Made by a program: the position numbers and the translations under genes. Below the pieces are notes generated by a model, which was not told the DNA's origin, did no database searches, and was given only the letters and a program-made list of their open reading frames with translations. 50,564 bases of DNA from IMG/VR virus record IMGVR_UViG_3300034691_000007, positions 1 through 50,564 of that record; one strand, written 5' to 3'. The DNA is from a virus (lineage: Duplodnaviria; Caudoviricetes). This document shows positions 1 through 50,564 of the stretch, one piece after another; position 1 is the stretch's first letter; every line of letters starts with the position of its first letter.

Positions 1-127
1 GCTGGGCAAACTAGCTAGTCAGAACCCTGCGTTGGTTCTTGAACTCTTCAATACTTCGGCTCCGAAAGGGCCAACCCCTACCACTTCTAGTGTCAACACT
101 TCTGGCTTCAAGCCGCAAGAACAAGAC
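1..127. repeat. 127-bp terminal overlap with 50438-50564 (circular assembly overlap)
   Basis: Bases 1-127 are identical to 50438-50564. The repeat lies mid-gene, and 127 is a common assembler k-mer length. Confidence 0.95.
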
Positions 128-241
128 GCCCTTAAGCGTCCTGAGAAGTCTCTGCTCTCTGGTGCAACCAGTAAGCAACAGGCTGAGTTCATGCGTCAGA
201 TTAAAGAACGTGTCTACGCTCGAAATGGCATTACTCAATAA
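2..241 (+). CDS. Capsid scaffolding protein, 3' part (continues from 49920 across the circular junction)
   Basis: In frame with the ORF starting at 49920 once the overlap is collapsed (252 aa total). Lies directly upstream of the major capsid gene. Confidence 0.8.
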   Translation: MGKLASQNPALVLELFNTSAPKGPTPTTSSVNTSGFKPQEQDALKRPEKSLLSGATSKQQAEFMRQIKERVYARNGITQ

Positions 242-252
242 GGAAACTGTAA

Positions 253-1197
253 ATGCAAGTCACACAAAACACTCGTGCGTTTATTGAAAGTGAACAGTAC
301 AGCGACTTCATCCTGCTTAACCTGCATGATGGTCTGCTCCCTGAAACTTTCTATCGTAATGTCTCGGACTTCGGTTCTGGCACTACTCTCCACATCAAAA
401 CCATCGGCTCGGTAACTATTCAGGAAGCTGAAGAAGATACCCCACTGGTTTACAACCCAATTGAGACTGGTGAAATCACCATGACCATCACCGAGTACAA
501 AGGTGATGCATGGTATGTTACCGATGACCTGCGTGAAGATGGCACCGACATTGATCGCTTGCTGGCTGAACGTGCTTCGGAATCCACCCGCGCTCTGCAA
601 GAAACCTTTGAGACTTCGTTCCTCGCTGTTGTAGGTAACTACTACGTGACTAACACTGGCCCTAACCTGATCAACGGGTTTGCTCACCAGATCGTCTCCG
701 CTGCAACCAACAACGTCTTCCAGCTCCAAGGCCTGATCCGTATGCGTCTCGCATTCGACAAAGCCAACGTGCCAAGCGAAGGTCGTGTGTTCATCTGTGA
801 CCCAGTTGTAGAAGCCACCCTGAACGGTCTGGTAACTATCACTCACGACGTTACTGCATTCGGCCAAGCCATTCTGGAAGCCGGTCTGTCGCGTGGTCAG
901 AAGTATGTGATGAACCTGTTTGGTTGGAACATCATCGTCTCGAACCGCCTGCCTGTTGCAACTTACAACGATGGTACTACTACTCTCGTTGGTGGTGTTG
1001 CTAACATCTTCATGTGCATTCTGGATGACCAGACCAAGCCAGTGATGGCTGCATGGCGTCGTCTGCCTAAGTCCGAAGGCGAACGTAACAAAGATCGCGC
1101 TCGTGATGAGCACGTAGTTCGTAGCCGTTATGGCTTCGGTATTCAACGTGTTGATACCATGGGTATCTACGTCACTTCCGCAACTAACATTGCCTAA
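253..1197 (+). CDS. Major capsid protein
   Basis: 314 aa with an AAGGA RBS. Follows portal and scaffold. Sequence pattern typical of podovirus HK97-fold capsids (GTTLHIKTIG, RVFICDP, final YGFG strand). Confidence 0.9.
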   Translation: MQVTQNTRAFIESEQYSDFILLNLHDGLLPETFYRNVSDFGSGTTLHIKTIGSVTIQEAEEDTPLVYNPIETGEITMTITEYKGDAWYVTDDLREDGTDIDRLLAERASESTRALQETFETSFLAVVGNYYVTNTGPNLINGFAHQIVSAATNNVFQLQGLIRMRLAFDKANVPSEGRVFICDPVVEATLNGLVTITHDVTAFGQAILEAGLSRGQKYVMNLFGWNIIVSNRLPVATYNDGTTTLVGGVANIFMCILDDQTKPVMAAWRRLPKSEGERNKDRARDEHVVRSRYGFGIQRVDTMGIYVTSATNIA

Positions 1198-1208
1198 GGA
1201 GAAACAAC

Positions 1209-1571
1209 ATGGCTGGTTTTGAAAACTCTGCGGGCCTCAACGTCCGCAACTGGTACGGTCCTCGTAAGACCGGTGGTGTTCGTGGCTTCATTAAAACTGA
1301 AGGCTACCTGAACACTTTTGAGGTTGACCTGACGATCACTGGTATTCCATTCATTCACCCTATCGCCAAAGGTGGTATTTGGGTGACTGGTGTTGATACC
1401 AACTTCGTCACTGGCACCGTTACTGCTCTGACTATCGGCGGTGTTGCAGTGTTTGCTGCAACTGAAGCCGCTCCAGTATTCTTGGCTGCGGCCAACACTG
1501 GCGTAATCGTAGTCACTGGCGGTACTGCTGGTCCGTTGATCATCAAATCTAAAAACGTTGCTGGCGCATAA
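1209..1571 (+). CDS. Putative capsid decoration / minor head protein
   Basis: 120 aa, beta-rich (Gly/Thr/Val), strong AAGGAG RBS, immediately after the capsid gene and before the terminator. Confidence 0.6.
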   Translation: MAGFENSAGLNVRNWYGPRKTGGVRGFIKTEGYLNTFEVDLTITGIPFIHPIAKGGIWVTGVDTNFVTGTVTALTIGGVAVFAATEAAPVFLAAANTGVIVVTGGTAGPLIIKSKNVAGA

Positions 1572-1583
1572 CGGGAGGTTGAT

Positions 1584-1835
1584 ATGGCTAATGCTGTTGA
1601 TGCCCGTCGAGCTTACTTGAAACAAGTTACAGGCAGTTCGCTGACCGCTGTAGCTGATCTTGAAGCTGTGTATGCCCAACAACAAGCTGCTGGTACGGCT
1701 GGCCTCGCCAGCACCACCACAGCAGGCGTAGTTAAGAAAGCAGCTACAGTGGCTAACGCTACTGATGCTGCTACCGTGATTACGCAACTTAACCTCTTGC
1801 TTACTAACCTTCGCGCCGCTGGTGTGATTGTTTAA
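1584..1835 (+). CDS. Head fibre-like protein
   Basis: 83 aa with the C-terminal motif AGVVKKAATVA...QLNLLLTNLRAAGVI typical of phage head-fibre proteins. GGGAGG RBS. Confidence 0.7.
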   Translation: MANAVDARRAYLKQVTGSSLTAVADLEAVYAQQQAAGTAGLASTTTAGVVKKAATVANATDAATVITQLNLLLTNLRAAGVIV

Positions 1836-1847
1836 GTAGGATGGTAG

Positions 1848-1878
1848 AGGGCTGCCCTAAAAAAGCAGCCCTTTTTTA
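1848..1878 (+). terminator. Rho-independent terminator after the capsid operon
   Basis: AGGGCTGC-loop-GCAGCCCT followed by TTTTT. Confidence 0.85.
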
Positions 1879-1890
1879 TTGGAGAAATTC

Positions 1891-2511
1891 ATGGAACACG
1901 CAATCATCCCTGATGCACAAAGGCATGAAGCCAAGGGAGCCTCCACAGCGTCGGCTAATCAAGTTCTTAAGGCCGTAGGTGATGGCACTACCTCTTTTGG
2001 TAGTGTGGCCTACTCAGAGCTGACAGGTGCCCCTACGGTTGCAGGCTACAAGCAAATCTTTACAGCAGGCTCTACAGCAGCTAGCCAACTACCCACAACT
2101 CTCGGCACTGCCGTTAACGTGGAGTTTGGTGCAGCACAGTCCTATGCCAACGCAACTCTGTCTGTTGGTGGCACTATTACTTTTGTGAATGCTGGCGACT
2201 ACCTAGTCAATGCAGTGTTCAATGTTGGCAAGACCAACCTAGCAGGTGACTCGGTTCTGTTGATCCGTCCAGTCCTTGGTGGTACAGCAGGTTTGCCTAA
2301 GGTATTCAAACTCACAGCAACGAATGCAACTATCTCTCAAGATGTTACGTTCGCGTACACAGCAGCAGCAGGCGCTACCCTACGTTTTGAAATGGTACGG
2401 GACAGCCTTGGTGTAAACGATGGTGGCCTCTATGGTATTACTCCAGCCACTTCTGGTTGGGTACTCTCTCCATCAGCAGCCATTACCGTTAGCCGGTACG
2501 GGAGCGCATAA
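1891..2511 (+). CDS. Virion structural protein
   Basis: ATG 1891 after GGAG. N-terminal HEAKG motif and beta-rich C-terminal domain, within the structural module. Confidence 0.65.
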   Translation: MEHAIIPDAQRHEAKGASTASANQVLKAVGDGTTSFGSVAYSELTGAPTVAGYKQIFTAGSTAASQLPTTLGTAVNVEFGAAQSYANATLSVGGTITFVNAGDYLVNAVFNVGKTNLAGDSVLLIRPVLGGTAGLPKVFKLTATNATISQDVTFAYTAAAGATLRFEMVRDSLGVNDGGLYGITPATSGWVLSPSAAITVSRYGSA

Positions 2512-2513
2512 TA

Positions 2514-3305
2514 ATGAAGATGACTCTGCTCGAAATCGTGCAGGACATTCTGTCTGACATGGACAGTGACGAGGTAAACAGTATCTCTGATACTGCGGAG
2601 TCTGAACAAGTAGCACAGATTGTTAAGTCAACCTTCTACGCTCAGATGAACACCCGCAACTGGCCGCACACCCGAAAGCTCATTGCTCTCGAAGCGTCAG
2701 GCAACATTGCACTGCCAACACATACTAAGCTGGCTGATGCAGTTAAGGAACTGATTAGCGTCAGTTACAACTGTGCCAAGCTTGGTGACACTAAGCGGTC
2801 TTACAAGAACATCAAGTACCTCGATCCTGATGACTTCTTGCGTATGACCAACCGTCGCAATAGTGACGAAGCAAACATTGATATCATTGTAGACCCTACA
2901 GGTATTGAGCTGCTCATTCGTAATGACCAAGCTCCTACATACCTGACCAGCTTCGATGATGTCACCATTGTCTTTGACTCTTACGATGCGGCTGTAGATG
3001 ACACCATCCAGAACAGTAAAGTTCAGGCGATGGGTTATGTAATCCCTACTTGGGAAACCAGTGATGACTTCATCCCTGATATGCCTGATGAGGGGTTCAC
3101 GGTTCTGCTTGAAGAAGCTAAGAGTCGTGCATCATTCAAACTTAAACAAACAGCAGATCAGAAGGCTGAGCAGGAAGCTGGTAGACAAAACCGGTGGCTC
3201 TCTCGTAAAGCTTGGCGGGTAGCTGGTGGTGTTAAGTATCCTGACTATGGTCGGCGTGGCGCTAATCGCTATCGTGACCCAACCTTCCGAGATTATAACA
3301 GATGA
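2514..3305 (+). CDS. Tail tubular protein A / head-tail adaptor (T7 gp11-like)
   Basis: N-terminus MTLLEIVQDILSDMDSDEVNSI is typical of podovirus adaptors. Position and size fit. Confidence 0.75.
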   Translation: MKMTLLEIVQDILSDMDSDEVNSISDTAESEQVAQIVKSTFYAQMNTRNWPHTRKLIALEASGNIALPTHTKLADAVKELISVSYNCAKLGDTKRSYKNIKYLDPDDFLRMTNRRNSDEANIDIIVDPTGIELLIRNDQAPTYLTSFDDVTIVFDSYDAAVDDTIQNSKVQAMGYVIPTWETSDDFIPDMPDEGFTVLLEEAKSRASFKLKQTADQKAEQEAGRQNRWLSRKAWRVAGGVKYPDYGRRGANRYRDPTFRDYNR

Positions 3306-3496
3306 AAACTTCAGTAGAATATCGCGGCTATGCCATTGAGAATGATGGTACATACGGCCAGAAACTAATCAAGCCGGTTGGTAAAGGTTCGGTACACTTA
3401 TCCCTTCGCGGCAGTTATACAACTGTAGCCTTCGCCCAGCGAGCTATTGATGTGTACCTTATCACGAAGGTAGAAGCTAATGGCAAGACAGACTAG
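3302..3496 (+). CDS. Hypothetical protein (64 aa)
   Basis: Start overlaps the upstream stop (ATGA-type coupling); fills the gap between the tail genes. Confidence 0.7.
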   Translation: MKTSVEYRGYAIENDGTYGQKLIKPVGKGSVHLSLRGSYTTVAFAQRAIDVYLITKVEANGKTD

Positions 3497-5801
3497 TCTA
3501 GTTGAGGTCAACAAGTTTGTGGCTGGTCTCATCACTGAGGCCACTCCACTTAACTTTCCAGATAACGCCTCTATTGATGAAGACAACTTTGTCCTGAACA
3601 CCGATGGCTCTCGTGAGCGTCGGTTAGGGATGGACTACGAAGATGACTTCATTGAAGTGGCTACAACTGTTGCACCTCCAGACACTGGCGACGTTGGTGT
3701 CTCTAGCGCACGCTGGCGTAATGCTGGCGGTGACGCTGCCAAGAACCTCATCGCTGTACAGATTGGTAACGAGCTTCGCATCTTTGACATGGACGTTACT
3801 CCACTGTCAGCAGGTGTGCTGTACACCAAGACCTACACTGATGTAAGTTTGCAAGCTGTGTTCTCCTACGCTGTAGTAGATGGGCAGATGACGGTAGCTA
3901 CTGGCCTCCGTGAAATCTCCACCTTTACGTACACGAACGGAGTTGTGACTGAACTCACAGGCAGTCTGCTTATTCGTGACCTCTTTGGTGTTGAAGACAT
4001 CATTGCTGGTAAGGACATTCGTTCAGGCTCTGGTATCTCTATCAGACCAACCACCTTACCAGACACCCACTTGTACAATCTGCGTAACCAGACTTGGGGC
4101 CTGCCCCGTCTTAACTACTATGTAGGCACGCCAGTACAAGACCCAATCACAGTCTTCTTCAGCTACAAGACTCAGAACGTCTACCCGTCTAACTCGGATA
4201 GCGTTATTGATGCATTGTTCGCTAACACCACCTACACCGCTGACCCAGCTTCATTGATGTTCAACCCCAACAGCCTTATCTCCAACCCAGTTGGTAGTTT
4301 CTCGGCTCCACAGGGGTTCTTCATCATTGATGCAATGCGTCGTGGTTCTAGCCGCTTTGATGAGTACGCGCAAGTACGTGCCAATAATCCAGCCCTTAAC
4401 TACCCCTTAACCTCTTTGCCTGCTGATACTACTCCCGGTGGCCCTACGGTCTTGTGTGAGTACAGTGGTCGTGTGTGGTACAGTGGGTTTAGTGGCCAGA
4501 TCATTGATGGTGACGCTAACTCTCCACGGATGGCATCTTACGTTTTGTTCAGCCAACTCATCCAAGACCCTTCGGATGTTTATAGTTGCTACCAAGATGG
4601 GGACCCCACTTCTGAATCTGCACCAGACTTGCTCGACAACGATGGTGGCTTCATTCGTCTTGAGGGTGCTTATGGCATCTGTGGCATGGTTAACGTCGGT
4701 AAAGCAATCATGGTTATTGCAGCCAATGGCGTGTGGCAAATTACTGGTGGTAGTGACTATGGCTTCAAGGCTACGAACTACCTCGTCAATAAGCTGACCA
4801 ACCACGGCTCTACTTCTCCCGGCTCGATTGTTGTTGTTGACAACACCTTCATGTACTGGGGAGACGATGGCATCTACAACGTAGCACCGAATCAGTTTGG
4901 TGACTACAACGCAGAGAACATTGCTAAGAAGACAATCCAGACCTACTACGACGGTATCAACGCTTTGGACAAGGTTGCCTGTAAGGGCATCTACGATTCC
5001 TATGAGCGTAAGATTCGTTGGGTGTATAGCAACAGGCTGACGTCTGGTGCCAATGCCAAAGAGTTGGTTCTGGATATTGCATTGTCTGCATTCTACCCCT
5101 CCACACTCAGTTCGTTTGACACGTCATACTTGCCATTGCTAACTAGCGGAGTGCAAGTGCCAGCGTTTACTCTGACCTCGGTCAATGATAACGTGACAGC
5201 AAACCTTTCACCCGTCACAGTTGATGGCGTGAATGTGACAGTAGAGGTAGTTACACAGAAGCCAACAACTAAAGAAACCACCTACATCATCATCACTGAA
5301 GTAAGCCCATACATCAAGTTCACCTTTGGTAACTACCAGAACTCGAACTTCAGGGACTGGGTTAAGAAGGATAGTGTTGGGATTGATGCTGAAGCGTACA
5401 TCTTAACTGGCTGGATGGCTGGTGCAGATGCTCAACGCATTAAGCAAGTACCGTACATCACCTTCCACTTCTTGAAGACTGAGGATGGTTTTGAAGTTGA
5501 CACTAACGGAGATTTTATTCCAACCAACCAGTCGTCTTGTCTTGTACAAGCGCAGTGGGATTGGTCTAACTCTGCAACGTCTGGTCGGTGGGGTAAGCAG
5601 TTTCAAGCTTACAGATTCAAACGGCATTATATGGTTAGTGACATTACTGACCCATATAACAATGGTTACTATACGGTCGATACCAAGAACAAATTGCGTG
5701 GCAAGGGCAAGGTGCTTAGTCTATTGATGAACACTGAACCGGGCAAGAACTGCAAGCTCTTGGGTTGGTCTATGATCTTGGAAGTCAATCAGAATGTATG
5801 A
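3480..5801 (+). CDS. Tail tubular protein B / nozzle (T7 gp12-like)
   Basis: 773 aa, beta-propeller-like. N-terminal F.AGL.TE...N..L..DGS..RR.G pattern. Confidence 0.8.
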   Translation: MARQTSLVEVNKFVAGLITEATPLNFPDNASIDEDNFVLNTDGSRERRLGMDYEDDFIEVATTVAPPDTGDVGVSSARWRNAGGDAAKNLIAVQIGNELRIFDMDVTPLSAGVLYTKTYTDVSLQAVFSYAVVDGQMTVATGLREISTFTYTNGVVTELTGSLLIRDLFGVEDIIAGKDIRSGSGISIRPTTLPDTHLYNLRNQTWGLPRLNYYVGTPVQDPITVFFSYKTQNVYPSNSDSVIDALFANTTYTADPASLMFNPNSLISNPVGSFSAPQGFFIIDAMRRGSSRFDEYAQVRANNPALNYPLTSLPADTTPGGPTVLCEYSGRVWYSGFSGQIIDGDANSPRMASYVLFSQLIQDPSDVYSCYQDGDPTSESAPDLLDNDGGFIRLEGAYGICGMVNVGKAIMVIAANGVWQITGGSDYGFKATNYLVNKLTNHGSTSPGSIVVVDNTFMYWGDDGIYNVAPNQFGDYNAENIAKKTIQTYYDGINALDKVACKGIYDSYERKIRWVYSNRLTSGANAKELVLDIALSAFYPSTLSSFDTSYLPLLTSGVQVPAFTLTSVNDNVTANLSPVTVDGVNVTVEVVTQKPTTKETTYIIITEVSPYIKFTFGNYQNSNFRDWVKKDSVGIDAEAYILTGWMAGADAQRIKQVPYITFHFLKTEDGFEVDTNGDFIPTNQSSCLVQAQWDWSNSATSGRWGKQFQAYRFKRHYMVSDITDPYNNGYYTVDTKNKLRGKGKVLSLLMNTEPGKNCKLLGWSMILEVNQNV

Positions 5802-6237
5802 ATTCGCTGAAGAAACCTCTCTCGAAACACTTGAAGAATGCTACAAGTTATGTGCGGACCACTTCGATGAAGTTGGAATGGAAGGTACGTTCAATATTGA
5901 TTGGGGCGTTCTTCAGACGTTTCTACAAGCTGGCATACTTGCAATAACCATTGCCAGAGTTGAAGGTGAGATTGTTGCTTACTACATGAACATTCTCACC
6001 AACGACTTTATGACCAAGTTACTGACTTCAAAAGAAATGGCAATCTATGTCTCCCCTAAGTATCGGGGAGGCAGATTGTTCATGAAGCTGTGTGACTGGA
6101 ACGAAGAATTACTCGTATCGAAGGGCGTGGTTATTAACTACATGACCTTCATGCACGGACACAATGATAAGCTCCCCCTAAGATTGGGGTATGAGCCACT
6201 TGAGATTACCTATAAGAAGGTAATAGGAGAAAAGTAA
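5794..6237 (+). CDS. GNAT-fold protein (acetyltransferase-like, T7 gp13 position)
   Basis: IYVSPKYRGG acetyl-CoA motif A and RLGYEP motif. Lies between the nozzle and ejection-protein genes. Confidence 0.75.
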   Translation: MYEFAEETSLETLEECYKLCADHFDEVGMEGTFNIDWGVLQTFLQAGILAITIARVEGEIVAYYMNILTNDFMTKLLTSKEMAIYVSPKYRGGRLFMKLCDWNEELLVSKGVVINYMTFMHGHNDKLPLRLGYEPLEITYKKVIGEK

Positions 6238-6752
6238 TGGCAGCAGTATCGTCCGTCATTGCAGCAGCAGCCGTAGTAGTAGCAGCAGGCTCTGCCTATG
6301 CTTCGCACCAACAGGCTTCCGCTGCTGCCGATGATCAGAAGGATGCGCAACAGACAGCACAGAATGAGCAACGTGCTCAGGCTGAGTCACAGCGTCGTCA
6401 ACAAATTCGAGAAGAACGTGTTAAGCGTGCCTCTGTTATCCAAGCCTCTCAGAACTCTGGTGTTACAGGCTCCTCTGGTGAGCTTGGCAGCCTTTCCGTT
6501 CTTGGGGTTAACCAAGGCATTAGCTCTAGCAACATCGACCGCTCAGAGGCTTCTGGAGCTGCTATCACAGCAAGCAACCAGAGTGCAGCGGATCATCAGT
6601 TGTCAGCAAGTAATATCAGTGCTGTTGGTAGTGTGGCTGGTAGCATCTTCGGAGCTGCTGCTCCATACGCTGCTAAGAGCCTATTCGGGAACACAGTCCC
6701 AGCCGCAGATGTAGGCAAGACTAACCCGTCCAACAACCTATTCAAAGGATAG
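6237..6752 (+). CDS. Internal virion (ejection) protein
   Basis: Hydrophobic Ala-rich N-terminus, Gln-rich coil and SGVTGSS motif. T7 gp14-like position. Confidence 0.7.
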   Translation: MAAVSSVIAAAAVVVAAGSAYASHQQASAAADDQKDAQQTAQNEQRAQAESQRRQQIREERVKRASVIQASQNSGVTGSSGELGSLSVLGVNQGISSSNIDRSEASGAAITASNQSAADHQLSASNISAVGSVAGSIFGAAAPYAAKSLFGNTVPAADVGKTNPSNNLFKG

Positions 6753-6755
6753 TAA

Positions 6756-9700
6756 ATGGCTAGCTTAGACCAATTCAACCCAGCGCCTGTCTCGTCCATT
6801 GACGACTTCAAGGTCGATGCAAACACGACTGCACCAGTTAGCAACCGGCCTTCTAACGTCAACTTAGCGGCTCACGCGGCTGCAATGACCAATGACCCAA
6901 AGAACGTAGTGGATGCTTTTACAGCGTCTAACGCGGAGCTGGACATGACTGGGAAGTCTCAGACTGCCCAAGACTTGGTTGGGGCTAGCCGTGATGCTGC
7001 TATGGGCGCTAATAAGGCAGCTCTGGTTTCTTATCTGGCTGACCCAAACGTCAGTGACGTAGATAAGCAACGGGCTGCTGCTGGTGTGTATGACCAGACT
7101 AACGCAATCTATAGCACCAGCAACGTACTGTCCAACATGGCACTCTCGGCCCCAGCAGGCACTAAAGAGCCTGTAGAGACTGAGACAGCTCGTATCAGTA
7201 TGGCTGATGCCATCAACGAAGTGAATGATGTTAAGCGTCAGAAGCAAGCCCTCCTGAACCAAGAAGTGGCTAAGGCTGACCCTGACATGGGCAAGGCTCT
7301 GGCTGGTTTCCTCGAAACCCTGACTCCGGGCCTGCCTGAGAAACATGTAGGCTCCATTGCCAACGGTCTGATGAACGGTGAAGGTCATGCTTATGCAGCC
7401 GCTGCTGTCCTCATGGGCCAAAGCCAAGCTGCTATCAACAACACTATCTTGCAAGCTCCTCCTGAGAAACGGATGGAAATGATCAAGAAGGTTGTTGACA
7501 TGGTTAACCAGCAAGCCTCTATTGCCCTTCCGGGTGATAATGACTACGCTCGTGTAGACCAACTGCGTAAGGTTCTGGAAGATGGCTACTACACTGACTT
7601 CTCTCAAGTAGCTGACAACATCACTTCTGTTCTGGACATGACTGTCCTTGGTGGTGTAGCTGCTCGTGCAGCCCGTGGCGCTGGTAATATTGCTGAAGGT
7701 GTGTTGACTGGTGGTCGTCTTGAACGTACTGCTGCTAGCAACTTTGAGCGTGATGCTGTCCGTACTCGTGTACAGCCAACCACTGTTAGCCAGAACTACA
7801 AAGACACAAACCCTCAATTGGCAACAGCAGCTCACGAAGCAGCCGCTGCCGATAACACTGAGCAGGCCGCACAGGCTCTCTATGGCACCTCTCGGACTGA
7901 TGCAGTCGGTAGTGACATTCTCCCACAGGTAGCTAAGAAAGATGGCTCTGTGGACAACAAGGTAGGCCGTCCAGAACGCATCAATGATGGTGCCAACACT
8001 CCCAATCCAGAAGTAATGGACTTCGTTAATCACGATGGTGCCATCTACTACTGGCAGGGCGAGAAACGTGACATGCGCTCCCGCGTAGTGAACAACTTCG
8101 AGCAAGCCAAAGGCATGAACGCTCGTAAAGAAATGTTCCAAGTGGATGCGCTTGCTGACGGTGTTGGTGTCAAGGCAGTATACGGTCCTCCTCAGGGCGG
8201 CTTCGGTTCTGCTCAGGAAGCCATGGACATTGCCAAGTGGTCTCTCCGTGACTCGGGTATTGATGAGTCTGCTATTACCATCCTAAAGCGTGAAGGCTCA
8301 GACTACGTACCAAGCACTGTTGAGGAAATGAACGCTCTGCGTAAGCCTCAGACTTTGCTTGATACTAAGGTGCCTCTGCGTGATGCAGGTGAACCAGTTC
8401 AAGCCAGCCGTCCTTTCATTAAGGATGTGACTGGTGACACTCGTTATCTGAAAGATGATGACAAGTTAATCTTTGTAAGTCCAGAAGCCGCTGCAACCCT
8501 TAAGAAATCTGTAGGTACTAGCCGTCGTGGCATTGTCTTCGACGACCGGACTGGGCAGGCTCTGGTTGAACGCGGCACTGGCAGCCCTGACCCAGCCTCG
8601 TTGGTACAGGCATCCAAGACTCCTAAAGAGGGTCTGGTGCCAGTAGACGTGTCTGGACCTAAGCCCAAGTTTGGCAATGCAATTGCTGAGATTGGCAACC
8701 ACCCAACTACTTCCATCACCTCTAGCGTAAAAGTTACTAAGGCCACTGTACCAGACTTCTTGGTACAAGTAGACCACACTTACAAGTTCTCTCCGGGGGA
8801 TGTTGCTCAGTGGGCCGAGGCTGATGTCAAGTATAACATCTTCGACCGTATCGACGCTTTCAACGGCTCGGGTAATGCAGGCTCTCTGCAACGCCATATC
8901 CTTGATGCACACTCCATGCTGCACCCCAACATTACTTTGGGTGCTAACGTGGCTGTGGACAAGGCTGCGGGTCTTGAGAAGGAGCTGTTGAAGGTTGGTG
9001 ACAACTTTGCTGCTGGTTTCAAAGCCTTGCCTAAAGATCGTCAGAACTTCTTGAACTCAATCATCAAGGACGCTAACGAACAAGGTATTGACTTCAACTA
9101 CAACAAGTTGGTAGCTGATGGTGTTACTGGTAAGGAAATGCAAGTCCTTAAAGACTGGCGTGAATACTGGGACACTGTGTACCACCTTGAGAACCGTGAC
9201 TTGGCTAAGAGCCTTCGTGCTCAGAACTACCACGAGTTCGTAGATGAAACCCAAGGTGGCACTCGTCTGTTTGCTAAGCCTGTCTCGCGTAACCAAGTTA
9301 GTGGCGACATTAAAATCTACGATCATAACACGGACAAGATTCGTACTATGAGAGCAGATGAAGTTGCTGACCTGTACGCCAAGGATGGGACCATTGCTCG
9401 TCTCCGCCAGCCTATCCGGGCTGAGGATGATGCAGCCGAGTACATTGCATCTGTACAGGCTCCGGGCAAGAACTACCTGCGTGCTCTCAACGATAATACT
9501 CAAGTGCTTAACTACCGGAAAGGCTACTACAGCGTCCACTACAAAGACCCACACTTCATTGTGAAGGTAGAGAAGAACTCTCGTGGCGAAACTTTGTTTG
9601 AACGTGCAGTAGCGACTGCTGGTAATGCCAAGGACGCAGACCTGATGGTCAAGCGAATGGAAGCCACTGATGGTGGCACTTACTATCGTCGTGGGGATCA

Positions 9701-11816
9701 GAAGAAGGTTGACATGTCCAGTAATAACTACTGGGACCTGCAACAGTCTGGTGGTCGTTCTGCTCAGAAGGTTCGTGGTAAGCGTTTGGAAGATGCAACC
9801 TCTACTATCACTGACCCAGCGATGACTAACATCCTTGGCCCAGTAGACAGTATGATTGCGTCGGCCCGCTCTGTCTCTCGTCGTGTGGCAATGCGTGACT
9901 TCACTGAAGCCACCAAGACACGCTTCATGAAACAGTTTGAAGACTTCTTGCCTACAGGTAAGTATGGTCAGAAGGTTTTCCCTAACAGCATTGATGAAGT
10001 AATGCACCGTCCGGGTAAGACTCCTGTTCAGAAAGACTTGGCAGATGCTCGTACCACCTTTGAATACATCCGCTACCTTGAGAACGGTTACATAAACCAC
10101 ATTGACGATGGCTACAAGGCCACTCTGAAGGCGTTGAGTGACGTAGCTGGTAGTGTGGGGTTGTCTAAGGTAGAACGTGGCTTAGGTTGGATGTCAGAGG
10201 GTCGTGGCCCTACTGCTATGGGTAAGAACATTGCCTTTAACATGTACTTGGCTACCAACCCTTTCCGTCAGTTCATTGTTCAGTCTCACCAAGCTGTGCA
10301 GCTCGCTGCTAACTTCCCACGTTGGGTGTTGAGTGGCAAGGCTGTTCCAGAAGTCACTATCCTCACCAGCTACCAGATGGGCTACAAGCCTGCCCAGTAT
10401 CTGTTGAAAGGTGCTGGCCTGACTGAGAAAGAAGCATACGAAATGTTCCGTCAGTTTGAACGTACTGGTCAAGCCGCTGCTGTAGATAAGCAGAACCTGA
10501 TCCGTGGTGCTCTGACAGATGTGGCTGACACCGTAGCCGGTGGTAAGCTCTTCAAGTTTGCTACTGCACCATTGAACTTCATGCGTAAGGTTGGCTTTGA
10601 CGCTGGTGAGAACGTGAACACCATGACTGCGTGGCTTGCCCACCGTGATCAGGCTCTTCGCGCTGGTGAGGACTTCAGTAAGGCTGATGTACAGGACAAG
10701 GTTGCAGGCATGGCCCGTAACTACACCTACAACATGAATGCTGCTGGCGACCTGCCATACAACCAGAACGCCCTAGCTGCTGTGTTCCAGTTCATGCAAG
10801 TGCCACACAAAGCTCTGACAAGCTTCACACTTAACCGTGTGATGACTCCTGTACAGAAGGCTCGGTTGGTAGGCTTCAACGCACTGATGTACACTCTGCC
10901 TCCGGCAGCTATGTACTCCCTGTTCGGTGATGTGCTCCCAGATGATCCTAAGGCTCGTGATGCAGTTGTCCAAGGTCTGGAAGGTTTGATGCTGAACAAG
11001 TTGGTTGAGCTGGGCACAGGTGAGCAATCTCGTATTGACTTCTCTGGTCTGTCTCCAATGGACCTGTATGGTAGCGCTGACTTCATCCACTCTCTGTTTA
11101 CCACAGACGTGGGTGGTATTATCTCTGCTACTCCATCTGGTCAATTGTTCTTCGGTAACAACCCACGGCTGACTAACTTCGCTAAGACTGCTGCTCGGTA
11201 CTTCAACTTGGTTGATGATTACACTGACCCTACTAGCTTTGGTGTGGTGGCTAACGACTTTGCTAAGCTGTCGTCTGGTTACAGTAACGCATTCAAAGCT
11301 GCCTATGCGCTCAAGTACGGCAACAAGATCAACACCACTGGTGGTATCACAGACAACAACGTTACACGTCCTGAGGCTATTGCACAGGTGTTTGGGTTTG
11401 CAACTTTGGATGAAGCCCAGTCCCGCTATGTGAATGACACTACTTACAAGAAGACCAAAGCTTACGAAGATGATGTTCGTCAGTGGTACAAGGACTTCAA
11501 GAAGCATGTCGTCGCTGAGGGTAACACTGGTGATCAACAAGCTCAGATTGTTAAGACGTACAGTGAAGCGTGGCGTGTCTGGGGTAACGATGATGTACGT
11601 GCTCGTCAGATCATTCAAGGCGAATTGCAGAAGGATGTAGCGAGTGGTGACACTCGTATGTACCAGTCTGTAATGCGTATGAACAACATGATGAGTCCAT
11701 CTGAAGTGAAGACTTTGGTTCAGGCAATGCCCGGTTACGATGAGACTAAACGTAAAGCAATGTTGGACACTCTCGACTTTATGAACAGCTACAAAGAAAA
11801 CAAGGAAAATAAATAA
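6756..11816 (+). CDS. Large internal virion (ejection) protein
   Basis: 1686-aa ORF with strong phage codon bias, in the ejectosome position. Confidence 0.75.
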   Translation: MASLDQFNPAPVSSIDDFKVDANTTAPVSNRPSNVNLAAHAAAMTNDPKNVVDAFTASNAELDMTGKSQTAQDLVGASRDAAMGANKAALVSYLADPNVSDVDKQRAAAGVYDQTNAIYSTSNVLSNMALSAPAGTKEPVETETARISMADAINEVNDVKRQKQALLNQEVAKADPDMGKALAGFLETLTPGLPEKHVGSIANGLMNGEGHAYAAAAVLMGQSQAAINNTILQAPPEKRMEMIKKVVDMVNQQASIALPGDNDYARVDQLRKVLEDGYYTDFSQVADNITSVLDMTVLGGVAARAARGAGNIAEGVLTGGRLERTAASNFERDAVRTRVQPTTVSQNYKDTNPQLATAAHEAAAADNTEQAAQALYGTSRTDAVGSDILPQVAKKDGSVDNKVGRPERINDGANTPNPEVMDFVNHDGAIYYWQGEKRDMRSRVVNNFEQAKGMNARKEMFQVDALADGVGVKAVYGPPQGGFGSAQEAMDIAKWSLRDSGIDESAITILKREGSDYVPSTVEEMNALRKPQTLLDTKVPLRDAGEPVQASRPFIKDVTGDTRYLKDDDKLIFVSPEAAATLKKSVGTSRRGIVFDDRTGQALVERGTGSPDPASLVQASKTPKEGLVPVDVSGPKPKFGNAIAEIGNHPTTSITSSVKVTKATVPDFLVQVDHTYKFSPGDVAQWAEADVKYNIFDRIDAFNGSGNAGSLQRHILDAHSMLHPNITLGANVAVDKAAGLEKELLKVGDNFAAGFKALPKDRQNFLNSIIKDANEQGIDFNYNKLVADGVTGKEMQVLKDWREYWDTVYHLENRDLAKSLRAQNYHEFVDETQGGTRLFAKPVSRNQVSGDIKIYDHNTDKIRTMRADEVADLYAKDGTIARLRQPIRAEDDAAEYIASVQAPGKNYLRALNDNTQVLNYRKGYYSVHYKDPHFIVKVEKNSRGETLFERAVATAGNAKDADLMVKRMEATDGGTYYRRGDQKKVDMSSNNYWDLQQSGGRSAQKVRGKRLEDATSTITDPAMTNILGPVDSMIASARSVSRRVAMRDFTEATKTRFMKQFEDFLPTGKYGQKVFPNSIDEVMHRPGKTPVQKDLADARTTFEYIRYLENGYINHIDDGYKATLKALSDVAGSVGLSKVERGLGWMSEGRGPTAMGKNIAFNMYLATNPFRQFIVQSHQAVQLAANFPRWVLSGKAVPEVTILTSYQMGYKPAQYLLKGAGLTEKEAYEMFRQFERTGQAAAVDKQNLIRGALTDVADTVAGGKLFKFATAPLNFMRKVGFDAGENVNTMTAWLAHRDQALRAGEDFSKADVQDKVAGMARNYTYNMNAAGDLPYNQNALAAVFQFMQVPHKALTSFTLNRVMTPVQKARLVGFNALMYTLPPAAMYSLFGDVLPDDPKARDAVVQGLEGLMLNKLVELGTGEQSRIDFSGLSPMDLYGSADFIHSLFTTDVGGIISATPSGQLFFGNNPRLTNFAKTAARYFNLVDDYTDPTSFGVVANDFAKLSSGYSNAFKAAYALKYGNKINTTGGITDNNVTRPEAIAQVFGFATLDEAQSRYVNDTTYKKTKAYEDDVRQWYKDFKKHVVAEGNTGDQQAQIVKTYSEAWRVWGNDDVRARQIIQGELQKDVASGDTRMYQSVMRMNNMMSPSEVKTLVQAMPGYDETKRKAMLDTLDFMNSYKENKENK

Positions 11817-13612
11817 TGGCAGACTTTACCGTTGGGACGGAGACTCAAGCTGGGGCGAACATTCGCCCTAGTGCTCCAGTTACAACCCCAAGTGTCGTTG
11901 GCCCAGTTGTTGATATTGCCTCTAAAGTAGTAGGGGCTGGTATCAACGGCTTCTTCTCTGGCCAGCAAAATCAACAAGAAGTACAACGGCAGACTGCCAT
12001 TAACTCCAACATTGAGTCTTTCACTCAGGCTCAGTTGAAGCTAGCATCTGCTGTAGATACAGGCTCCATGTCAAGTGCGGAGGCGCGTATGCGCCAACGT
12101 GCTAACTACACGGCAGCCATTGCCAACAACCCCGGCCTAGTTAACCAACTGGCAGATGTTCAGAAGAGTCTGACCACTACAGTTGGCTTGGCTAAGAACG
12201 TGGCTGATGGTACAGAGACCGAACAGAATAACCTTGCTAACGAGAAGGCTGCCAGCGCTGCTGGTTGGATTCCACCTAACGCAAGCCCATCTGATCGGGC
12301 CTCGGCTACACAGTCCTATCTCCAGTTCCAGCGTGGGCAAGAGGACATTAAGGCACAGGCTGCGAGCATTGGCTTACAGCGCGCGAAGATTGGCCTGCAA
12401 GCTGACGGCATTGGCCTTCAGTCTGCAAGCGTTCAGTTGCAAAGTGCTAAGATTGGATTGATGCAGAAGAATCGGGAGGAGCAGTCTCGAACTGCTTTGG
12501 GGAATATTGCAGATGGTTACAGCCAGAAGTTTGCTAACGACTTGTCGAGCATTCAGCAGCAAGTAGCTAACGGCACTATGACTCAACAACAAGGGATTGA
12601 ACAGGCTAACACATTGCATGCTAACCTGTTGGGTATTGTGAACAAGGTTGGTGGAGACGCTCCGTCGTCTAACTTGTCTAACACCATTGCTCCAATGACT
12701 GAGCGTTATAACAACGCTGTCAAGTTCTTGAGTGGTGATATTGACAAGCAAGTGCTGGAGAATCAGAACACCATTGCTGACGCTAAGCAGAAGCTCTTGA
12801 TCAAGGCTGACCCTGATACCTCTCGTGTCATTGCTGTAAGCCAGATGTTCCCATCTGCTGCATTGACCCTGATGCCTGCTGTCAACAACAAAGTGTTGGG
12901 TATCCTTGGTAAGAACATGGACCCTACCACTAAACCTAACGATCCACACCCAGATAGCGATAGTGACAAGGCAGACCACCAGACTTATCTGAATCTGCTG
13001 AAGGTCAACATGAATGCTGTGACTACTGGCGTTAAGACTGGTCCTAAGGATGCAGCGGCAGCCAATACTCCAGCAGAAGTTGACACTCACGTTAGCCAAG
13101 TGCTGAAGGGTATCAACGCGTATCAGATGGCAGTAAGCGATCCTAAAGACTACAACCAAGTTGTGGACTGGCTGGCTAGCCCTGAGTTTGGTAAGTATGC
13201 GTCTGGTCGTGGCATTCCGTCTGACACAGCCACTCAGGCTAAGCAAGTGTTGCAAGAGCAGTATGAGAATACTGTCCTGCCACTGATCAAGACTGAGTAT
13301 GACAACGCTGTTACTGTGAAGCGTACACCTGTTCAGAATCCTAAGAATGGCCAGATTGATGCACAGACTACCACCACTGAAGCAAGCGCTAATATCAAAC
13401 CTGTATTCACAGGCGCTGGTATTACCTTCCTCCCAGTTGATGGTGCTGATGCTGCAACTAAGGCTAAGGCTAAGGACTTGAACGCCAAGGTAGCCCCTGT
13501 TGTGAACCGTCTGATTCGTATGGGCGCTCACCTCAATGGCAACCAGAACTACAAGCAAGTATATGAGTCGCAATACTCTGCACTGTTCGGTGCTGAGCTA
13601 CCTAAGGAATAA
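11816..13612 (+). CDS. Internal virion protein
   Basis: 598 aa, Q/A/N-rich and helical, TAATG-coupled to the previous gene. Confidence 0.7.
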   Translation: MADFTVGTETQAGANIRPSAPVTTPSVVGPVVDIASKVVGAGINGFFSGQQNQQEVQRQTAINSNIESFTQAQLKLASAVDTGSMSSAEARMRQRANYTAAIANNPGLVNQLADVQKSLTTTVGLAKNVADGTETEQNNLANEKAASAAGWIPPNASPSDRASATQSYLQFQRGQEDIKAQAASIGLQRAKIGLQADGIGLQSASVQLQSAKIGLMQKNREEQSRTALGNIADGYSQKFANDLSSIQQQVANGTMTQQQGIEQANTLHANLLGIVNKVGGDAPSSNLSNTIAPMTERYNNAVKFLSGDIDKQVLENQNTIADAKQKLLIKADPDTSRVIAVSQMFPSAALTLMPAVNNKVLGILGKNMDPTTKPNDPHPDSDSDKADHQTYLNLLKVNMNAVTTGVKTGPKDAAAANTPAEVDTHVSQVLKGINAYQMAVSDPKDYNQVVDWLASPEFGKYASGRGIPSDTATQAKQVLQEQYENTVLPLIKTEYDNAVTVKRTPVQNPKNGQIDAQTTTTEASANIKPVFTGAGITFLPVDGADAATKAKAKDLNAKVAPVVNRLIRMGAHLNGNQNYKQVYESQYSALFGAELPKE

Positions 13613-13616
13613 GATT

Positions 13617-13718
13617 ATGGCTAAGGCAAAGAAAGCACTACCTAAAGGTTTCGTCCCATTCGGTAAGGGCGGTAAGAAAGCCCCAGCTAAGAAGGCTCCA
13701 GCAAAGAAAGGAAAGTAA
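13617..13718 (+). CDS. 33-aa Lys/Ala/Pro-rich basic peptide (histone H1-tail-like)
   Basis: MAKAKKALPKGFVPFGKGGKKAPAKKAPAKKGK with an AAGGA RBS; exactly fills the gap between two genes. Confidence 0.75.
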   Translation: MAKAKKALPKGFVPFGKGGKKAPAKKAPAKKGK

Positions 13719-13721
13719 GCC

Positions 13722-14204
13722 ATGGCAGTTGATGTATCAAAATGGCTGAAGGCTGCGGGGTTGTCCACTGCTATGGTTCTTGCGGGAACTATGGCAGCTA
13801 AGTGGGAGGGTAAGGTGAACACCACTTACCTTGACCCCATAGGCGTCCCCACGAGCTGCTACGGCCACACTGGGCCTGAGGTTAAGCTAGGACAAAGGTT
13901 CACTGACGAGCAGTGCTTACAGCAGCTCTCAGAGGATTTGAAGAAGCATGATGTATGGTTGATGAATGCCGTCAAGGTGCCCATGAACGATTACATCCAT
14001 GCTGCTATGCTTGACTTTACTTTTAACAAAGGGGTTGGGAATTTACAGTCTAGCACCATGCTGATCTATCTCAATCAGGGGCACTACAAAGAGGCATGCA
14101 ACGAGTTGTCCAAGTGGGTGTACGCTAAGAAGAAGAAGCTTCCGGGCTTAGTAGCGAGAGCAGCCGATGAACAAGCTATGTGCATGAAAGGGGTAGGGGT
14201 ATGA
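13722..14204 (+). CDS. SAR-type endolysin, GH24 lysozyme
   Basis: Weakly hydrophobic Ala/Gly-rich N-terminus, then the E-X8-D-X5-T triad (EGKVNTTYLDPIGVPT), CYGHT and GLVAR motifs. Confidence 0.9.
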   Translation: MAVDVSKWLKAAGLSTAMVLAGTMAAKWEGKVNTTYLDPIGVPTSCYGHTGPEVKLGQRFTDEQCLQQLSEDLKKHDVWLMNAVKVPMNDYIHAAMLDFTFNKGVGNLQSSTMLIYLNQGHYKEACNELSKWVYAKKKKLPGLVARAADEQAMCMKGVGV

Positions 14205-14653
14205 ATGAAGCATGGAAGGTAGGTTCCTTCGCCATCCTGCTGGTGTTGTGCGTGGCCTTAGCTGGCCTGTTAGCGTACCAGCACCAGAAGACTGGTGTAT
14301 TACAGGACAAGGTAACGGACTTGACGGAGCAAGTAGGTAAGGCCAATGAGGAGCTAGGCAAGAATGCTACAAGCTGTGCTACAACTGATGCGGTAGTTGC
14401 TGACAACAAAGCCACAGAGGACGAGTACGATGTAGCTCAGAAAACCATTAATGCCAACCTAGAGAAAGGTCTGGTGCTGAGCATTAAGGAAGCACAGGTC
14501 AAACAAAATGACAAGAGTGAAACCGTTAAGAGTGTTAATGCTAGTACCGATGCTGTACTTGCTGACAGCATGTGGCAGTCATACTGTACAGTCCAACCAG
14601 ACGATACTGATTGCACCGCCAGACGCGCTGCTCTCAAAGTGCCTGTACACTAA
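14201..14653 (+). CDS. Rz-like inner-membrane spanin
   Basis: N-terminal TM helix plus periplasmic coil, directly after the endolysin. Confidence 0.75.
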   Translation: MNEAWKVGSFAILLVLCVALAGLLAYQHQKTGVLQDKVTDLTEQVGKANEELGKNATSCATTDAVVADNKATEDEYDVAQKTINANLEKGLVLSIKEAQVKQNDKSETVKSVNASTDAVLADSMWQSYCTVQPDDTDCTARRAALKVPVH

Positions 14654-14783
14654 GCCCCCTGAGGTGGAGCTTGTTGCTATGACTAAGGCGTACAACGAGC
14701 AGACCATTAACATGGGTAAGTGTGACGCTAAGCTCAGGGACTTGAGGACATGGAAGGCCAAGCAGAAGGAGATTTACAAATGA
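14508..14783 (+). CDS. Rz1-like outer-membrane spanin (lipoprotein)
   Basis: Lipobox LLTAC and Pro-rich segment; overlaps Rz in another frame. The start may be a later ATG. Confidence 0.75.
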   Translation: MTRVKPLRVLMLVPMLYLLTACGSHTVQSNQTILIAPPDALLSKCLYTKPPEVELVAMTKAYNEQTINMGKCDAKLRDLRTWKAKQKEIYK

Positions 14784-15109
14784 CCCTTAGCGAGTCTTTG
14801 AAACTCATCCCTAGTTGGGTTCAGGTACTGTTTACAGTTGGGGGTTTGGTGTTCGGAGGGGGCGTATTATACGCTGATGTGCAGGATATCAAGAAGGGGC
14901 AGGAGCGTACTGAAGTTGTACTGTCTCAGTATAGTCAGACAGTAGGGCAAGTCAGTGGCTTGGAAATCAAGCTAGCCTTGGCAGACAAGACTAACGAAAG
15001 GATCATGACAGCTCTAGAGAAGCTGTCAGGTGCTGTAGATGTTCTTAGTGTCAGTGTAGCTCGTATTGATGAACGTACAAGACCCAAAGATAAAGTAACT
15101 AGTAGATAA
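14780..15109 (+). CDS. Putative holin (single TM helix plus coiled coil)
   Basis: ATG 14780 after AAGGAG. TM segment WVQVLFTVGGLVFGGGVLY. Last gene of the lysis cassette. Confidence 0.5.
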   Translation: MTLSESLKLIPSWVQVLFTVGGLVFGGGVLYADVQDIKKGQERTEVVLSQYSQTVGQVSGLEIKLALADKTNERIMTALEKLSGAVDVLSVSVARIDERTRPKDKVTSR

Positions 15110-15146
15110 ACAATCGGGGGAGCCTAAGAAGCTCCCCTTTTTGTTG
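15109..15146. terminator. Terminator (probably bidirectional) where the two genome arms converge
   Basis: GGGGAGC-CTAAGAA-GCTCCCC followed by TTTTTGTT, with AAACAA on the other side, between convergent genes. Confidence 0.85.
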
Positions 15147-15190
15147 CCCAAAATATTTTCTAGGAAAAATTAAGGGCGTTGGCTATTGCA

Positions 15191-15391
15191 TTACTCCCCC
15201 TCGAAGAAGCCCTCACAGGCTAGGTCGTGGAAGATAATAACAATGGCCTTGATGATTTGGGGGTCAAGATCGACCCCCTCCTCAATGAAGCGTTCAAGGT
15301 CGCTAATCTTGAACTCCAGAATGTCTTTCCCCATACCAATTACAACATCAGCATCAGGTGCTGGGGGAAACATACTAATCACGTTTGACAT
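15191..15391 (-). CDS. Hypothetical protein (66 aa)
   Basis: ORF continuing the minus-strand operon. Confidence 0.6.
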   Translation of the reverse strand: MSNVISMFPPAPDADVVIGMGKDILEFKISDLERFIEEGVDLDPQIIKAIVIIFHDLACEGFFEGE

Positions 15392-15438
15392 ATGGTGCGC
15401 TCCAGAGATTGATTGGTGGGAACGTTATGTCAGGCCAC

Positions 15439-17298
15439 TCATACGATTTCGCAGAAGCCACCGGCACACGCAAGTTCTGCTTTGAGGTCGATGGCTTTAC
15501 CATCAGACTCAAATACTTCGTCGATGTTAATGGCATTAAGAAAAGGAAGCAGGCGCTCATACTCCTCCTTCGAGCAGTCCTCAAAAGGAAGCTGGGGATA
15601 TGCCTCAGCACCAAAGTAAGGGAGAACACTAATGCCGTTGTAGAAGCGTTGATTCTTCCACATCCAGATTGTCAGCTCTTCCCACTCACCGTCCTTCACA
15701 CTGATAGTGCAGGACACGTTGTGTTTGTTGCTACCAATCAAGTGACCATTAGCCACCCACTCACCACTGACTTGCTTGACTCGTTCCAGCAGATCAAGCA
15801 TGGTCTCAGTCCGCACACAAGCCCCGTCAGGCGCTTTCTGTGGGAAGGACAATACTACCTGATGGGGAACCATCACATCCTGCTCTACAAGCTCAGGAGC
15901 GACCCTCATCATGTACTGTGCTAGTTCTTCATCTTTGCCAGCTCGCATTCGACGAATGTAGAAATCGTTATGCCAAGCATGAATCCCACTACTACAGCCA
16001 AGCACAAGACTAGTGGTCCCGGCAGGTTTAACAGTGGTGATGCGATCAGCAGGATTGATGCCAATGGCGTTAGCCACATTAATGTTGACTTCCTTAGCAA
16101 CATCAGCCGCTTCTCCCATGTCAAGTTCAGTGACAGTCTTACTGGCAATGCCAGTCATACTTACACCTAGAAGTGAACCACGCTCACATGTTTCACGCCA
16201 CTTCGGGTTAAGGTAATGGAAATCAGTGTAACCTGCTTGGAGAGTACCAATGAAAGTAGCAGCCGCTGTAACATCGTTAAAGTCCTGTTGGTCTTTGATG
16301 AGACTGGCATTAATCTCTGTCAGGTTACACATCTGGTATGGTTCAAGTGCAATCTCGCAACATGGGTTAGTGCCCCAGTCACGATTGTTGTTCCAGTACA
16401 CTCCCGGCTCACCACAGCCAGACTCTTCTACACGCTTCATCAAAGCGAAGAACTCTTCTTCCGTTACCTCACCCCTGATGAGGACAGCAGAGTTATTCGA
16501 GCGTGCTCGGTATGGGTGTGTTTCCCACCAGTTGCCAGACTTGCATGTAATCATTTCCTCATCTGTTCTGTCGAACAGTGAGATCATGGCAGCGCGACGA
16601 ATACCACCAGCAAGCACAGCATCTGCAATAATGCATGCAGCATCATGAACCTCGATAGGTTTCAGCTTGCGGCCAACAGCTCCGCCGAAGAGCGTGACAA
16701 GGGCTTCAACACAGGCCTTGAGTGGGGCTGGGCCGGGGGCTTGGCCTCCGGTGGTAACAAGTTCACTTCCTTTTTCTCTGATGTCACGATAATCAAAGAC
16801 AGGAAGAGCGCCACCAGTAAGAAAAGCTTTAGCAACCACTTTAATAGCATCAGCCCAGCCGACGATAGAATCTTGAATCTGGAACTTGTGAACATAAGCG
16901 TTCTTAGGTGCAGTTACAGAGGGCAGCTTGTTCACATGAACAGACTGAACACTGTAACCCATACCTGTGCCTCCCAGTAGGAGAAACATAAGTTCGGGGA
17001 AGAAGTGATAATCTTCCGCTGGCATGTATGCACAATTGAAGATGCGGTTATGCGCAAGCTCAATAGGACGGCCACCAAACTGTAATGAGCGCATCGAAGG
17101 AAGAACCCGCTTAGTATTAACAAACTGGTCATAAACGACAGCGATGTCGTCAGCCAGTTCGGGGTACTTCCGTTGATGCATTTCTTTATTGCGTTGTACA
17201 ATCTCACCATAGTTCTCCCGGCGTCCCTTATCAGCACGGAACTTGGCATACTTGTTGAACACTGTAATATCAGACAGTGCTTTCTTATCAGCTTCCAT
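15439..17298 (-). CDS. nrdJ: Class II (adenosylcobalamin-dependent) ribonucleotide reductase, monomeric type
   Basis: FNCAY, GGIRRAA, TNPCCEI, TVKPAGT and C-terminal CAGGFC motifs. No NrdB partner in the genome. Confidence 0.9.
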   Translation of the reverse strand: MEADKKALSDITVFNKYAKFRADKGRRENYGEIVQRNKEMHQRKYPELADDIAVVYDQFVNTKRVLPSMRSLQFGGRPIELAHNRIFNCAYMPAEDYHFFPELMFLLLGGTGMGYSVQSVHVNKLPSVTAPKNAYVHKFQIQDSIVGWADAIKVVAKAFLTGGALPVFDYRDIREKGSELVTTGGQAPGPAPLKACVEALVTLFGGAVGRKLKPIEVHDAACIIADAVLAGGIRRAAMISLFDRTDEEMITCKSGNWWETHPYRARSNNSAVLIRGEVTEEEFFALMKRVEESGCGEPGVYWNNNRDWGTNPCCEIALEPYQMCNLTEINASLIKDQQDFNDVTAAATFIGTLQAGYTDFHYLNPKWRETCERGSLLGVSMTGIASKTVTELDMGEAADVAKEVNINVANAIGINPADRITTVKPAGTTSLVLGCSSGIHAWHNDFYIRRMRAGKDEELAQYMMRVAPELVEQDVMVPHQVVLSFPQKAPDGACVRTETMLDLLERVKQVSGEWVANGHLIGSNKHNVSCTISVKDGEWEELTIWMWKNQRFYNGISVLPYFGAEAYPQLPFEDCSKEEYERLLPFLNAINIDEVFESDGKAIDLKAELACAGGFCEIV

Positions 17299-17459
17299 CA
17301 ATTGAACTTCTCCAGAAATAGGCTTAGTGCTTCATACTCTTTTGACAGCTTGATGTATTGAGGCTCACGCTGCCAACTGTCATAATGGTCTAGCTTGTAG
17401 CGACGCAGTTCATTCGCCACAGCTACGATTCTAACGATCGCTTGATCCCGGCTAATCAT
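17298..17459 (-). CDS. Hypothetical protein (53 aa, MISRDQAIVR...)
   Basis: Hand-translated; TAATG and TGATG coupling on both sides. Confidence 0.65.
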   Translation of the reverse strand: MISRDQAIVRIVAVANELRRYKLDHYDSWQREPQYIKLSKEYEALSLFLEKFN

Positions 17460-17599
17460 TACTCTTTCTCTTCTTTCGGTGGCTCAGTCTCTGTAAATAG
17501 TACCAAAGGGAATAAGCCGTAACGTGCAAACAGCACGAGGAACAGGGCTGTTACCAGCCCGGTTGCCAGACAACATGCCAGTAGAGTGAACGTACTCAC
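17459..17599 (-). CDS. Small membrane protein (46 aa)
   Basis: GTG start overlapping the phoH stop; long hydrophobic stretch. Confidence 0.55.
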   Translation of the reverse strand: MSTFTLLACCLATGLVTALFLVLFARYGLFPLVLFTETEPPKEEKE

Positions 17600-18240
17600 T
17601 GACGTTCCTCCCATTTCTCGAATGCGCCAATGAACATCTTGCAAGTCTCACTACGCAGTACGTCATCAACTGTGAAGTGGATGGTGTGTACTGGGAGGTC
17701 CAGAGCCGTAACCATGTTGATGAACTGTGCCAGACCAGAGTTCTTGAACAGGGGGCTGGTCTGTGCAATGTCTCCACACAGAACCAACTTACTGTTCTGA
17801 CCCATACGAGTCACCAGTACCTTGATTTGTTCAAAGGTCATATTCTGGCATTCATCAATGATTACCAGAGCGTTGTCCCAAGTCAGACCTTGGATGTGTT
17901 CCAGCATGTAATACTGGAGACGGCGGTTCTTCTCGTAGTCGAGCTGATGGTTAATACCTACACCATGAGCAATGAAGTTCTGTTGCAGTGGACGAATCCA
18001 AGGCTCCAGCTTCTCACGTTCACCGCCCGGCAGGAAGCCGTTAGTGTCAGCGAAGGATACGTTAGGACGAGCCAAGATCACTTGGTTCTTACGGCCCTCT
18101 TGGAGCCACTCTACAGCTCGACCAATGGCACCATACGTCTTACCTGTCCCAGCACTGCCATACGCCACTGTAGGCATTCTGGCACGGTCATGCAGGGCAT
18201 GTTCGTACAGTTCGTGAGTCTTAGTTGGTTGCAATGTCAT
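17596..18240 (-). CDS. phoH: PhoH-like ATPase
   Basis: GSAGTGKT Walker A, GFLPG, IIDECQN, TRMG and GDIAQ motifs. Confidence 0.92.
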   Translation of the reverse strand: MTLQPTKTHELYEHALHDRARMPTVAYGSAGTGKTYGAIGRAVEWLQEGRKNQVILARPNVSFADTNGFLPGGEREKLEPWIRPLQQNFIAHGVGINHQLDYEKNRRLQYYMLEHIQGLTWDNALVIIDECQNMTFEQIKVLVTRMGQNSKLVLCGDIAQTSPLFKNSGLAQFINMVTALDLPVHTIHFTVDDVLRSETCKMFIGAFEKWEERQ

Positions 18241-18907
18241 TTGAGTCACCTTTGAGTGCTTTCCAGCATACAGGGAACAACGGTTCAACAACTTGTTCAA
18301 TCAGATCAGCAAAGTCTTGTGCCTCTTTTTGAGCGTGTCCGTCCTTACGCAGACGCCAAAGGTAAAAGAAACTTGTCAGGCTGCCAGTCCAAACCCATGA
18401 GACTGTCATGGATTGTGGCAGCACCATTCGTGCCATTTCAGGAGCTACACCAGCTACGAGAAGATCATCATAGAACTGGAGGGCTAACTGTAGGAAGTTG
18501 TTGTACTCCTCCTTAATAGGTACAGGCTCATCCCAAGGCGCATTGTCAAAGATGTATACAATCTCTTCGTCACCACTACCCTGTTTTACAGAGCCAACAG
18601 GACGACCACGCCAAACATCAGGAACATAGAATTCAACACCAACATCGACGTAGCGACGAGACACCTCATTCCAACTAAGTCCAACTTGGTGCTTACCGAG
18701 CTGTCGAGCCAAGAACACAGGAGCCTGACAACGGATGGAAACTTGAACATGCCTGAAAGGACTAGTATGTTCGTGAGTAGCAAGGTAATCAATAAGTTTA
18801 GCATCTTTCTGGTCGAACTCTTCCTTCCACTTATCGAAGGAGACACGAGCGATGTTGGCTACCCGAAGGTCATCGCCCATGTGATCAATGTATTCAACTT
18901 CCAGCAA
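18221..18907 (-). CDS. thyX: Flavin-dependent thymidylate synthase
   Basis: ARVSF, HEHTSPF, RQLGKHQVGLSWNEVSRRY, PEMARMVLP and HAQKE motifs. TTG start after GGAGG. Confidence 0.92.
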   Translation of the reverse strand: MLEVEYIDHMGDDLRVANIARVSFDKWKEEFDQKDAKLIDYLATHEHTSPFRHVQVSIRCQAPVFLARQLGKHQVGLSWNEVSRRYVDVGVEFYVPDVWRGRPVGSVKQGSGDEEIVYIFDNAPWDEPVPIKEEYNNFLQLALQFYDDLLVAGVAPEMARMVLPQSMTVSWVWTGSLTSFFYLWRLRKDGHAQKEAQDFADLIEQVVEPLFPVCWKALKGDSNDIATN

Positions 18908-19268
18908 CTGGAACCTCCGGCATATTACGGAATGTGTATGGAGCGATGGCACCCTTAGGGTAGCTGTTAACTACAGCTCCCGGACTGTCATCAACCCATA
19001 CGTCAACTTCTACCCCTAACCCTCTGAGGTACTGTCGCTTCGCTGTGAGGTTACTAAAGTACACCTTGTACCCTAGGTCCCGTATGAAGTCTAAGTCCTC
19101 TGGAAAAAGGTCTGGAGGCCTTGCAGTGCAGACAATGACCAAGTGACCACGCTTCTCCAAGAACTTCATCAACTCAAGGAACCCAACAGGGTCCCGAGTG
19201 ATGGTGTTGTCAAAGTCGAAGCTGAAAACAGTGGGCTGTGTAGGCCCACAGCCGTAGTTATCGTTCAT
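18894..19268 (-). CDS. HAD-superfamily phosphatase
   Basis: Motif I DFDNT, motif II TAR, Lys, motif IV VDDSP. Confidence 0.8.
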   Translation of the reverse strand: MNDNYGCGPTQPTVFSFDFDNTITRDPVGFLELMKFLEKRGHLVIVCTARPPDLFPEDLDFIRDLGYKVYFSNLTAKRQYLRGLGVEVDVWVDDSPGAVVNSYPKGAIAPYTFRNMPEVPVAGS

Positions 19269-19420
19269 TAACAACCTCCACAAAGGATGTGTTCTTCCCA
19301 ACTGGTGTGGATGAGAAGGCCATCGAACTCATCACTGAAGTACCATCCGTTGTTGGCCTCTTCTTCAGTCAAGTTAAGGGTGACGTCATTGAACAACTGC
19401 CCGTATCGTTCCTTAGTCAT
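19268..19420 (-). CDS. Hypothetical protein (50 aa)
   Basis: Fills the gap and is TAATG-coupled to the HAD gene. Confidence 0.55.
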   Translation of the reverse strand: MTKERYGQLFNDVTLNLTEEEANNGWYFSDEFDGLLIHTSWEEHILCGGC

Positions 19421-19436
19421 GCCACCGACTTCATAC

Positions 19437-20204
19437 TTATCGTCCAAGCAAACGCTCCACACTGATTTGTTCAAGATCATAAGCACCATCCTTCACATCA
19501 TGCAGCATAGCTACACCACGGAAGTGATTGTTACCTTGATAGCCCTTGTAATCCTCATCGTGAAGGTAGCAAGCGCCACAGATAAGCGCACTAATCTTAC
19601 GACCATCATTGAGGTATTCCTGAGCAAACTTGAAAACCTGTTCGTGACCTTGTACAAAGGAAAGTTTGAGTTTATTAAGACGATACTCAGCAGTTCCACC
19701 GAGGGGACGACCAGATAGAGGATTATATGCGTAATGCACAAAGCTAACACCCCCAATCTTGATAGGCTTCAGGAAGTCATGGACAGTAAAGCCAGTGTGC
19801 TCTAAGAGCTTCTCGTATGTAACCAACTCACGCAACTCTGGGAAGCGTTTAATACGCTGTTCATGGTTGCCAATGAGGAAGTCCAGTTGAGGGCGGTAGA
19901 TTTTCTTCTTGTTAGCAGCCTGATTGAACTGCAATTCGCGGAGAGGTTTGATAATCTCCCACATTGCAACCCGACCTGCTGCCACATCAGCCGCTACTTC
20001 AGCACCATCGAAGACTAACCGATTGTTCTTCGGGAAGTCATATGTGCTGAGACTCTTCATGTCCCAGTGATCACCAATGTGGACGATGTGAGTAGGACGT
20101 TCTTTCACAATCAGTTGGCCAATAGCCTTCATCAGTGGAAGATTCAACTCCAAGTTGTCTGGGCGAATCTGTGTGTCAAAGATTACCAATACATTATTTG
20201 CCAC
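19437..20204 (-). CDS. Calcineurin-like metallophosphoesterase
   Basis: DTQ, GDHWD, GNHE, H and GHEQ metal-binding motifs. Confidence 0.85.
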
Positions 20205-20526
20205 GGTTTAGTTCCTCACTACGATCATCAAGCTCAGGATGTGTTCGGAACCCTTCGGCTAAGAACATTGCGTTACAGAAGATATGGTCAACGTGGGGTA
20301 GGCCAGACTCTGGATCAATGTCCTCACCAGCTAGGTAGGCTGACAGATGCCGTAGCATACTGTCACACACCTCTGTGTGCTTGAGTCCCTTGTGCCAATT
20401 ACCACGAGCATACTTCTTGGCCCCGAAGGCCAGCACCTCTGACATACCCTGAAGCCCATGACGGGCCTCAAGGATCATCGAGAGAGGTGCTTTACCGGCA
20501 TTAAACCGGGCACCTAATTCAGCCAT
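20194..20526 (-). CDS. dATP/dGTP diphosphohydrolase-domain protein (DUF5664-like)
   Basis: GK..LS, FGAKKY..GNW.KG, RHL and [17 protein letters not shown] motifs. Confidence 0.85.
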
Positions 20527-20695
20527 TCTTCAGGGCCTCTATAAAGTAAAAACCACTGTCCATGTGAATGCCATTCAACTTTTCGCAATATGCATCGGCG
20601 TCTTCAAACCTGTCAAACTTTTCCTTATAGAACCATTGGTCATATTCAAAATCAGTCTGATCGCAAAAGACTACATGGAACTCGTAACCTTGCAT
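20519..20695 (-). CDS. Hypothetical protein (58 aa, [10 protein letters not shown]...)
   Basis: Hand-translated; GGAGG RBS and TAATG coupling. Confidence 0.65.
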
Positions 20696-20949
20696 TATGC
20701 CTCCAGTACCGCTTCAGCTTGGCCAAGAACAGCATTACGTGTTGTACTGTACCCTTGCTCTTTGACACGAGCAAACATGGCCAGTAGGGCTGTTTTATCC
20801 TCGTCAGTAAACTGAGCTGCATATAACTGCGCCTCTAGCTTACCTTGATCACCAAACAGGTTGAAGAACACAGCGCAGCGATTCCATGCTTGCAGCTCCT
20901 TGTTCTTTACATCATTGAACAGGGACTGGCCTTTAAATTTATTCGTCAT
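20695..20949 (-). CDS. Hypothetical protein (84 aa, MTNKFKGQSL...)
   Basis: Fills the gap between neighbours with coupled stop/start. Confidence 0.65.
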   Translation of the reverse strand: MTNKFKGQSLFNDVKNKELQAWNRCAVFFNLFGDQGKLEAQLYAAQFTDEDKTALLAMFARVKEQGYSTTRNAVLGQAEAVLEA

Positions 20950-21388
20950 CTTCATCGCCTTCTTCAAAATTGATTTCTTCTTTGCTACGTCTCCGACGTT
21001 GCTTAGCAACCTCTGTCTCCTCAAGTGACTTGACGGAGTGGCATGCTTTACATACCAGTTGGAGATTACTACTGTCACAGAACATACGCTCGATGCATTC
21101 ATCCCAAGTTGTGAACCCAACTGCTGGGTCAATGATGGGGACGATGTGGTCAACGAAAATGTTCTTGACACGCTTACGCTTTTCAGTGTCCATCACGGTA
21201 GGTGGAACTTCCAAACCACAGCATTCACACTTGTACAAACCCCGGCTTACGTTAGCTCGTTTACGGCAACGTTGGATAGGTCCCCACTTTCGTGTGGCAG
21301 CCCTGAGGTTGTTCTTAATGAAGCTATTGAACTTGGCTTGAGTCCACTGCCCGTCACACTTTACTGCCTCACCTGATGGTCTAGCCAA
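20939..21388 (-). CDS. HNH endonuclease
   Basis: CECC...VDHIVP...NLQLVCKACHSVKS. TTG start after GGAGG. Confidence 0.85.
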   Translation of the reverse strand: MARPSGEAVKCDGQWTQAKFNSFIKNNLRAATRKWGPIQRCRKRANVSRGLYKCECCGLEVPPTVMDTEKRKRVKNIFVDHIVPIIDPAVGFTTWDECIERMFCDSSNLQLVCKACHSVKSLEETEVAKQRRRRSKEEINFEEGDEDDE

Positions 21389-21569
21389 CCTCAGCCTCCG
21401 CAACTGGGACGACGCTGATGAGGCGTGCTGCTTGGACCATCAGGGTAAGGTTCTCATCGTCGTCAAGAAAGGCAACTAAGCCTTCCTTCACTTGGATATC
21501 AAACACCTCTACTGTAGACGTAATGGGTTCGCCATAATGGTCACAGTAGGTGACAACTGCCTTAGTCAT
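21381..21569 (-). CDS. Hypothetical protein (62 aa)
   Basis: AAGGAG RBS; operon continuity. Confidence 0.65.
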   Translation of the reverse strand: MTKAVVTYCDHYGEPITSTVEVFDIQVKEGLVAFLDDDENLTLMVQAARLISVVPVAEAEVG

Positions 21570-22110
21570 TTGTCTTCTCCTTCAAGAAGCAAACTACAAC
21601 GAATCGTGAGTCAGCAGATTCTGCTGGCCAACGGGAGTGGTACTGTCTTGCATCGTAGATGAACAGGTCATTTGCTCGTTGGTCAGCATACTGAGTGACA
21701 ATCCAGTTGTGGTCATTTTCAGTATGAATGCGCTCTTCCCACTCAGCAGGGTATGTTCCATAGACTGAGTGAGCAAACAGTGCAGTTCCTGTGTGGCCTC
21801 CGTTAACGTAGTAGACAGCAGCGACTGTTGGTTGCTCACCCTCAACCTCCCCATCTGAGTGGATACGGAATGTTGTGTCTGTGTCCTTGTCGTTGAACCG
21901 ACAGAAACACTGGAGCATTTCAAGTTCCTTTCCAGTGGAAGCTTGAATGGCTGCATGGAGTGCCTCTCTCGTCTCCTTAGGGGCTAATGCAGCACACATC
22001 TGCACTTCCCCACCCAAAGGTATTGCCTCGAAGTCAGCTCGGCACAGGTAGCTCTTCAGGGCTGCTATCGTGTCCGGCTTCAGTGCTTCCTGCACTGTCC
22101 GGGCGCTCAT
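21562..22110 (-). CDS. Putative 2OG-Fe(II) dioxygenase (DSBH fold)
   Basis: IHSD (HxD), AVYYVN...GTALF, distal YHSR and C-terminal RFVVVCF strand. Confidence 0.7.
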   Translation of the reverse strand: MSARTVQEALKPDTIAALKSYLCRADFEAIPLGGEVQMCAALAPKETREALHAAIQASTGKELEMLQCFCRFNDKDTDTTFRIHSDGEVEGEQPTVAAVYYVNGGHTGTALFAHSVYGTYPAEWEERIHTENDHNWIVTQYADQRANDLFIYDARQYHSRWPAESADSRFVVVCFLKEKTND

Positions 22111-23002
22111 CAAACATGACATACTTAACTAGCTCTCCATCTTCGTCAATCTCACGAACCATCCACAGCAGTTGGCACTGCTCATTCATTTCTTTACGCC
22201 AGTCATCCCCGTACTTAGCAAGGTAGAGTGCAGCAGTTCTTTCAAACAAATCGCCTTCTGTCTTGGCGTCGTAAAGGGATTCGTAAGCAGTGACAGGACC
22301 GCACCTTGGTAGGCCGGGGATGTTGTCAACAGAATCTCCTGTAAGGACTTGACTGTAGAAGAACGCAAGACCGGTGCCGATGATTTTCTTACCACCTTTA
22401 AGCTCGATGGCTCCGATCTCTGTAACTCTAACAGGGCCAAACTGAGCCTGTCTGCCACATTCCCAGCCATAGTGCATCCCCGGTGTAATACGCAAATCTT
22501 TATCACGAGAGCAGATGATCGTGTCCAGCTCAGCAATACGTGCATACTGGTCGATTGACATGAGGTCGTCTGCTTCCATGCCGAACGCAATCTTCACGTC
22601 GTAGGTAGCAATCATGTACGCTGTGAGATTGTCATAGTGAAAAGGTTTCTCACTCTTGCGAGTGCCCTTATACACTTTCTTCTCAGCCACTGCGTCTCGG
22701 AAGTTAGGTTGGTAGTCCTGTTCAGGCAGACCGGCCTTCTTCAGTTTCTTGTTGGCTTGCTTGTGCATGCGTCGGTCATTGGTAAGGTACAGCACAGGAG
22801 GTTCGGTTGCCCAAACCTCCGCACAGATTTCCTTAATCTTCTGATCGAGCAGGTCCGCTACGAAGTCGAAGTTACGAACGATCAGCTCACCTGTACAAGC
22901 TTCAGCTTCTTCCTTCGTCATCCCCGGCTTGGGCAGGTCAAGATACTGACCTGAATGCCCAATCTCGTAGCGGAGCACATCTGCGTCGATTAGTGGAGTC
23001 AT
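22034..23002 (-). CDS. 5'-3' exonuclease (T7 gp6 / T5 D15 family)
   Basis: LIDAD, YKGTR, EADD, SRDKDL and GDSVDNIPGL motifs. Confidence 0.9.
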   Translation of the reverse strand: MTPLIDADVLRYEIGHSGQYLDLPKPGMTKEEAEACTGELIVRNFDFVADLLDQKIKEICAEVWATEPPVLYLTNDRRMHKQANKKLKKAGLPEQDYQPNFRDAVAEKKVYKGTRKSEKPFHYDNLTAYMIATYDVKIAFGMEADDLMSIDQYARIAELDTIICSRDKDLRITPGMHYGWECGRQAQFGPVRVTEIGAIELKGGKKIIGTGLAFFYSQVLTGDSVDNIPGLPRCGPVTAYESLYDAKTEGDLFERTAALYLAKYGDDWRKEMNEQCQLLWMVREIDEDGELVKYVMFDERPDSAGSTEAGHDSSPEELPVPS

Positions 23003-23328
23003 TAGAACCCGCCAGTTGCAATCTGGATTTCAGTCTCTTGCTTGGCAAAGTCTGCCAGACGAACTTCATCTAGTCGGGTTTGCTTGGCTGTCGAGACAGG
23101 CTTAAGACGCTTACCATCAATGGTGAACGGCTTGACGTCCAGATCAATGTGCTTACCTTTCAGGAAAGCAGCGAGAAAGATTTTACGGAAGTGGTAAGGG
23201 TCTTCATCGACACGCACAAGACTGTCACCAGCCAGATACACAATGTCGCCCTTCTTCACACCATAAGTCCCCAAAGTACCGTCCAGAACTTCAGCAAACT
23301 GACCCACTTGAACTTCTTTATTACTCAC
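23002..23328 (-). CDS. Hypothetical protein (108 aa)
   Basis: Coupled ORF with phage codon usage. Confidence 0.7.
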   Translation of the reverse strand: MSNKEVQVGQFAEVLDGTLGTYGVKKGDIVYLAGDSLVRVDEDPYHFRKIFLAAFLKGKHIDLDVKPFTIDGKRLKPVSTAKQTRLDEVRLADFAKQETEIQIATGGF

Positions 23329-23491
23329 CTAGTGCTTCCTCTATTGCTTTCTTTTGAACATCTGTGAGAGCTGGGTAATCGTCCAGACGGTCAAGGTCTA
23401 TGCGAGAGTAAGCCATAGACCGACCACTGATACGATACTGGAACTCACGCTCCCACAACCAGTGGCCATCACTCCAGACGAAGATGACCAT
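23321..23491 (-). CDS. Hypothetical protein (56 aa, MVIFVWSDGH...)
   Basis: Hand-translated; TAATG-coupled and fills the gap. Confidence 0.6.
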   Translation of the reverse strand: MVIFVWSDGHWLWEREFQYRISGRSMAYSRIDLDRLDDYPALTDVQKKAIEEALGE

Positions 23492-23673
23492 TATTGCAGT
23501 ACGATGATGGCGTCAGTGAGTACAGCTTGCACACTAGCCAGTGTTGACTGAATGCGTGCTTGCAATACTTCATGACCTACCAGTTGGTCCACTCGGGCCT
23601 GTACCAGACCAAGTTTCTCCAGATAGAAATACAGCTCGGCTGTTAGTTGCTCGTTGGTTTGAATCTCACTCAT
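23491..23673 (-). CDS. Hypothetical protein (60 aa)
   Basis: ATG 23673; helical; operon continuity. Confidence 0.6.
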   Translation of the reverse strand: MSEIQTNEQLTAELYFYLEKLGLVQARVDQLVGHEVLQARIQSTLASVQAVLTDAIIVLQ

Positions 23674-23675
23674 AC

Positions 23676-24410
23676 TTACCACTCCTGACCGTCTTCTGGT
23701 TCACCGTCAATATCATCGTCGTCTTCAGGCTCCTCAGCTTCCTCTACAGGAGGCTTGGCAGGCTTGCCCTTACCCTTGGCAGGCTTAGCCTTAGCACCGC
23801 CCTCCAGAGCTTCCTGAAGCGGGCTACCGTCGAAGTCAAGGTTGCCCTTGATCTTATCTTGCAACCACTCTGGCAGAGACTTAAATACTTCCAAGTCTGG
23901 CTCGTCCAGTACGAATACTTTCGGAGGGTTAACCAGCTCAGGTGCCTTGGCAGCATCACGAGGACGCATTGCAGAGACAGCCTGAATGTTGTTGTAGATT
24001 TTACCAGCGTTCTTGCCAGTACCTACGTTGTTGACAATCACCAGAGTGCATGGTGTTTCAACCAGCTCTGTGAAGTCACCACCGTATGCCTCGGTTGGGT
24101 CCAACGCTTTGTAACGCTTAGTGCTGGTTGCCAAGTCAGCGTCAAGGTTACGCAGTGGGAAGGTCTCAGACAACCAACGAGGTTTGTCCTCGATGTCATC
24201 ACCGTTCTCATCCTTCATGAACTCATCAGCGAACTCGTAAGTCAGCATGATTTCATGTGCTGGTGGCTTGGCTTCACCCTTGTAAGGACGTTGCTCTTGG
24301 ACACCCAAGTCCAGAATCTGTACCACACGAGCTGGGTAGCTACCAGCGTCGATAGGTTCTTGAGCAGGACCACCACCAACTTTAGGGACGTTACGTGCAT
24401 TCAATGCCAT
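23676..24410 (-). CDS. Putative single-stranded DNA-binding protein
   Basis: OB-like N-terminus (GSYPARVVQILDLG) and an acidic tail ending in an aromatic residue (EDDDDIDGEPEDGQEW), in the replication module. Confidence 0.7.
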   Translation of the reverse strand: MALNARNVPKVGGGPAQEPIDAGSYPARVVQILDLGVQEQRPYKGEAKPPAHEIMLTYEFADEFMKDENGDDIEDKPRWLSETFPLRNLDADLATSTKRYKALDPTEAYGGDFTELVETPCTLVIVNNVGTGKNAGKIYNNIQAVSAMRPRDAAKAPELVNPPKVFVLDEPDLEVFKSLPEWLQDKIKGNLDFDGSPLQEALEGGAKAKPAKGKGKPAKPPVEEAEEPEDDDDIDGEPEDGQEW

Positions 24411-24535
24411 TAGTTTGTTGCCTCTTTGATATTAAGAATTGTTGCTATCTCTGTCCACATCTTGTCACTTGCTTCTTCCGACTGGAATAGGCAATGCCAG
24501 ATTGACCAGATAAACACTGACCAGACTATCAACAT
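24410..24535 (-). CDS. Small Trp-rich membrane protein (41 aa)
   Basis: MLIVWSVFIWSIWHCLF...; TAATG-coupled to the SSB gene. Confidence 0.5.
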   Translation of the reverse strand: MLIVWSVFIWSIWHCLFQSEEASDKMWTEIATILNIKEATN

Positions 24536-24536
24536 A

Positions 24537-24815
24537 TCACAGCTCTGGTTTAAGTATGAGCTTCATGCCCACTTGACTTGCAAGGAATTCAGTCTTCTCC
24601 AACCACTTACCTTGGTCTGTCTTCACGTAGCATTGAAACCAAACATACTTCGTGTCAATTTGCTTGGCCTCGCCGTACTTAGTACAGCTCAGGTAGCCGA
24701 TTGGGTAGGTCACTGCATAGGCAATGAGTCCACCAATGATAGGCACTGATAGGCCTTTGAGCAGGGTGAACGCCACCCCAATGATTTTACTTGTTATGCT
24801 TTTCTCGTCTGCCAC
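24537..24815 (-). CDS. Membrane protein (92 aa)
   Basis: Hydrophobic N-terminal half; GAGG RBS. Confidence 0.6.
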   Translation of the reverse strand: MADEKSITSKIIGVAFTLLKGLSVPIIGGLIAYAVTYPIGYLSCTKYGEAKQIDTKYVWFQCYVKTDQGKWLEKTEFLASQVGMKLILKPEL

Positions 24816-25141
24816 TATGTCCTCACGTTAATGTGTTTGCTGCCAATGTACAGTGCAGCAGCCAGCCTGTGGTTTCCATCAGTAACCCATAGGTATGGGT
24901 CTCCTTCTCCTGTGAAGTGAACGTCTACGTCAATAGGCTCGTAGTCGTTGTTCTCTACGAAGTAAGCCACACGAGCAGCGTGAAGCCATGTACTTCTGTG
25001 GTCCATTTCTGGACCCAGTGGGGCAGACTCAACCCAGCCATCACGAAGGCACTGTTGTACATGCTCTCGTGTAAGTTGGTTGTTAGTGCCCCAAATGTTT
25101 ACAGCGTATGGATCAACCAATAGATCAATGAATTTCTGCAT
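24815..25141 (-). CDS. ParB/sulfiredoxin-like domain protein
   Basis: PIDV...VTDGNHRLAAA signature. Confidence 0.75.
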   Translation of the reverse strand: MQKFIDLLVDPYAVNIWGTNNQLTREHVQQCLRDGWVESAPLGPEMDHRSTWLHAARVAYFVENNDYEPIDVDVHFTGEGDPYLWVTDGNHRLAAALYIGSKHINVRT

Positions 25142-27002
25142 AGCTCAGACCGAAGTCAACAGAGCAATCAAGCTCCCGATTAAGATTCAACTCTGCGTTA
25201 GTCTCACGCATAGCTTCCTTGAGCAAGGCAGTACACTTCTCTCTGTAACCAATCTTGATGCAGAGGATAACCTCATCGTGCATCTGACCAGTTAACTGAG
25301 GGCGTTTCTTACGGAAGTTCTTGATCCACGTATCGAAGCACCAAACACCAGTACCTTGATTGAGCGTAGAGAACCTGTCCTTTTCATGACGCAGCGAGTA
25401 CCACAGTTGGCTGACTGGATTGAACAACCACTTCATACCTAAGCATGACTTGACTATCTGATCCTCAGCTACCTTAAGTACAGACCAATTCCGTTTCCAA
25501 TATGCTTCCTTAAGTTCGGCTCCTGCCTTCAAATCAACTTCAGCAGCACGAGCAACAGCAGCATCACCAGCACCATACACACATGTGTAGTTTGCCTTCT
25601 TGCCAATCTGCCGCACTAGCTTCAGCTTCTTAAACAACTCCGTGTGCTTGAAGTGATCGTCAGCAGCCTTAAACCGGTTGCCGTCCTCAAGACTCATCAG
25701 CTTACCTTGAACACACAAGTCAATGTGTGGATCAAAGTCGTCTGTCATCATTTCTTCTACGTATTCAGGATCATACGGGAACATGAAGTGTTGCTTGGTC
25801 CGATCTTCCAAGCTGCTCATGTCGCTACCACATAGCTCATAACCTTCAGGAGCAACCAAACAGCCCCGGATATCAGCACCATAAGGCTTATCAATACCCG
25901 GAAGGTTGACAACCACCCTGTGCTTGAAGCGTAACGTGTTGGTAAGTCCTTGCACTTGTGCTTGGACATAACCTTCATCATCCACGTTATTTAGGAACCC
26001 ATTCAGGATCGCTATACGGTGAGTAAGAACAGACAACCCATCAAGGACTTCAAACTTCGGTTCCTTGACATACAGACGCTTGATACTCTTACAAATACCA
26101 CCGCCTTGTTTCAGATTGACTTGAGGAATCTGACGTGTCTCGCCAGTCTCCTTGTTCCGTTTGAACTCAAAGGTTTCTGGAATCCAACCAGCTCCATACA
26201 ACCATGACTTCACTTGATCAGACGATCCGGGGTTAGGTTCCTTGTAACCCACAATCTCCTGAACAACTCCTTCGTAATCCTCTGGTAAACCTTGTTCCTT
26301 CAACAACGCAAACCAGTTCTCCCCAGCTACAGTAAGGACGTTAACCTTACCTTTGAGGAACAACTTAGCAGGTTTTGTCCTTGGCTTGATGATTGGGAGA
26401 CGAGGCATAGCTTCAATAAGCTCAACCGTCTTCTTCTCCTTCTCAGCTAACAGCCTGTCACGCACTTCTACGGTGTGAGGTACATCTATCTTCCACCGTG
26501 AAGCCTCCTGCTCCCTCGCACAATCCATTTTAAAGCTGAGGTAATCTATCAGCCGCCATGCAGCCTCCTCGCTGCCATACAGCCTTAGCAGTTGCCTCCA
26601 CTGCCTGTCCCATAACTTCGTGTTGATCTTAACGTCTTCTTCACAACGGTTGATGTACTCTTCAATCGGGAGATTTTCCCAATCGTCAATGGGTGGTTTG
26701 GGTACACCAAACTCTTCACCCCACCAAGCCAAGCCGTGACGTACACGCTTAGGTTCCAGATACCATGACAGCGCAAGTGTGTCTACGATCTTGCATCGAA
26801 TCTTGATACCAAGGATACGCTCCAACACTGGCACGTCGAATCGTGCAATGTTGTGTCCGATCAACACAGTTGCCTTACCGAAGAAGCTACGCATGTTGTC
26901 GTAGTCTACGGTGGACTTAACCTTCTTATCAACATTCACTGACAAGCAATGGATGCGATCAGGGTTAAGGCCATTAGCCTCAATGTCGAAGATGGCTTGC
27001 AT
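25125..27002 (-). CDS. DNA polymerase family A with 3'-5' exonuclease (T7-like)
   Basis: Exo I DIE, Exo II HNIARFD, motif A DMSSLEDR, motif B RQIGKKANY..VYG, motif C HDE. Confidence 0.95.
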   Translation of the reverse strand: MQAIFDIEANGLNPDRIHCLSVNVDKKVKSTVDYDNMRSFFGKATVLIGHNIARFDVPVLERILGIKIRCKIVDTLALSWYLEPKRVRHGLAWWGEEFGVPKPPIDDWENLPIEEYINRCEEDVKINTKLWDRQWRQLLRLYGSEEAAWRLIDYLSFKMDCAREQEASRWKIDVPHTVEVRDRLLAEKEKKTVELIEAMPRLPIIKPRTKPAKLFLKGKVNVLTVAGENWFALLKEQGLPEDYEGVVQEIVGYKEPNPGSSDQVKSWLYGAGWIPETFEFKRNKETGETRQIPQVNLKQGGGICKSIKRLYVKEPKFEVLDGLSVLTHRIAILNGFLNNVDDEGYVQAQVQGLTNTLRFKHRVVVNLPGIDKPYGADIRGCLVAPEGYELCGSDMSSLEDRTKQHFMFPYDPEYVEEMMTDDFDPHIDLCVQGKLMSLEDGNRFKAADDHFKHTELFKKLKLVRQIGKKANYTCVYGAGDAAVARAAEVDLKAGAELKEAYWKRNWSVLKVAEDQIVKSCLGMKWLFNPVSQLWYSLRHEKDRFSTLNQGTGVWCFDTWIKNFRKKRPQLTGQMHDEVILCIKIGYREKCTALLKEAMRETNAELNLNRELDCSVDFGLSYAEIH

Positions 27003-27472
27003 TAGAGAGCAGCACCATACTTCTCACGCACTTCTGCCTTGAAGCGTATGACACATTGTCTGACAGTGATGTTTGGGACATCCATGATTTCTACAATGTC
27101 GGCAGGCAATAACTGCTTGACAAAATAAAGGTCCAGAATCTCCTGATTCTGTTTGTTCTTACCTTTGATGTCACGGATAACTTTGTCGATCAAGTCTTGA
27201 TCAGCATGCCCCATCTTAACACCTTCGTGCATTTCCTCGTCAAACTCATCGGTAGTCCCATACCGACGATCATCAGACATGAAACGCTTCAGGCAACTGC
27301 TCAAGATACGGCCGAACCAAGCGTCCATATCCTTTACTTCAGGTGTCCAATATTGCAAGGCGTTTACAAAAGCATTCTGTACAATGTCCTCAGCATTCTC
27401 TGGAGTGCCAGCACGACCACTTACTTTCTGCACAAGCTTGCGCTTGTTAGCACGATAGTAAGCCTCGATCAC
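27002..27472 (-). CDS. ECF-type RNA polymerase sigma factor
   Basis: Region 2 AEDIVQNAFV...WFGRI and region 4 helix-turn-helix (LLPADIVEIMDVPNITVRQCVIR). ~156 aa; GTG start inferred. Confidence 0.8.
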   Translation of the reverse strand: MIEAYYRANKRKLVQKVSGRAGTPENAEDIVQNAFVNALQYWTPEVKDMDAWFGRILSSCLKRFMSDDRRYGTTDEFDEEMHEGVKMGHADQDLIDKVIRDIKGKNKQNQEILDLYFVKQLLPADIVEIMDVPNITVRQCVIRFKAEVREKYGAAL

Positions 27473-27485
27473 TTGGTTACGTTCT

Positions 27486-29201
27486 TTAAACTTGTTTGAA
27501 GAGGCCGTCATTTTCATTCCAATAGAGTGGGAAGTTACCACTGGCACCGAACTCTCGGTCTTCCAGTAACTTGAGATTACGCATATTACGGATAGGTCCC
27601 GGCAGTTCAGGGTCTTTGTTACCTTCAAGCGCAAGCATGAGGTTACAACTACGCATCATTGCACGGCTACCAGCGAACTGGCTGGACGTTACATCACCAC
27701 CAAGTTCATGAGGGCAGTTACCAAGGCCGATGTACTTGTTGTCCTTGTACTTCTTGAGTCGTTGTTCCTGACTGATGTTGCCTTCAGGAGCTTTCAAGTG
27801 GACAAAGATGAACACTACAATGTTGAGGTCAAGAGCCATAGCCGCAAGTTCTTGGGCGATTTCTTGGAGCTTGGTGTTGGCGTCAGCCGCATTAACACCG
27901 TTGGTGAGGTTTGTGATCGGGTCAATGAATACCGCTTTTGCACCCCATGCCGCAGCAGCGTAAATGTCTGCTTTGAGAGTTTCCCATCCAAGGTGCTGAT
28001 AGAGATTGACCATAGACAATTTGCCTTTAAGTATCTCACCAGCTTTGTCATATGCTTCGTAGTCAAACTCTTTATCTGGGTCATGGAAGATTTTCCCTAC
28101 AATCTTACCGGCCATGAGCTTATACGTCTTGGCGTTTGCCTCTTCAGGCTTAGCCATGAACACTTTAATCTCGTGGTTCTTAACAAAGTGAGCAGCCAAG
28201 GCGTTCAGCAGCTCGCTCTTGCCCATCTTAACACCAGCCCCGATGTAGATAGTCTCACCGTAGCGGATGCCCCTTGTGATGTCGTTCAAGTCCTGCCAAG
28301 GCCATGTAAGCTCACCGTACTTGGCTGGCTCACGGGCTGACTCATGCATATCCTCACCGAACACAAGACGAGTGTTCTTCTTCTTCTCAGCTTTCCACTT
28401 AGCAGCTTGATAGGCTGCCTTGCCTTTACCCTGCATCAGACACTCATTAGCATCTTTGAGTGGCAGGTTAATGACATGGACATCTGGAAGAATCTTACAC
28501 ACTGCGTCAACTGCTGCATGTCCTGCATCATCGTCATCAAAGCAAAGACTAATCTCTTTGAAGTGCTTACGAATCTCAGGGAGCAGACGTGCTATGTCAC
28601 GCTCAGCAGAAGCAGAACCATGAGGCAAAGAAACAACTGCTGGGATGGTGTCACGGTACTGTTCCTTCTCATAGATTTGGAAGATTTTGGCAAGCGCAAT
28701 AGCGTCGTTCTCACCTTCCGTAATGATAAGACGTCGTGCTCCTGACTCTTTAGCCAACTGCCAACCGAACAGATCAACATCCTTTTGATCACCAATAGAC
28801 CAGAACTTCTTACCATCAAGAAGTTTGACTTTGTAGGCTTTGAACTCGTTCCCGCTGTAATACGGGAAGAACTGAAAGGTTGGTGTCTTACCGTCCTGTT
28901 CGCTTACACCAATCTTGACACCGTACTCACTAAGGATGTCAGCTCGCAGCTTACGGTCTGGTAGGTCAATGGTTTGGTAGCCATGGATTTCCTCCAACTC
29001 TGCTGCAATTTCTTCCTTAGTCTTACGCAAGCGCTGTGCTTGAGGGATGTCCTCAGCCCGCTTGCCGTCACCCAAAGGGTGAGCTACACGTTTCTTACAG
29101 GAAAAGCAATACCCGTCAAGGCTACCGTCTTCTTGCTCGAAGACCTGTAGACCATCACGGCTCCCGCAAGAGTGTGGTAGTTTAATCAGGCATTGCCCCA
29201 T
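27486..29201 (-). CDS. DNA primase-helicase (T7 gp4-like)
   Basis: N-terminal Zn finger, TOPRIM EGENDA and DDDDAG, Walker A GAGVKMGKS, FIDP and VHL motifs. Confidence 0.93.
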   Translation of the reverse strand: MGQCLIKLPHSCGSRDGLQVFEQEDGSLDGYCFSCKKRVAHPLGDGKRAEDIPQAQRLRKTKEEIAAELEEIHGYQTIDLPDRKLRADILSEYGVKIGVSEQDGKTPTFQFFPYYSGNEFKAYKVKLLDGKKFWSIGDQKDVDLFGWQLAKESGARRLIITEGENDAIALAKIFQIYEKEQYRDTIPAVVSLPHGSASAERDIARLLPEIRKHFKEISLCFDDDDAGHAAVDAVCKILPDVHVINLPLKDANECLMQGKGKAAYQAAKWKAEKKKNTRLVFGEDMHESAREPAKYGELTWPWQDLNDITRGIRYGETIYIGAGVKMGKSELLNALAAHFVKNHEIKVFMAKPEEANAKTYKLMAGKIVGKIFHDPDKEFDYEAYDKAGEILKGKLSMVNLYQHLGWETLKADIYAAAAWGAKAVFIDPITNLTNGVNAADANTKLQEIAQELAAMALDLNIVVFIFVHLKAPEGNISQEQRLKKYKDNKYIGLGNCPHELGGDVTSSQFAGSRAMMRSCNLMLALEGNKDPELPGPIRNMRNLKLLEDREFGASGNFPLYWNENDGLFKQV

Positions 29202-29241
29202 CTATTTCTCCAATGGTTGTTATTAATACTCTAGGACTTAT

Positions 29242-29272
29242 CTAGAGTCTTTTAGCGAGGAAAAAGATACAA
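29242..29272 (-). promoter_or_regulatory. Putative phage-sigma promoter, copy C (TTGTATC-N16-GACTCTAG), upstream of primase-helicase
   Basis: Same two boxes and identical 16-nt spacer as the copies at 39505 and 49795. Confidence 0.75.
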
Positions 29273-29273
29273 A

Positions 29274-29480
29274 TTATTTTCTAAAGAAAACTCCTTGCTC
29301 CAGCATCCCATTATCGCCCATGAGCGCTTCGATATACTCCCGACAACCGTACATGTATCGGAAGTCTGCATCTTTGTAGACCTTCTTAGCACGATCGACG
29401 ACTTTAGGTTCAGACTTCAAGTAGCCGTTACGTGCTTCGTTCAGGTCAATACGCAAACGATTTAATTGATCGAGGGTCAT
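29274..29480 (-). CDS. Hypothetical protein (68 aa)
   Basis: GAGG RBS; ATG start. Confidence 0.65.
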   Translation of the reverse strand: MTLDQLNRLRIDLNEARNGYLKSEPKVVDRAKKVYKDADFRYMYGCREYIEALMGDNGMLEQGVFFRK

Positions 29481-29530
29481 GGTCTTGTCCCTCGCTTAAG
29501 CATGAACATGAGAGCCACTAAAGCAATCAT
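29477..29530 (-). CDS. 17-aa hydrophobic micropeptide MIALVALMFMLKRGTRP
   Basis: Strong AAGGAG RBS; stop overlaps the next ATG (ATGA). Confidence 0.5.
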   Translation of the reverse strand: MIALVALMFMLKRGTRP

Positions 29531-29569
29531 GACAGTTACTCCTTACAGGAACAGGGCAGACGCCCTTGG

Positions 29570-30328
29570 TTACAGTTGCAGAAGTTCCTTGAAACGGGCG
29601 ACATAGCCTTCAAGCGTCGTGCCTGTAAGGCCCGGAGCAGTGTTGACTTCAAGGACATAAGCCATTTGATGCTTGTCATTCCAGATAACATCGACAGCTC
29701 CAAAGTCTAGGCCGGTCACTTCGATAGCCTTGACGGCTTGCTCAGTTACCATGGCCGGTGGGTTAACGTCGTTACGGACGAAGACAAAGCCGTTATGGTG
29801 ATTGCGCACCTTCCAGTTAATCTTGCCGTCCTCGACTTCCTTGTTACGTGCCTTGCGCTGGATGTCAACAACCTTACCGCCCAGCACATGGATACGGTAC
29901 TCATCTTTCTTGGGTACGTACTTGACGTACAAAGGGGCGTCAACGATACGATCACCAGCTTCGATGATGACGATGCCCTCACCACTATGGCCGGTCAACT
30001 TCTGACGAGCCACAACAGTAGCCCCATCAGCCAGCCAACCGGCCACAACATTCTTGTCAGTGGTGAAGGATGGGATGACTACATCACCCTCCACCGTATT
30101 GAAGAAGGTCAGCTTATTGGTGGCGTTAGCTACCTTTTCGCCGGGGTTATAGACTTTCAGCCCATTGTATGCAGCCGGAGTAGCAGAGCTACCCCAGTTG
30201 ATGATCACGTCAGCGGCCTTGGGACGCCACTTGCTGCCCTCAACTTTGAGGACTTTGATGTCGAGGCCAGCGGCCAATGCCTTAGCACTGGCGCTGCCTT
30301 GCTTGTATGCATACAACTTAGTAGTCAT
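29570..30328 (-). CDS. ATP-grasp ligase (RimK/YheCD-like, phiEco32 type)
   Basis: [22 protein letters not shown] and [10 protein letters not shown] motifs. Confidence 0.88.
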
Positions 30329-31832
30329 GGTTATCTTCCTCTTGTTCCATTGCTTCACGAGCAAGGCGGGCCATTACTTGGGTCAGGAACACTTTGTATG
30401 AACCCGGTTTGTCTTCACGTTTCAGGCGCACCAACCAGTCATACTCTTCACGAGTAAGTTCATCACGGGTCAGGCCTACCTGTTGAAGCGTAGGGAATGG
30501 CACAGGCGGGATGCCGTGGCCATCAACCTTGTTAGCCACTTGGGCTGCCTTAGGTGGGACCTTAATCCATTCAGGCGCCTTAGCAGCGGCCTTGATTTGG
30601 CCAGCCATGAATGCATCACCCAATGCAAGCTGAGCCATTCCGGCCATCACCCGACGGTCATGGACATATGGGATGTCACGAGCGGTAGCCTTGAAGTATT
30701 CGTTAGGCACCCATGCAGCAGCCATACCCTGTGGGCCATTGTTAAAGGCAGCGCCATAACCTACCAACATAGAGTTACCGTTGTCCTCATCCTTGGCCAT
30801 CCACACAATCTGACCACGTTTGAAGCCACAGGTGTCCTTCAGAATCTCTACAGAGACCCACTCTTCAGGATCAACCCCTTCAGGGATTGGCTCTACTGGC
30901 TCCTTGTATGGGTTGGCGATGAAGCCTACCGGGGCCTTAGGAACACGAGGCTTAGGTGCTGGGCGGTTGCCTTCCTCACCAAATGGCATAGGAATCTCGA
31001 AAGGATTAACAACCTCCTGTTCGTAGAACTTCTGCCAGTTAGTGCAGAACGCTACGTCCTGAGCACGACGAACACCAGCCAGTACCGACGACTTCCAGTT
31101 TGGATACTCCAAGAACAGGCCTGCGTTGTCCTTCAGGCAACGATTCATGAACAGTTGTACGTCACCACCACTGAAGGAGTTAACGACGTCTGTAGGGTCT
31201 GTGAAGGTCTTGGCTACTTCACGCAGGCCATGCAGAATCTCAGCCCACTTGTAGATCAGGTCGAGGTCACGAGTACCACGCATGGCACGGAACTCAAGCG
31301 AACCGTATGTGCCCAGTGCCTTGACGTTCATCGAAGCGTAACGCAGGTCATCGCTGACAAGGTTACGGAAGCGACGGGTCTTGGCTGCTTCTTGCAGCGC
31401 ATACAGCAGGAACTCTGCATCACCAGTGCGCAGACAGAAGAGGTTGCCTTCACGGTGCGGCCCACAGAACTTGGTCAGTACATCTTCCAAGATAATGTAG
31501 ATGGTGATGAAGTTGTACAGCTCGACGATGTTCAGGTGCTGTACGTTAACGTGAACGTGTACACCAGCCCGAACGGTGTCGTCAACTACCGAGCCGAACT
31601 TCTTGTACATCACGTTCAGATACTTCAGCGCGATGTCAGCTTCTTTCATGGACGAAGGCTTGGCAAGAACATACTCCATGTTCTCCTCGCCACGCAGGCT
31701 ACCATCCTTCTCCATCTTCCAATACTTATCGACTTGAGGGAGGTTCTTACCTTCCACCTCAATCTCGATACCAACGTCACCCTTGGTCATGAAACCTTTA
31801 GGGATGAGGAACCAATCAGCGACAGTCTTCAC
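30318..31832 (-). CDS. Amidoligase (glutamine-synthetase-like COOH-NH2 ligase) with long C-terminal extension
   Basis: GIEIE, DGSLRG..EYV, GVHVHVN, RY.SMN and GSLEFR motifs. Confidence 0.85.
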
Positions 31833-32377
31833 AATACTTCCTCCAGAGCTTCACGTAGAAAGTGGCTCTCAGCATTCAGAACAGGCTTACCATCTTCGAT
31901 GGTGCCAACCACATTACGTTTGTGCCAAAGACGCAGGCCGCTGTCAATTGCCCACTCACGGCACCATGCCATAGAGTGAACACGTTTCTTTGTAATCTCT
32001 TCCAACACCTTGGCGAAGGTAGGATATTTGCCAAGGATTACTTGGCCAACATCCTTGTAACTCAGCGCCTCAGCAGGGAAGTCACCGATGGCAGTGAAGT
32101 TCCCGAAGCGTAGGCCTTGACGCCAGTCACGACGCATAGGCTTACGCATCAGGTAAGCTACCGCACCACCACGGTTGCAGTAACCGAGACGGACAGGGTG
32201 CAGGTCAAGTTCATCAACCTTTACCTTGAAGAACGTCTCGATGCTGTCGAGGTAAGACACGGTAGCTGTCATGCCACGTTGCACACATGTTACGAACACG
32301 GGCTTGCCGTCATACACCACGACAGTTTGTTCTAGACGAGAGTTTGCATACTCGTGATCGTTACCATACATACTCAT
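31829..32377 (-). CDS. Hypothetical protein (182 aa) inside the ligase cluster
   Basis: Coupled ORF between the two ligase genes. Confidence 0.75.
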
Positions 32378-32389
32378 GACACGTTACCT

Positions 32390-33238
32390 TTAGGCGAGGT
32401 TGAAAGTTTTAGTGCGGCTGTTGTAGCCCGGTGGCAATGGGCAGCCACTACGTTTGAAGTAGTCTTCAATGGTGCGGGTATCGAACACACCAGTGATGAT
32501 GGTCCGTGCCTCGCCACCATGTTGGCCGTAGGCAATACCTTCAGACAGATCGGACATGGACTTCTGAGTTACCTCGAAGACCCATTCCATCAGGGCCTTG
32601 GACTGCAACCATGCATTGCTCAGGGTGCGGTACTCAACACCGTAAGACTTCGGACGGAAGCAACCGGGGGCACCGTACAGTTGACGACGCTTGCGGCCTT
32701 CAGGACCACCGTCAAACAACAACGAACCCAGGCCAAGCGACCAGTCCAATTGCTTAGAGGCCATGACGCAGGCCTCAAGGTGGACAGGGTCATCAGTAGG
32801 GATGCTTGCACCCCAGCCGATGTGAACGTGACCAGCAGCAGTACGGAAAGGAACCTGACCGTTAGGCCGTGGGTTAACCCCACCGTTGGTGTAAGCGTCG
32901 AAGTCAGGCTCACAGCCCAGCTCCAATGCTTCCATTGGTTGTGCCTTGATGTACTCAGCACCGAACTCTGCCACTGGGCAGGACTTCAGGGTATAGCCCG
33001 GCACCATGCTGGTGAGGGTTGCCAGTACAGCTTGGATGTTACGGGAGAACTCTTCCTTGCTGGACGCAGGGTCGATGTTGAACTCCAGTGCCATGCCATC
33101 CACTTGGACAGCGCCATGCTCTACCTTGAACGGGTTCTTCTTGTCGCCTTGGATAGCGCCATGTGCAGAGACAGGCTTACCGGCTTGGTCGAACATGAAG
33201 ATTTCTGGATCAGCGCCAACGAGAACTTGAAGTGCCAT
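32390..33238 (-). CDS. phiEco32-like COOH-NH2 ligase type 2
   Basis: GADPEIF, QVDGMALEFN, GCEPD, GHVHIG and RR.LYG.PG.FRPKSYGVEYRTLSN motifs. Confidence 0.9.
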   Translation of the reverse strand: MALQVLVGADPEIFMFDQAGKPVSAHGAIQGDKKNPFKVEHGAVQVDGMALEFNIDPASSKEEFSRNIQAVLATLTSMVPGYTLKSCPVAEFGAEYIKAQPMEALELGCEPDFDAYTNGGVNPRPNGQVPFRTAAGHVHIGWGASIPTDDPVHLEACVMASKQLDWSLGLGSLLFDGGPEGRKRRQLYGAPGCFRPKSYGVEYRTLSNAWLQSKALMEWVFEVTQKSMSDLSEGIAYGQHGGEARTIITGVFDTRTIEDYFKRSGCPLPPGYNSRTKTFNLA

Positions 33239-33239
33239 G

Positions 33240-34652
33240 TTATTTACCCTCGGTTTGTTTGATGTAGTCCGCAACATCTGTGAAGTCCTTGCAGTCCGGG
33301 CAGATGAATTCCGACGGACCAACAAAGACGATATCATCTGCCTCTTCGAGACAGGTGTCTTGCTTGCACCATGCACAGCCATTCTCTGTGGCTTTCTTGA
33401 ACTCCGCTGGAGTCAGGAGTTCTCCTTTGTACCCTTCAAGAAGGACAGGAAAGTCGGCATCATCCAACTCCTCGTCCCCACTCATCAGGGCTGTAGCTTT
33501 TGGATCTTCCATGATCGAACGCAGATCAATGGTCAAGTGCATGCCACCATTGCTGGTGAACGACTTAACCATGCCCTTGAACGCCATTGTACTGCCGAGG
33601 AGTTTCTTCCACAGCGCAGTGCCTTCACCCGGATAGCAACGAATGCTGATGCGCTCGTCGTCGATGGCGTAGCACTGTATGTACTTCTGGTTAGCAGCAG
33701 TCGCAGCACATTGCACAGTGAAGGCAACGTTCTTGTTCATGCGTTTCTGATACTCCATAAAAGACGCGTTGCCAGATACGATCCGAGGCCGTTCCTTGCC
33801 TTCAAGACGACTAACAATATCTGTGACAGTACCCACAGCTTTCGACTCAGGTCGGGGAGTCACCAAGGCAGGCTTTCTTGGAAAGGGTTCGTTTACCTTG
33901 TTGCCCCCATAGTAAGTGCCGGTGTTGTACACTGGTGGGGTGTAGAGTTCACACTTGACAGCCACTGGCTTGTCGAACTCTTTCGCAGTAGCGAGAGGGC
34001 CGAGGGGTACGTCGAAGCGGTAGTGAACACCGATTGGAAGCTCTTCGATCTTGCCCAGCTTGACCACTGCATGATGAGCAGCAACAGTCAACATCCATAC
34101 CTCTGATGCCCAGAACAAAGACTTCTTGTCATCGCTGAACACGTAGAACAATGGACGCTGATCGTTGCGGATGAAGTTCAGCGAGCGATCTTTCTTGTCC
34201 CACCATGTCAGGGCAAACGCACCGTTGAGCTTAGGTGTCGTCTCCTGAATGCCATGGTTTTCCATGTGGTGGAAGATGTTCTCGCTGTCAACGTCGAACT
34301 TGGCGTGGTCGTCAAGCTGGTAGCGAGTGGTCAGTGTGCCGTTGTGAGCACCGATGATGGTGTCAATCTCGAACGGGTGAGCATTCGTGTTGTTGATCTT
34401 GCCTTGAGTGGCCCAACGATTGTGGCCCATCAGCACAGAGTGAAACAGACGGAACTTCTCATCGACAGCTTTGAACTGGTAGAAGTCCCACGGTGTACCA
34501 ACACGCTTGATAACTTCAGTTGCACCAGCAGAGCTGACGAACAATACGCCAGTCGAATGTGGACCACGCACTGTATCGAATTCCAGCAGACGTTTGAACA
34601 TACGTTCTTCGTTGCTTCCCAGTTTACCAGCAGCGCCTACAAGTCCACACAT
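33240..34652 (-). CDS. Class II (Ntn) glutamine amidotransferase with C-terminal Zn ribbon
   Basis: N-terminal MCGLVG, RGPHSTG, HNRWAT, HPF, HNGT and DSE motifs. C-terminal CAWC...CPDC. Confidence 0.9.
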   Translation of the reverse strand: MCGLVGAAGKLGSNEERMFKRLLEFDTVRGPHSTGVLFVSSAGATEVIKRVGTPWDFYQFKAVDEKFRLFHSVLMGHNRWATQGKINNTNAHPFEIDTIIGAHNGTLTTRYQLDDHAKFDVDSENIFHHMENHGIQETTPKLNGAFALTWWDKKDRSLNFIRNDQRPLFYVFSDDKKSLFWASEVWMLTVAAHHAVVKLGKIEELPIGVHYRFDVPLGPLATAKEFDKPVAVKCELYTPPVYNTGTYYGGNKVNEPFPRKPALVTPRPESKAVGTVTDIVSRLEGKERPRIVSGNASFMEYQKRMNKNVAFTVQCAATAANQKYIQCYAIDDERISIRCYPGEGTALWKKLLGSTMAFKGMVKSFTSNGGMHLTIDLRSIMEDPKATALMSGDEELDDADFPVLLEGYKGELLTPAEFKKATENGCAWCKQDTCLEEADDIVFVGPSEFICPDCKDFTDVADYIKQTEGK

Positions 34653-34679
34653 AATAAATTCCTTCCAAAAATTGGGTAG

Positions 34680-35387
34680 TTAAACAGCTTCTACTTCAAA
34701 GGGATGATGCCCATGAGCAGCACGATGACGTTGGATTACTTCAACCTCTTCGGTCTCATATTCCTGAGCTTCTTCTACAGCGATGGTCCGTTCAACCATC
34801 ACGCCAGTCCGGTTACTGACCCGAGTAGCGTAATAGCGAATGTTGCGAGGGGCTGCACCACGGATGAACAGACGATAAGGACCAACTTCTTCGTCCTCCT
34901 CTTCCTCTTCATCATTAAAGAGGTCCCAGTCAGGAAGCTCCTCTTCGGCTGCTACAGCTTGAACTTGGAACGGGTTGACCGCTGGTGCAGGTTCAGCAAT
35001 GAAACGTCCCTGAGCGTCTCGTGGGCGCTCCTGAGCCTGCTTCTCTGCTATCACAGCGTGTTCTTCAGGTTTAGCTGGCTCTTTCCAGCCTTGAACATGA
35101 AGGTAGAACAATTCGATGGTCACTTCAGGGTGACGATCCTTGCTTGCTGGACCAGTACCAATGAAGCCAAGGTCTTTTAGAACCTTAGCCGCAGTGGTTT
35201 GTTCACTGGTCAGGATGGCAGTGACAATGCCATGACGAGTGCAGTTGTTTACCTTACCAACTACCTCACGCCACAGCTTGTCATACTGCACAGCATTGTA
35301 GCCATACTCACTTGTGTGGCTTTCACCAAAACTTGTGAGGATGTCGGCTGTACAGCAACCCTCAAAATCATGTTTCTGAACGGCCAT
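34680..35387 (-). CDS. Hypothetical protein (235 aa), possible degenerate GNAT N-terminal domain
   Basis: AGGAGG RBS; AILTSEQTTAAKVLKDLGF; acidic linker. Confidence 0.65.
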   Translation of the reverse strand: MAVQKHDFEGCCTADILTSFGESHTSEYGYNAVQYDKLWREVVGKVNNCTRHGIVTAILTSEQTTAAKVLKDLGFIGTGPASKDRHPEVTIELFYLHVQGWKEPAKPEEHAVIAEKQAQERPRDAQGRFIAEPAPAVNPFQVQAVAAEEELPDWDLFNDEEEEEDEEVGPYRLFIRGAAPRNIRYYATRVSNRTGVMVERTIAVEEAQEYETEEVEVIQRHRAAHGHHPFEVEAV

Positions 35388-35434
35388 ACAGCCTCCTAAA
35401 TTTTCTCAGGTTAATTAAGCGCTTGGCTATCCCG

Positions 35435-35605
35435 TTACAGGGACTCGAAGCGTCGGTCGTATTCGATCAAGGCATCATCTGCCTCAATAGCGGCGAGGGT
35501 TGCACTCTTACCACTGGCATGTGCCGTCTGGAAAGCCTTAACCCAAAAGTCTTTACGACCTAGGGACTTAGCCAAACCTTGACGGCGGATGAGTTCACTG
35601 TCCAT
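35435..35605 (-). CDS. Hypothetical protein (56 aa, MDSELIRRQG...)
   Basis: Hand-translated; TAATG-coupled. Confidence 0.6.
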   Translation of the reverse strand: MDSELIRRQGLAKSLGRKDFWVKAFQTAHASGKSATLAAIEADDALIEYDRRFESL

Positions 35606-36234
35606 TACTTAAGCCCGATAGTACGTTCGATGAGTTGGAAGTACAGGTCAGTACAAGACTGGACACCATACTCAGGGTGTGGCTGGAAGCACAGACTGTT
35701 AGTGTCTGGATACCAAACGCATTCAACATCAGGATAGCCGGGGTCGGCCTTTGTCTTGATGGTGTCGTTCTCCAACCATGTAGCTTCGTTGGCACGTACC
35801 AACACAGCACCACGTTCACCTTCACGCATCATTTGGTGATGAGTGGAAGTTACTTGAACTTCGTCGATCACGTCACCATCTACGCCGATAACATAGGCAA
35901 CGTGAGTACCATGGATAGCGTGACCATTGACGTGTTGCCACATCTTGCCGCCGTTCATGACGTTGAGGAACTGACCACCACGACAGATGCCGATGCAAGG
36001 CTTGCCCAACATGTGGGCCAACTGGTAGTAACCCATTTCAATCAGGTCACGGCGAGGGTCATTGCCAGTGGTACGGTGATTCTTCTCACCGTACAGGAAG
36101 GGTGATACATCGGAGCCACCAGTGAACTGGAACACGTCAGCTTGAAGGGCATCAGCTACCACTTCCCAGCCAGCACGCTCAAACATTCGCTGAATAGCGC
36201 CATCACCACCTACGATATAAACCTTATTGGGCAT
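35605..36234 (-). CDS. Class I glutamine amidotransferase / peptidase C26 (PuuD-like gamma-glutamyl hydrolase)
   Basis: GGSDVSP, RD..E, GICRGGQ nucleophile elbow, STHHQ and QPHPE motifs. Confidence 0.88.
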   Translation of the reverse strand: MPNKVYIVGGDGAIQRMFERAGWEVVADALQADVFQFTGGSDVSPFLYGEKNHRTTGNDPRRDLIEMGYYQLAHMLGKPCIGICRGGQFLNVMNGGKMWQHVNGHAIHGTHVAYVIGVDGDVIDEVQVTSTHHQMMREGERGAVLVRANEATWLENDTIKTKADPGYPDVECVWYPDTNSLCFQPHPEYGVQSCTDLYFQLIERTIGLK

Positions 36235-37204
36235 AGCCAATTTCCTTGAACAGTACGTGTTGGAACTCAGCCCACTTGGCCCAAGCTGTTTTAACATCGG
36301 CGTAATCTGTTTCACGCCGAACTGGACGAGCAGCAGCGAATGGATTAGCCACGGCGTCAGCGTCTACCTTCTGAGCTACCTCGTCCTTCCAAGGGAAGTT
36401 GTTGGCAATCCAGACGTGAGCAGTGCCCACCTTGTAGCGGTCCTTTTCCTTGACGAACATGTTGCTGTAGCCCTGATAGCTCTGGTCTTCAGAGTAAGAC
36501 TTGTTCAGGTGCCACGGCTTATGCTCAAGGAAAGCCTTGAGGTCAGCCAAGTCCATGCTCTGGACGGCGAGGTTCATGTGACCACACTCAGCCTCGCCCC
36601 ACTTGATTGACTTGTTGTTGTTGGTGTACTGGCTGGACGCAGCGAGGAAGTAAGCGAGGTCTTCGTTAACCCCTGCCTCGACAGCATCAAGCCATGCCTT
36701 CTTGATGCGCAGTGTTTCCCACAGACGCCTGATTGCTACACCACCACCAACCATGAGGTTAGAGGGTGCCTTGGCATCCATGATGACAGAGCGCTTCAGT
36801 GTGGCGTACTTGGCAGACTTACTTACGAATGCCTTGGACCATGGCGAGCGATTGATAACCCAGTCCAGATACTTCAGGTCTTCAGCAGCACCACGTTTCT
36901 TGCCGGGGCCTTTGTCTTCGTCGCCGTAGTAGTCCTTGTAGTCCTTCTGGATGCCTACAATGAACGCCACGGAACCACGACCGTTGCCCGGCTTACCTTG
37001 GATCAGGTCAGGCTGATTGGCCGTGTTCTTGTTGTAATACTCTGCCATGGAAGCAAAGCAGTTGGTTTGTGGGCACATGAACGTGTGGTCAGGATGCACC
37101 ACAGCGAACGATGTACACTGAGTCCACTGCTTAGGATTCTTGTCCATCCAAGTCAGGAACTTGTGTTGACCACGCAACGCTTGCCAGAAGTCTTCCCGTT
37201 TCAT
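36224..37204 (-). CDS. Hypothetical protein (326 aa)
   Basis: ATG 37204 after AAAGG; strong codon bias. Confidence 0.75.
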   Translation of the reverse strand: MKREDFWQALRGQHKFLTWMDKNPKQWTQCTSFAVVHPDHTFMCPQTNCFASMAEYYNKNTANQPDLIQGKPGNGRGSVAFIVGIQKDYKDYYGDEDKGPGKKRGAAEDLKYLDWVINRSPWSKAFVSKSAKYATLKRSVIMDAKAPSNLMVGGGVAIRRLWETLRIKKAWLDAVEAGVNEDLAYFLAASSQYTNNNKSIKWGEAECGHMNLAVQSMDLADLKAFLEHKPWHLNKSYSEDQSYQGYSNMFVKEKDRYKVGTAHVWIANNFPWKDEVAQKVDADAVANPFAAARPVRRETDYADVKTAWAKWAEFQHVLFKEIGYAQ

Positions 37205-37214
37205 GACGTAACCT

Positions 37215-37463
37215 TTACAGTTGAGTGAAGGACTGGCCAGCATAGTGGCGTTTGACATACTGGCTGATGTTGCGCTGGCAACCTTCAGACAGCTTGACTT
37301 GAATTGGCGTGATGGTCTGCATGATTTGCTTACCATCCTGCCCCAGTGCAGCAGTTGGGACCAGATAGCCTTTGTGCTGAATTTCAACATAAGAGCGCTC
37401 CGGTTGGCCGATGAAGTCACGTTGTACCAGTTTACGAATACGTTTAGCTACTGTGCCACGCAT
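37215..37463 (-). CDS. Hypothetical basic protein (82 aa, MRGTVAKRIRK...)
   Basis: AAGGA RBS. Confidence 0.7.
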   Translation of the reverse strand: MRGTVAKRIRKLVQRDFIGQPERSYVEIQHKGYLVPTAALGQDGKQIMQTITPIQVKLSEGCQRNISQYVKRHYAGQSFTQL

Positions 37464-37485
37464 GATACTTTCCTTTCGTTGGGTT

Positions 37486-37559
37486 AGTGAAGCTGCAAAG
37501 CACACTAGACCATTTAGAGTGGCTGGCCATTACGCCGCTAGTGTGCTTTACAAATCACT
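37486..37559 (-). promoter_or_regulatory. Long intergenic stem, candidate RNase III processing site
   Basis: AAAGCACACTAG (37497-37508) pairs with CTAGTGTGCTTT (37538-37549). Extends by a G-U pair only on the minus-strand RNA. Confidence 0.6.
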
Positions 37560-37711
37560 TACAGGTGAAAGGCACCACAGACAGTGCATTTGTGGGCTTG
37601 CTTAGGCCCTTGTGCGCCCTTCTTCAGACAGAAGTTAGCAACACGTTGTTGCTTGCCGTAGGTAGCGTCCTGATAGCTGTTAGCACACTTACAGGTTACA
37701 ATCTTGGTCAT
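37559..37711 (-). CDS. Small Zn-finger-like protein (50 aa)
   Basis: MTKIVTCKC...QDATYG...RVAN...CTVCG with a GGAG RBS. Confidence 0.7.
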   Translation of the reverse strand: MTKIVTCKCANSYQDATYGKQQRVANFCLKKGAQGPKQAHKCTVCGAFHL

Positions 37712-37768
37712 GGTGTATCTCCGATTTTAGTTTCTGAAGTTTATTACAGGCACCAACATCGCTTAACG

Positions 37769-37882
37769 CTAGTGCATTTGGGCAATGATGCTCACTGCCA
37801 ATAGTGCGAACATCGCAAAGAACGTACCAATCAGGAGAATGGCAGCCTCATCAATGTTCTTCCCTTTGCTCGAAGTCTTCAT
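37769..37882 (-). CDS. Small membrane protein (37 aa)
   Basis: MKTSSKGKNIDEAAILLIGTFFAMFALLAVSIIAQMH; start uncertain. Confidence 0.4.
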   Translation of the reverse strand: MKTSSKGKNIDEAAILLIGTFFAMFALLAVSIIAQMH

Positions 37883-38051
37883 TCCACACCTTATAGCGTT
37901 GGGGGTGAATGACCGGATAGAAACCCACGGATACAAAGCCCGCTGGCTTAGTACGTTTTCGTGCGTTACTTCCATGCACAACCTTACGCCAGATGCCTTC
38001 GTCTTCGTTTTCACAAACCCAGACGCAACCGGACGAAAGTTTCTCACACAT
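37851..38051 (-). CDS. Hypothetical protein (66 aa)
   Basis: ORF in the early operon. Confidence 0.5.
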   Translation of the reverse strand: MCEKLSSGCVWVCENEDEGIWRKVVHGSNARKRTKPAGFVSVGFYPVIHPQRYKVWNEDFEQREEH

Positions 38052-38072
38052 TAGTGTCACGATGTGTTCACC

Positions 38073-38240
38073 TTACACCTTCCAGAGCCAGACTAAGTTA
38101 GCCCCCGCACCTACAACGATGTTGTAAGGAGGAGGCACCATGTATACGGCTAAGAATGTGGCACTAAGGCCGATCTTCATCAACACCAAATGTTCCATTC
38201 TTAGCCACGGATGAGCTTCAATGATGGCCTTAGTCTTCAT
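38073..38240 (-). CDS. Small membrane protein (55 aa, MKTKAIIEAH...)
   Basis: Hand-translated; two hydrophobic segments around a PPP turn. Confidence 0.6.
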   Translation of the reverse strand: MKTKAIIEAHPWLRMEHLVLMKIGLSATFLAVYMVPPPYNIVVGAGANLVWLWKV

Positions 38241-38418
38241 TTGCTAATCCGCCTGTAAACAGACGACTCGCAAACATGAAGAACACAACACCTCCCGCAA
38301 AGATGGTGTGTAAACCATGGCCTTCAACGACAGTCATGACAAGATAAGCGACATGGCAAGTGTGCTCACCTTTATGTGCCAGAACTTCGTGCCCCCAGTA
38401 GTAAAGCCTTGCTTTCAT
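38230..38418 (-). CDS. His-rich small membrane protein (62 aa)
   Basis: AGGTG RBS; two hydrophobic segments with interspersed His. Confidence 0.65.
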   Translation of the reverse strand: MKARLYYWGHEVLAHKGEHTCHVAYLVMTVVEGHGLHTIFAGGVVFFMFASRLFTGGLANED

Positions 38419-38465
38419 ATTTCACCTATGACAACTAGGCCAATGTACTACTGGCCTGTAAACAT

Positions 38466-38624
38466 CTAGCGGTTGCTAGAATTCCCTTCGCATTGCGGCC
38501 CAATCAGCAACACGGGAGACGCTAGTGTAGCCTCACTAGCGGCAATTGATTCGAGAGAGTTGTTAATCCCGACTAGGGCAAACAAGCCCCAGAACATTAT
38601 CAGGAATAGCAACGCCTTATACAT
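38466..38624 (-). CDS. Small membrane-anchored protein (52 aa)
   Basis: N-terminal TM segment MYKALLFLIMFWGLFALVGI. Confidence 0.55.
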   Translation of the reverse strand: MYKALLFLIMFWGLFALVGINNSLESIAASEATLASPVLLIGPQCEGNSSNR

Positions 38625-38946
38625 GATTGAAACCCGCCAATTCCAGATACTTGGCACGCAAACCCACTGTACGAGGCAGCAAGTTAGGTTCCCAACGTAG
38701 CCCGTCGGACGGAATGAGGCGAGCCAGCAACTTGCTGGAGTACACATAGCCACGGCTACCGACGATGTTAATATCATCTTCAGCCAGACGGCTCACTGCG
38801 TCTCGCAAGTCGAACAAGTCCTTTGCTACTTTGACTTGCTGAGTGAACAGACGAATACGCTCCAATGACACTGGAACCAGTTCCACAGCGTCTTCAAGAG
38901 CACGGTTTCCGTTAGATACATGAAAGGAACCACCGATAACGAGCAT
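38617..38946 (-). CDS. Hypothetical protein (109 aa)
   Basis: ORF in the early operon. Confidence 0.6.
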   Translation of the reverse strand: MLVIGGSFHVSNGNRALEDAVELVPVSLERIRLFTQQVKVAKDLFDLRDAVSRLAEDDINIVGSRGYVYSSKLLARLIPSDGLRWEPNLLPRTVGLRAKYLELAGFNHV

Positions 38947-39000
38947 AGATAACCCCGTGAGGCTCTGTAAGCCCCTGTAGGACGTTTTAAGGACACTGCC

Positions 39001-39213
39001 CTATGAAGGGTAGCGGGTATTGTTAATGTCTGCCTTCTGAGCACTCTCAGGCAGGCTGCTCAAACTGTCGTCATGATTGGTATGAAACCAATCGTCGTTT
39101 TCAATTGCTGCCCAAAATGGCAAGCGCTGGCATTGCATAACCGCACAGAAAAGACTTATGGCCATGATGCCAAACGCAACGCACAAGCCAATGAACGCAT
39201 AGATTAAGAGCAT
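39001..39213 (-). CDS. Membrane protein (70 aa)
   Basis: AAGGA RBS; N-terminal TM segment. Confidence 0.6.
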   Translation of the reverse strand: MLLIYAFIGLCVAFGIMAISLFCAVMQCQRLPFWAAIENDDWFHTNHDDSLSSLPESAQKADINNTRYPS

Positions 39214-39225
39214 GGCGATATATCC

Positions 39226-39363
39226 TTAACCAACCTTACGTTGATATACAGACGCCAATGCAACGGCCTGATACTTCCTATCAGCCGTATCTACAATGAC
39301 GCCATTGAACATAACCCACCATGCAATACGGGCGGGTGAACGCACTACCGTTACAGCAGACAT
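39226..39363 (-). CDS. Hypothetical protein (45 aa, MSAVTVVRSP...)
   Basis: Hand-translated; overlaps the upstream gene and fills the gap. Confidence 0.6.
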   Translation of the reverse strand: MSAVTVVRSPARIAWWVMFNGVIVDTADRKYQAVALASVYQRKVG

Positions 39364-39488
39364 TCCGTTTCTTCTTCTTCATCGCCAACGCTTACAGACT
39401 GGCTGTCACCATCGCAGACAAAGGCTTGACCACCTTCGACATAGCCCATATACGCATCGGCTAAAGATACATTTGCATAAGTATTCAT
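39351..39488 (-). CDS. Small acidic protein (45 aa, MNTYANVSLA...DEEEETECLL)
   Basis: GAGGG RBS; hand-translated. Confidence 0.6.
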   Translation of the reverse strand: MNTYANVSLADAYMGYVEGGQAFVCDGDSQSVSVGDEEEETECLL

Positions 39489-39504
39489 TTATTTTTACCC
39501 TCGG

Positions 39505-39535
39505 TTGTATCGTTTTGTCTAGAAAACGACTCTAG
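39505..39535 (+). promoter_or_regulatory. Putative phage-sigma promoter, copy B, antisense to the early arm
   Basis: TTGTATC-N16-GACTCTAG; shares AAAACGACTCTAGTATAGTA with the copy at 49795. Confidence 0.7.
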
Positions 39536-39593
39536 TATAGTATACTAACTATTACTTACTTCTATTACTTCTTACTACTTCTAACTAAACCTC

Positions 39594-39625
39594 AAAAGCC
39601 TACTAGTAATTACTAATAGGCTTTT
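39594..39625. terminator. Bidirectional intrinsic terminator
   Basis: AAAAGCCTA-C-TAGT-AATT-ACTA-A-TAGGCTTTT, with T-tracts on both strands. Confidence 0.75.
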
Positions 39626-39633
39626 ATTGTTTG

Positions 39634-40194
39634 TTAAGCAGCCTTGTCTGCTGCCTCTTGTTCTTCTTGGCTAACGATAGCCTCGAAGTTACAGATAGCG
39701 AACAACTGTTGCATGGTAGCCTCGTTAACATGCATGTTCACTTTCGCTTGATCTTCTGGCGTCATGCCTTTGACCTTTTCTTGCGTCTCCTTGTGCTTTT
39801 TCAGCACGTTCTGAAGCGCCGCTTCAAGATCAAAGCCCTTGAATGGTTGTTGCAACTTCAAGTCCCACCACATTGTGGCTTTAGCGTCATTGAACGCTTT
39901 TTCAATGTAGTCCTTACCTTTCCAATCAACGAAAGCGCCCTTTTCTTCGTCAATCGACAGACCGCCGAACTTAACAAAGAATTCCACCAGTGCTTTGCCG
40001 TTGATAGTGTTACCCAACGAGGTTACAAGGCTGGTAGCGGCGCTGTAGTCGCCATGCTTGAAGGCATGGTACAAGACACCTACAGCGGCCTGCTGTACGT
40101 TAACACGGGCGGTCTGTACAGACTTGACAGCCTTGTCGCACAGTTTAGCCAGTTCGGCGGCGTCTTTAGGCATTACATATTTGATAGCGGTCAT
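39634..40194 (-). CDS. Early hypothetical protein (186 aa)
   Basis: GGAG RBS, highly biased codons, HGD motif. Confidence 0.8.
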   Translation of the reverse strand: MTAIKYVMPKDAAELAKLCDKAVKSVQTARVNVQQAAVGVLYHAFKHGDYSAATSLVTSLGNTINGKALVEFFVKFGGLSIDEEKGAFVDWKGKDYIEKAFNDAKATMWWDLKLQQPFKGFDLEAALQNVLKKHKETQEKVKGMTPEDQAKVNMHVNEATMQQLFAICNFEAIVSQEEQEAADKAA

Positions 40195-40246
40195 GGTTGT
40201 AACTCCAAATTAGTTTCTAGGGTTTATTGCAGCGGTCGGCATTGCA

Positions 40247-40510
40247 TTACTGCTTGTCTTTCCACACCTTGTTAATGGTTGCGCACTTAACGCCACTGCC
40301 TCGGGCTTGACGCTTACCATCTGGATTCCAGAAGCCAGCAACCTTGCCCATTGAGACAACTTGCTTAACCTTCTTTTTGTGGCTGGCCTTCAAGTTACGG
40401 TATTGACGTTTCGCATCAAGGCTACCGTCAAGTAACAGAGCGTCAACCAGTTGAAACGTGCGGCTCGCTAGAGGTTTGCTAACGAGTGTATGATGTTTGC
40501 GTTTACTCAT
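40247..40510 (-). CDS. Early basic hypothetical protein (87 aa)
   Basis: AAGGAG RBS. Confidence 0.7.
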   Translation of the reverse strand: MSKRKHHTLVSKPLASRTFQLVDALLLDGSLDAKRQYRNLKASHKKKVKQVVSMGKVAGFWNPDGKRQARGSGVKCATINKVWKDKQ

Positions 40511-40528
40511 TTCTATATTCTCCTTAGC

Positions 40529-40569
40529 GTTTACCTAAACACACTAGACTATAGTGTCCTTAGGTAAAC
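40529..40569 (-). promoter_or_regulatory. Long stem immediately before the RBS, candidate RNase III site
   Basis: GTTTACCTAA pairs with TTAGGTAAAC, and ACACTA with TAGTGT. Shares CACACTAGAC with the 37501 stem. Confidence 0.6.
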
Positions 40570-40901
40570 CCTTACGGGTTTTGCTCTTTACGAGACTTCA
40601 AAGGGTGACGTGTTACGTTATCGTCACGACTAAGGCTAGTAGCTCACTGCTCACGGGCCTTTGCTATCAGGCGAATGTCAGTCGGCACTTTGGGCACTAG
40701 CTGGCCCCCAAGATACGCTTGGTCGTTTGGGCGGTTTCTGAGCACCGTAGCTCCAGCCGCTTATAGTCTCGACGTGACAATCAGACCTTATTCAGTGAAC
40801 TACGCCATTCAAGGCTGCGCCCAAAGTGTCCAGACTAACCCGCCCTACCTGCTAGGACATACAGTTTGGTTAGAAGCCCCGAGGCCCGTTTGCCTCTTGT
40901 T
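40570..40901 (-). ncRNA. Candidate large structured RNA / leader
   Basis: Nested long-range helices with G-U pairs specific to the minus strand, no credible ORF, directly downstream of a sigma70 promoter. Confidence 0.55.
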
Positions 40902-40907
40902 GGGTTA

Positions 40908-40935
40908 AGTATACAGCATTCTGTCATTGTGTCAA
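40908..40935 (-). promoter_or_regulatory. sigma70 early promoter TTGACA-16-TATACT
   Basis: Near-consensus boxes. Confidence 0.75.
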
Positions 40936-41013
40936 GCCTCATTTTTCTATCTAGGCTTAATCCAACCGGCCAGCATTGGTTAACCCTAACCGTTGCCTGT
41001 GCTGTGAGTCCGT

Positions 41014-41043
41014 AGTGTATGTCGCTAGGCACTGCATTGTCAA
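41014..41043 (-). promoter_or_regulatory. sigma70 early promoter TTGACA-18-TACACT
   Basis: Consensus -35 and near-consensus -10. Confidence 0.65.
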
Positions 41044-41180
41044 CTGAATATTAGTAGCCATTCACAACCGTCATGCGTTGGTTCAATGTGAGTTAACTCA
41101 CAATCAAACCCATCTGCTATATAGCTTTGCATGTAGTTCGTTGCTACGTCAAGACACTTATAGTAACGATAGTATTTCAT
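41040..41180 (-). CDS. Early hypothetical protein (46 aa, MKYYRYYKCL...)
   Basis: Hand-translated; ATGA-coupled to the upstream ORF. Confidence 0.55.
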   Translation of the reverse strand: MKYYRYYKCLDVATNYMQSYIADGFDCELTHIEPTHDGCEWLLIFS

Positions 41181-41320
41181 GACTGGCTATACCAGCGAAC
41201 ATACCACACTTGTTCGCCATCCTCTAGCACAGCTTCAAGCATTACCTTATAGCCTTTGCTCTTATAATAGTTGCGCTTAGCTTTAGCCTTAGCCCAATTA
41301 GTATATCGTTCTTTGATCAT
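41177..41320 (-). CDS. Early hypothetical protein (47 aa, MIKERYTNWA...)
   Basis: GAGGG RBS; downstream of promoters; hand-translated. Confidence 0.6.
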   Translation of the reverse strand: MIKERYTNWAKAKAKRNYYKSKGYKVMLEAVLEDGEQVWYVRWYSQS

Positions 41321-41394
41321 GGTCAAGCCCTCATTATTAGAGTGCCTACCGATCATACACTACAGATTGTTAAAGAGCGGTGGAACATGTAGCC

Positions 41395-41423
41395 ATTGTG
41401 CCGTTTGTTCGTGTTGCTGTCAA
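41395..41423 (-). promoter_or_regulatory. sigma70 early promoter TTGACA-17-CACAAT
   Basis: Consensus -35 with a 17-nt spacer. Confidence 0.6.
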
Positions 41424-41550
41424 GCGGTTATTGCTGTCTTGCGTATCGCATCATTAGTAGGAAGTCCCTAGCATGGCGAACCATGACTAAGCCCTTACTA
41501 ACTAGGCTAGCTTGCTGCCTCTCGGTCTTATGCTTGCTGGCTTGGAACGA

Positions 41551-41579
41551 ACTATAAGCATGTGCCGCCAACCTGTCTA
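41551..41579 (-). promoter_or_regulatory. sigma70 early promoter TAGACA-17-TATAGT
   Basis: One mismatch per box with a 17-nt spacer. Confidence 0.7.
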
Positions 41580-42316
41580 CCTGTTAATCCATACAGTGTA
41601 TTGATAGGAAAGCTGACCACTTGATCAAGTAGGCATAGCTAAGCCCTTGTATCCATTGGAGTTTATCAAGCCTGCCACGATAGACACATACCCTATACGT
41701 TGGCCTAGCCTAAGCCCTATCGTTGCTCATACGCGCTTGTAGGAGCTTAGAGCCATAGCTACCGTTCGTCTGCCTGATAGTAGCCTTCATGTATAAAGGA
41801 ACGCGCACATGTGGGCTATATACCTACGCGTAGCAATTACCATGCCATACCTAGCATGACTCGTGCTACAGCACGTTAGACAATACTAAGCGCGGGCAAA
41901 GCCCGCAAAGCACGCATAAGGCAAGATCAAAGGCAGACACTGCAAAGTGAATACTAATAGAAGCCTTGATATACATGGGCTGTAGCTAGATGAACTAAGT
42001 ATATGTGTGCATGTATCAATGTGGTCATGTGTGGATATAGTCAATGCAACTAACTACTTGCCCGCTTACATATAGATTATGCTCGTCATACTAGCAATGT
42101 TTGATAATTATGGCGAGTTAGCCCAAGGGGTATGCCGGGGGTGTTGGGTAACGGGTTTCTGTTGCAATGCCCCTCCTAAATTTCTCCACAAAATTACAAG
42201 CAGCCGGTAGCTTCCCTTCAAGTAGTAAGGAGTGTTGGACACATTCTATGTTAGGGATAACATGTGCTAAGTGAATACGAGCTGCCGTTCATGAAACGCC
42301 TATAGGAAACACAGAT
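41580..42316. other. Non-coding divergence region, probable location of the physical genome ends / direct terminal repeat
   Basis: ORF-free gap between the divergent arms, just upstream of the early promoter cluster (inference from T7-like and zobellvirus organisation). Confidence 0.55.
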
Positions 42317-42964
42317 ATGACTGATGTCGTATTAGATCCAATCACATCTGGCTACAATCTAACGAAGGTCAATGCGAACTTTGATAAGATTGAAGCCTCC
42401 ATCAATGGGGACTTGCTAAACCTCGCTGGTGGTAACAACGTAATGCTTCAAGACTTGGATATGAACAGTCACGGGATTCTTAACCTTGGGGTTAATACTG
42501 GTGAGCCTGACAGTATCCTCACCATAGGGGTAGCAGACCTACGGTATTACAATGTGGCAGGTGATACACTTACCGGCCCCATGAACGTTAACAGTCAAGT
42601 TATTACAGGACTTGTTGTTCCGGTAGATGACACTAGCCCTGTTCGTAAGGCAGAGTTGGATGATGTCATTACGGCATATCAAGTTGGTGATGCTTCGCTA
42701 CAGGATCAAATCCTTGGCATCAACCCTCCAATGGGTAGTGCCTTTAGCGTCATCAGTTGGCATGATCAAGTTATTACTAACTCAATCAACATTCCAGCGA
42801 ATAAGAATGCTTGGTCCTTTGGGCCTGTTCTTTCCATCGTTGCAGGACAGTCCGTCACTGTAGGAGCTAATAGCTTCTGGACCATTGCTGATGGTAAGAC
42901 TGCTGGTGCTGGAGCGCTTACAGCGGTTCCTGCTGATCCTATGGACTATGGAGTATTGACATGA
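42317..42964 (+). CDS. Tail fibre anchor / adaptor protein
   Basis: N-terminal NANFDKIE...NNVM.QDLDMNSH.ILNL virion-attachment pattern. C-terminal IPANKNAWSFGP and DYG motifs. Confidence 0.7.
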   Translation: MTDVVLDPITSGYNLTKVNANFDKIEASINGDLLNLAGGNNVMLQDLDMNSHGILNLGVNTGEPDSILTIGVADLRYYNVAGDTLTGPMNVNSQVITGLVVPVDDTSPVRKAELDDVITAYQVGDASLQDQILGINPPMGSAFSVISWHDQVITNSINIPANKNAWSFGPVLSIVAGQSVTVGANSFWTIADGKTAGAGALTAVPADPMDYGVLT

Positions 42965-43938
42965 GTGTACAACAACTCAAACGTGGCACTACGGCTGCTG
43001 TAGCGGCATACACCCCAGCAGTAGGTGAGCCGGTATGGGACACTCAACTGAACAAGCTCACAGTAGGTGGGTTCGGTCTTAGTGGTGTAGCGTCGGCAGT
43101 TAAACTAGCGTCGGCACGTAACCTCAACTTCACTGGTGATGCTACCGGTACGCTGTCCTTTGATGGTAGCGTAGATGTAGCAACAGCTTTGACCTTGAGC
43201 GCTACAGGTGTATCAGCCGGTACGTTCACACGAGTAACCGTCGATACTAAAGGACGTGTTACAGCAGGACAGACTTCTGCATTGGCCATCGCCAATGGTG
43301 GTACAGGCTCTACTAGCGCCGCCGCAGCTCTTACAGCGTTGGGTGCTGCTCCACTAGCGTCGCCTGCCCTTACAGGGACACCTACAGCGCCAACAGCTAC
43401 AGCCGGTACAAACTCTACGCAAGTAGCTACTACTGCGTATGTAGACACTGGCCTTGCCCTTAAAGCGCCTATTGCGTCTCCGACGTTCACAGGAACTCCA
43501 GCAGCGCCTACGGCGGCTGTGGGCACCAACACTACACAGGTTGCAACAACAGCGCTTGTACAGGCTGAGATTGCCAACAAGCGTGCTTGGTCAACATGGG
43601 TCCCAACCATCACCTCTCAGTCAGGGACATACACGTCCATTGCTGCAACACTGGCTCGATACGTAGTCATCTATGGCATCTGCTACTTCCAGTTGAAGAT
43701 TAAGGTAACGACTAAAGGTACTGGTGTAATGCCAACCTTCACCCTGCCCTTTACAGCTTTGACTGGTACAGACTTGATGAGCTTTCCTGCACAGGAAGGT
43801 TTCAACAATGCCATCGGTGGTACAGCACAAGTAGCAACAGACCTAGCCCACGCTATCATTCGTAACTACGCAGCAGGTGATCTTGTCACTGCTGACGGAG
43901 CTATCGTGACAGTGCAAGGCTTCTACCCAATCGCTTAA
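42961..43938 (+). CDS. Tail fibre with Mtd_N-like N-terminus and tail-fibre repeats
   Basis: QLKRGT...GEPVWDT N-terminus, VTVDTKGRVT, and two AP.ASP..TGTP.APTA..GTN.TQVATTA.V repeats. Confidence 0.85.
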   Translation: MSVQQLKRGTTAAVAAYTPAVGEPVWDTQLNKLTVGGFGLSGVASAVKLASARNLNFTGDATGTLSFDGSVDVATALTLSATGVSAGTFTRVTVDTKGRVTAGQTSALAIANGGTGSTSAAAALTALGAAPLASPALTGTPTAPTATAGTNSTQVATTAYVDTGLALKAPIASPTFTGTPAAPTAAVGTNTTQVATTALVQAEIANKRAWSTWVPTITSQSGTYTSIAATLARYVVIYGICYFQLKIKVTTKGTGVMPTFTLPFTALTGTDLMSFPAQEGFNNAIGGTAQVATDLAHAIIRNYAAGDLVTADGAIVTVQGFYPIA

Positions 43939-43947
43939 GGAAAATTA

Positions 43948-45639
43948 ATGAGCACGCTCAACGTAGACACAATCGCCAACACTGCTGGTACTGTCTCCAT
44001 CCCATTGCCATCAGTAGAGATTAAACGAGAGTCTTACGTCTCGCTTGGCAACTGGACTGCTGGACTGACCATCACTGACTTTGATCAGACCTTCACCTAC
44101 AATGGCATCATCTATCGCCCTAAGGCAACCACGGTACTGCCATACACTACTGCTGTAGTGAACACCGACCTGAACTACTTCACCCAGCTTGCTAGTGCAG
44201 GCCCGTATGTTTTCCCAGAAGACTTCGGTGCTGTAGGGGATGGTGTGACTGATGACCGCACTGCCCTGTTGGCAGCCTTCACCGCTGCTGGCACCAAAGG
44301 TGCAACTGTAGTGCTGCGTAAGCGCTATCTGGTTGACAGTGGTGACTTGACCCTGCCTGAGAACCTGCGCCTTGAAGGCACATTCTCCCCTTACGGTATC
44401 CTGCCTTGGCAGACTACCACTGAGGTGCATGCACTCAACTCCACCATCATCCTCAACCCTAGCTACCGCATTGTGTTTGTAGCTGGTGGTCAACTGCATA
44501 ACCTATCTGTAATCCGTAAGGGCCTGACAGTTGCAGAAGCAACCACTGCTAACTTCACTGGCACTGCCTTGTATGGTCAGGGCCTGTATGGTGGTGTATA
44601 TCCAAACGAACATGACGGCATCGTGCTGTCGCACCTTCAGGTAATCGGGTTTAATACCCTCGGCTACTTCGACATGTGCCCTCGGATGGAGATTGAGTAT
44701 GTCTCTGGTGACAACATCAACGGCTTTAACTTCGGTACTGTGTACGATGTACAACGCCTGAAGAACTGCCATATGTGGCCATACAGCACTATCGGTGCTG
44801 GTGCTTCTGGCACCAACCTGAACCGTGGTGGTATCGCTTACTACTTCCGCCTGCGTAACGATATCATGCAGATGGAAGGTTGCTTCTCGTATGGCTACTA
44901 TCGTGGTGTTGTGTTCGATGATGGTATCGGTACTGGTACTATGGTCAACTGCGCTTTCGACAACACTGGGGCCAACACTCAGTCTGGCTCGATCGGTGTA
45001 CTGATCGAAGGGACTTCTACCTACTCGAACTTCATTGGCGTAATCGCTTACGGTAATGACCACGGGTTTTGGATCACTGCTGCTGCAACTGACAACCTCG
45101 TGTTCGATAACTGCCGCGCAGTGGGCAACCTCACTAACGCAGTACACATTGAACGTGGTGGCATTCGTTGGGTTAACGGTACGCTTGCAGGCTCGGTGAA
45201 TGGTGTTACCATCACTGGTGCAAGTTCCCGTCTGGACATCAGTCAGACCAGCTTCACTGACATGTCTAGCACCAACATCCTTGCCTCCAACTCTGCTCAG
45301 GTATACCCAAGCAATAACAAGTACAACAACACAGCAGGTATTGGTGGGTTTGTAATCCCAACCGTTGCCTCTGCTGACCCATTGGTACTCCCAATGAGCA
45401 GCGACGTAGTTGCTGTAAGTGGTTCTACTGGCTTCGGTAACTTGAACTATGGCTGGGCTGGCCGTGTTGTAACCTTGTTCTTCACAGGTTCCGTTACTGT
45501 TTTCAACGGAACTACCGGTGTTGTTAGTGTTATGCACTTGAATGGTGCCACTAGCTTCAACGCTGTAGCGAACAACACTCTTACACTGATGCACAACGGC
45601 AGCTACTGGGTAGAGATTGCCCGTTCACTTAACTCCTAA
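43948..45639 (+). CDS. Tailspike / polysaccharide depolymerase (pectate-lyase-like beta-helix)
   Basis: DFGAVGDGVTDDRTAL..AF motif followed by beta-helix-type N/G-rich rungs and a C-terminal beta domain. Confidence 0.85.
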   Translation: MSTLNVDTIANTAGTVSIPLPSVEIKRESYVSLGNWTAGLTITDFDQTFTYNGIIYRPKATTVLPYTTAVVNTDLNYFTQLASAGPYVFPEDFGAVGDGVTDDRTALLAAFTAAGTKGATVVLRKRYLVDSGDLTLPENLRLEGTFSPYGILPWQTTTEVHALNSTIILNPSYRIVFVAGGQLHNLSVIRKGLTVAEATTANFTGTALYGQGLYGGVYPNEHDGIVLSHLQVIGFNTLGYFDMCPRMEIEYVSGDNINGFNFGTVYDVQRLKNCHMWPYSTIGAGASGTNLNRGGIAYYFRLRNDIMQMEGCFSYGYYRGVVFDDGIGTGTMVNCAFDNTGANTQSGSIGVLIEGTSTYSNFIGVIAYGNDHGFWITAAATDNLVFDNCRAVGNLTNAVHIERGGIRWVNGTLAGSVNGVTITGASSRLDISQTSFTDMSSTNILASNSAQVYPSNNKYNNTAGIGGFVIPTVASADPLVLPMSSDVVAVSGSTGFGNLNYGWAGRVVTLFFTGSVTVFNGTTGVVSVMHLNGATSFNAVANNTLTLMHNGSYWVEIARSLNS

Positions 45640-45645
45640 GGAGAA

Positions 45646-45661
45646 GGGCCAAGGATGGCCC
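45646..45661 (+). promoter_or_regulatory. GGA-loop hairpin, putative CsrA/RsmA binding site, in the terS initiation region
   Basis: GGGCC-AAGGAT-GGCCC between the TAAGGAG SD and ATG 45671. Confidence 0.55.
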
Positions 45662-45670
45662 ACCCCAACT

Positions 45671-46183
45671 ATGATTGATAAGAACAGATTTCTAGACACT
45701 ACAGGCAGACCTCTTACTCAAAGCATCTTCTTGGAGATTGGCTATACAGAGTACGCAGTCTATACCCTTAAAGAATTCGACTACATGTACAAGGGCCAGT
45801 ACTACCCGTCCTTGAAGAAGCTCTTCCTAGAGTGTGAAGACCCAACCGAATATGAATTTGCAACTAAGCACCTTCTCGGCTGGCAGCACTGGAAGCGTCT
45901 ATGTGAGAACAAACAGATTGCACGTCACGTTGCTGAGTGGCGAGAAGAACTGGAACTCAAGATTCGTTCTAACGCTGTACGGGAAATGCAAGCCCTGTGC
46001 GGTAGCGAGAATGGCAACTACAGTGCTGCAAAGTTCTTGGCCGACCGTGGCTGGGATAAACGTGCTGCTGGCCGTCCAAGCAAGAATGAGCTGGAGAAGG
46101 AAACTCGTATTGCAGAACATATTGCCAACGAGTTCAGTGATGATATTGCTCGACTCTCGTTGGTGGTAGATAATGGAAAGTGA
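45671..46183 (+). CDS. terS: Putative terminase small subunit
   Basis: 170 aa directly upstream of and overlapping terL; helical, with a basic AGRPSK motif. Confidence 0.65.
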   Translation: MIDKNRFLDTTGRPLTQSIFLEIGYTEYAVYTLKEFDYMYKGQYYPSLKKLFLECEDPTEYEFATKHLLGWQHWKRLCENKQIARHVAEWREELELKIRSNAVREMQALCGSENGNYSAAKFLADRGWDKRAAGRPSKNELEKETRIAEHIANEFSDDIARLSLVVDNGK

Positions 46184-47780
46184 TGACGAATGGCTGGTAA
46201 AGGCCAAGCAGAAGCTAGCTAGAATGCCACCACAGGCAAAGGAAGTAAGAGAGCGGGCACTCACCGACCTTTACTTCTTCGCCCGTCTGGTGAACCCCGG
46301 CTACGTCTATGGTGATGTACACCGTGAAGTCTTTGCTTGGATGCAAGAGTACACTCTGTTTGGTCAGGGTGAAGATGGTGCCAACAAACTTGTTATGCTG
46401 CCTCGTGCTCACCTTAAGAGCCACATGGTAGCGACTTGGGCAGCATGGGTGATCGCACGTAGCCCTGAGGTAACGATGCTGTATGTATCGGCCACAGCGG
46501 GCCTTGCAGACACTCAGCTATACGCTATCAAGAACATCCTTAGTTCTGACATCTTCATGCGTTACTTCCCAGAATACATCAATCCACAAGAAGGTAAACG
46601 TGAGAAGTGGTCTAGCACCATGATCAGCGTTGACCATGAGCAGCGACGTAAGGAGGGTATCCGTGATGCTACCATCAGTACCGCAGGACTCACAACCAAC
46701 ACCACTGGATGGCACGCAGACATTATCATCGCGGATGACTTGGTGGTGCCAGAGAACGCTTACACTGAAGATGGCCGTGAATCTGTTAGCAAAAAAGCCA
46801 GCCAGTTCACCTCCATCCGAAACGCTGGTGGACTTACCATGGCGTGTGGTACACGATACCACCCGGTTGACATTTACGATGTATGGAGGAACCAGCTCTA
46901 CGACGTCTACGACGACGATGGAGTGATGATTGACCGTAAGCCTGTGTGGGACATCAAAGAGTTCGCTGTAGAGAAGGAGGGTATCTTTACGTGGCCCAGA
47001 ACTGTACGTACTGACGGCAAGGCCTTTGGCTTTGACATGAGAGTGCTTGCACGCATCAGGGCAGAGTATTCTGACACAGTTCAATACTATGCTCAGTATT
47101 ACAATGACCCCAACGATCCGGGCAGTGACCGTATCAGCCGAGACAAGTTTCAGTATTACAACCCACGGGCCTTGAAGAAGGATGGTGGCAAGTGGTTCTA
47201 CAATGGTCGTCGGTTGAATGTCTATGCAGCAGTTGACTTTGCATTCTCCCTCTCTAAGAACGCTGACTACACAGCTATCGTAGTGATTGGGATTGACAAT
47301 GAGAGCAATATCTACATCCTTGACATTGATCGGTTCAAGTCTGACAAGACGATTGAATACTTCCAACACATCAAAGACCTGCATGTCAAATGGAACTTTG
47401 CTAAGCTCCGGGCAGAGGTCACTGTAGCGCAGAAGGTAATCGTTAACGGTATCAAAGACTACCTGAAGAAAGATGGTCTTCGTCTTGCAGTAGATGAGTA
47501 TCGTCCAAGTCGTGCAGAAGGTTCCAAGGAAGAGCGTATCGCTGCCAGCCTTGAGCACAAGTATGATAACTTGGAGGTATGGCACCTAGAAGGCGGATGG
47601 ACACAAGTTCTCGAAGAGGAGCTGGTGTTGGCACGCCCTGCACACGATGACATCAAGGATGCCCTTGCAAGCGCTGTAGGCATTGCTGTACCCCCTGCCC
47701 GTAGTGGTGGGTCCAAGATAAAAGATTTTCTACCTACCTCAAATACTCGTACCCGCTTCGGCGGAGTAGCATTCAGATAA
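46173..47780 (+). CDS. terL: Terminase large subunit
   Basis: Walker A-like PRAHLKS, Walker B IIADD, GTRY, QYYNDP, nuclease VDFA and HDDIKDA motifs. Confidence 0.93.
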   Translation: MESDDEWLVKAKQKLARMPPQAKEVRERALTDLYFFARLVNPGYVYGDVHREVFAWMQEYTLFGQGEDGANKLVMLPRAHLKSHMVATWAAWVIARSPEVTMLYVSATAGLADTQLYAIKNILSSDIFMRYFPEYINPQEGKREKWSSTMISVDHEQRRKEGIRDATISTAGLTTNTTGWHADIIIADDLVVPENAYTEDGRESVSKKASQFTSIRNAGGLTMACGTRYHPVDIYDVWRNQLYDVYDDDGVMIDRKPVWDIKEFAVEKEGIFTWPRTVRTDGKAFGFDMRVLARIRAEYSDTVQYYAQYYNDPNDPGSDRISRDKFQYYNPRALKKDGGKWFYNGRRLNVYAAVDFAFSLSKNADYTAIVVIGIDNESNIYILDIDRFKSDKTIEYFQHIKDLHVKWNFAKLRAEVTVAQKVIVNGIKDYLKKDGLRLAVDEYRPSRAEGSKEERIAASLEHKYDNLEVWHLEGGWTQVLEEELVLARPAHDDIKDALASAVGIAVPPARSGGSKIKDFLPTSNTRTRFGGVAFR

Positions 47781-47790
47781 GGAACAACGC

Positions 47791-49545
47791 ATGTCTACGA
47801 AAGTAGCAGAACTGGAACACATGTTTGCACAAGACGACTGCTCGCAATGGGTCGGCTACATGTGGAAGAAGTTTAACGACCAACGTCGTGAATGGATTGA
47901 GGAGAAGAAAGAACTCCGCAACTACATCTTCGCAACCGATACAAGCTCTACCAGCAACGGGACTCTCCCGTGGAAGAACTCCACTACCATCCCCAAACTG
48001 TGCCAAATCAGGGACAACCTGCACTCCAACTACCTCTCGTCTCTGTTTCCAAATGACGACTGGCTGAAGTGGCAGGGCTATGGCAAGGACGATAGTGTCA
48101 AGCTGAAGGCCAAAGCCATTCAGTCTTACATGGACAACAAATGCCGTGAAGGTCACTTCCGTACAGAAATGTCTAAGCTGTTGCTGGACTACATTGACTA
48201 TGGCAATGCGTTCGCTACATGCTCGTTTGAATCCAAGTACAAGACCATGCCAGATGGCTCCGTGGTTCCAGATTACATTGGCCCTCGCCTTGTACGTATC
48301 AGCCCTATGGATATTGTCTTCAACCCACTTGCTACAGACTTCCTAAGTACCTTCAAGATCATCCGGTCTGTGAAGACCATAGGAGAGCTTAAGCGCCTCG
48401 CTCAAGACGAACCTGAGCAGGCCTTCTGGCAAGTAGCTGTAGACCGCCGTGCGGAGCTTCAGGGCCGTTTGGGGGCATATAGTATTGAGGACTTCGACAA
48501 GGCTATTGGGTTTCAGGTAGATGGCTTTGGTAACATGTACGAATACTACATGTCTGACTTCGTTGAGGTGCTGGAATTCTATGGCGACTACCATGACCAG
48601 AAGACTGGCGAGCTTTACATCAACAAGGTTATTACAGTCGTTGACAGGTCCTGTGTGGTCCGTGAGGACAACATTCCTAGCTGGCTTGGTCATGCCCCTA
48701 TCTATCACGTAGGATGGCGTGTACGGCCTGACAACCTCTGGGCGATGGGTCCATTGGACAACTTGGTAGGTATGCAATACCGTATCGACCACTTGGAGAA
48801 TCTTCGAGCTGATGCTGCTGACCTTATCATCCACCCACCACTGAAGATCATTGGTGACGTAGAAGAGTTTGAGTGGGGCCCTAATGCTGAAATCCATATT
48901 GCCGAAGGTGGTGATGTGGGTGAAGTAAGCAAGAGCTTCCAAGGTGTTATGCTGGCTGCCAACGATATCCAGATGTATGAGGACCGTATGGAACTCTATG
49001 CTGGTGCTCCTCGTGAAGCTATGGGTATCCGTACTCCCGGCGAGAAGACCGCCCTTGAAGTTCAGACGCTCTCTAACGCTGCTGGTCGAATCTTCCAAGA
49101 GAAGATTACCACCTTTGAGATTGAGCTGCTTGAACGCGTCCTGAACGCCATGCTGGAGACCTCACGCCGTAACATGGATGGGTCTGACATCATTCGTGTA
49201 ATGGATGATGACATTGGCGTTGCTGACTTCATGCAAATCACCAAGGAAGACATTACAGCCAATGGTAAAATCCGTCCTGTAGGTGCTCGTCACTTCGCTA
49301 AGCAGTCTCAAGACTTGCAGAACGTTGTGGGTGTATTCAACTCCCCTATTGGTCAGATGATCTTGCCTCACACCAGCTCTGTAGCTATGGCTAACTTCGT
49401 CTCTGACGTCATTGGTCTCTCTGGCTATGAACTGTTCCGTCCGAACGTTGCTGTTGCTGAACAAGCCCAGACTCAATCTCTGGCTAACCAAGCACAGGAA
49501 GACAACCAAGTACAGGCTTCGGTTCCACCTGAGGGCGTTCAATGA
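47791..49545 (+). CDS. Portal protein
   Basis: 584 aa after terL; DYGNAF and KTALEV motifs typical of podovirus portals. Confidence 0.88.
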   Translation: MSTKVAELEHMFAQDDCSQWVGYMWKKFNDQRREWIEEKKELRNYIFATDTSSTSNGTLPWKNSTTIPKLCQIRDNLHSNYLSSLFPNDDWLKWQGYGKDDSVKLKAKAIQSYMDNKCREGHFRTEMSKLLLDYIDYGNAFATCSFESKYKTMPDGSVVPDYIGPRLVRISPMDIVFNPLATDFLSTFKIIRSVKTIGELKRLAQDEPEQAFWQVAVDRRAELQGRLGAYSIEDFDKAIGFQVDGFGNMYEYYMSDFVEVLEFYGDYHDQKTGELYINKVITVVDRSCVVREDNIPSWLGHAPIYHVGWRVRPDNLWAMGPLDNLVGMQYRIDHLENLRADAADLIIHPPLKIIGDVEEFEWGPNAEIHIAEGGDVGEVSKSFQGVMLAANDIQMYEDRMELYAGAPREAMGIRTPGEKTALEVQTLSNAAGRIFQEKITTFEIELLERVLNAMLETSRRNMDGSDIIRVMDDDIGVADFMQITKEDITANGKIRPVGARHFAKQSQDLQNVVGVFNSPIGQMILPHTSSVAMANFVSDVIGLSGYELFRPNVAVAEQAQTQSLANQAQEDNQVQASVPPEGVQ

Positions 49546-49787
49546 AAATCTCATGGACTAAGGGGCTAGACAAAGAACAGCAACTAGATGTCCGTGGCAA
49601 CTACAAGGAGGCCCTCGTAATGAGGCGTCGCCTTGTGGTGATGCTTAAGGACAAGATTGAGCTGTCTGCCAAGGCTGGGCGCTCCAAGGAACTCTATGAG
49701 TCTCCTAACTGGGCTTACCTCCAAGCTGATGCAAGAGGGTATGAACGGGCTATTTCTGACGTTATTGACTTAATTTCAGAAGATTAA
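49542..49787 (+). CDS. Hypothetical protein (81 aa)
   Basis: ATGA-coupled to the portal gene. Confidence 0.7.
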   Translation: MKISWTKGLDKEQQLDVRGNYKEALVMRRRLVVMLKDKIELSAKAGRSKELYESPNWAYLQADARGYERAISDVIDLISED

Positions 49788-49794
49788 AAATAGT

Positions 49795-49825
49795 TTGTAT
49801 CTTTTTCACTCAAAAACGACTCTAG
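49795..49825 (+). promoter_or_regulatory. Putative phage-sigma late promoter, copy A, upstream of the scaffold/capsid operon
   Basis: TTGTATC-N16-GACTCTAG. Confidence 0.8.
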
Positions 49826-49919
49826 TATAGTACTAGTATACTTATTAGTTAAAAAGAACATTAGAAGCACTAAGCATTAAATACTTCTAATGTTCTCTAA
49901 TTACTTAAAGGAAATAACA

Positions 49920-50564
49920 ATGGCCGACCAGCCTAATGTTTTTGATACACCTGTTGCTCCAGTAGTGGAGCCACAAAGCGCTCCTGCTCCATCTGATGCG
50001 CCTTATGCAGACCTGCTTAAGCTCATCAAGAATGAAGAAGGACAACAGAAGTATGACAGTCTTCCGAAAGCGTTGGAAGGCCTTGTGAATGCGCAACAAT
50101 ACATTCCGCAGTTGAAAACTGAACTCCAACAAAAGGAGACGGAATTGAATGAGTTGCGTGCTAAACTGGCCCAACAAGCTTCCATAGAAGAAGTCGTATC
50201 TCGACTTGCTGCCAAACCTAATCAGCCAGAAGTGAAGGAGCCACCCCTCCAAGCTAGCGGACTTGATGAGAAAGCAGTTATGGATTTGCTTGAACAGCGT
50301 CTGCAACAGCGTGAACAAACCGCTGTATATGCGACTAACACTCAAGTGGTCCAAGATGCCCTCGTTGCTAAATATGGTGACAAGGCCGGTGAAGTAATCG
50401 CCACACGAGCAAAGGCTCTCGGCACTACTCCACAGGAGCTGGGCAAACTAGCTAGTCAGAACCCTGCGTTGGTTCTTGAACTCTTCAATACTTCGGCTCC
50501 GAAAGGGCCAACCCCTACCACTTCTAGTGTCAACACTTCTGGCTTCAAGCCGCAAGAACAAGAC
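49920..50564 (+). CDS. Capsid scaffolding protein, 5' part (ends at 241 after the junction)
   Basis: AAGGA RBS; Pro/acidic N-terminus and coiled coil; position between portal and capsid genes. Missing from the ORF track because its stop lies beyond the contig end. Confidence 0.8.
   Translation, partial: MADQPNVFDTPVAPVVEPQSAPAPSDAPYADLLKLIKNEEGQQKYDSLPKALEGLVNAQQYIPQLKTELQQKETELNELRAKLAQQASIEEVVSRLAAKPNQPEVKEPPLQASGLDEKAVMDLLEQRLQQREQTAVYATNTQVVQDALVAKYGDKAGEVIATRAKALGTTPQELGKLASQNPALVLELFNTSAPKGPTPTTSSVNTSGFKPQEQD

What the first reader, a model, noticed from the sequence alone, without database searches (positions are those of the whole stretch)
39505..39630. Antisense phage promoter, then a 57-nt G-free repeat tract, then a terminator: hidden sRNA or transcription-primed origin
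Seen: promoter copy B points against the early genes. 39541-39597 contains no G on the plus strand and is built from TACT/TACTT units. The hairpin at 39594-39625 follows, with TTTTATTGTTTGTT after it; there is no ORF. Caveat: the hairpin pairs slightly better on the minus strand. Inferences: (a) an ~85-nt late sRNA, or antisense to the AAG/UAG-rich, Hfq-like leader of the downstream early genes, shutting them off; (b) a T7-like origin, i.e. phage promoter plus AT-rich unwinding tract; (c) read-through across the joined genome ends to feed the fibre-terminase-portal operon, which has no clear promoter copy of its own.
Basis: partly seen in the sequence, partly recalled or inferred. Interest (0 to 1): 0.8.

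Follow-up and report, generated by a model that had tools for sequence, protein, structure and literature searches.

The report
Backward-facing phage promoter making short RNA
A peat-metagenome phage carries a third copy of its own middle/late promoter pointing backwards at the border between early and middle genes, followed by a G-free stretch and a two-way terminator, so it probably makes a roughly 90-base non-coding RNA; related phages keep the backward promoter but not the RNA.

Summary
The sequence 39505-39542 (+) is 87% identical to the promoter-like motif upstream of the scaffold gene, with a 20-nt identical core. A third copy sits upstream of the primase gene. 39541-39597 has no G and is the longest base-free run in the genome. 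39594-39625 is a hairpin with a T-rich tail on the + strand. There is no ORF.

New here:
- The window is a complete phage related to Paundecimvirus that encodes an ECF-like sigma factor.
- The three-copy layout recurs in uncultured relatives: one copy at the scaffold gene, one at the primase gene, and one antisense at the early/middle boundary. The antisense copy is present in 4 of 4 records that hold an early region.
- Six of 7 Paundecimvirus-like isolates share two sequence blocks with copy B at the orthologous intergenic region, in the same orientation.
- The relatives lack the terminator, and the G-free tract is not conserved at their antisense copies.

Best reading (confidence about 0.4): a sigma-dependent late promoter that acts locally. 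It fires against early read-through and in this phage yields a short, terminated antisense RNA, similar in design to lambda oop. The main rival is a transcription-activated origin (0.2). No RNA data exist. This is a new member of a known kind, of moderate interest.

The parts
39489..39633 (.). Intergenic region between two minus-strand genes; 145 nt, 29.7% G+C against 49.3% for the genome; second lowest-GC 120-nt window of the genome
39505..39542 (+). Promoter-motif copy B (TTGTATC, T-tract/A-tract inverted repeat, GACTCTAG, TATAGT), antisense to the flanking genes
39510..39529 (.). Inverted repeat TCGTTTT-GTCTAG-AAAACGA inside the motif. The pair at motif positions 8 and 23 is G-C in B, T-A in C and mismatched in A.
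   Evidence: read by eye; fold
39538..39547 (.). Perfect 10-bp palindrome TAGTATACTA. With the next two bases (TAGTATACTAAC) it is identical in six Paundecimvirus isolates at the orthologous intergenic region.
39541..39597 (+). 57-nt G-free tract (C-free and 65% purine on the minus strand)
39552..39587 (+). Weak tandem repeats, period 9-10 (TTACTTCTA / TTACTACTTC), 3.0-3.6 copies
39594..39625 (.). Hairpin usable on both strands (two-way intrinsic terminator): -12.8 kcal/mol as + RNA, -16.7 as minus RNA
   Evidence: (I3)
39622..39635 (+). T-rich tail TTTTATTGTTTGTT after the hairpin on the + strand: 7 U in the first 9 nt after the G+C stem, against 5 of 9 on the minus strand (my count). Non-coding up to 39633.
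39540..39633 (+). Predicted non-coding RNA of about 82-97 nt. The start is inferred (39540 +/- 8) and the end is inferred from the terminator. Not observed.
   Evidence: inference
39634..40194 (-). Early gene, homologue of K4 gp07 (58% identity), PHROG 1448, function unknown. Its mRNA would end at the hairpin.
39351..39488 (-). 45-aa ORF, the first gene after the intergenic region. Its GAGGGT ribosome-binding site (39497-39502) lies 2 nt from the upstream edge of promoter copy B.
49795..49832 (+). Promoter-motif copy A, upstream of the scaffold/capsid genes
29235..29272 (-). Promoter-motif copy C, directly upstream of the primase/helicase - sigma - DNA polymerase genes
27008..27490 (-). Phage sigma factor, ECF-like, the likely reader of the motif

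Best explanation
Copy B is a working third copy of the phage's own middle/late promoter class, most likely read by host core RNA polymerase carrying the phage's ECF-like sigma factor. It sits at the border between the early genes and the middle genes and fires against them.

In this phage transcription would start near 39540, run through the G-free and therefore almost structure-free 57 nt, and stop at the hairpin plus U-tail (39594-39633). That would give a non-coding RNA of about 90 nt.

Its role is local. Once sigma is made, polymerases loading at B collide with, or block, polymerases that have read through the leaky early terminator towards the middle genes. The RNA is also exactly complementary to the 3' end and read-through part of the early transcript. 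Both effects shut off early-promoter-driven expression late in infection. The replication genes (copy C) and structural genes (copy A) keep their own promoters of the same class.

Shown: the sequence anatomy, the homology of B to A and C, and the conservation of an antisense copy in relatives. Inferred: that the motif is a promoter, that sigma reads it, the start site, termination, and the shut-off mechanism.
For: (1) B matches A at 33 of 38 nt, with an identical 20-nt core. The 8-mer GACTCTAG is identical in A, B and C.

(2) A and C lie directly upstream of, and are co-oriented with, the scaffold/capsid genes and the primase-sigma-polymerase genes.

(3) The phage has a sigma gene: Pfam Sigma70_r2 at 26.5 bits against a cutoff of 24, and PHROG 1740 at 2e-20. 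The K4 homologue is annotated as a sigma factor. Sigma is the most diverged of the 8 proteins compared, at 37-42% identity against 53-80% for the others. This parallels the diverged promoter motifs.

(4) A two-block pattern, TGTA[GT]NN, then 13-22 nt, then AGTATAG or a similar word, hits 3 places in the window, 4 in G001 and 3 in G002. Shuffles gave means of 0.23-0.39, and 0 of 100 reached the observed count. In G001, G002 and the fragment G003, one hit is antisense in an AT-rich intergenic region of the early region. That makes 4 of 4 records holding an early region, counting the window.

(5) Six of 7 Paundecimvirus-like isolates share GAAACGNCT and TAGTATACTAAC with copy B, in the same order and orientation, at the intergenic region after the gp07 homologue.

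(6) The non-coding tail after the hairpin is more U-rich on the + strand (7 of 9) than on the minus strand (5 of 9). This is what is expected if + strand transcripts really arrive there (my count).

(7) Only one sigma-70-like site, a weak one (9 of 12), was found on the minus strand between 39600 and 29300. The middle genes therefore appear to depend on read-through of this hairpin.

(8) Precedents. Sigma-dependent promoters of phages 7-11 and phiEco32 differ in sequence but sit at similar genome positions (passages). [quoted passage not shown]
Against: - No transcript has been seen.
- The promoter class and its reader are unverified for this whole clade. All NCBIfam ECF matches of the sigma protein are below their cutoffs.
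- The two-block pattern was written after seeing the late copies, so only the extra hits count as a test.
- K4 gives 0 hits to that pattern. G004 has no hit upstream of primase although the region is present. GP100 lacks the intergenic region.
- The window's motif has a spacer 4-5 nt longer than in G001 and G002, so its -10 element and start site are uncertain.
- The core is palindromic and contains -10-like hexamers on both strands.
- The hairpin is more stable on the minus strand.
- In G001 and G002 no terminator-like site follows the antisense copy, and the downstream sequence is not G-free there. In K4 the hairpin has no T-tail in the antisense direction. The short RNA is therefore specific to this phage.
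- If the conserved role were to sweep antisense transcription across the early genes, this window's terminator would defeat it.
Confidence: 0.4

Rival explanations
1. Transcription-activated origin of replication. The conserved feature is a sigma-type promoter firing into an easily melted AT-rich tract. The transcript, or the opening it causes, starts DNA synthesis by the T7-like primase-helicase and DNA polymerase.
For: The antisense promoter is conserved, but its RNA product is not conserved in sequence, length or termination. This fits a role for the act of transcription.

The intergenic region is the second lowest-GC 120-nt window in the window, in G001 and in G002, and shares third place in K4. 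K4-group regions carry (TA)n runs of variable length. The window has 3 weak repeats at 9-10 nt spacing.

The sigma gene lies between the primase-helicase and polymerase genes. T7's primary origin is a pair of phage promoters plus an AT-rich stretch at the early/middle border (recalled, not checked here).
Against: There is no direct evidence. The lowest-GC window is the scaffold promoter leader, so AT-richness goes with this promoter class in general. The RNA is pyrimidine-rich and G-free, which does not favour a stable RNA-DNA hybrid (general knowledge). No single-subunit phage polymerase as in T7 is annotated in K4. The cumulative GC skew turns near 15 kb and 45 kb and follows gene orientation, not this site.
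Confidence: 0.2
2. Upstream promoter of the fibre-terminase-portal block. Transcripts from B pass, or are let through, the terminator, cross the early genes in antisense and read into the + strand genes from 42317. This would resemble lambda's PR' with its promoter-proximal terminator.
For: In the window, G001 and G002 no hit of the motif pattern lies upstream of that block other than the antisense copy, which is co-oriented with it. G001 and G002 have no terminator-like site after the copy. Lambdoid late promoters make a short terminated RNA unless antiterminated (listing abstract of PMC7547250, plus recall).
Against: In this window a hairpin with a good U-tail follows at once. 2.7 kb of antisense early genes with several strong sigma-70-like promoters facing the other way lie between. 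A sigma-70-like site, TGGACA-16-TAACAT, lies just upstream of 42317. No antiterminator was looked for or found.
Confidence: 0.1
3. Trans-acting small RNA. The single-stranded pyrimidine-rich 5' part, which includes CCUC, pairs with purine-rich ribosome-binding regions of host or phage mRNAs, with the terminator U-tail as an Hfq handle.
For: The architecture is that of many bacterial small RNAs: an unstructured 5' part of about 48 nt, then a terminator hairpin and U-tail. Late intergenic small RNAs of about 100 nt exist in phage PAK_P3.
Against: A duplex scan against 70 phage translation-start regions gave a best energy of -29.5 kcal/mol, reached by 3 of 100 shuffled RNAs. The host is unknown. 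The tract is not conserved in relatives. No Rfam family reached its threshold.
Confidence: 0.1
4. The palindromic core works towards the minus strand. It would be the promoter, or part of it, of the middle genes from 39488 down, and the inverted repeat would become a 5' stem-loop of that mRNA.
For: TATACT occurs twice on the minus strand (39546-39541 and 5 nt further). A start near 39534 would give a 46-nt leader with a 5' hairpin and the GAGGGT site. Few other minus-strand promoter candidates exist downstream.
Against: No -35-like element lies upstream on the minus strand (read). In A and C the same logic would point the promoter away from the genes. In G001, G002 and G003 the non-palindromic TGTAGAC block fixes the orientation as antisense.
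Confidence: 0.1
5. No transcript of consequence. The copy would be a silent relic of promoter duplication or gene conversion, or only a binding site for a phage DNA-binding protein. The hairpin would merely terminate the early operon, and the G-free run would come from slippage of a G-less 9-10 nt unit in AT-rich spacer DNA.
For: Copy positions move between relatives. C lies between the 68-aa ORF and primase here, but upstream of that ORF's homologue in G001. A shares its 5' half with C and its 3' half with B, which suggests exchange between copies. The G-free run contains the weak tandem repeat.
Against: An antisense copy is kept at the same kind of border in 4 of 4 records holding an early region, and related blocks are kept in 6 of 7 isolates, at 55-61% identity of the neighbouring protein. 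The + strand U-tail has no use in this reading.
Confidence: 0.1

Closest known systems
Lambda oop RNA (details recalled; named as the classic phage antisense RNA in the PAK_P3 paper, passages)
   Same: A short non-coding RNA with its own promoter and intrinsic terminator. It lies between two genes of an early operon, is transcribed against them, and is complementary to the 3' end of the upstream gene's transcript. It also lies close to where replication control is exerted.
   Different: oop overlaps the end of the cII coding sequence, whereas this RNA would stop just short of the stop codon of 39634-40194. oop uses the host sigma-70 promoter po, whereas here the promoter is of the phage's own middle/late class. 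There is no sequence relation, and nothing has been shown experimentally.
Late intergenic small RNAs and antisense RNAs of Pseudomonas phages PAK_P3 and LUZ7 (PMC4933390 and bioRxiv 10.1101/2022.03.18.484859; passages read)
   Same: Non-coding transcripts of about 100-250 nt arising from intergenic regions late in infection. Antisense transcription is proposed there to silence genes of another temporal class.
   Different: Those RNAs were observed by RNA sequencing, while this one is only predicted. The phage families are different, and no sequence relation was tested.
Promoters of phage-encoded sigma factors in phiEco32 and 7-11 (PMC8948821; passages read)
   Same: A small phage sigma redirects host core polymerase to a few phage-specific promoters. 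These are bipartite in 7-11 (GTAAtg-16-aCTA). Their sequence differs between related phages while their genome positions are kept. The same is seen here between the window, G001/G002 and K4.
   Different: The consensus is different. No antisense copy is mentioned in that paper ('antisense' occurs 0 times). Recognition by the sigma factor is not shown here.
T7 primary origin (phage promoters 1.1A and 1.1B plus an AT-rich stretch; recalled)
   Same: A phage-specific promoter followed by an AT-rich tract at the early/middle gene border of a phage with a T7-like primase-helicase and family A polymerase.
   Different: T7 uses its own single-subunit polymerase and the promoters face with the genes. 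Here the promoter is of the sigma type and faces against them. Origin activity is untested.
Two-way intrinsic terminators
   Same: An A-tract, a G+C-containing stem and a T-tract allow termination on both strands. A second example in this window lies at 15116-15138, where the two gene blocks converge.
   Different: Here one of the two converging transcripts would be only about 90 nt long.

Membership tests
Middle/late promoter motif of this phage (copies A and C) | Sequence match over the whole motif, including TTGTATC, the T-tract/A-tract inverted repeat and GACTCTAG | tested here: met
   33 of 38 nt identical to A. The 19-mer occurs twice against a shuffle mean of 0.02. The pattern T4+..A4+..TATAGT-like hits only A, B and C in the window.
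Middle/late promoter motif of this phage (copies A and C) | Lies upstream of, and is co-oriented with, a gene block | tested here: not met
   B faces against both neighbouring genes, and no + strand ORF follows. The same holds for the antisense copies in G001, G002 and G003.
Middle/late promoter motif of this phage (copies A and C) | Transcription starts there and depends on the phage sigma factor | not testable with these tools
   No RNA run is listed for this phage. Testing this needs in vitro transcription or 5'-end mapping.
Intrinsic (Rho-independent) terminator | Stable stem-loop directly followed by a U-rich tail | tested here: met
   + strand: -12.8 kcal/mol, tail UUUUAUUGU. Minus strand: -16.7 kcal/mol, tail UUUUGAGGU. 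The scan tool lists the minus-strand form only.
cis-antisense RNA of the lambda oop type | Own promoter and own terminator, transcribed against an operon | tested here: met
   Met by sequence anatomy only.
cis-antisense RNA of the lambda oop type | Overlaps the coding sequence or ribosome-binding site of the target gene | tested here: not met
   The predicted RNA (about 39540-39633) ends before the stop codon at 39634-39636. It starts 38 nt beyond the ribosome-binding site of 39351-39488.
cis-antisense RNA of the lambda oop type | RNA observed, and target mRNA cleaved or repressed | not testable with these tools
   No expression data are available.
T7-type transcription-primed origin | Phage promoter followed by an AT-rich stretch | tested here: met
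   29.7% G+C, the second lowest-GC 120-nt window of the genome.
T7-type transcription-primed origin | Promoter of a single-subunit phage RNA polymerase | tested here: inconclusive
   K4's 77 annotated features include a sigma factor and no RNA polymerase. The window's own ORFs were not all scanned.
T7-type transcription-primed origin | Replication starts there | not testable with these tools
   GC skew follows gene orientation. The only run is kept as contigs.
Any curated RNA family (Rfam 15) | Score at or above the family's gathering threshold | tested here: not met
   The best hit was 29.2 bits against 60 (a microRNA model that matches the hairpin). All 8 hits are below threshold. No tRNA was found.
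Hfq-dependent trans-acting small RNA | Single-stranded seed plus terminator U-tail | tested here: met
   The fold shows this.
Hfq-dependent trans-acting small RNA | Specific target pairing beyond chance | tested here: inconclusive
   3 of 100 shuffles do as well against the phage's own start regions. The host is unknown.

The most novel reading that the evidence does not exclude
The backward promoter and its AT-rich tract would be the replication origin of this phage clade. It would be switched on by the phage's own sigma factor, whose gene sits inside the replication module, so that sigma-dependent transcription licenses DNA synthesis. This would be a sigma-factor version of T7's promoter-primed origin. 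It would explain why the promoter and its AT-rich setting are conserved while the RNA is not.
Probability: 0.2. Interest if true: 0.7.

Novelty: new member of a known kind. Interest (0 to 1): 0.45.

Why it matters
If the promoter fires, it gives a simple, testable switch for turning off early-promoter-driven expression in a group of podophages that use a phage sigma factor. That group includes Pseudomonas aeruginosa phages of interest for therapy (PA11, K4, O4, TC6).

The same three-promoter layout across diverged relatives also gives a first map of the sigma-dependent promoters of this little-studied clade. The G-free transcript would be easy to test in vitro, because it should be made without GTP apart from a possible initiating G. 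If the origin reading is right instead, this would locate the origin of these phages.

Tried and rejected
Expression data. The look-up of sequencing runs: no RNA holder listed. The only holder is a DNA run kept as contigs, which may be the source of the record.

Near relatives by DNA pattern:
- The 19-mer core and the A/B/C consensus gave 0 hits in viral contigs.
- The consensus gave 0 hits in metagenome contigs. The second permitted metagenome scan was not used.
- The G001-type late motif found only G001, G002 and G004 again.
- TGTAGAC-N16-AGTATATACT found those three plus two unrelated contigs, L034 and L035. L034's match lies inside an ORF. Neither matched a K4 protein other than a weak ribonucleotide reductase hit. 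I treat both as chance.
- AAACGNCTNT..TAGTATACTAAC found two contigs whose lengths equal the O4 and PA11 records, plus an unrelated 70-kb contig (L036). There the words form a textbook TTGACA-17-TATACT promoter. I treat that as chance.

Protein route. The gp07 homologue alone found nothing in viral contigs. The amidoligase homologue gave 5 loci, which were used.

A hidden antisense gene. The + strand frame opposite 39634-40194 is open for 221 aa, and also in K4 (216 aa) and G001 (206 aa), but only 119 aa in G002. I rejected it as a gene. The three codons whose complements are stops make up 1.1% of codons, 7 of 34 large genes have none, and P(0 in 187 codons) = 0.13.

Other checks:
- Known RNA families and tRNA: none.
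- Trans targets in the phage: weak.
- Homology of the G-free tract to relatives' scaffold leaders: the best hits in G004 fall in its scaffold leader, but at E = 0.44-1.8. I count this as composition, not homology.
- G-free runs after this promoter class. The longest such run in K4 and G004, and the second longest in G002 (42 nt against 44), lie just downstream of the scaffold promoter. This is suggestive only. In the window the scaffold leader is not G-free.
- GTATAC is not over-represented: 7 found against about 13 expected.
- A sigma-70 reading of the motif: no acceptable -35/-10 spacing was found by eye, and the scan tool did not list it.

Supplementary files of the papers were not opened.
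Full report
WHAT THE WINDOW IS

The window is one complete IMG/VR virus record of 50564 bp. Its first and last 127 bases are identical. The only sequencing run that holds it is a peat-metagenome DNA run.

Its closest named relatives are Pseudomonas phages of the genus Paundecimvirus, family Zobellviridae: K4, PA11, O4, TC6 and others. Mapping of K4's annotated proteins gives 37 homologues at 34-81% identity and the same gene order.

- Structural and packaging genes lie on the + strand, from 42317 across the record's ends to about 15109.
- Early, nucleotide-metabolism and replication genes lie on the minus strand, from about 42240 down to 15191.
- The two blocks converge on a two-way terminator at 15116-15138.
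- The 1.8 kb at the head of the minus block (40500-42300) holds several sigma-70-like promoters, for example TTGACA-16-TATACT at 40935.
- Between the primase-helicase and DNA polymerase genes lies a 161-aa sigma factor. It scores Pfam Sigma70_r2 at 26.5 bits (cutoff 24) and PHROG 1740 at 2e-20, with full-length but sub-threshold matches to ECF sigma models.

THE OBSERVATION

Promoter copy. 39505-39542 (+) is 87% identical to 49795-49832 (+). The 19-mer AAACGACTCTAGTATAGTA occurs only at these two places, against 0.02 expected. A third copy, less similar in its 3' half, lies at 29235-29272 on the minus strand.

- Copy A lies 88 nt upstream of the scaffold start codon.
- Copy C lies 34 nt upstream of the primase start codon.
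- Both face their genes.
- Copy B lies between two minus-strand genes and faces against them.

G-free tract. 39541-39597 has no G. It is the longest run free of any one base in the genome (next: 34 nt), and 1 of 300 shuffles had a longest run that long. It contains TACT six times and ACTTCT three times at 9-10 nt spacing, but only a weak tandem-repeat score.

Hairpin. 39594-39625 folds on both strands: -12.8 kcal/mol with one C.A mismatch as + RNA, and -16.7 kcal/mol as minus RNA. The + strand tail, UUUUAUUGU, is the more U-rich. The minus-strand tail is UUUUGAGGU.

No ORF can start in a G-free stretch.

WHAT THE MOTIF IS

I found five uncultured relatives through the amidoligase gene and fetched three of them whole.

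Upstream of their scaffold genes, G001, G002 and G004 carry TGTAGTC-TTTTCTCTCAAAAAAG-AGTATAG/T. This aligns without gaps to copy A at 27 of 37 positions (my count from the sequences).

A pattern written from these sequences is TGTA[GT]NN, then 13-22 nt, then AGTATAG or a similar word. It gave:

| Record | Hits | Shuffle mean |
|---|---|---|
| Window | 3 | 0.23 |
| G001 | 4 | 0.29 |
| G002 | 3 | 0.39 |

None of 100 shuffles per genome reached the observed count.

Because the pattern was written after seeing the late copies, only the further hits are a test. Those further hits fall in a telling way.

- One lies upstream of the primase region and is co-oriented with it (G001 +43819, G002 -38458, G003 fragment +8888).
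- One lies in a large AT-rich intergenic region of the early region and faces against the early genes (G001 -35693, G002 +45949, G003 -90).
- The fourth G001 hit lies inside the primase coding sequence. I take it as chance.

Counted over the records that hold the relevant region:

- Scaffold copy: 4 of 4 (window, G001, G002, G004).
- Primase-side copy: 4 of 6 (missing in G004 and in the distant G005 fragment).
- Antisense copy: 4 of 4 (window, G001, G002, G003).
- K4: no hit to the pattern.

At the orthologous intergenic region after the gp07 homologue, K4, PA11, TC6, O4, HHBS10_2 and Ty share the blocks GAAACGNCT and TAGTATACTAAC with copy B, in the same order and orientation. GP100 has no such region. 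That region of K4 also resembles K4's own scaffold-upstream sequence in that orientation (by eye).

The sigma protein is the most diverged of eight proteins compared: 37-42% identity against 53-80% for the others. This fits promoters that differ between lineages while keeping their places. The same has been shown for the sigma factors of phages phiEco32 and 7-11 (passages).

I conclude that the motif is the promoter class of the phage sigma factor. This is an inference, since nobody has mapped a transcript in this clade. My full-text search for 'Paundecimvirus' listed 7 papers; none is about transcription judging by title and abstract start, and I did not read them.

WHAT IS AND IS NOT CONSERVED AT THE ANTISENSE COPY

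Conserved:
- The promoter, and its orientation against the early genes.
- Its place at the last large intergenic region before the middle genes, 7.6-11.7 kb upstream of primase.
- Its upstream edge close to the ribosome-binding site of the next gene. My counts by eye from the sequences are 2 nt in the window and 3 nt in G003, with similar arrangements in G002 and K4.
- A very AT-rich setting: the second lowest-GC window in the window, G001 and G002.

Not conserved:
- The sequence downstream of the promoter.
- A G-free composition.
- A terminator. None was found within about 350 nt in G001 and G002. In K4 the hairpin has no T-tail in the antisense direction.

G-free or G-poor leaders do follow the scaffold copy in K4, G004 and G002. 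A G-poor start may therefore go with this promoter class. In the window, however, that trait sits at B and not at A.

HOW IT MOST LIKELY WORKS

The window's + strand U-tail lies in non-coding DNA and has no use for the minus-strand genes. Its presence suggests that + strand transcripts do reach the hairpin.

On the minus strand the tail is poorer. Between 39600 and 29300 the scan found only one weak sigma-70-like site. The middle genes, including the sigma gene itself, therefore seem to depend on read-through of this hairpin from the early promoters.

A sigma-dependent promoter placed just beyond that leaky terminator and facing it would oppose further read-through once sigma has accumulated. 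It would do so by collision or occlusion, and it would produce an RNA exactly complementary to the read-through transcript. Meanwhile the replication and structural genes would run from their own copies, C and A.

In this phage the antisense transcript is cut short to about 90 nt, which spares the early coding sequences from antisense transcription. The conserved role must then be local, because a role that needed long antisense RNA would be defeated by this terminator.

The same argument keeps the origin reading alive. A promoter firing into an AT-rich tract next to the replication-linked sigma is what a transcription-activated origin would look like. I cannot separate the two readings by computation.

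I give:
- 0.4 to the local shut-off / short antisense RNA reading;
- 0.2 to the origin;
- 0.1 each to read-through into the fibre-terminase-portal genes, a trans-acting small RNA, a minus-strand promoter, and no function.

COMPARISON WITH WHAT IS KNOWN

In design this is closest to lambda's oop RNA, with one difference: it would not overlap a coding sequence. Late intergenic small RNAs and antisense transcripts have been seen in Pseudomonas phages PAK_P3 and LUZ7. No Rfam family fits. It is a new member of a known kind, found in an uncultured relative of a little-studied genus. Its most useful by-product is a first candidate map of that clade's sigma-dependent promoters.

LIMITS

- There are no expression data.
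- The set of relatives is small: three whole genomes, two fragments and seven isolates, six of which are close to each other.
- The promoter pattern was written post hoc.
- The start site is uncertain because the window's motif has a spacer 4-5 nt longer than its relatives'.

Noticed in passing
L011:952-1026 (-), i.e. G001 about 23107-23181: Relative G001 carries a tRNA-Asn (GTT) gene inside the leader between its scaffold promoter motif and the scaffold start codon. The window, G002 and G004 have none there. K4 has a tRNA-Arg (TCT) at 5094-5170.
   Followed up: partly
window 49855-49896: The leader after promoter copy A folds into a 13-bp stem-loop (AGAACATTAGAAG ... CTTCTAATGTTCT) about 25 nt before the scaffold ribosome-binding site. 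The 96-nt leader has z = -3.4 against shuffles. G002 and G004 leaders also hold hairpins.
   Followed up: partly
window 29202-29273 compared with L005 and L008: Promoter copy C looks like an insertion of about 60 nt between the 68-aa ORF and primase, relative to G001 and G004, where that spacer is about 30 nt. In G001 the primase-side promoter copy lies upstream of that ORF's homologue instead. So promoter positions turn over.
   Followed up: partly
window 49787-49832, 29235-29282, 39505-39542: Copy A shares its 5' half (AAAATAnTTTGTATCTTTTTC) with C and its 3' half (AAAACGACTCTAGTATAGTA) with B. This looks like exchange between copies. The AGAAAATAATTT word before C also occurs upstream of a strong sigma-70-like promoter in K4 (1136-1776) and may be an UP-like element.
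   Followed up: no
window 40511-40834 and 41572-42316: Long stretches without convincing ORFs at the head of the early region, with several sigma-70-like promoters on the minus strand and a terminator-like hairpin at 41891-41907. K4 has a similar 640-nt stretch at 1136-1776.
   Followed up: no
window 29570-37390 (-): A cluster of homologues of K4's predicted amidotransferases, COOH-NH2 ligase, amidoligase and ATP-grasp protein (36-59% identity) fills the region between copies B and C. Their substrate is unknown.
   Followed up: no
G001 35620-35660 and G002 46010-46050 (antisense strand): Downstream of the antisense promoter copies of G001 and G002, a conserved 21-nt block (GTGAGTGAAACGAACATTATC) could open a micro-ORF (VSETNII...). 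The window has nothing comparable. It may simply reflect general similarity of the two intergenic regions.
   Followed up: no
window 15116-15138: A G+C-rich two-way terminator lies where the + and minus gene blocks converge.
   Followed up: no
window 39631-40275 (+): A 214-aa open frame lies opposite the gp07 homologue and is also open in K4 and G001. It is explained by the rarity of TTA, CTA and TCA codons (1.1%). 7 of 34 large genes have a fully open complementary frame.
   Followed up: yes

What the first reader, a model, noticed from the sequence alone, without database searches (positions are those of the whole stretch)
40570..40901. Large, strand-specifically folded untranslated RNA downstream of an early promoter
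Seen on the minus-strand RNA: an outer helix ACGGGCCU/AGGCCCGU (40889-40882 with 40660-40653) encloses a ~25-bp interrupted helix, GGCGG-GUUAGUC-UGGA-CACUUUGGGC (40844-40819) with GCCCAAAGUG-CC-GACUGAC-A-UUCGCC (40695-40670). That helix encloses a multibranch domain (GCC/GGC, GCGG/CCGC with GAGC/GCUC, CCAAG/CUUGG). Downstream are GUGACG/CGUCAC, a CCC-GUAA-GGG GNRA hairpin and the RNase III-like stem. Several G-U pairs would be A-C mismatches on the other strand. About 370 nt without a credible ORF in an otherwise compact genome. I cannot match it to tRNA, tmRNA, a cobalamin riboswitch, an intron or a small ribozyme. Inference: a novel ncRNA, e.g. an RNA antiterminator letting host RNAP traverse the 25-kb arm, a decoy for a defence protein or toxin, or a ribozyme.
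Basis: partly seen in the sequence, partly recalled or inferred. Interest (0 to 1): 0.85.

Follow-up and report, generated by a model that had tools for sequence, protein, structure and literature searches.

The report
New structured phage and satellite RNA
This untranslated stretch encodes a real, intricately folded RNA of a kind not yet catalogued, made first on infection by a group of Pseudomonas phages and also carried by tiny chromosomal islands that look like parasites of those phages; what it does is still unknown.

Summary
The finding is real. Window 40894-40584 (minus strand) encodes a non-coding RNA of about 310-330 nt. It starts just downstream of an 11/12-match sigma-70 promoter. 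Rfam 15 has no match. No reading frame is conserved.

I collected 22 further copies. Twelve are in PA11/O4/K4/GP100-type Pseudomonas podophages and related IMG/VR or metagenome contigs. Ten are in Pseudomonas chromosomes.

Covariation supports a conserved fold:
- a 5' three-way junction: 87% of cells paired against 68% shuffled, covariation score 0.54 against 0.19, 0/500 shuffles;
- tandem H-type pseudoknots;
- hairpins with conserved loops.

The chromosomal copies lie in 6.3-kb tRNA-Val islands. Each island has an integrase, replication genes and a relative of the phage's terminase-adjacent protein, so these are probably satellites.

The RNA was not found in 5 non-Pseudomonas relatives. Function is unresolved. 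My best guess is a stable, trans-acting early RNA that binds a Pseudomonas-specific or helper-specific partner.

The parts
40908..40935 (-). Sigma-70 promoter TTGACA-16 nt-TATACT, 11 of 12 matches. It is the last of four promoter-like sites on this strand between 40.9 and 41.6 kb.
   Evidence: A TTGACA/-10 pair lies at the same place in most phage copies (seen in win, K4, IME180, PPAT, TC6, PSA11, mgL005/mgL006 and vL012/vL013; not evident in GP100 or vL014) and upstream of the chromosomal copies.
40584..40894 (-). Core of the non-coding RNA (RNA positions 1-311; position p = window 40895-p). It runs from the invariant 5' motif to the terminal hairpin CUC-GUAAA-GAG.
   Evidence: Homologous over this span in 22 other loci. 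Model R1 scores the first 119 nt (40776-40894) at 76.7 bits, E 1.6e-16. No ORF. No Rfam match.
40883..40894 (-). 5'-terminal motif GGCAAACGGGCC, at or within about 10 nt of the predicted transcription start. It may form a GGC/GCC mini-hairpin.
   Evidence: Positions 2-12 are invariant in 21 of 21 sequences; position 1 is G in 19. RNAalifold pairs columns 1-3 with 10-12, but there is no variation to test it.
40842..40858 (-). P3 hairpin GUCCU/AGGGC, preceded by the conserved junction AACUGUAUGUC.
   Evidence: Coordinates. Family helix 1 has 96-97% of cells paired. Column pair 58-72 occurs as C-G (11), U-A (5) and A-U (3).
40779..40840 (-). P4 (GGUUAG/CUGAUU) encloses P5 (40826-40819 with 40800-40793) and P5a (GCC/GGC, loop UUGAAU). 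Together with P3 this is the conserved 5' three-way-junction domain.
   Evidence: Coordinates. In the family all 6 P4 pairs and 6 of 8 P5 pairs show changes on both sides. The outer P5a pair occurs as A-U (13), G-C (3) and G-U (1). In the window P5 keeps 6 of 8 pairs.
40756..40778 (-). P6 hairpin GUCG-AGACUAUAAG-CGGC. Its loop start (GAC) can pair with GUC just upstream, giving pseudoknot PK0.
   Evidence: Stems differ between copies (GUCG/CGGC, CAUCG/CGAUG, GGGAG/CUCCC, GCUG/CAGC). The PK0 pairing GUC/GAC in win/GP100 against CCC/GGG in K4 was read by eye and was not tested statistically.
40732..40753 (-). PK1, an H-type pseudoknot. S1 is GAGC/GCUC, L1 is UA, S2 is CGGU/ACCG, L3 is AGAA.
   Evidence: A pseudoknot of the same architecture is found at the same place in 20 of 21 copies, with 13 different S2 stems. 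The search mis-picked in bL040. Summed score over 16 distinct copies is 141.5 against 91.9 +/- 9.6 in shuffles, 0 of 200.
40708..40726 (-). PK2, a second H-type pseudoknot. S1 is ACG/CGU and S2 is CCAAG/CUUGG.
   Evidence: One search finds it in 19 of 21 copies; the picks in bL026 and bL028 are weak or displaced. Summed score is 138.0 against 76.8 +/- 10.9, 0 of 200.
40692..40707 (-). P9 hairpin GGGC-CAGCUAGU-GCCC. Its loop GCUAGU can pair with ACUAGC at 40640-40635 (PK3).
   Evidence: Present in 11 of 11 phage-type copies with 6 different stems. PK3 has compensated partners at homologous places (GUCAGU/ACUGAC in vL012/vL014; UGGCACG/UGUGCCG in K4). It is not significant per sequence: 8-176 of 200 shuffles do as well.
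40646..40682 (-). P10a (ACUG/CAGU) encloses P10 (GCCU-GAUAGCAA-AGGC), a hairpin with the conserved loop UAGCAA(A).
   Evidence: P10 is found in 11 of 11 phage-type copies with 7 different stems. P10a (ACUG/CAGU against CUAG/CUAG in vL012/vL014) was read.
40605..40627 (-). P11, a variable hairpin GUGACG/CGUCAC.
   Evidence: Hairpins of other sequence stand at this place in GP100 (read by eye), and in mgL005, vL012 and vL014.
40567..40594 (-). Terminal hairpin CUC-GUAAA-GAG (40594-40584), then AACCC-GUAA-GGGUU (40580-40567).
   Evidence: The first hairpin is present in 19 of 21 copies and covaries (CUC/GAG, CCC/GGG, CCCC/GGGG). It is absent from vL012 and vL014. The second resembles a weak terminator only on the plus strand.
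40532..40566 (-). Long hairpin of 8+6 bp between the RNA and the first ribosome-binding site. I infer it is an RNase III processing site that releases the RNA from the early mRNA.
   Evidence: A long hairpin of unrelated sequence (about 14-21 bp) stands at this place in 10 of 10 phage copies examined. Processing is an inference by analogy with T7 early mRNA (recalled).
40247..40528 (-). Ribosome-binding site (AAGGAG, 40525-40520) and the first early gene (87 aa, basic, phrog_5722). In the MFE the RBS region pairs with CCUUAGU at 40634-40628.
   Evidence: Homologues lie downstream of the RNA in GP100 and the O4/K4 group. Other copies carry a different first gene.
39593..39626 (-). Strong terminator-like hairpin (15 bp plus a U-rich tail) after the second early gene. 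It probably ends the immediate-early unit that begins with the RNA.
45617..46183 (+). Conserved phage protein (phrog_8035; the real start is probably at 45671). It overlaps the start of the large-terminase gene, which is the small-terminase position. Its C-terminal part is shared with the island gene next to the island's RNA copy.
   Evidence: E 1.9e-71. tblastn gives 38% identity over 52 aa, E 1.8e-7. The same synteny holds in 5 of 5 other Zobellviridae checked. No Pfam, NCBIfam or PDB sequence match.

Best explanation
The region encodes a new family of highly structured non-coding RNA of about 310-330 nt.

Shown:
- It lies downstream of a near-consensus sigma-70 promoter at the head of the early transcription unit of PA11/O4/GP100-type Pseudomonas podophages.
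- It has no conserved ORF.
- Its fold is conserved by compensatory change. The fold is a 5' three-way junction (P3-P4-P5/P5a) with invariant junction and loop nucleotides, then a string of H-type pseudoknots (PK1 and PK2, probably also PK0 and PK3), then hairpins with conserved loops.
- The same RNA is a stand-alone gene in 6.3-kb tRNA-Val islands of fluorescent pseudomonads. The islands carry an integrase, a replication module and a relative of the phage's terminase-adjacent protein, but no virion genes.

Inferred:
- In phages the RNA is cut from the early mRNA at the long hairpin that follows it, and it accumulates as a stable RNA within the first minutes of infection.
- It acts in trans by binding a protein or RNA partner specific to Pseudomonas cells or to this phage-satellite system. 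Examples would be a decoy or inhibitor of a host factor, made without need of translation from the first DNA to enter.
- The islands are satellites of these phages and carry their own version of the RNA for the same purpose, or to compete with the helper's copy.

The confidence given (0.4) is for the trans-acting, partner-binding mechanism. My confidence that this is a genuine new structured RNA family is about 0.9.
For: Reality of the RNA:
- 23 copies are held. R1 scores them at 77-111 bits, against 12-22 bits for 13 chance pattern hits.
- 5' domain: 87.2% of cells paired against 67.9 +/- 1.4 shuffled. Covariation score is 0.541 against 0.187. 82 cells are changed on both sides against 26.9. 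All three measures are 0 of 500. Slid partners give 34-54% paired. The figures are the same after realignment to the model.
- RNAalifold finds P3, P4, P5 and P5a without being told.
- PK1 and PK2 exceed shuffles, 0 of 200 each.
- Conserved G-U pairs fix the strand.
- No ORF. No Rfam family.

Stand-alone, trans-acting:
- Judged by eye, about 6 of 10 island copies have only a convergent gene downstream; L016 and L026 have a same-strand 77-78-aa ORF and L040/L042 an apparent short ORF. No call tabulated this for all 10.
- All 10 phage copies examined have a long hairpin of variable sequence between the RNA and the first RBS.
- The first gene after the RNA differs between phage copies.

Host-linked rather than a virion function:
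- R1 finds nothing at E<=1 in 5 of 5 Zobellviridae of Klebsiella, Salinivibrio, Citrobacter, Erwinia and Vibrio, although they share the terminase module.
- Among 150 sampled Gammaproteobacteria outside the query genome there were no matches.
- 8 of 401 sampled Pseudomonas genomes hold it.

Satellite link:
- The island is 6,327 bp between 72-nt direct repeats at tRNA-Val.
- It carries an integrase, a wHTH initiator-like protein and a DEAD-type helicase, and no structural genes.
- orf118 matches phrog_8035 and the window protein next to TerL.
- 5'-domain modules are mosaic between phages and islands.
Against: - The 5' and 3' ends, processing and stability are therefore inferred.
- No partner was identified. 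The phage early proteins flanking the RNA have no homologue in the islands.
- The complement of the invariant 5' motif is no more frequent in host genomes than a control pattern.
- Read by eye (not tabulated), 2 to 4 of 10 island copies (L016 and L026 clearly; L040 and L042 probably) have a short ORF after the RNA on the same strand (a 77-78-aa hydrophobic protein in L016 and L026). In the window the RBS of the first gene can pair with the RNA's 3' part. A cis role is therefore not excluded.
- A strong terminator-like hairpin 1.3 kb downstream fits an antiterminator as well.
- The sequences are related, so the shuffle controls overstate independence.
- Absence from distant relatives may reflect divergence beyond R1's reach.
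- In the window itself the consensus nested fold (-96.7 kcal/mol without pseudoknot stems) is much weaker than the MFE with the window-specific long helix (-126.7). The window also lacks the family's J4/5 motif and is the lowest-scoring member, at 76.7 bits.
Confidence: 0.4

Rival explanations
1. Cis-acting processive antiterminator or leader. The nascent RNA stays with host RNA polymerase and lets it read through terminators of the early arm, as HK022 put RNA does. Alternatively it controls translation or stability of the first early gene.
For: - It is the first element transcribed from the strongest promoter-like site.
- A 15-bp terminator-like hairpin follows two genes downstream, and few sigma-70-like promoters lie beyond it.
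- No phage RNA polymerase was noticed, but I did not annotate the whole genome.
- The RBS of the first gene can pair with the 3' part of the RNA in the window, and with a U-rich segment in K4, IME180, PPAT and TC6.
Against: - By eye (not tabulated for all 10), about 6 of 10 island copies face a convergent gene with no ORF on the RNA's strand.
- A long hairpin, probably a processing site, separates the RNA from the mRNA in 10 of 10 phage copies.
- At about 310 nt with several pseudoknots it is far larger than put (about 70 nt, two stem-loops; recalled).
- The downstream gene is not conserved.
Confidence: 0.2
2. An RNA that serves DNA replication or packaging, and which the satellite copies in order to use the helper's machinery. 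It could be a transcript that primes or activates an origin near the left genome end. It could instead be an RNA cofactor of the terminase/portal, comparable to phi29 pRNA.
For: - The only things shared by phages and islands are this RNA and the C-terminal part of the terminase-adjacent protein. In the islands the two genes are neighbours.
- In GP100 and K4 the RNA lies 1.1-1.3 kb from the left end of the deposited genome.
- The island is one eighth of the phage genome in length. This recalls concatemer packaging of PICMI satellites (PMC10803314, passages read).
Against: - It was not found in 5 of 5 related phages that share the terminase, portal and terminase-adjacent protein.
- It is transcribed from an early host-type promoter.
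- The island's protein has its own N-terminal HTH-like segment (read by eye), so it need not mimic the helper's packaging site.
- No Rfam match to pRNA.
Confidence: 0.12
3. A ribozyme or a ligand-binding RNA. The 5' three-way junction, with invariant junction nucleotides and variable helices, would be a catalytic core or an aptamer.
For: - The pattern is invariant single-stranded junctions and loops (5' motif, AACNGUAYGU, UUNRAU loop, GUAG, AAAGC) between freely covarying helices.
- Several pseudoknots are present.
- The size and complexity are typical of ribozymes and large riboswitches (general knowledge).
Against: - No resemblance to any ribozyme or riboswitch model in Rfam 15.
- No conserved expression platform.
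- Stand-alone copies in islands argue against a riboswitch.
- Nothing here indicates a cleavage site.
Confidence: 0.1
4. The 8-bp outer helix and the 25-bp long-range helix would close the RNA into one large multibranch domain, perhaps as an alternative conformer to the family fold.
For: - It is the thermodynamic optimum in the window: -126.7 against -96.7 kcal/mol for the consensus nested fold.
- The long duplex scores -40.0 kcal/mol, which is unlikely by chance.
- The window has lost the family's J4/5 motif exactly where the new complementarity lies.
Against: - The long helix is not conserved even in GP100 and mgL005, which share its 3' strand almost unchanged (-15.3 and -22.7 kcal/mol).
- It excludes P4, P5, P9 and P10a, all of which covary.
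- The 5' domain is transcribed about 120 nt before the competing strand, so the local fold forms first (inference).
- Pseudoknot stems are not counted in the energy comparison.
Confidence: 0.1
5. It is not an RNA at all. It would be a conserved DNA element such as a protein-binding array, an origin or a packaging site.
For: It is conserved at nucleotide level near a genome end and next to a terminase-related gene in the islands.
Against: - Conservation takes the form of compensatory base-pair changes.
- Conserved G-U pairs would be A-C on the other strand.
- Helix sequences vary freely while pairing is kept.
- A promoter stands directly upstream of most copies inspected, though none was evident in GP100 or vL014.
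Confidence: 0.03

Closest known systems
GOLLD and ROOL (large 'ornate' RNAs often found in phages and prophages)
   Same: Both are large, elaborately structured RNAs with many covarying helices, carried by phages or mobile elements. ROOL and GOLLD often lie near tRNA genes, and their function is unknown. This is recalled; I saw the abstract of bioRxiv 10.1101/2024.12.08.627333 only in the listing.
   Different: There is no sequence or structure match in Rfam 15. This RNA is about 310 nt rather than about 600-800 nt. It was found here only in Pseudomonas phages and islands. It sits at the very start of an early transcription unit and is built around tandem H-type pseudoknots.
HK022 put RNAs (cis-acting processive antiterminators)
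   Same: Both are phage RNA elements transcribed first from an early promoter by host RNA polymerase, upstream of terminators, in a phage that appears to rely on the host enzyme. The properties of put are recalled.
   Different: This RNA is about four times larger, has another architecture, stands alone in islands, and is followed by a probable processing hairpin.
phi29 pRNA (packaging RNA)
   Same: Both are phage-encoded structured RNAs expressed from an early promoter near a genome end of a podophage (recalled).
   Different: There is no Rfam match. It is absent from related phages with the same packaging genes. There is no evidence of a link to the portal.
RNA decoys used by phages against defence (pseudo-ToxI antitoxin mimics, RNA anti-CRISPRs)
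   Same: The shared idea is a phage-made RNA, often pseudoknotted, that neutralises a host protein without translation (recalled). This is what I think the element most likely works like.
   Different: Those RNAs are short repeats that copy a host RNA. Here there are no tandem repeats, and no homologous host RNA was found outside the islands.
PICMI satellites of virulent Vibrio phages (PMC10803314)
   Same: This comparison concerns the islands, not the RNA. PICMIs are integrative elements of about 6-7 kb with an integrase and replication genes but no capsid genes. They are mobilised by a virulent phage of about 49 kb and packaged as 8-copy concatemers. The paper notes 'large non-coding regions' that were not analysed (passages read). 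The islands here are 6,327 bp, and eight copies make 50.6 kb.
   Different: According to the paper PICMIs have no terS-like gene, integrate near fis and carry alpA. These islands integrate at tRNA-Val and carry a relative of the phage's terminase-adjacent protein. Mobilisation has not been shown.

Membership tests
Any Rfam 15 family (4227 models, including tmRNA, RNase P, 6S, group I/II introns, pRNA, GOLLD, ROOL, riboswitches, small ribozymes) | Covariance-model score at or above the family's gathering threshold | tested here: not met
   There were 0 matches in the whole window. At E<=10 the only hit was a MIR398 chance hit on the other strand. No hit fell on the RNA in 5 chromosomal loci or in 6 further loci at E<=5.
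tRNA / tmRNA | tRNA-like domain recognised by ARAGORN | tested here: not met
   ARAGORN reports 0 genes in the window. In the island loci it reports only the flanking tRNA genes.
Type III antitoxin RNAs (ToxI-like) | Tandem direct repeats of a 30-45-nt unit next to an endoribonuclease toxin gene | tested here: not met
   No tandem repeats in 40400-41100. No PADLOC hit for the neighbouring proteins.
HK022 put-type antiterminator RNA | Placed between an early promoter and downstream terminators of the same operon | tested here: met
   In the window and the other phage copies the promoter is at 40935-40908 and a terminator-like hairpin at 39626-39593. This does not hold for about 6 of 10 island copies, judged by eye.
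HK022 put-type antiterminator RNA | Two-stem-loop structure of about 70 nt that acts only in cis on the transcribing polymerase | tested here: not met
   The architecture differs: about 310 nt, a three-way junction and pseudoknots. Cis action cannot be tested with these tools.
phi29-type pRNA | Conserved together with the packaging motor across related phages | tested here: not met
   R1 found nothing at E<=1 in 5 of 5 related phages that keep the terminase genes.
Protein-coding gene | A reading frame conserved among homologues | tested here: not met
   Each sense frame carries 3-14 stops in 21 of 21 copies. The longest ORFs differ in place and strand. The helices differ in length by non-multiples of three.
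Phage satellite (for the islands that carry the RNA) | Small integrative element with integrase and replication genes, no virion genes, and a gene derived from the helper's packaging module | tested here: met
   That the phrog_8035 protein is a small terminase rests on gene order only. The AlphaFold model was too poor to use, at pLDDT 55.5.
Phage satellite (for the islands that carry the RNA) | Induction, packaging and transfer by a helper phage | not testable with these tools
   This needs experiments.

The most novel reading that the evidence does not exclude
A new class of large pseudoknotted RNA shared by virulent phages and their minimal satellites. It would be made from the first DNA to enter the cell and would work as an RNA-only weapon: a translation-independent inhibitor of a Pseudomonas defence or housekeeping factor, or a ribozyme. 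Satellites would copy and recombine it module by module to protect themselves or to interfere with their helper.
Probability: 0.3. Interest if true: 0.9.

Novelty: categorically new. Interest (0 to 1): 0.82.

Why it matters
Few large, complex-folded RNA classes are known in bacteria and phages, and each has opened a field (RNase P, tmRNA, riboswitches, pRNA, OLE/ROOL/GOLLD).

This family has three or four pseudoknots, a junction core with invariant nucleotides and abundant covariation. It is small enough (about 310 nt) for probing and cryo-EM. It also occurs in culturable systems: GP100 on P. protegens, and PA11/O4/K4/TC6 on P. aeruginosa.

Its presence in lytic phages and in 6.3-kb islands that look like their satellites gives a direct handle on what an early phage RNA does. 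It also bears on how minimal satellites exploit virulent helpers, a question the PICMI study left open (passages read).

It further shows that the 'hypothetical ORFs' annotated across this stretch in TC6, PSA11 and PPAT are probably spurious.

Tried and rejected
- Rfam at a lenient threshold on the window and on 11 homologous loci gave nothing on the RNA.
- blastn of the phage collection is insensitive here. It returned 4 records with the window query and 1 with an island query, although tblastn with the 87-aa protein found 13 records and, of the 6 whose upstream region I fetched and aligned (GP100, K4, IME180, PPAT, TC6, PSA11), all 6 carry the RNA.
- The genome contigs pattern scan gave 18 loci. 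Five Pseudomonas loci are true copies. The other 13 score only 12-22 bits with R1 and were dropped.
- A target for the invariant 5' motif: its complement occurs in three host genomes as often as a reversed control pattern, so it gives no lead.
- A shared protein partner: the phage early proteins beside the RNA have no homologue in 10 island loci. Island proteins other than orf118 have no clear homologue in the phages; the one other hit was orf135 over 20 aa, E 0.002.
- Known defence systems: the only PADLOC hits were weak Csa3-like HTH matches for the 89-aa protein. NCBIfam gave nothing useful.
- Small-terminase identity of the phrog_8035 protein: no Pfam, NCBIfam or PDB sequence match. All 120 listed relatives that carry a name are called 'hypothetical protein'. 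The AlphaFold2 model from a 30-sequence alignment had mean pLDDT 55.5, so I did not send it to fold search.
- PK3 could not be established statistically.
- P2 is a variable hairpin in most copies but weak in the window. This was read by eye and was not quantified.
- A P1 helix closing the whole RNA is not supported outside three close relatives.
- A first whole-length RNAalifold run on a rough MAFFT alignment was uninformative.

Literature. Five full-text searches found no description of this RNA. In the TC6 genome paper (PMC6209634) a term search found no mention of promoters or intergenic regions, and only one sentence on the non-coding fraction.

No expression evidence could be gathered.
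Full report
**The locus.** The window is a complete virus record of 50,564 bp. Its 127-bp terminal repeat lies inside a gene, so the record is a circularly permuted assembly. Gene content and similarity place it among Zobellviridae-like Pseudomonas podophages; the relatives are GP100, a P. protegens phage, and the PA11/O4/K4 group. On the minus strand four sigma-70-like promoters lie between 41.6 and 40.9 kb. The last and best is TTGACA-16-TATACT at 40935-40908, with 11 of 12 matches. From about 40.90 kb to the ribosome-binding site at 40525 there is no credible ORF. The first gene (87 aa, phrog_5722) starts at 40510, a 186-aa gene follows, and then comes a 15-bp terminator-like hairpin at 39626-39593.

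**Check of the observation.** The minus-strand RNA folds better than shuffles: -143.6 kcal/mol, z -4.6, 0 of 100. The plus strand gives z -2.8. Rfam 15 has no match at gathering score or at E<=10. ARAGORN finds nothing and there are no tandem repeats.

**Homologues.**
- blastn showed that the non-coding stretch is among the few parts of this phage with nucleotide similarity to GP100 and O4/K4.
- Using the downstream protein, conserved motifs and pattern scans I collected copies from GP100, K4, IME180, PPAT, TC6 and PSA11, two metagenome contigs and four IMG/VR contigs.
- Unexpectedly, five Pseudomonas chromosomes also held copies.
- A BLAST search with one chromosomal copy found the element in 8 of 401 sampled Pseudomonas genomes.
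- In all, 21 sequences (20 distinct in the 5' domain) were analysed. Two further near-identical copies, L006 and L015, were added.
- The 13 non-Pseudomonas pattern hits are chance: 12-22 bits with model R1 against 77-111 bits for members.

**Conserved structure, 5' domain.** All copies begin with GGCAAACGGGCC, placed at or within about 10 nt of the predicted start. A variable hairpin (P2) follows, then the junction AACNGUAYGU. After these come:
- P3, 5 bp;
- P4, 4-6 bp, which encloses the motif UGUAAGUAG;
- P5, 8 bp, capped by P5a with the loop UUNRAU;
- the motif AAAGCU.

On a plain MAFFT alignment these 22 pairs are formed in 87.2% of cells, against 67.9 +/- 1.4% when partners are shuffled. 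Fifteen pairs show changes on both sides. The covariation score is 0.541 against 0.187, with 0 of 500 shuffles as high. Sliding the partners by 1-3 columns gives 34-54% paired. Realignment to the covariance model gives the same figures. RNAalifold, given no structure, recovers P3, P4, P5 and P5a. Conserved G-U pairs fix the transcribed strand.

**Conserved structure, pseudoknots and 3' domain.**
- Downstream of P4 is a hairpin (P6) with a conserved 10-14-nt loop. That loop can pair with the bases just 5' of the stem (PK0). This was read by eye, with support.
- Two H-type pseudoknots of constant architecture follow, PK1 and PK2: S1 of 3-4 bp, L1 of 0-4 nt, S2 of 3-7 bp, and an A-rich L3.
- A constrained search finds PK1 and PK2 at the same places in nearly all 21 copies, with quite different stem sequences; S2 of PK1 has 13 variants. 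Three picks were wrong or weak: PK1 in bL040, and PK2 in bL026 and bL028.
- Over 16 distinct copies the summed scores are 141.5 against 91.9 +/- 9.6 for PK1, and 138.0 against 76.8 +/- 10.9 for PK2, 0 of 200 shuffles each.
- Phage-type copies continue with P9, present in 11 of 11 with six different stems. Its loop has a compensated partner downstream (PK3) in two subgroups, but this is not significant per sequence.
- Next is P10, a hairpin with the loop UAGCAA(A), present in 11 of 11 with seven different stems. It is enclosed by P10a.
- A variable hairpin P11 follows, then a terminal hairpin CYC-loop-GRG that is present in 19 of 21.
- Chromosomal copies share the 5' domain, PK1 and PK2. Their 3' domain of about 100 nt is different and well conserved, with three hairpins, two of them with GNRA loops (read by eye).
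- No frame is open in any copy.

- The outer helix has a partner at the homologous place only in the window, mgL005 and GP100. It overlaps the 3' strand of P10.
- The 25-bp helix is specific to the window: -40.0 kcal/mol against -15.3, -22.7 and -13.1 for the homologous segments of GP100, mgL005 and vL012.
- It is mutually exclusive with P4, P5, P9 and P10a.
- In the window it is thermodynamically strong. The MFE is -126.7 kcal/mol, against -96.7 for the consensus nested fold with pseudoknot stems uncounted.
- The window has lost the J4/5 motif and is the lowest-scoring member.
- I therefore treat the long helix as a lineage-specific alternative conformer that only probing can resolve, not as the family's structure.

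**Context in phages.** In 10 of 10 phage copies examined, a long hairpin of unrelated sequence (about 14-21 bp) lies between the RNA and the first ribosome-binding site. By analogy with T7 early mRNA (recalled) I read it as an RNase III site that releases the RNA. The first gene differs among copies. In several copies, the window included, the ribosome-binding site can pair with upstream sequence.

**Context in chromosomes.**
- The chromosomal copies lie in an island next to tRNA-Val(GAC).
- In one genome the island is bounded by perfect 72-nt direct repeats 6,327 bp apart.
- It encodes a tyrosine integrase, an 89-aa winged-helix protein resembling replication initiators, a 487-aa DEAD-type helicase (phrog_2467) and small proteins of unknown function. 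It has no virion genes and no known defence system.
- The gene convergent with the RNA, orf118, matches phrog_8035 (E 7.7e-5). It also matches the C-terminal part of the window protein at 45617-46183 (38% over 52 aa, E 1.8e-7).
- That window protein is itself phrog_8035 (E 1.9e-71) and overlaps the start of the large-terminase gene. The arrangement is kept in 5 of 5 other Zobellviridae checked.
- This is the small-terminase position, but the assignment rests on gene order only.
- The island therefore looks like a minimal satellite of these phages. Eight copies (50.6 kb) equal one phage genome, as in the concatemer-packaged PICMI satellites of Vibrio (PMC10803314, passages read).
- Modules of the 5' domain are mosaic between phages and islands. 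For example, bL043 carries the window-type P6 loop and bL033 the vL014-type. One island copy is 81% identical to GP100 over 92 nt. This points to exchange between the two kinds of element.

**Distribution.** Model R1 found nothing at E<=1 in five Zobellviridae of Klebsiella, Salinivibrio, Citrobacter, Erwinia and Vibrio. It also found nothing in 150 sampled Gammaproteobacteria other than the query genome. R1 may miss diverged forms, but as sampled the RNA is confined to Pseudomonas phages and Pseudomonas islands.

**How it most likely works.**
- Shown: it is a promoter-proximal, non-coding RNA with a conserved fold, shared by lytic phages and satellite-like islands of one host genus.
- Inferred: it is released and stable, and it acts in trans on a partner specific to that host or to the helper-satellite pair. 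It is made from the first DNA to enter and needs no translation.
- For this reading: stand-alone island genes, the probable processing hairpin, a non-conserved downstream gene, and absence from relatives that share the virion and packaging genes.
- Against this reading: no partner was found, no expression data were available, and several cis-type features remain.
- My confidence is about 0.9 that this is a genuine new structured RNA family, and about 0.4 for the trans-acting partner-binding mechanism.

**Novelty.** There is no Rfam 15 family. Five full-text searches found no description, nor did the passages of the TC6 and PICMI papers I read. Supplements could not be seen. ORFs annotated over this stretch in TC6, PSA11 and PPAT are probably spurious.

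Noticed in passing
L049:12402-18800 (G001:C20) and L050:12781-19001 (G179:C1); also L016, L026, L028, L032, L040-L044: A 6,327-bp integrative island at tRNA-Val(GAC), bounded by 72-nt direct repeats. It carries an integrase, a wHTH initiator-like protein, a DEAD-type helicase, a relative of the phage's terminase-adjacent protein and the RNA gene, but no virion genes. It is probably a new minimal satellite family of Pseudomonas. Eight copies equal one phage genome.
   Followed up: partly
window 45617-46183 (+): A conserved protein of unknown function (phrog_8035; homologues are about 167 aa, so the likely start is 45671). It overlaps the start of the large-terminase gene here and in 5 of 5 other Zobellviridae checked, and tblastn finds it in 111 phage records. 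It is probably the unrecognised small terminase of this family. The AlphaFold model was too poor to test this (pLDDT 55.5).
   Followed up: partly
window 39593-39626 (-): A 15-bp hairpin with a U-rich tail directly after the second early gene. It is the strongest terminator-like site in the early arm. Few sigma-70-like promoters lie downstream of it, so how the middle genes are transcribed is open.
   Followed up: no
window 40908-41579 (-): Four sigma-70-like promoters in tandem within about 700 nt, interspersed with very short ORFs (46 and 59 aa, no PHROG match). The layout resembles the multiple early promoters at the left end of T7-like phages.
   Followed up: no
window 1-127 and 50438-50564: The 'direct terminal repeat' of the record is a 127-bp overlap inside a gene. 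The record is therefore a circularly permuted assembly, and the true genome ends probably lie near 41.5-42.3 kb by comparison with GP100 and K4.
   Followed up: partly
L028:6826-7024: A C4 antisense RNA and its a1/b1 target (Rfam RF01695, RF03163) lie about 6 kb from the RNA copy in Pseudomonas sp. GM21. This suggests a P1/P7-type immunity element beside, or at the edge of, the island.
   Followed up: no
L007:1352-1555 (TC6_068), L008:1313-1516 (PSA11), L010:1219-1344 (PPAT): ORFs annotated as hypothetical proteins overlap the promoter and the first part of the RNA in these phage records. They are not conserved and are probably mis-annotations.
   Followed up: partly
L016, L026, L040, L042 (downstream of the RNA copy): In L016 and L026 a 77-78-aa hydrophobic ORF follows the RNA on the same strand, and L040 and L042 show a shorter ORF there (by eye). 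In the other six the next gene is convergent. This may be variable cargo or a regulated gene.
   Followed up: no
L013:1142-1215 and L001:2034-2103: A tRNA gene (vL013) and an annotated pseudo-tRNA (GP100) lie in the early region shortly downstream of the RNA in some phage copies. The window has none.
   Followed up: no
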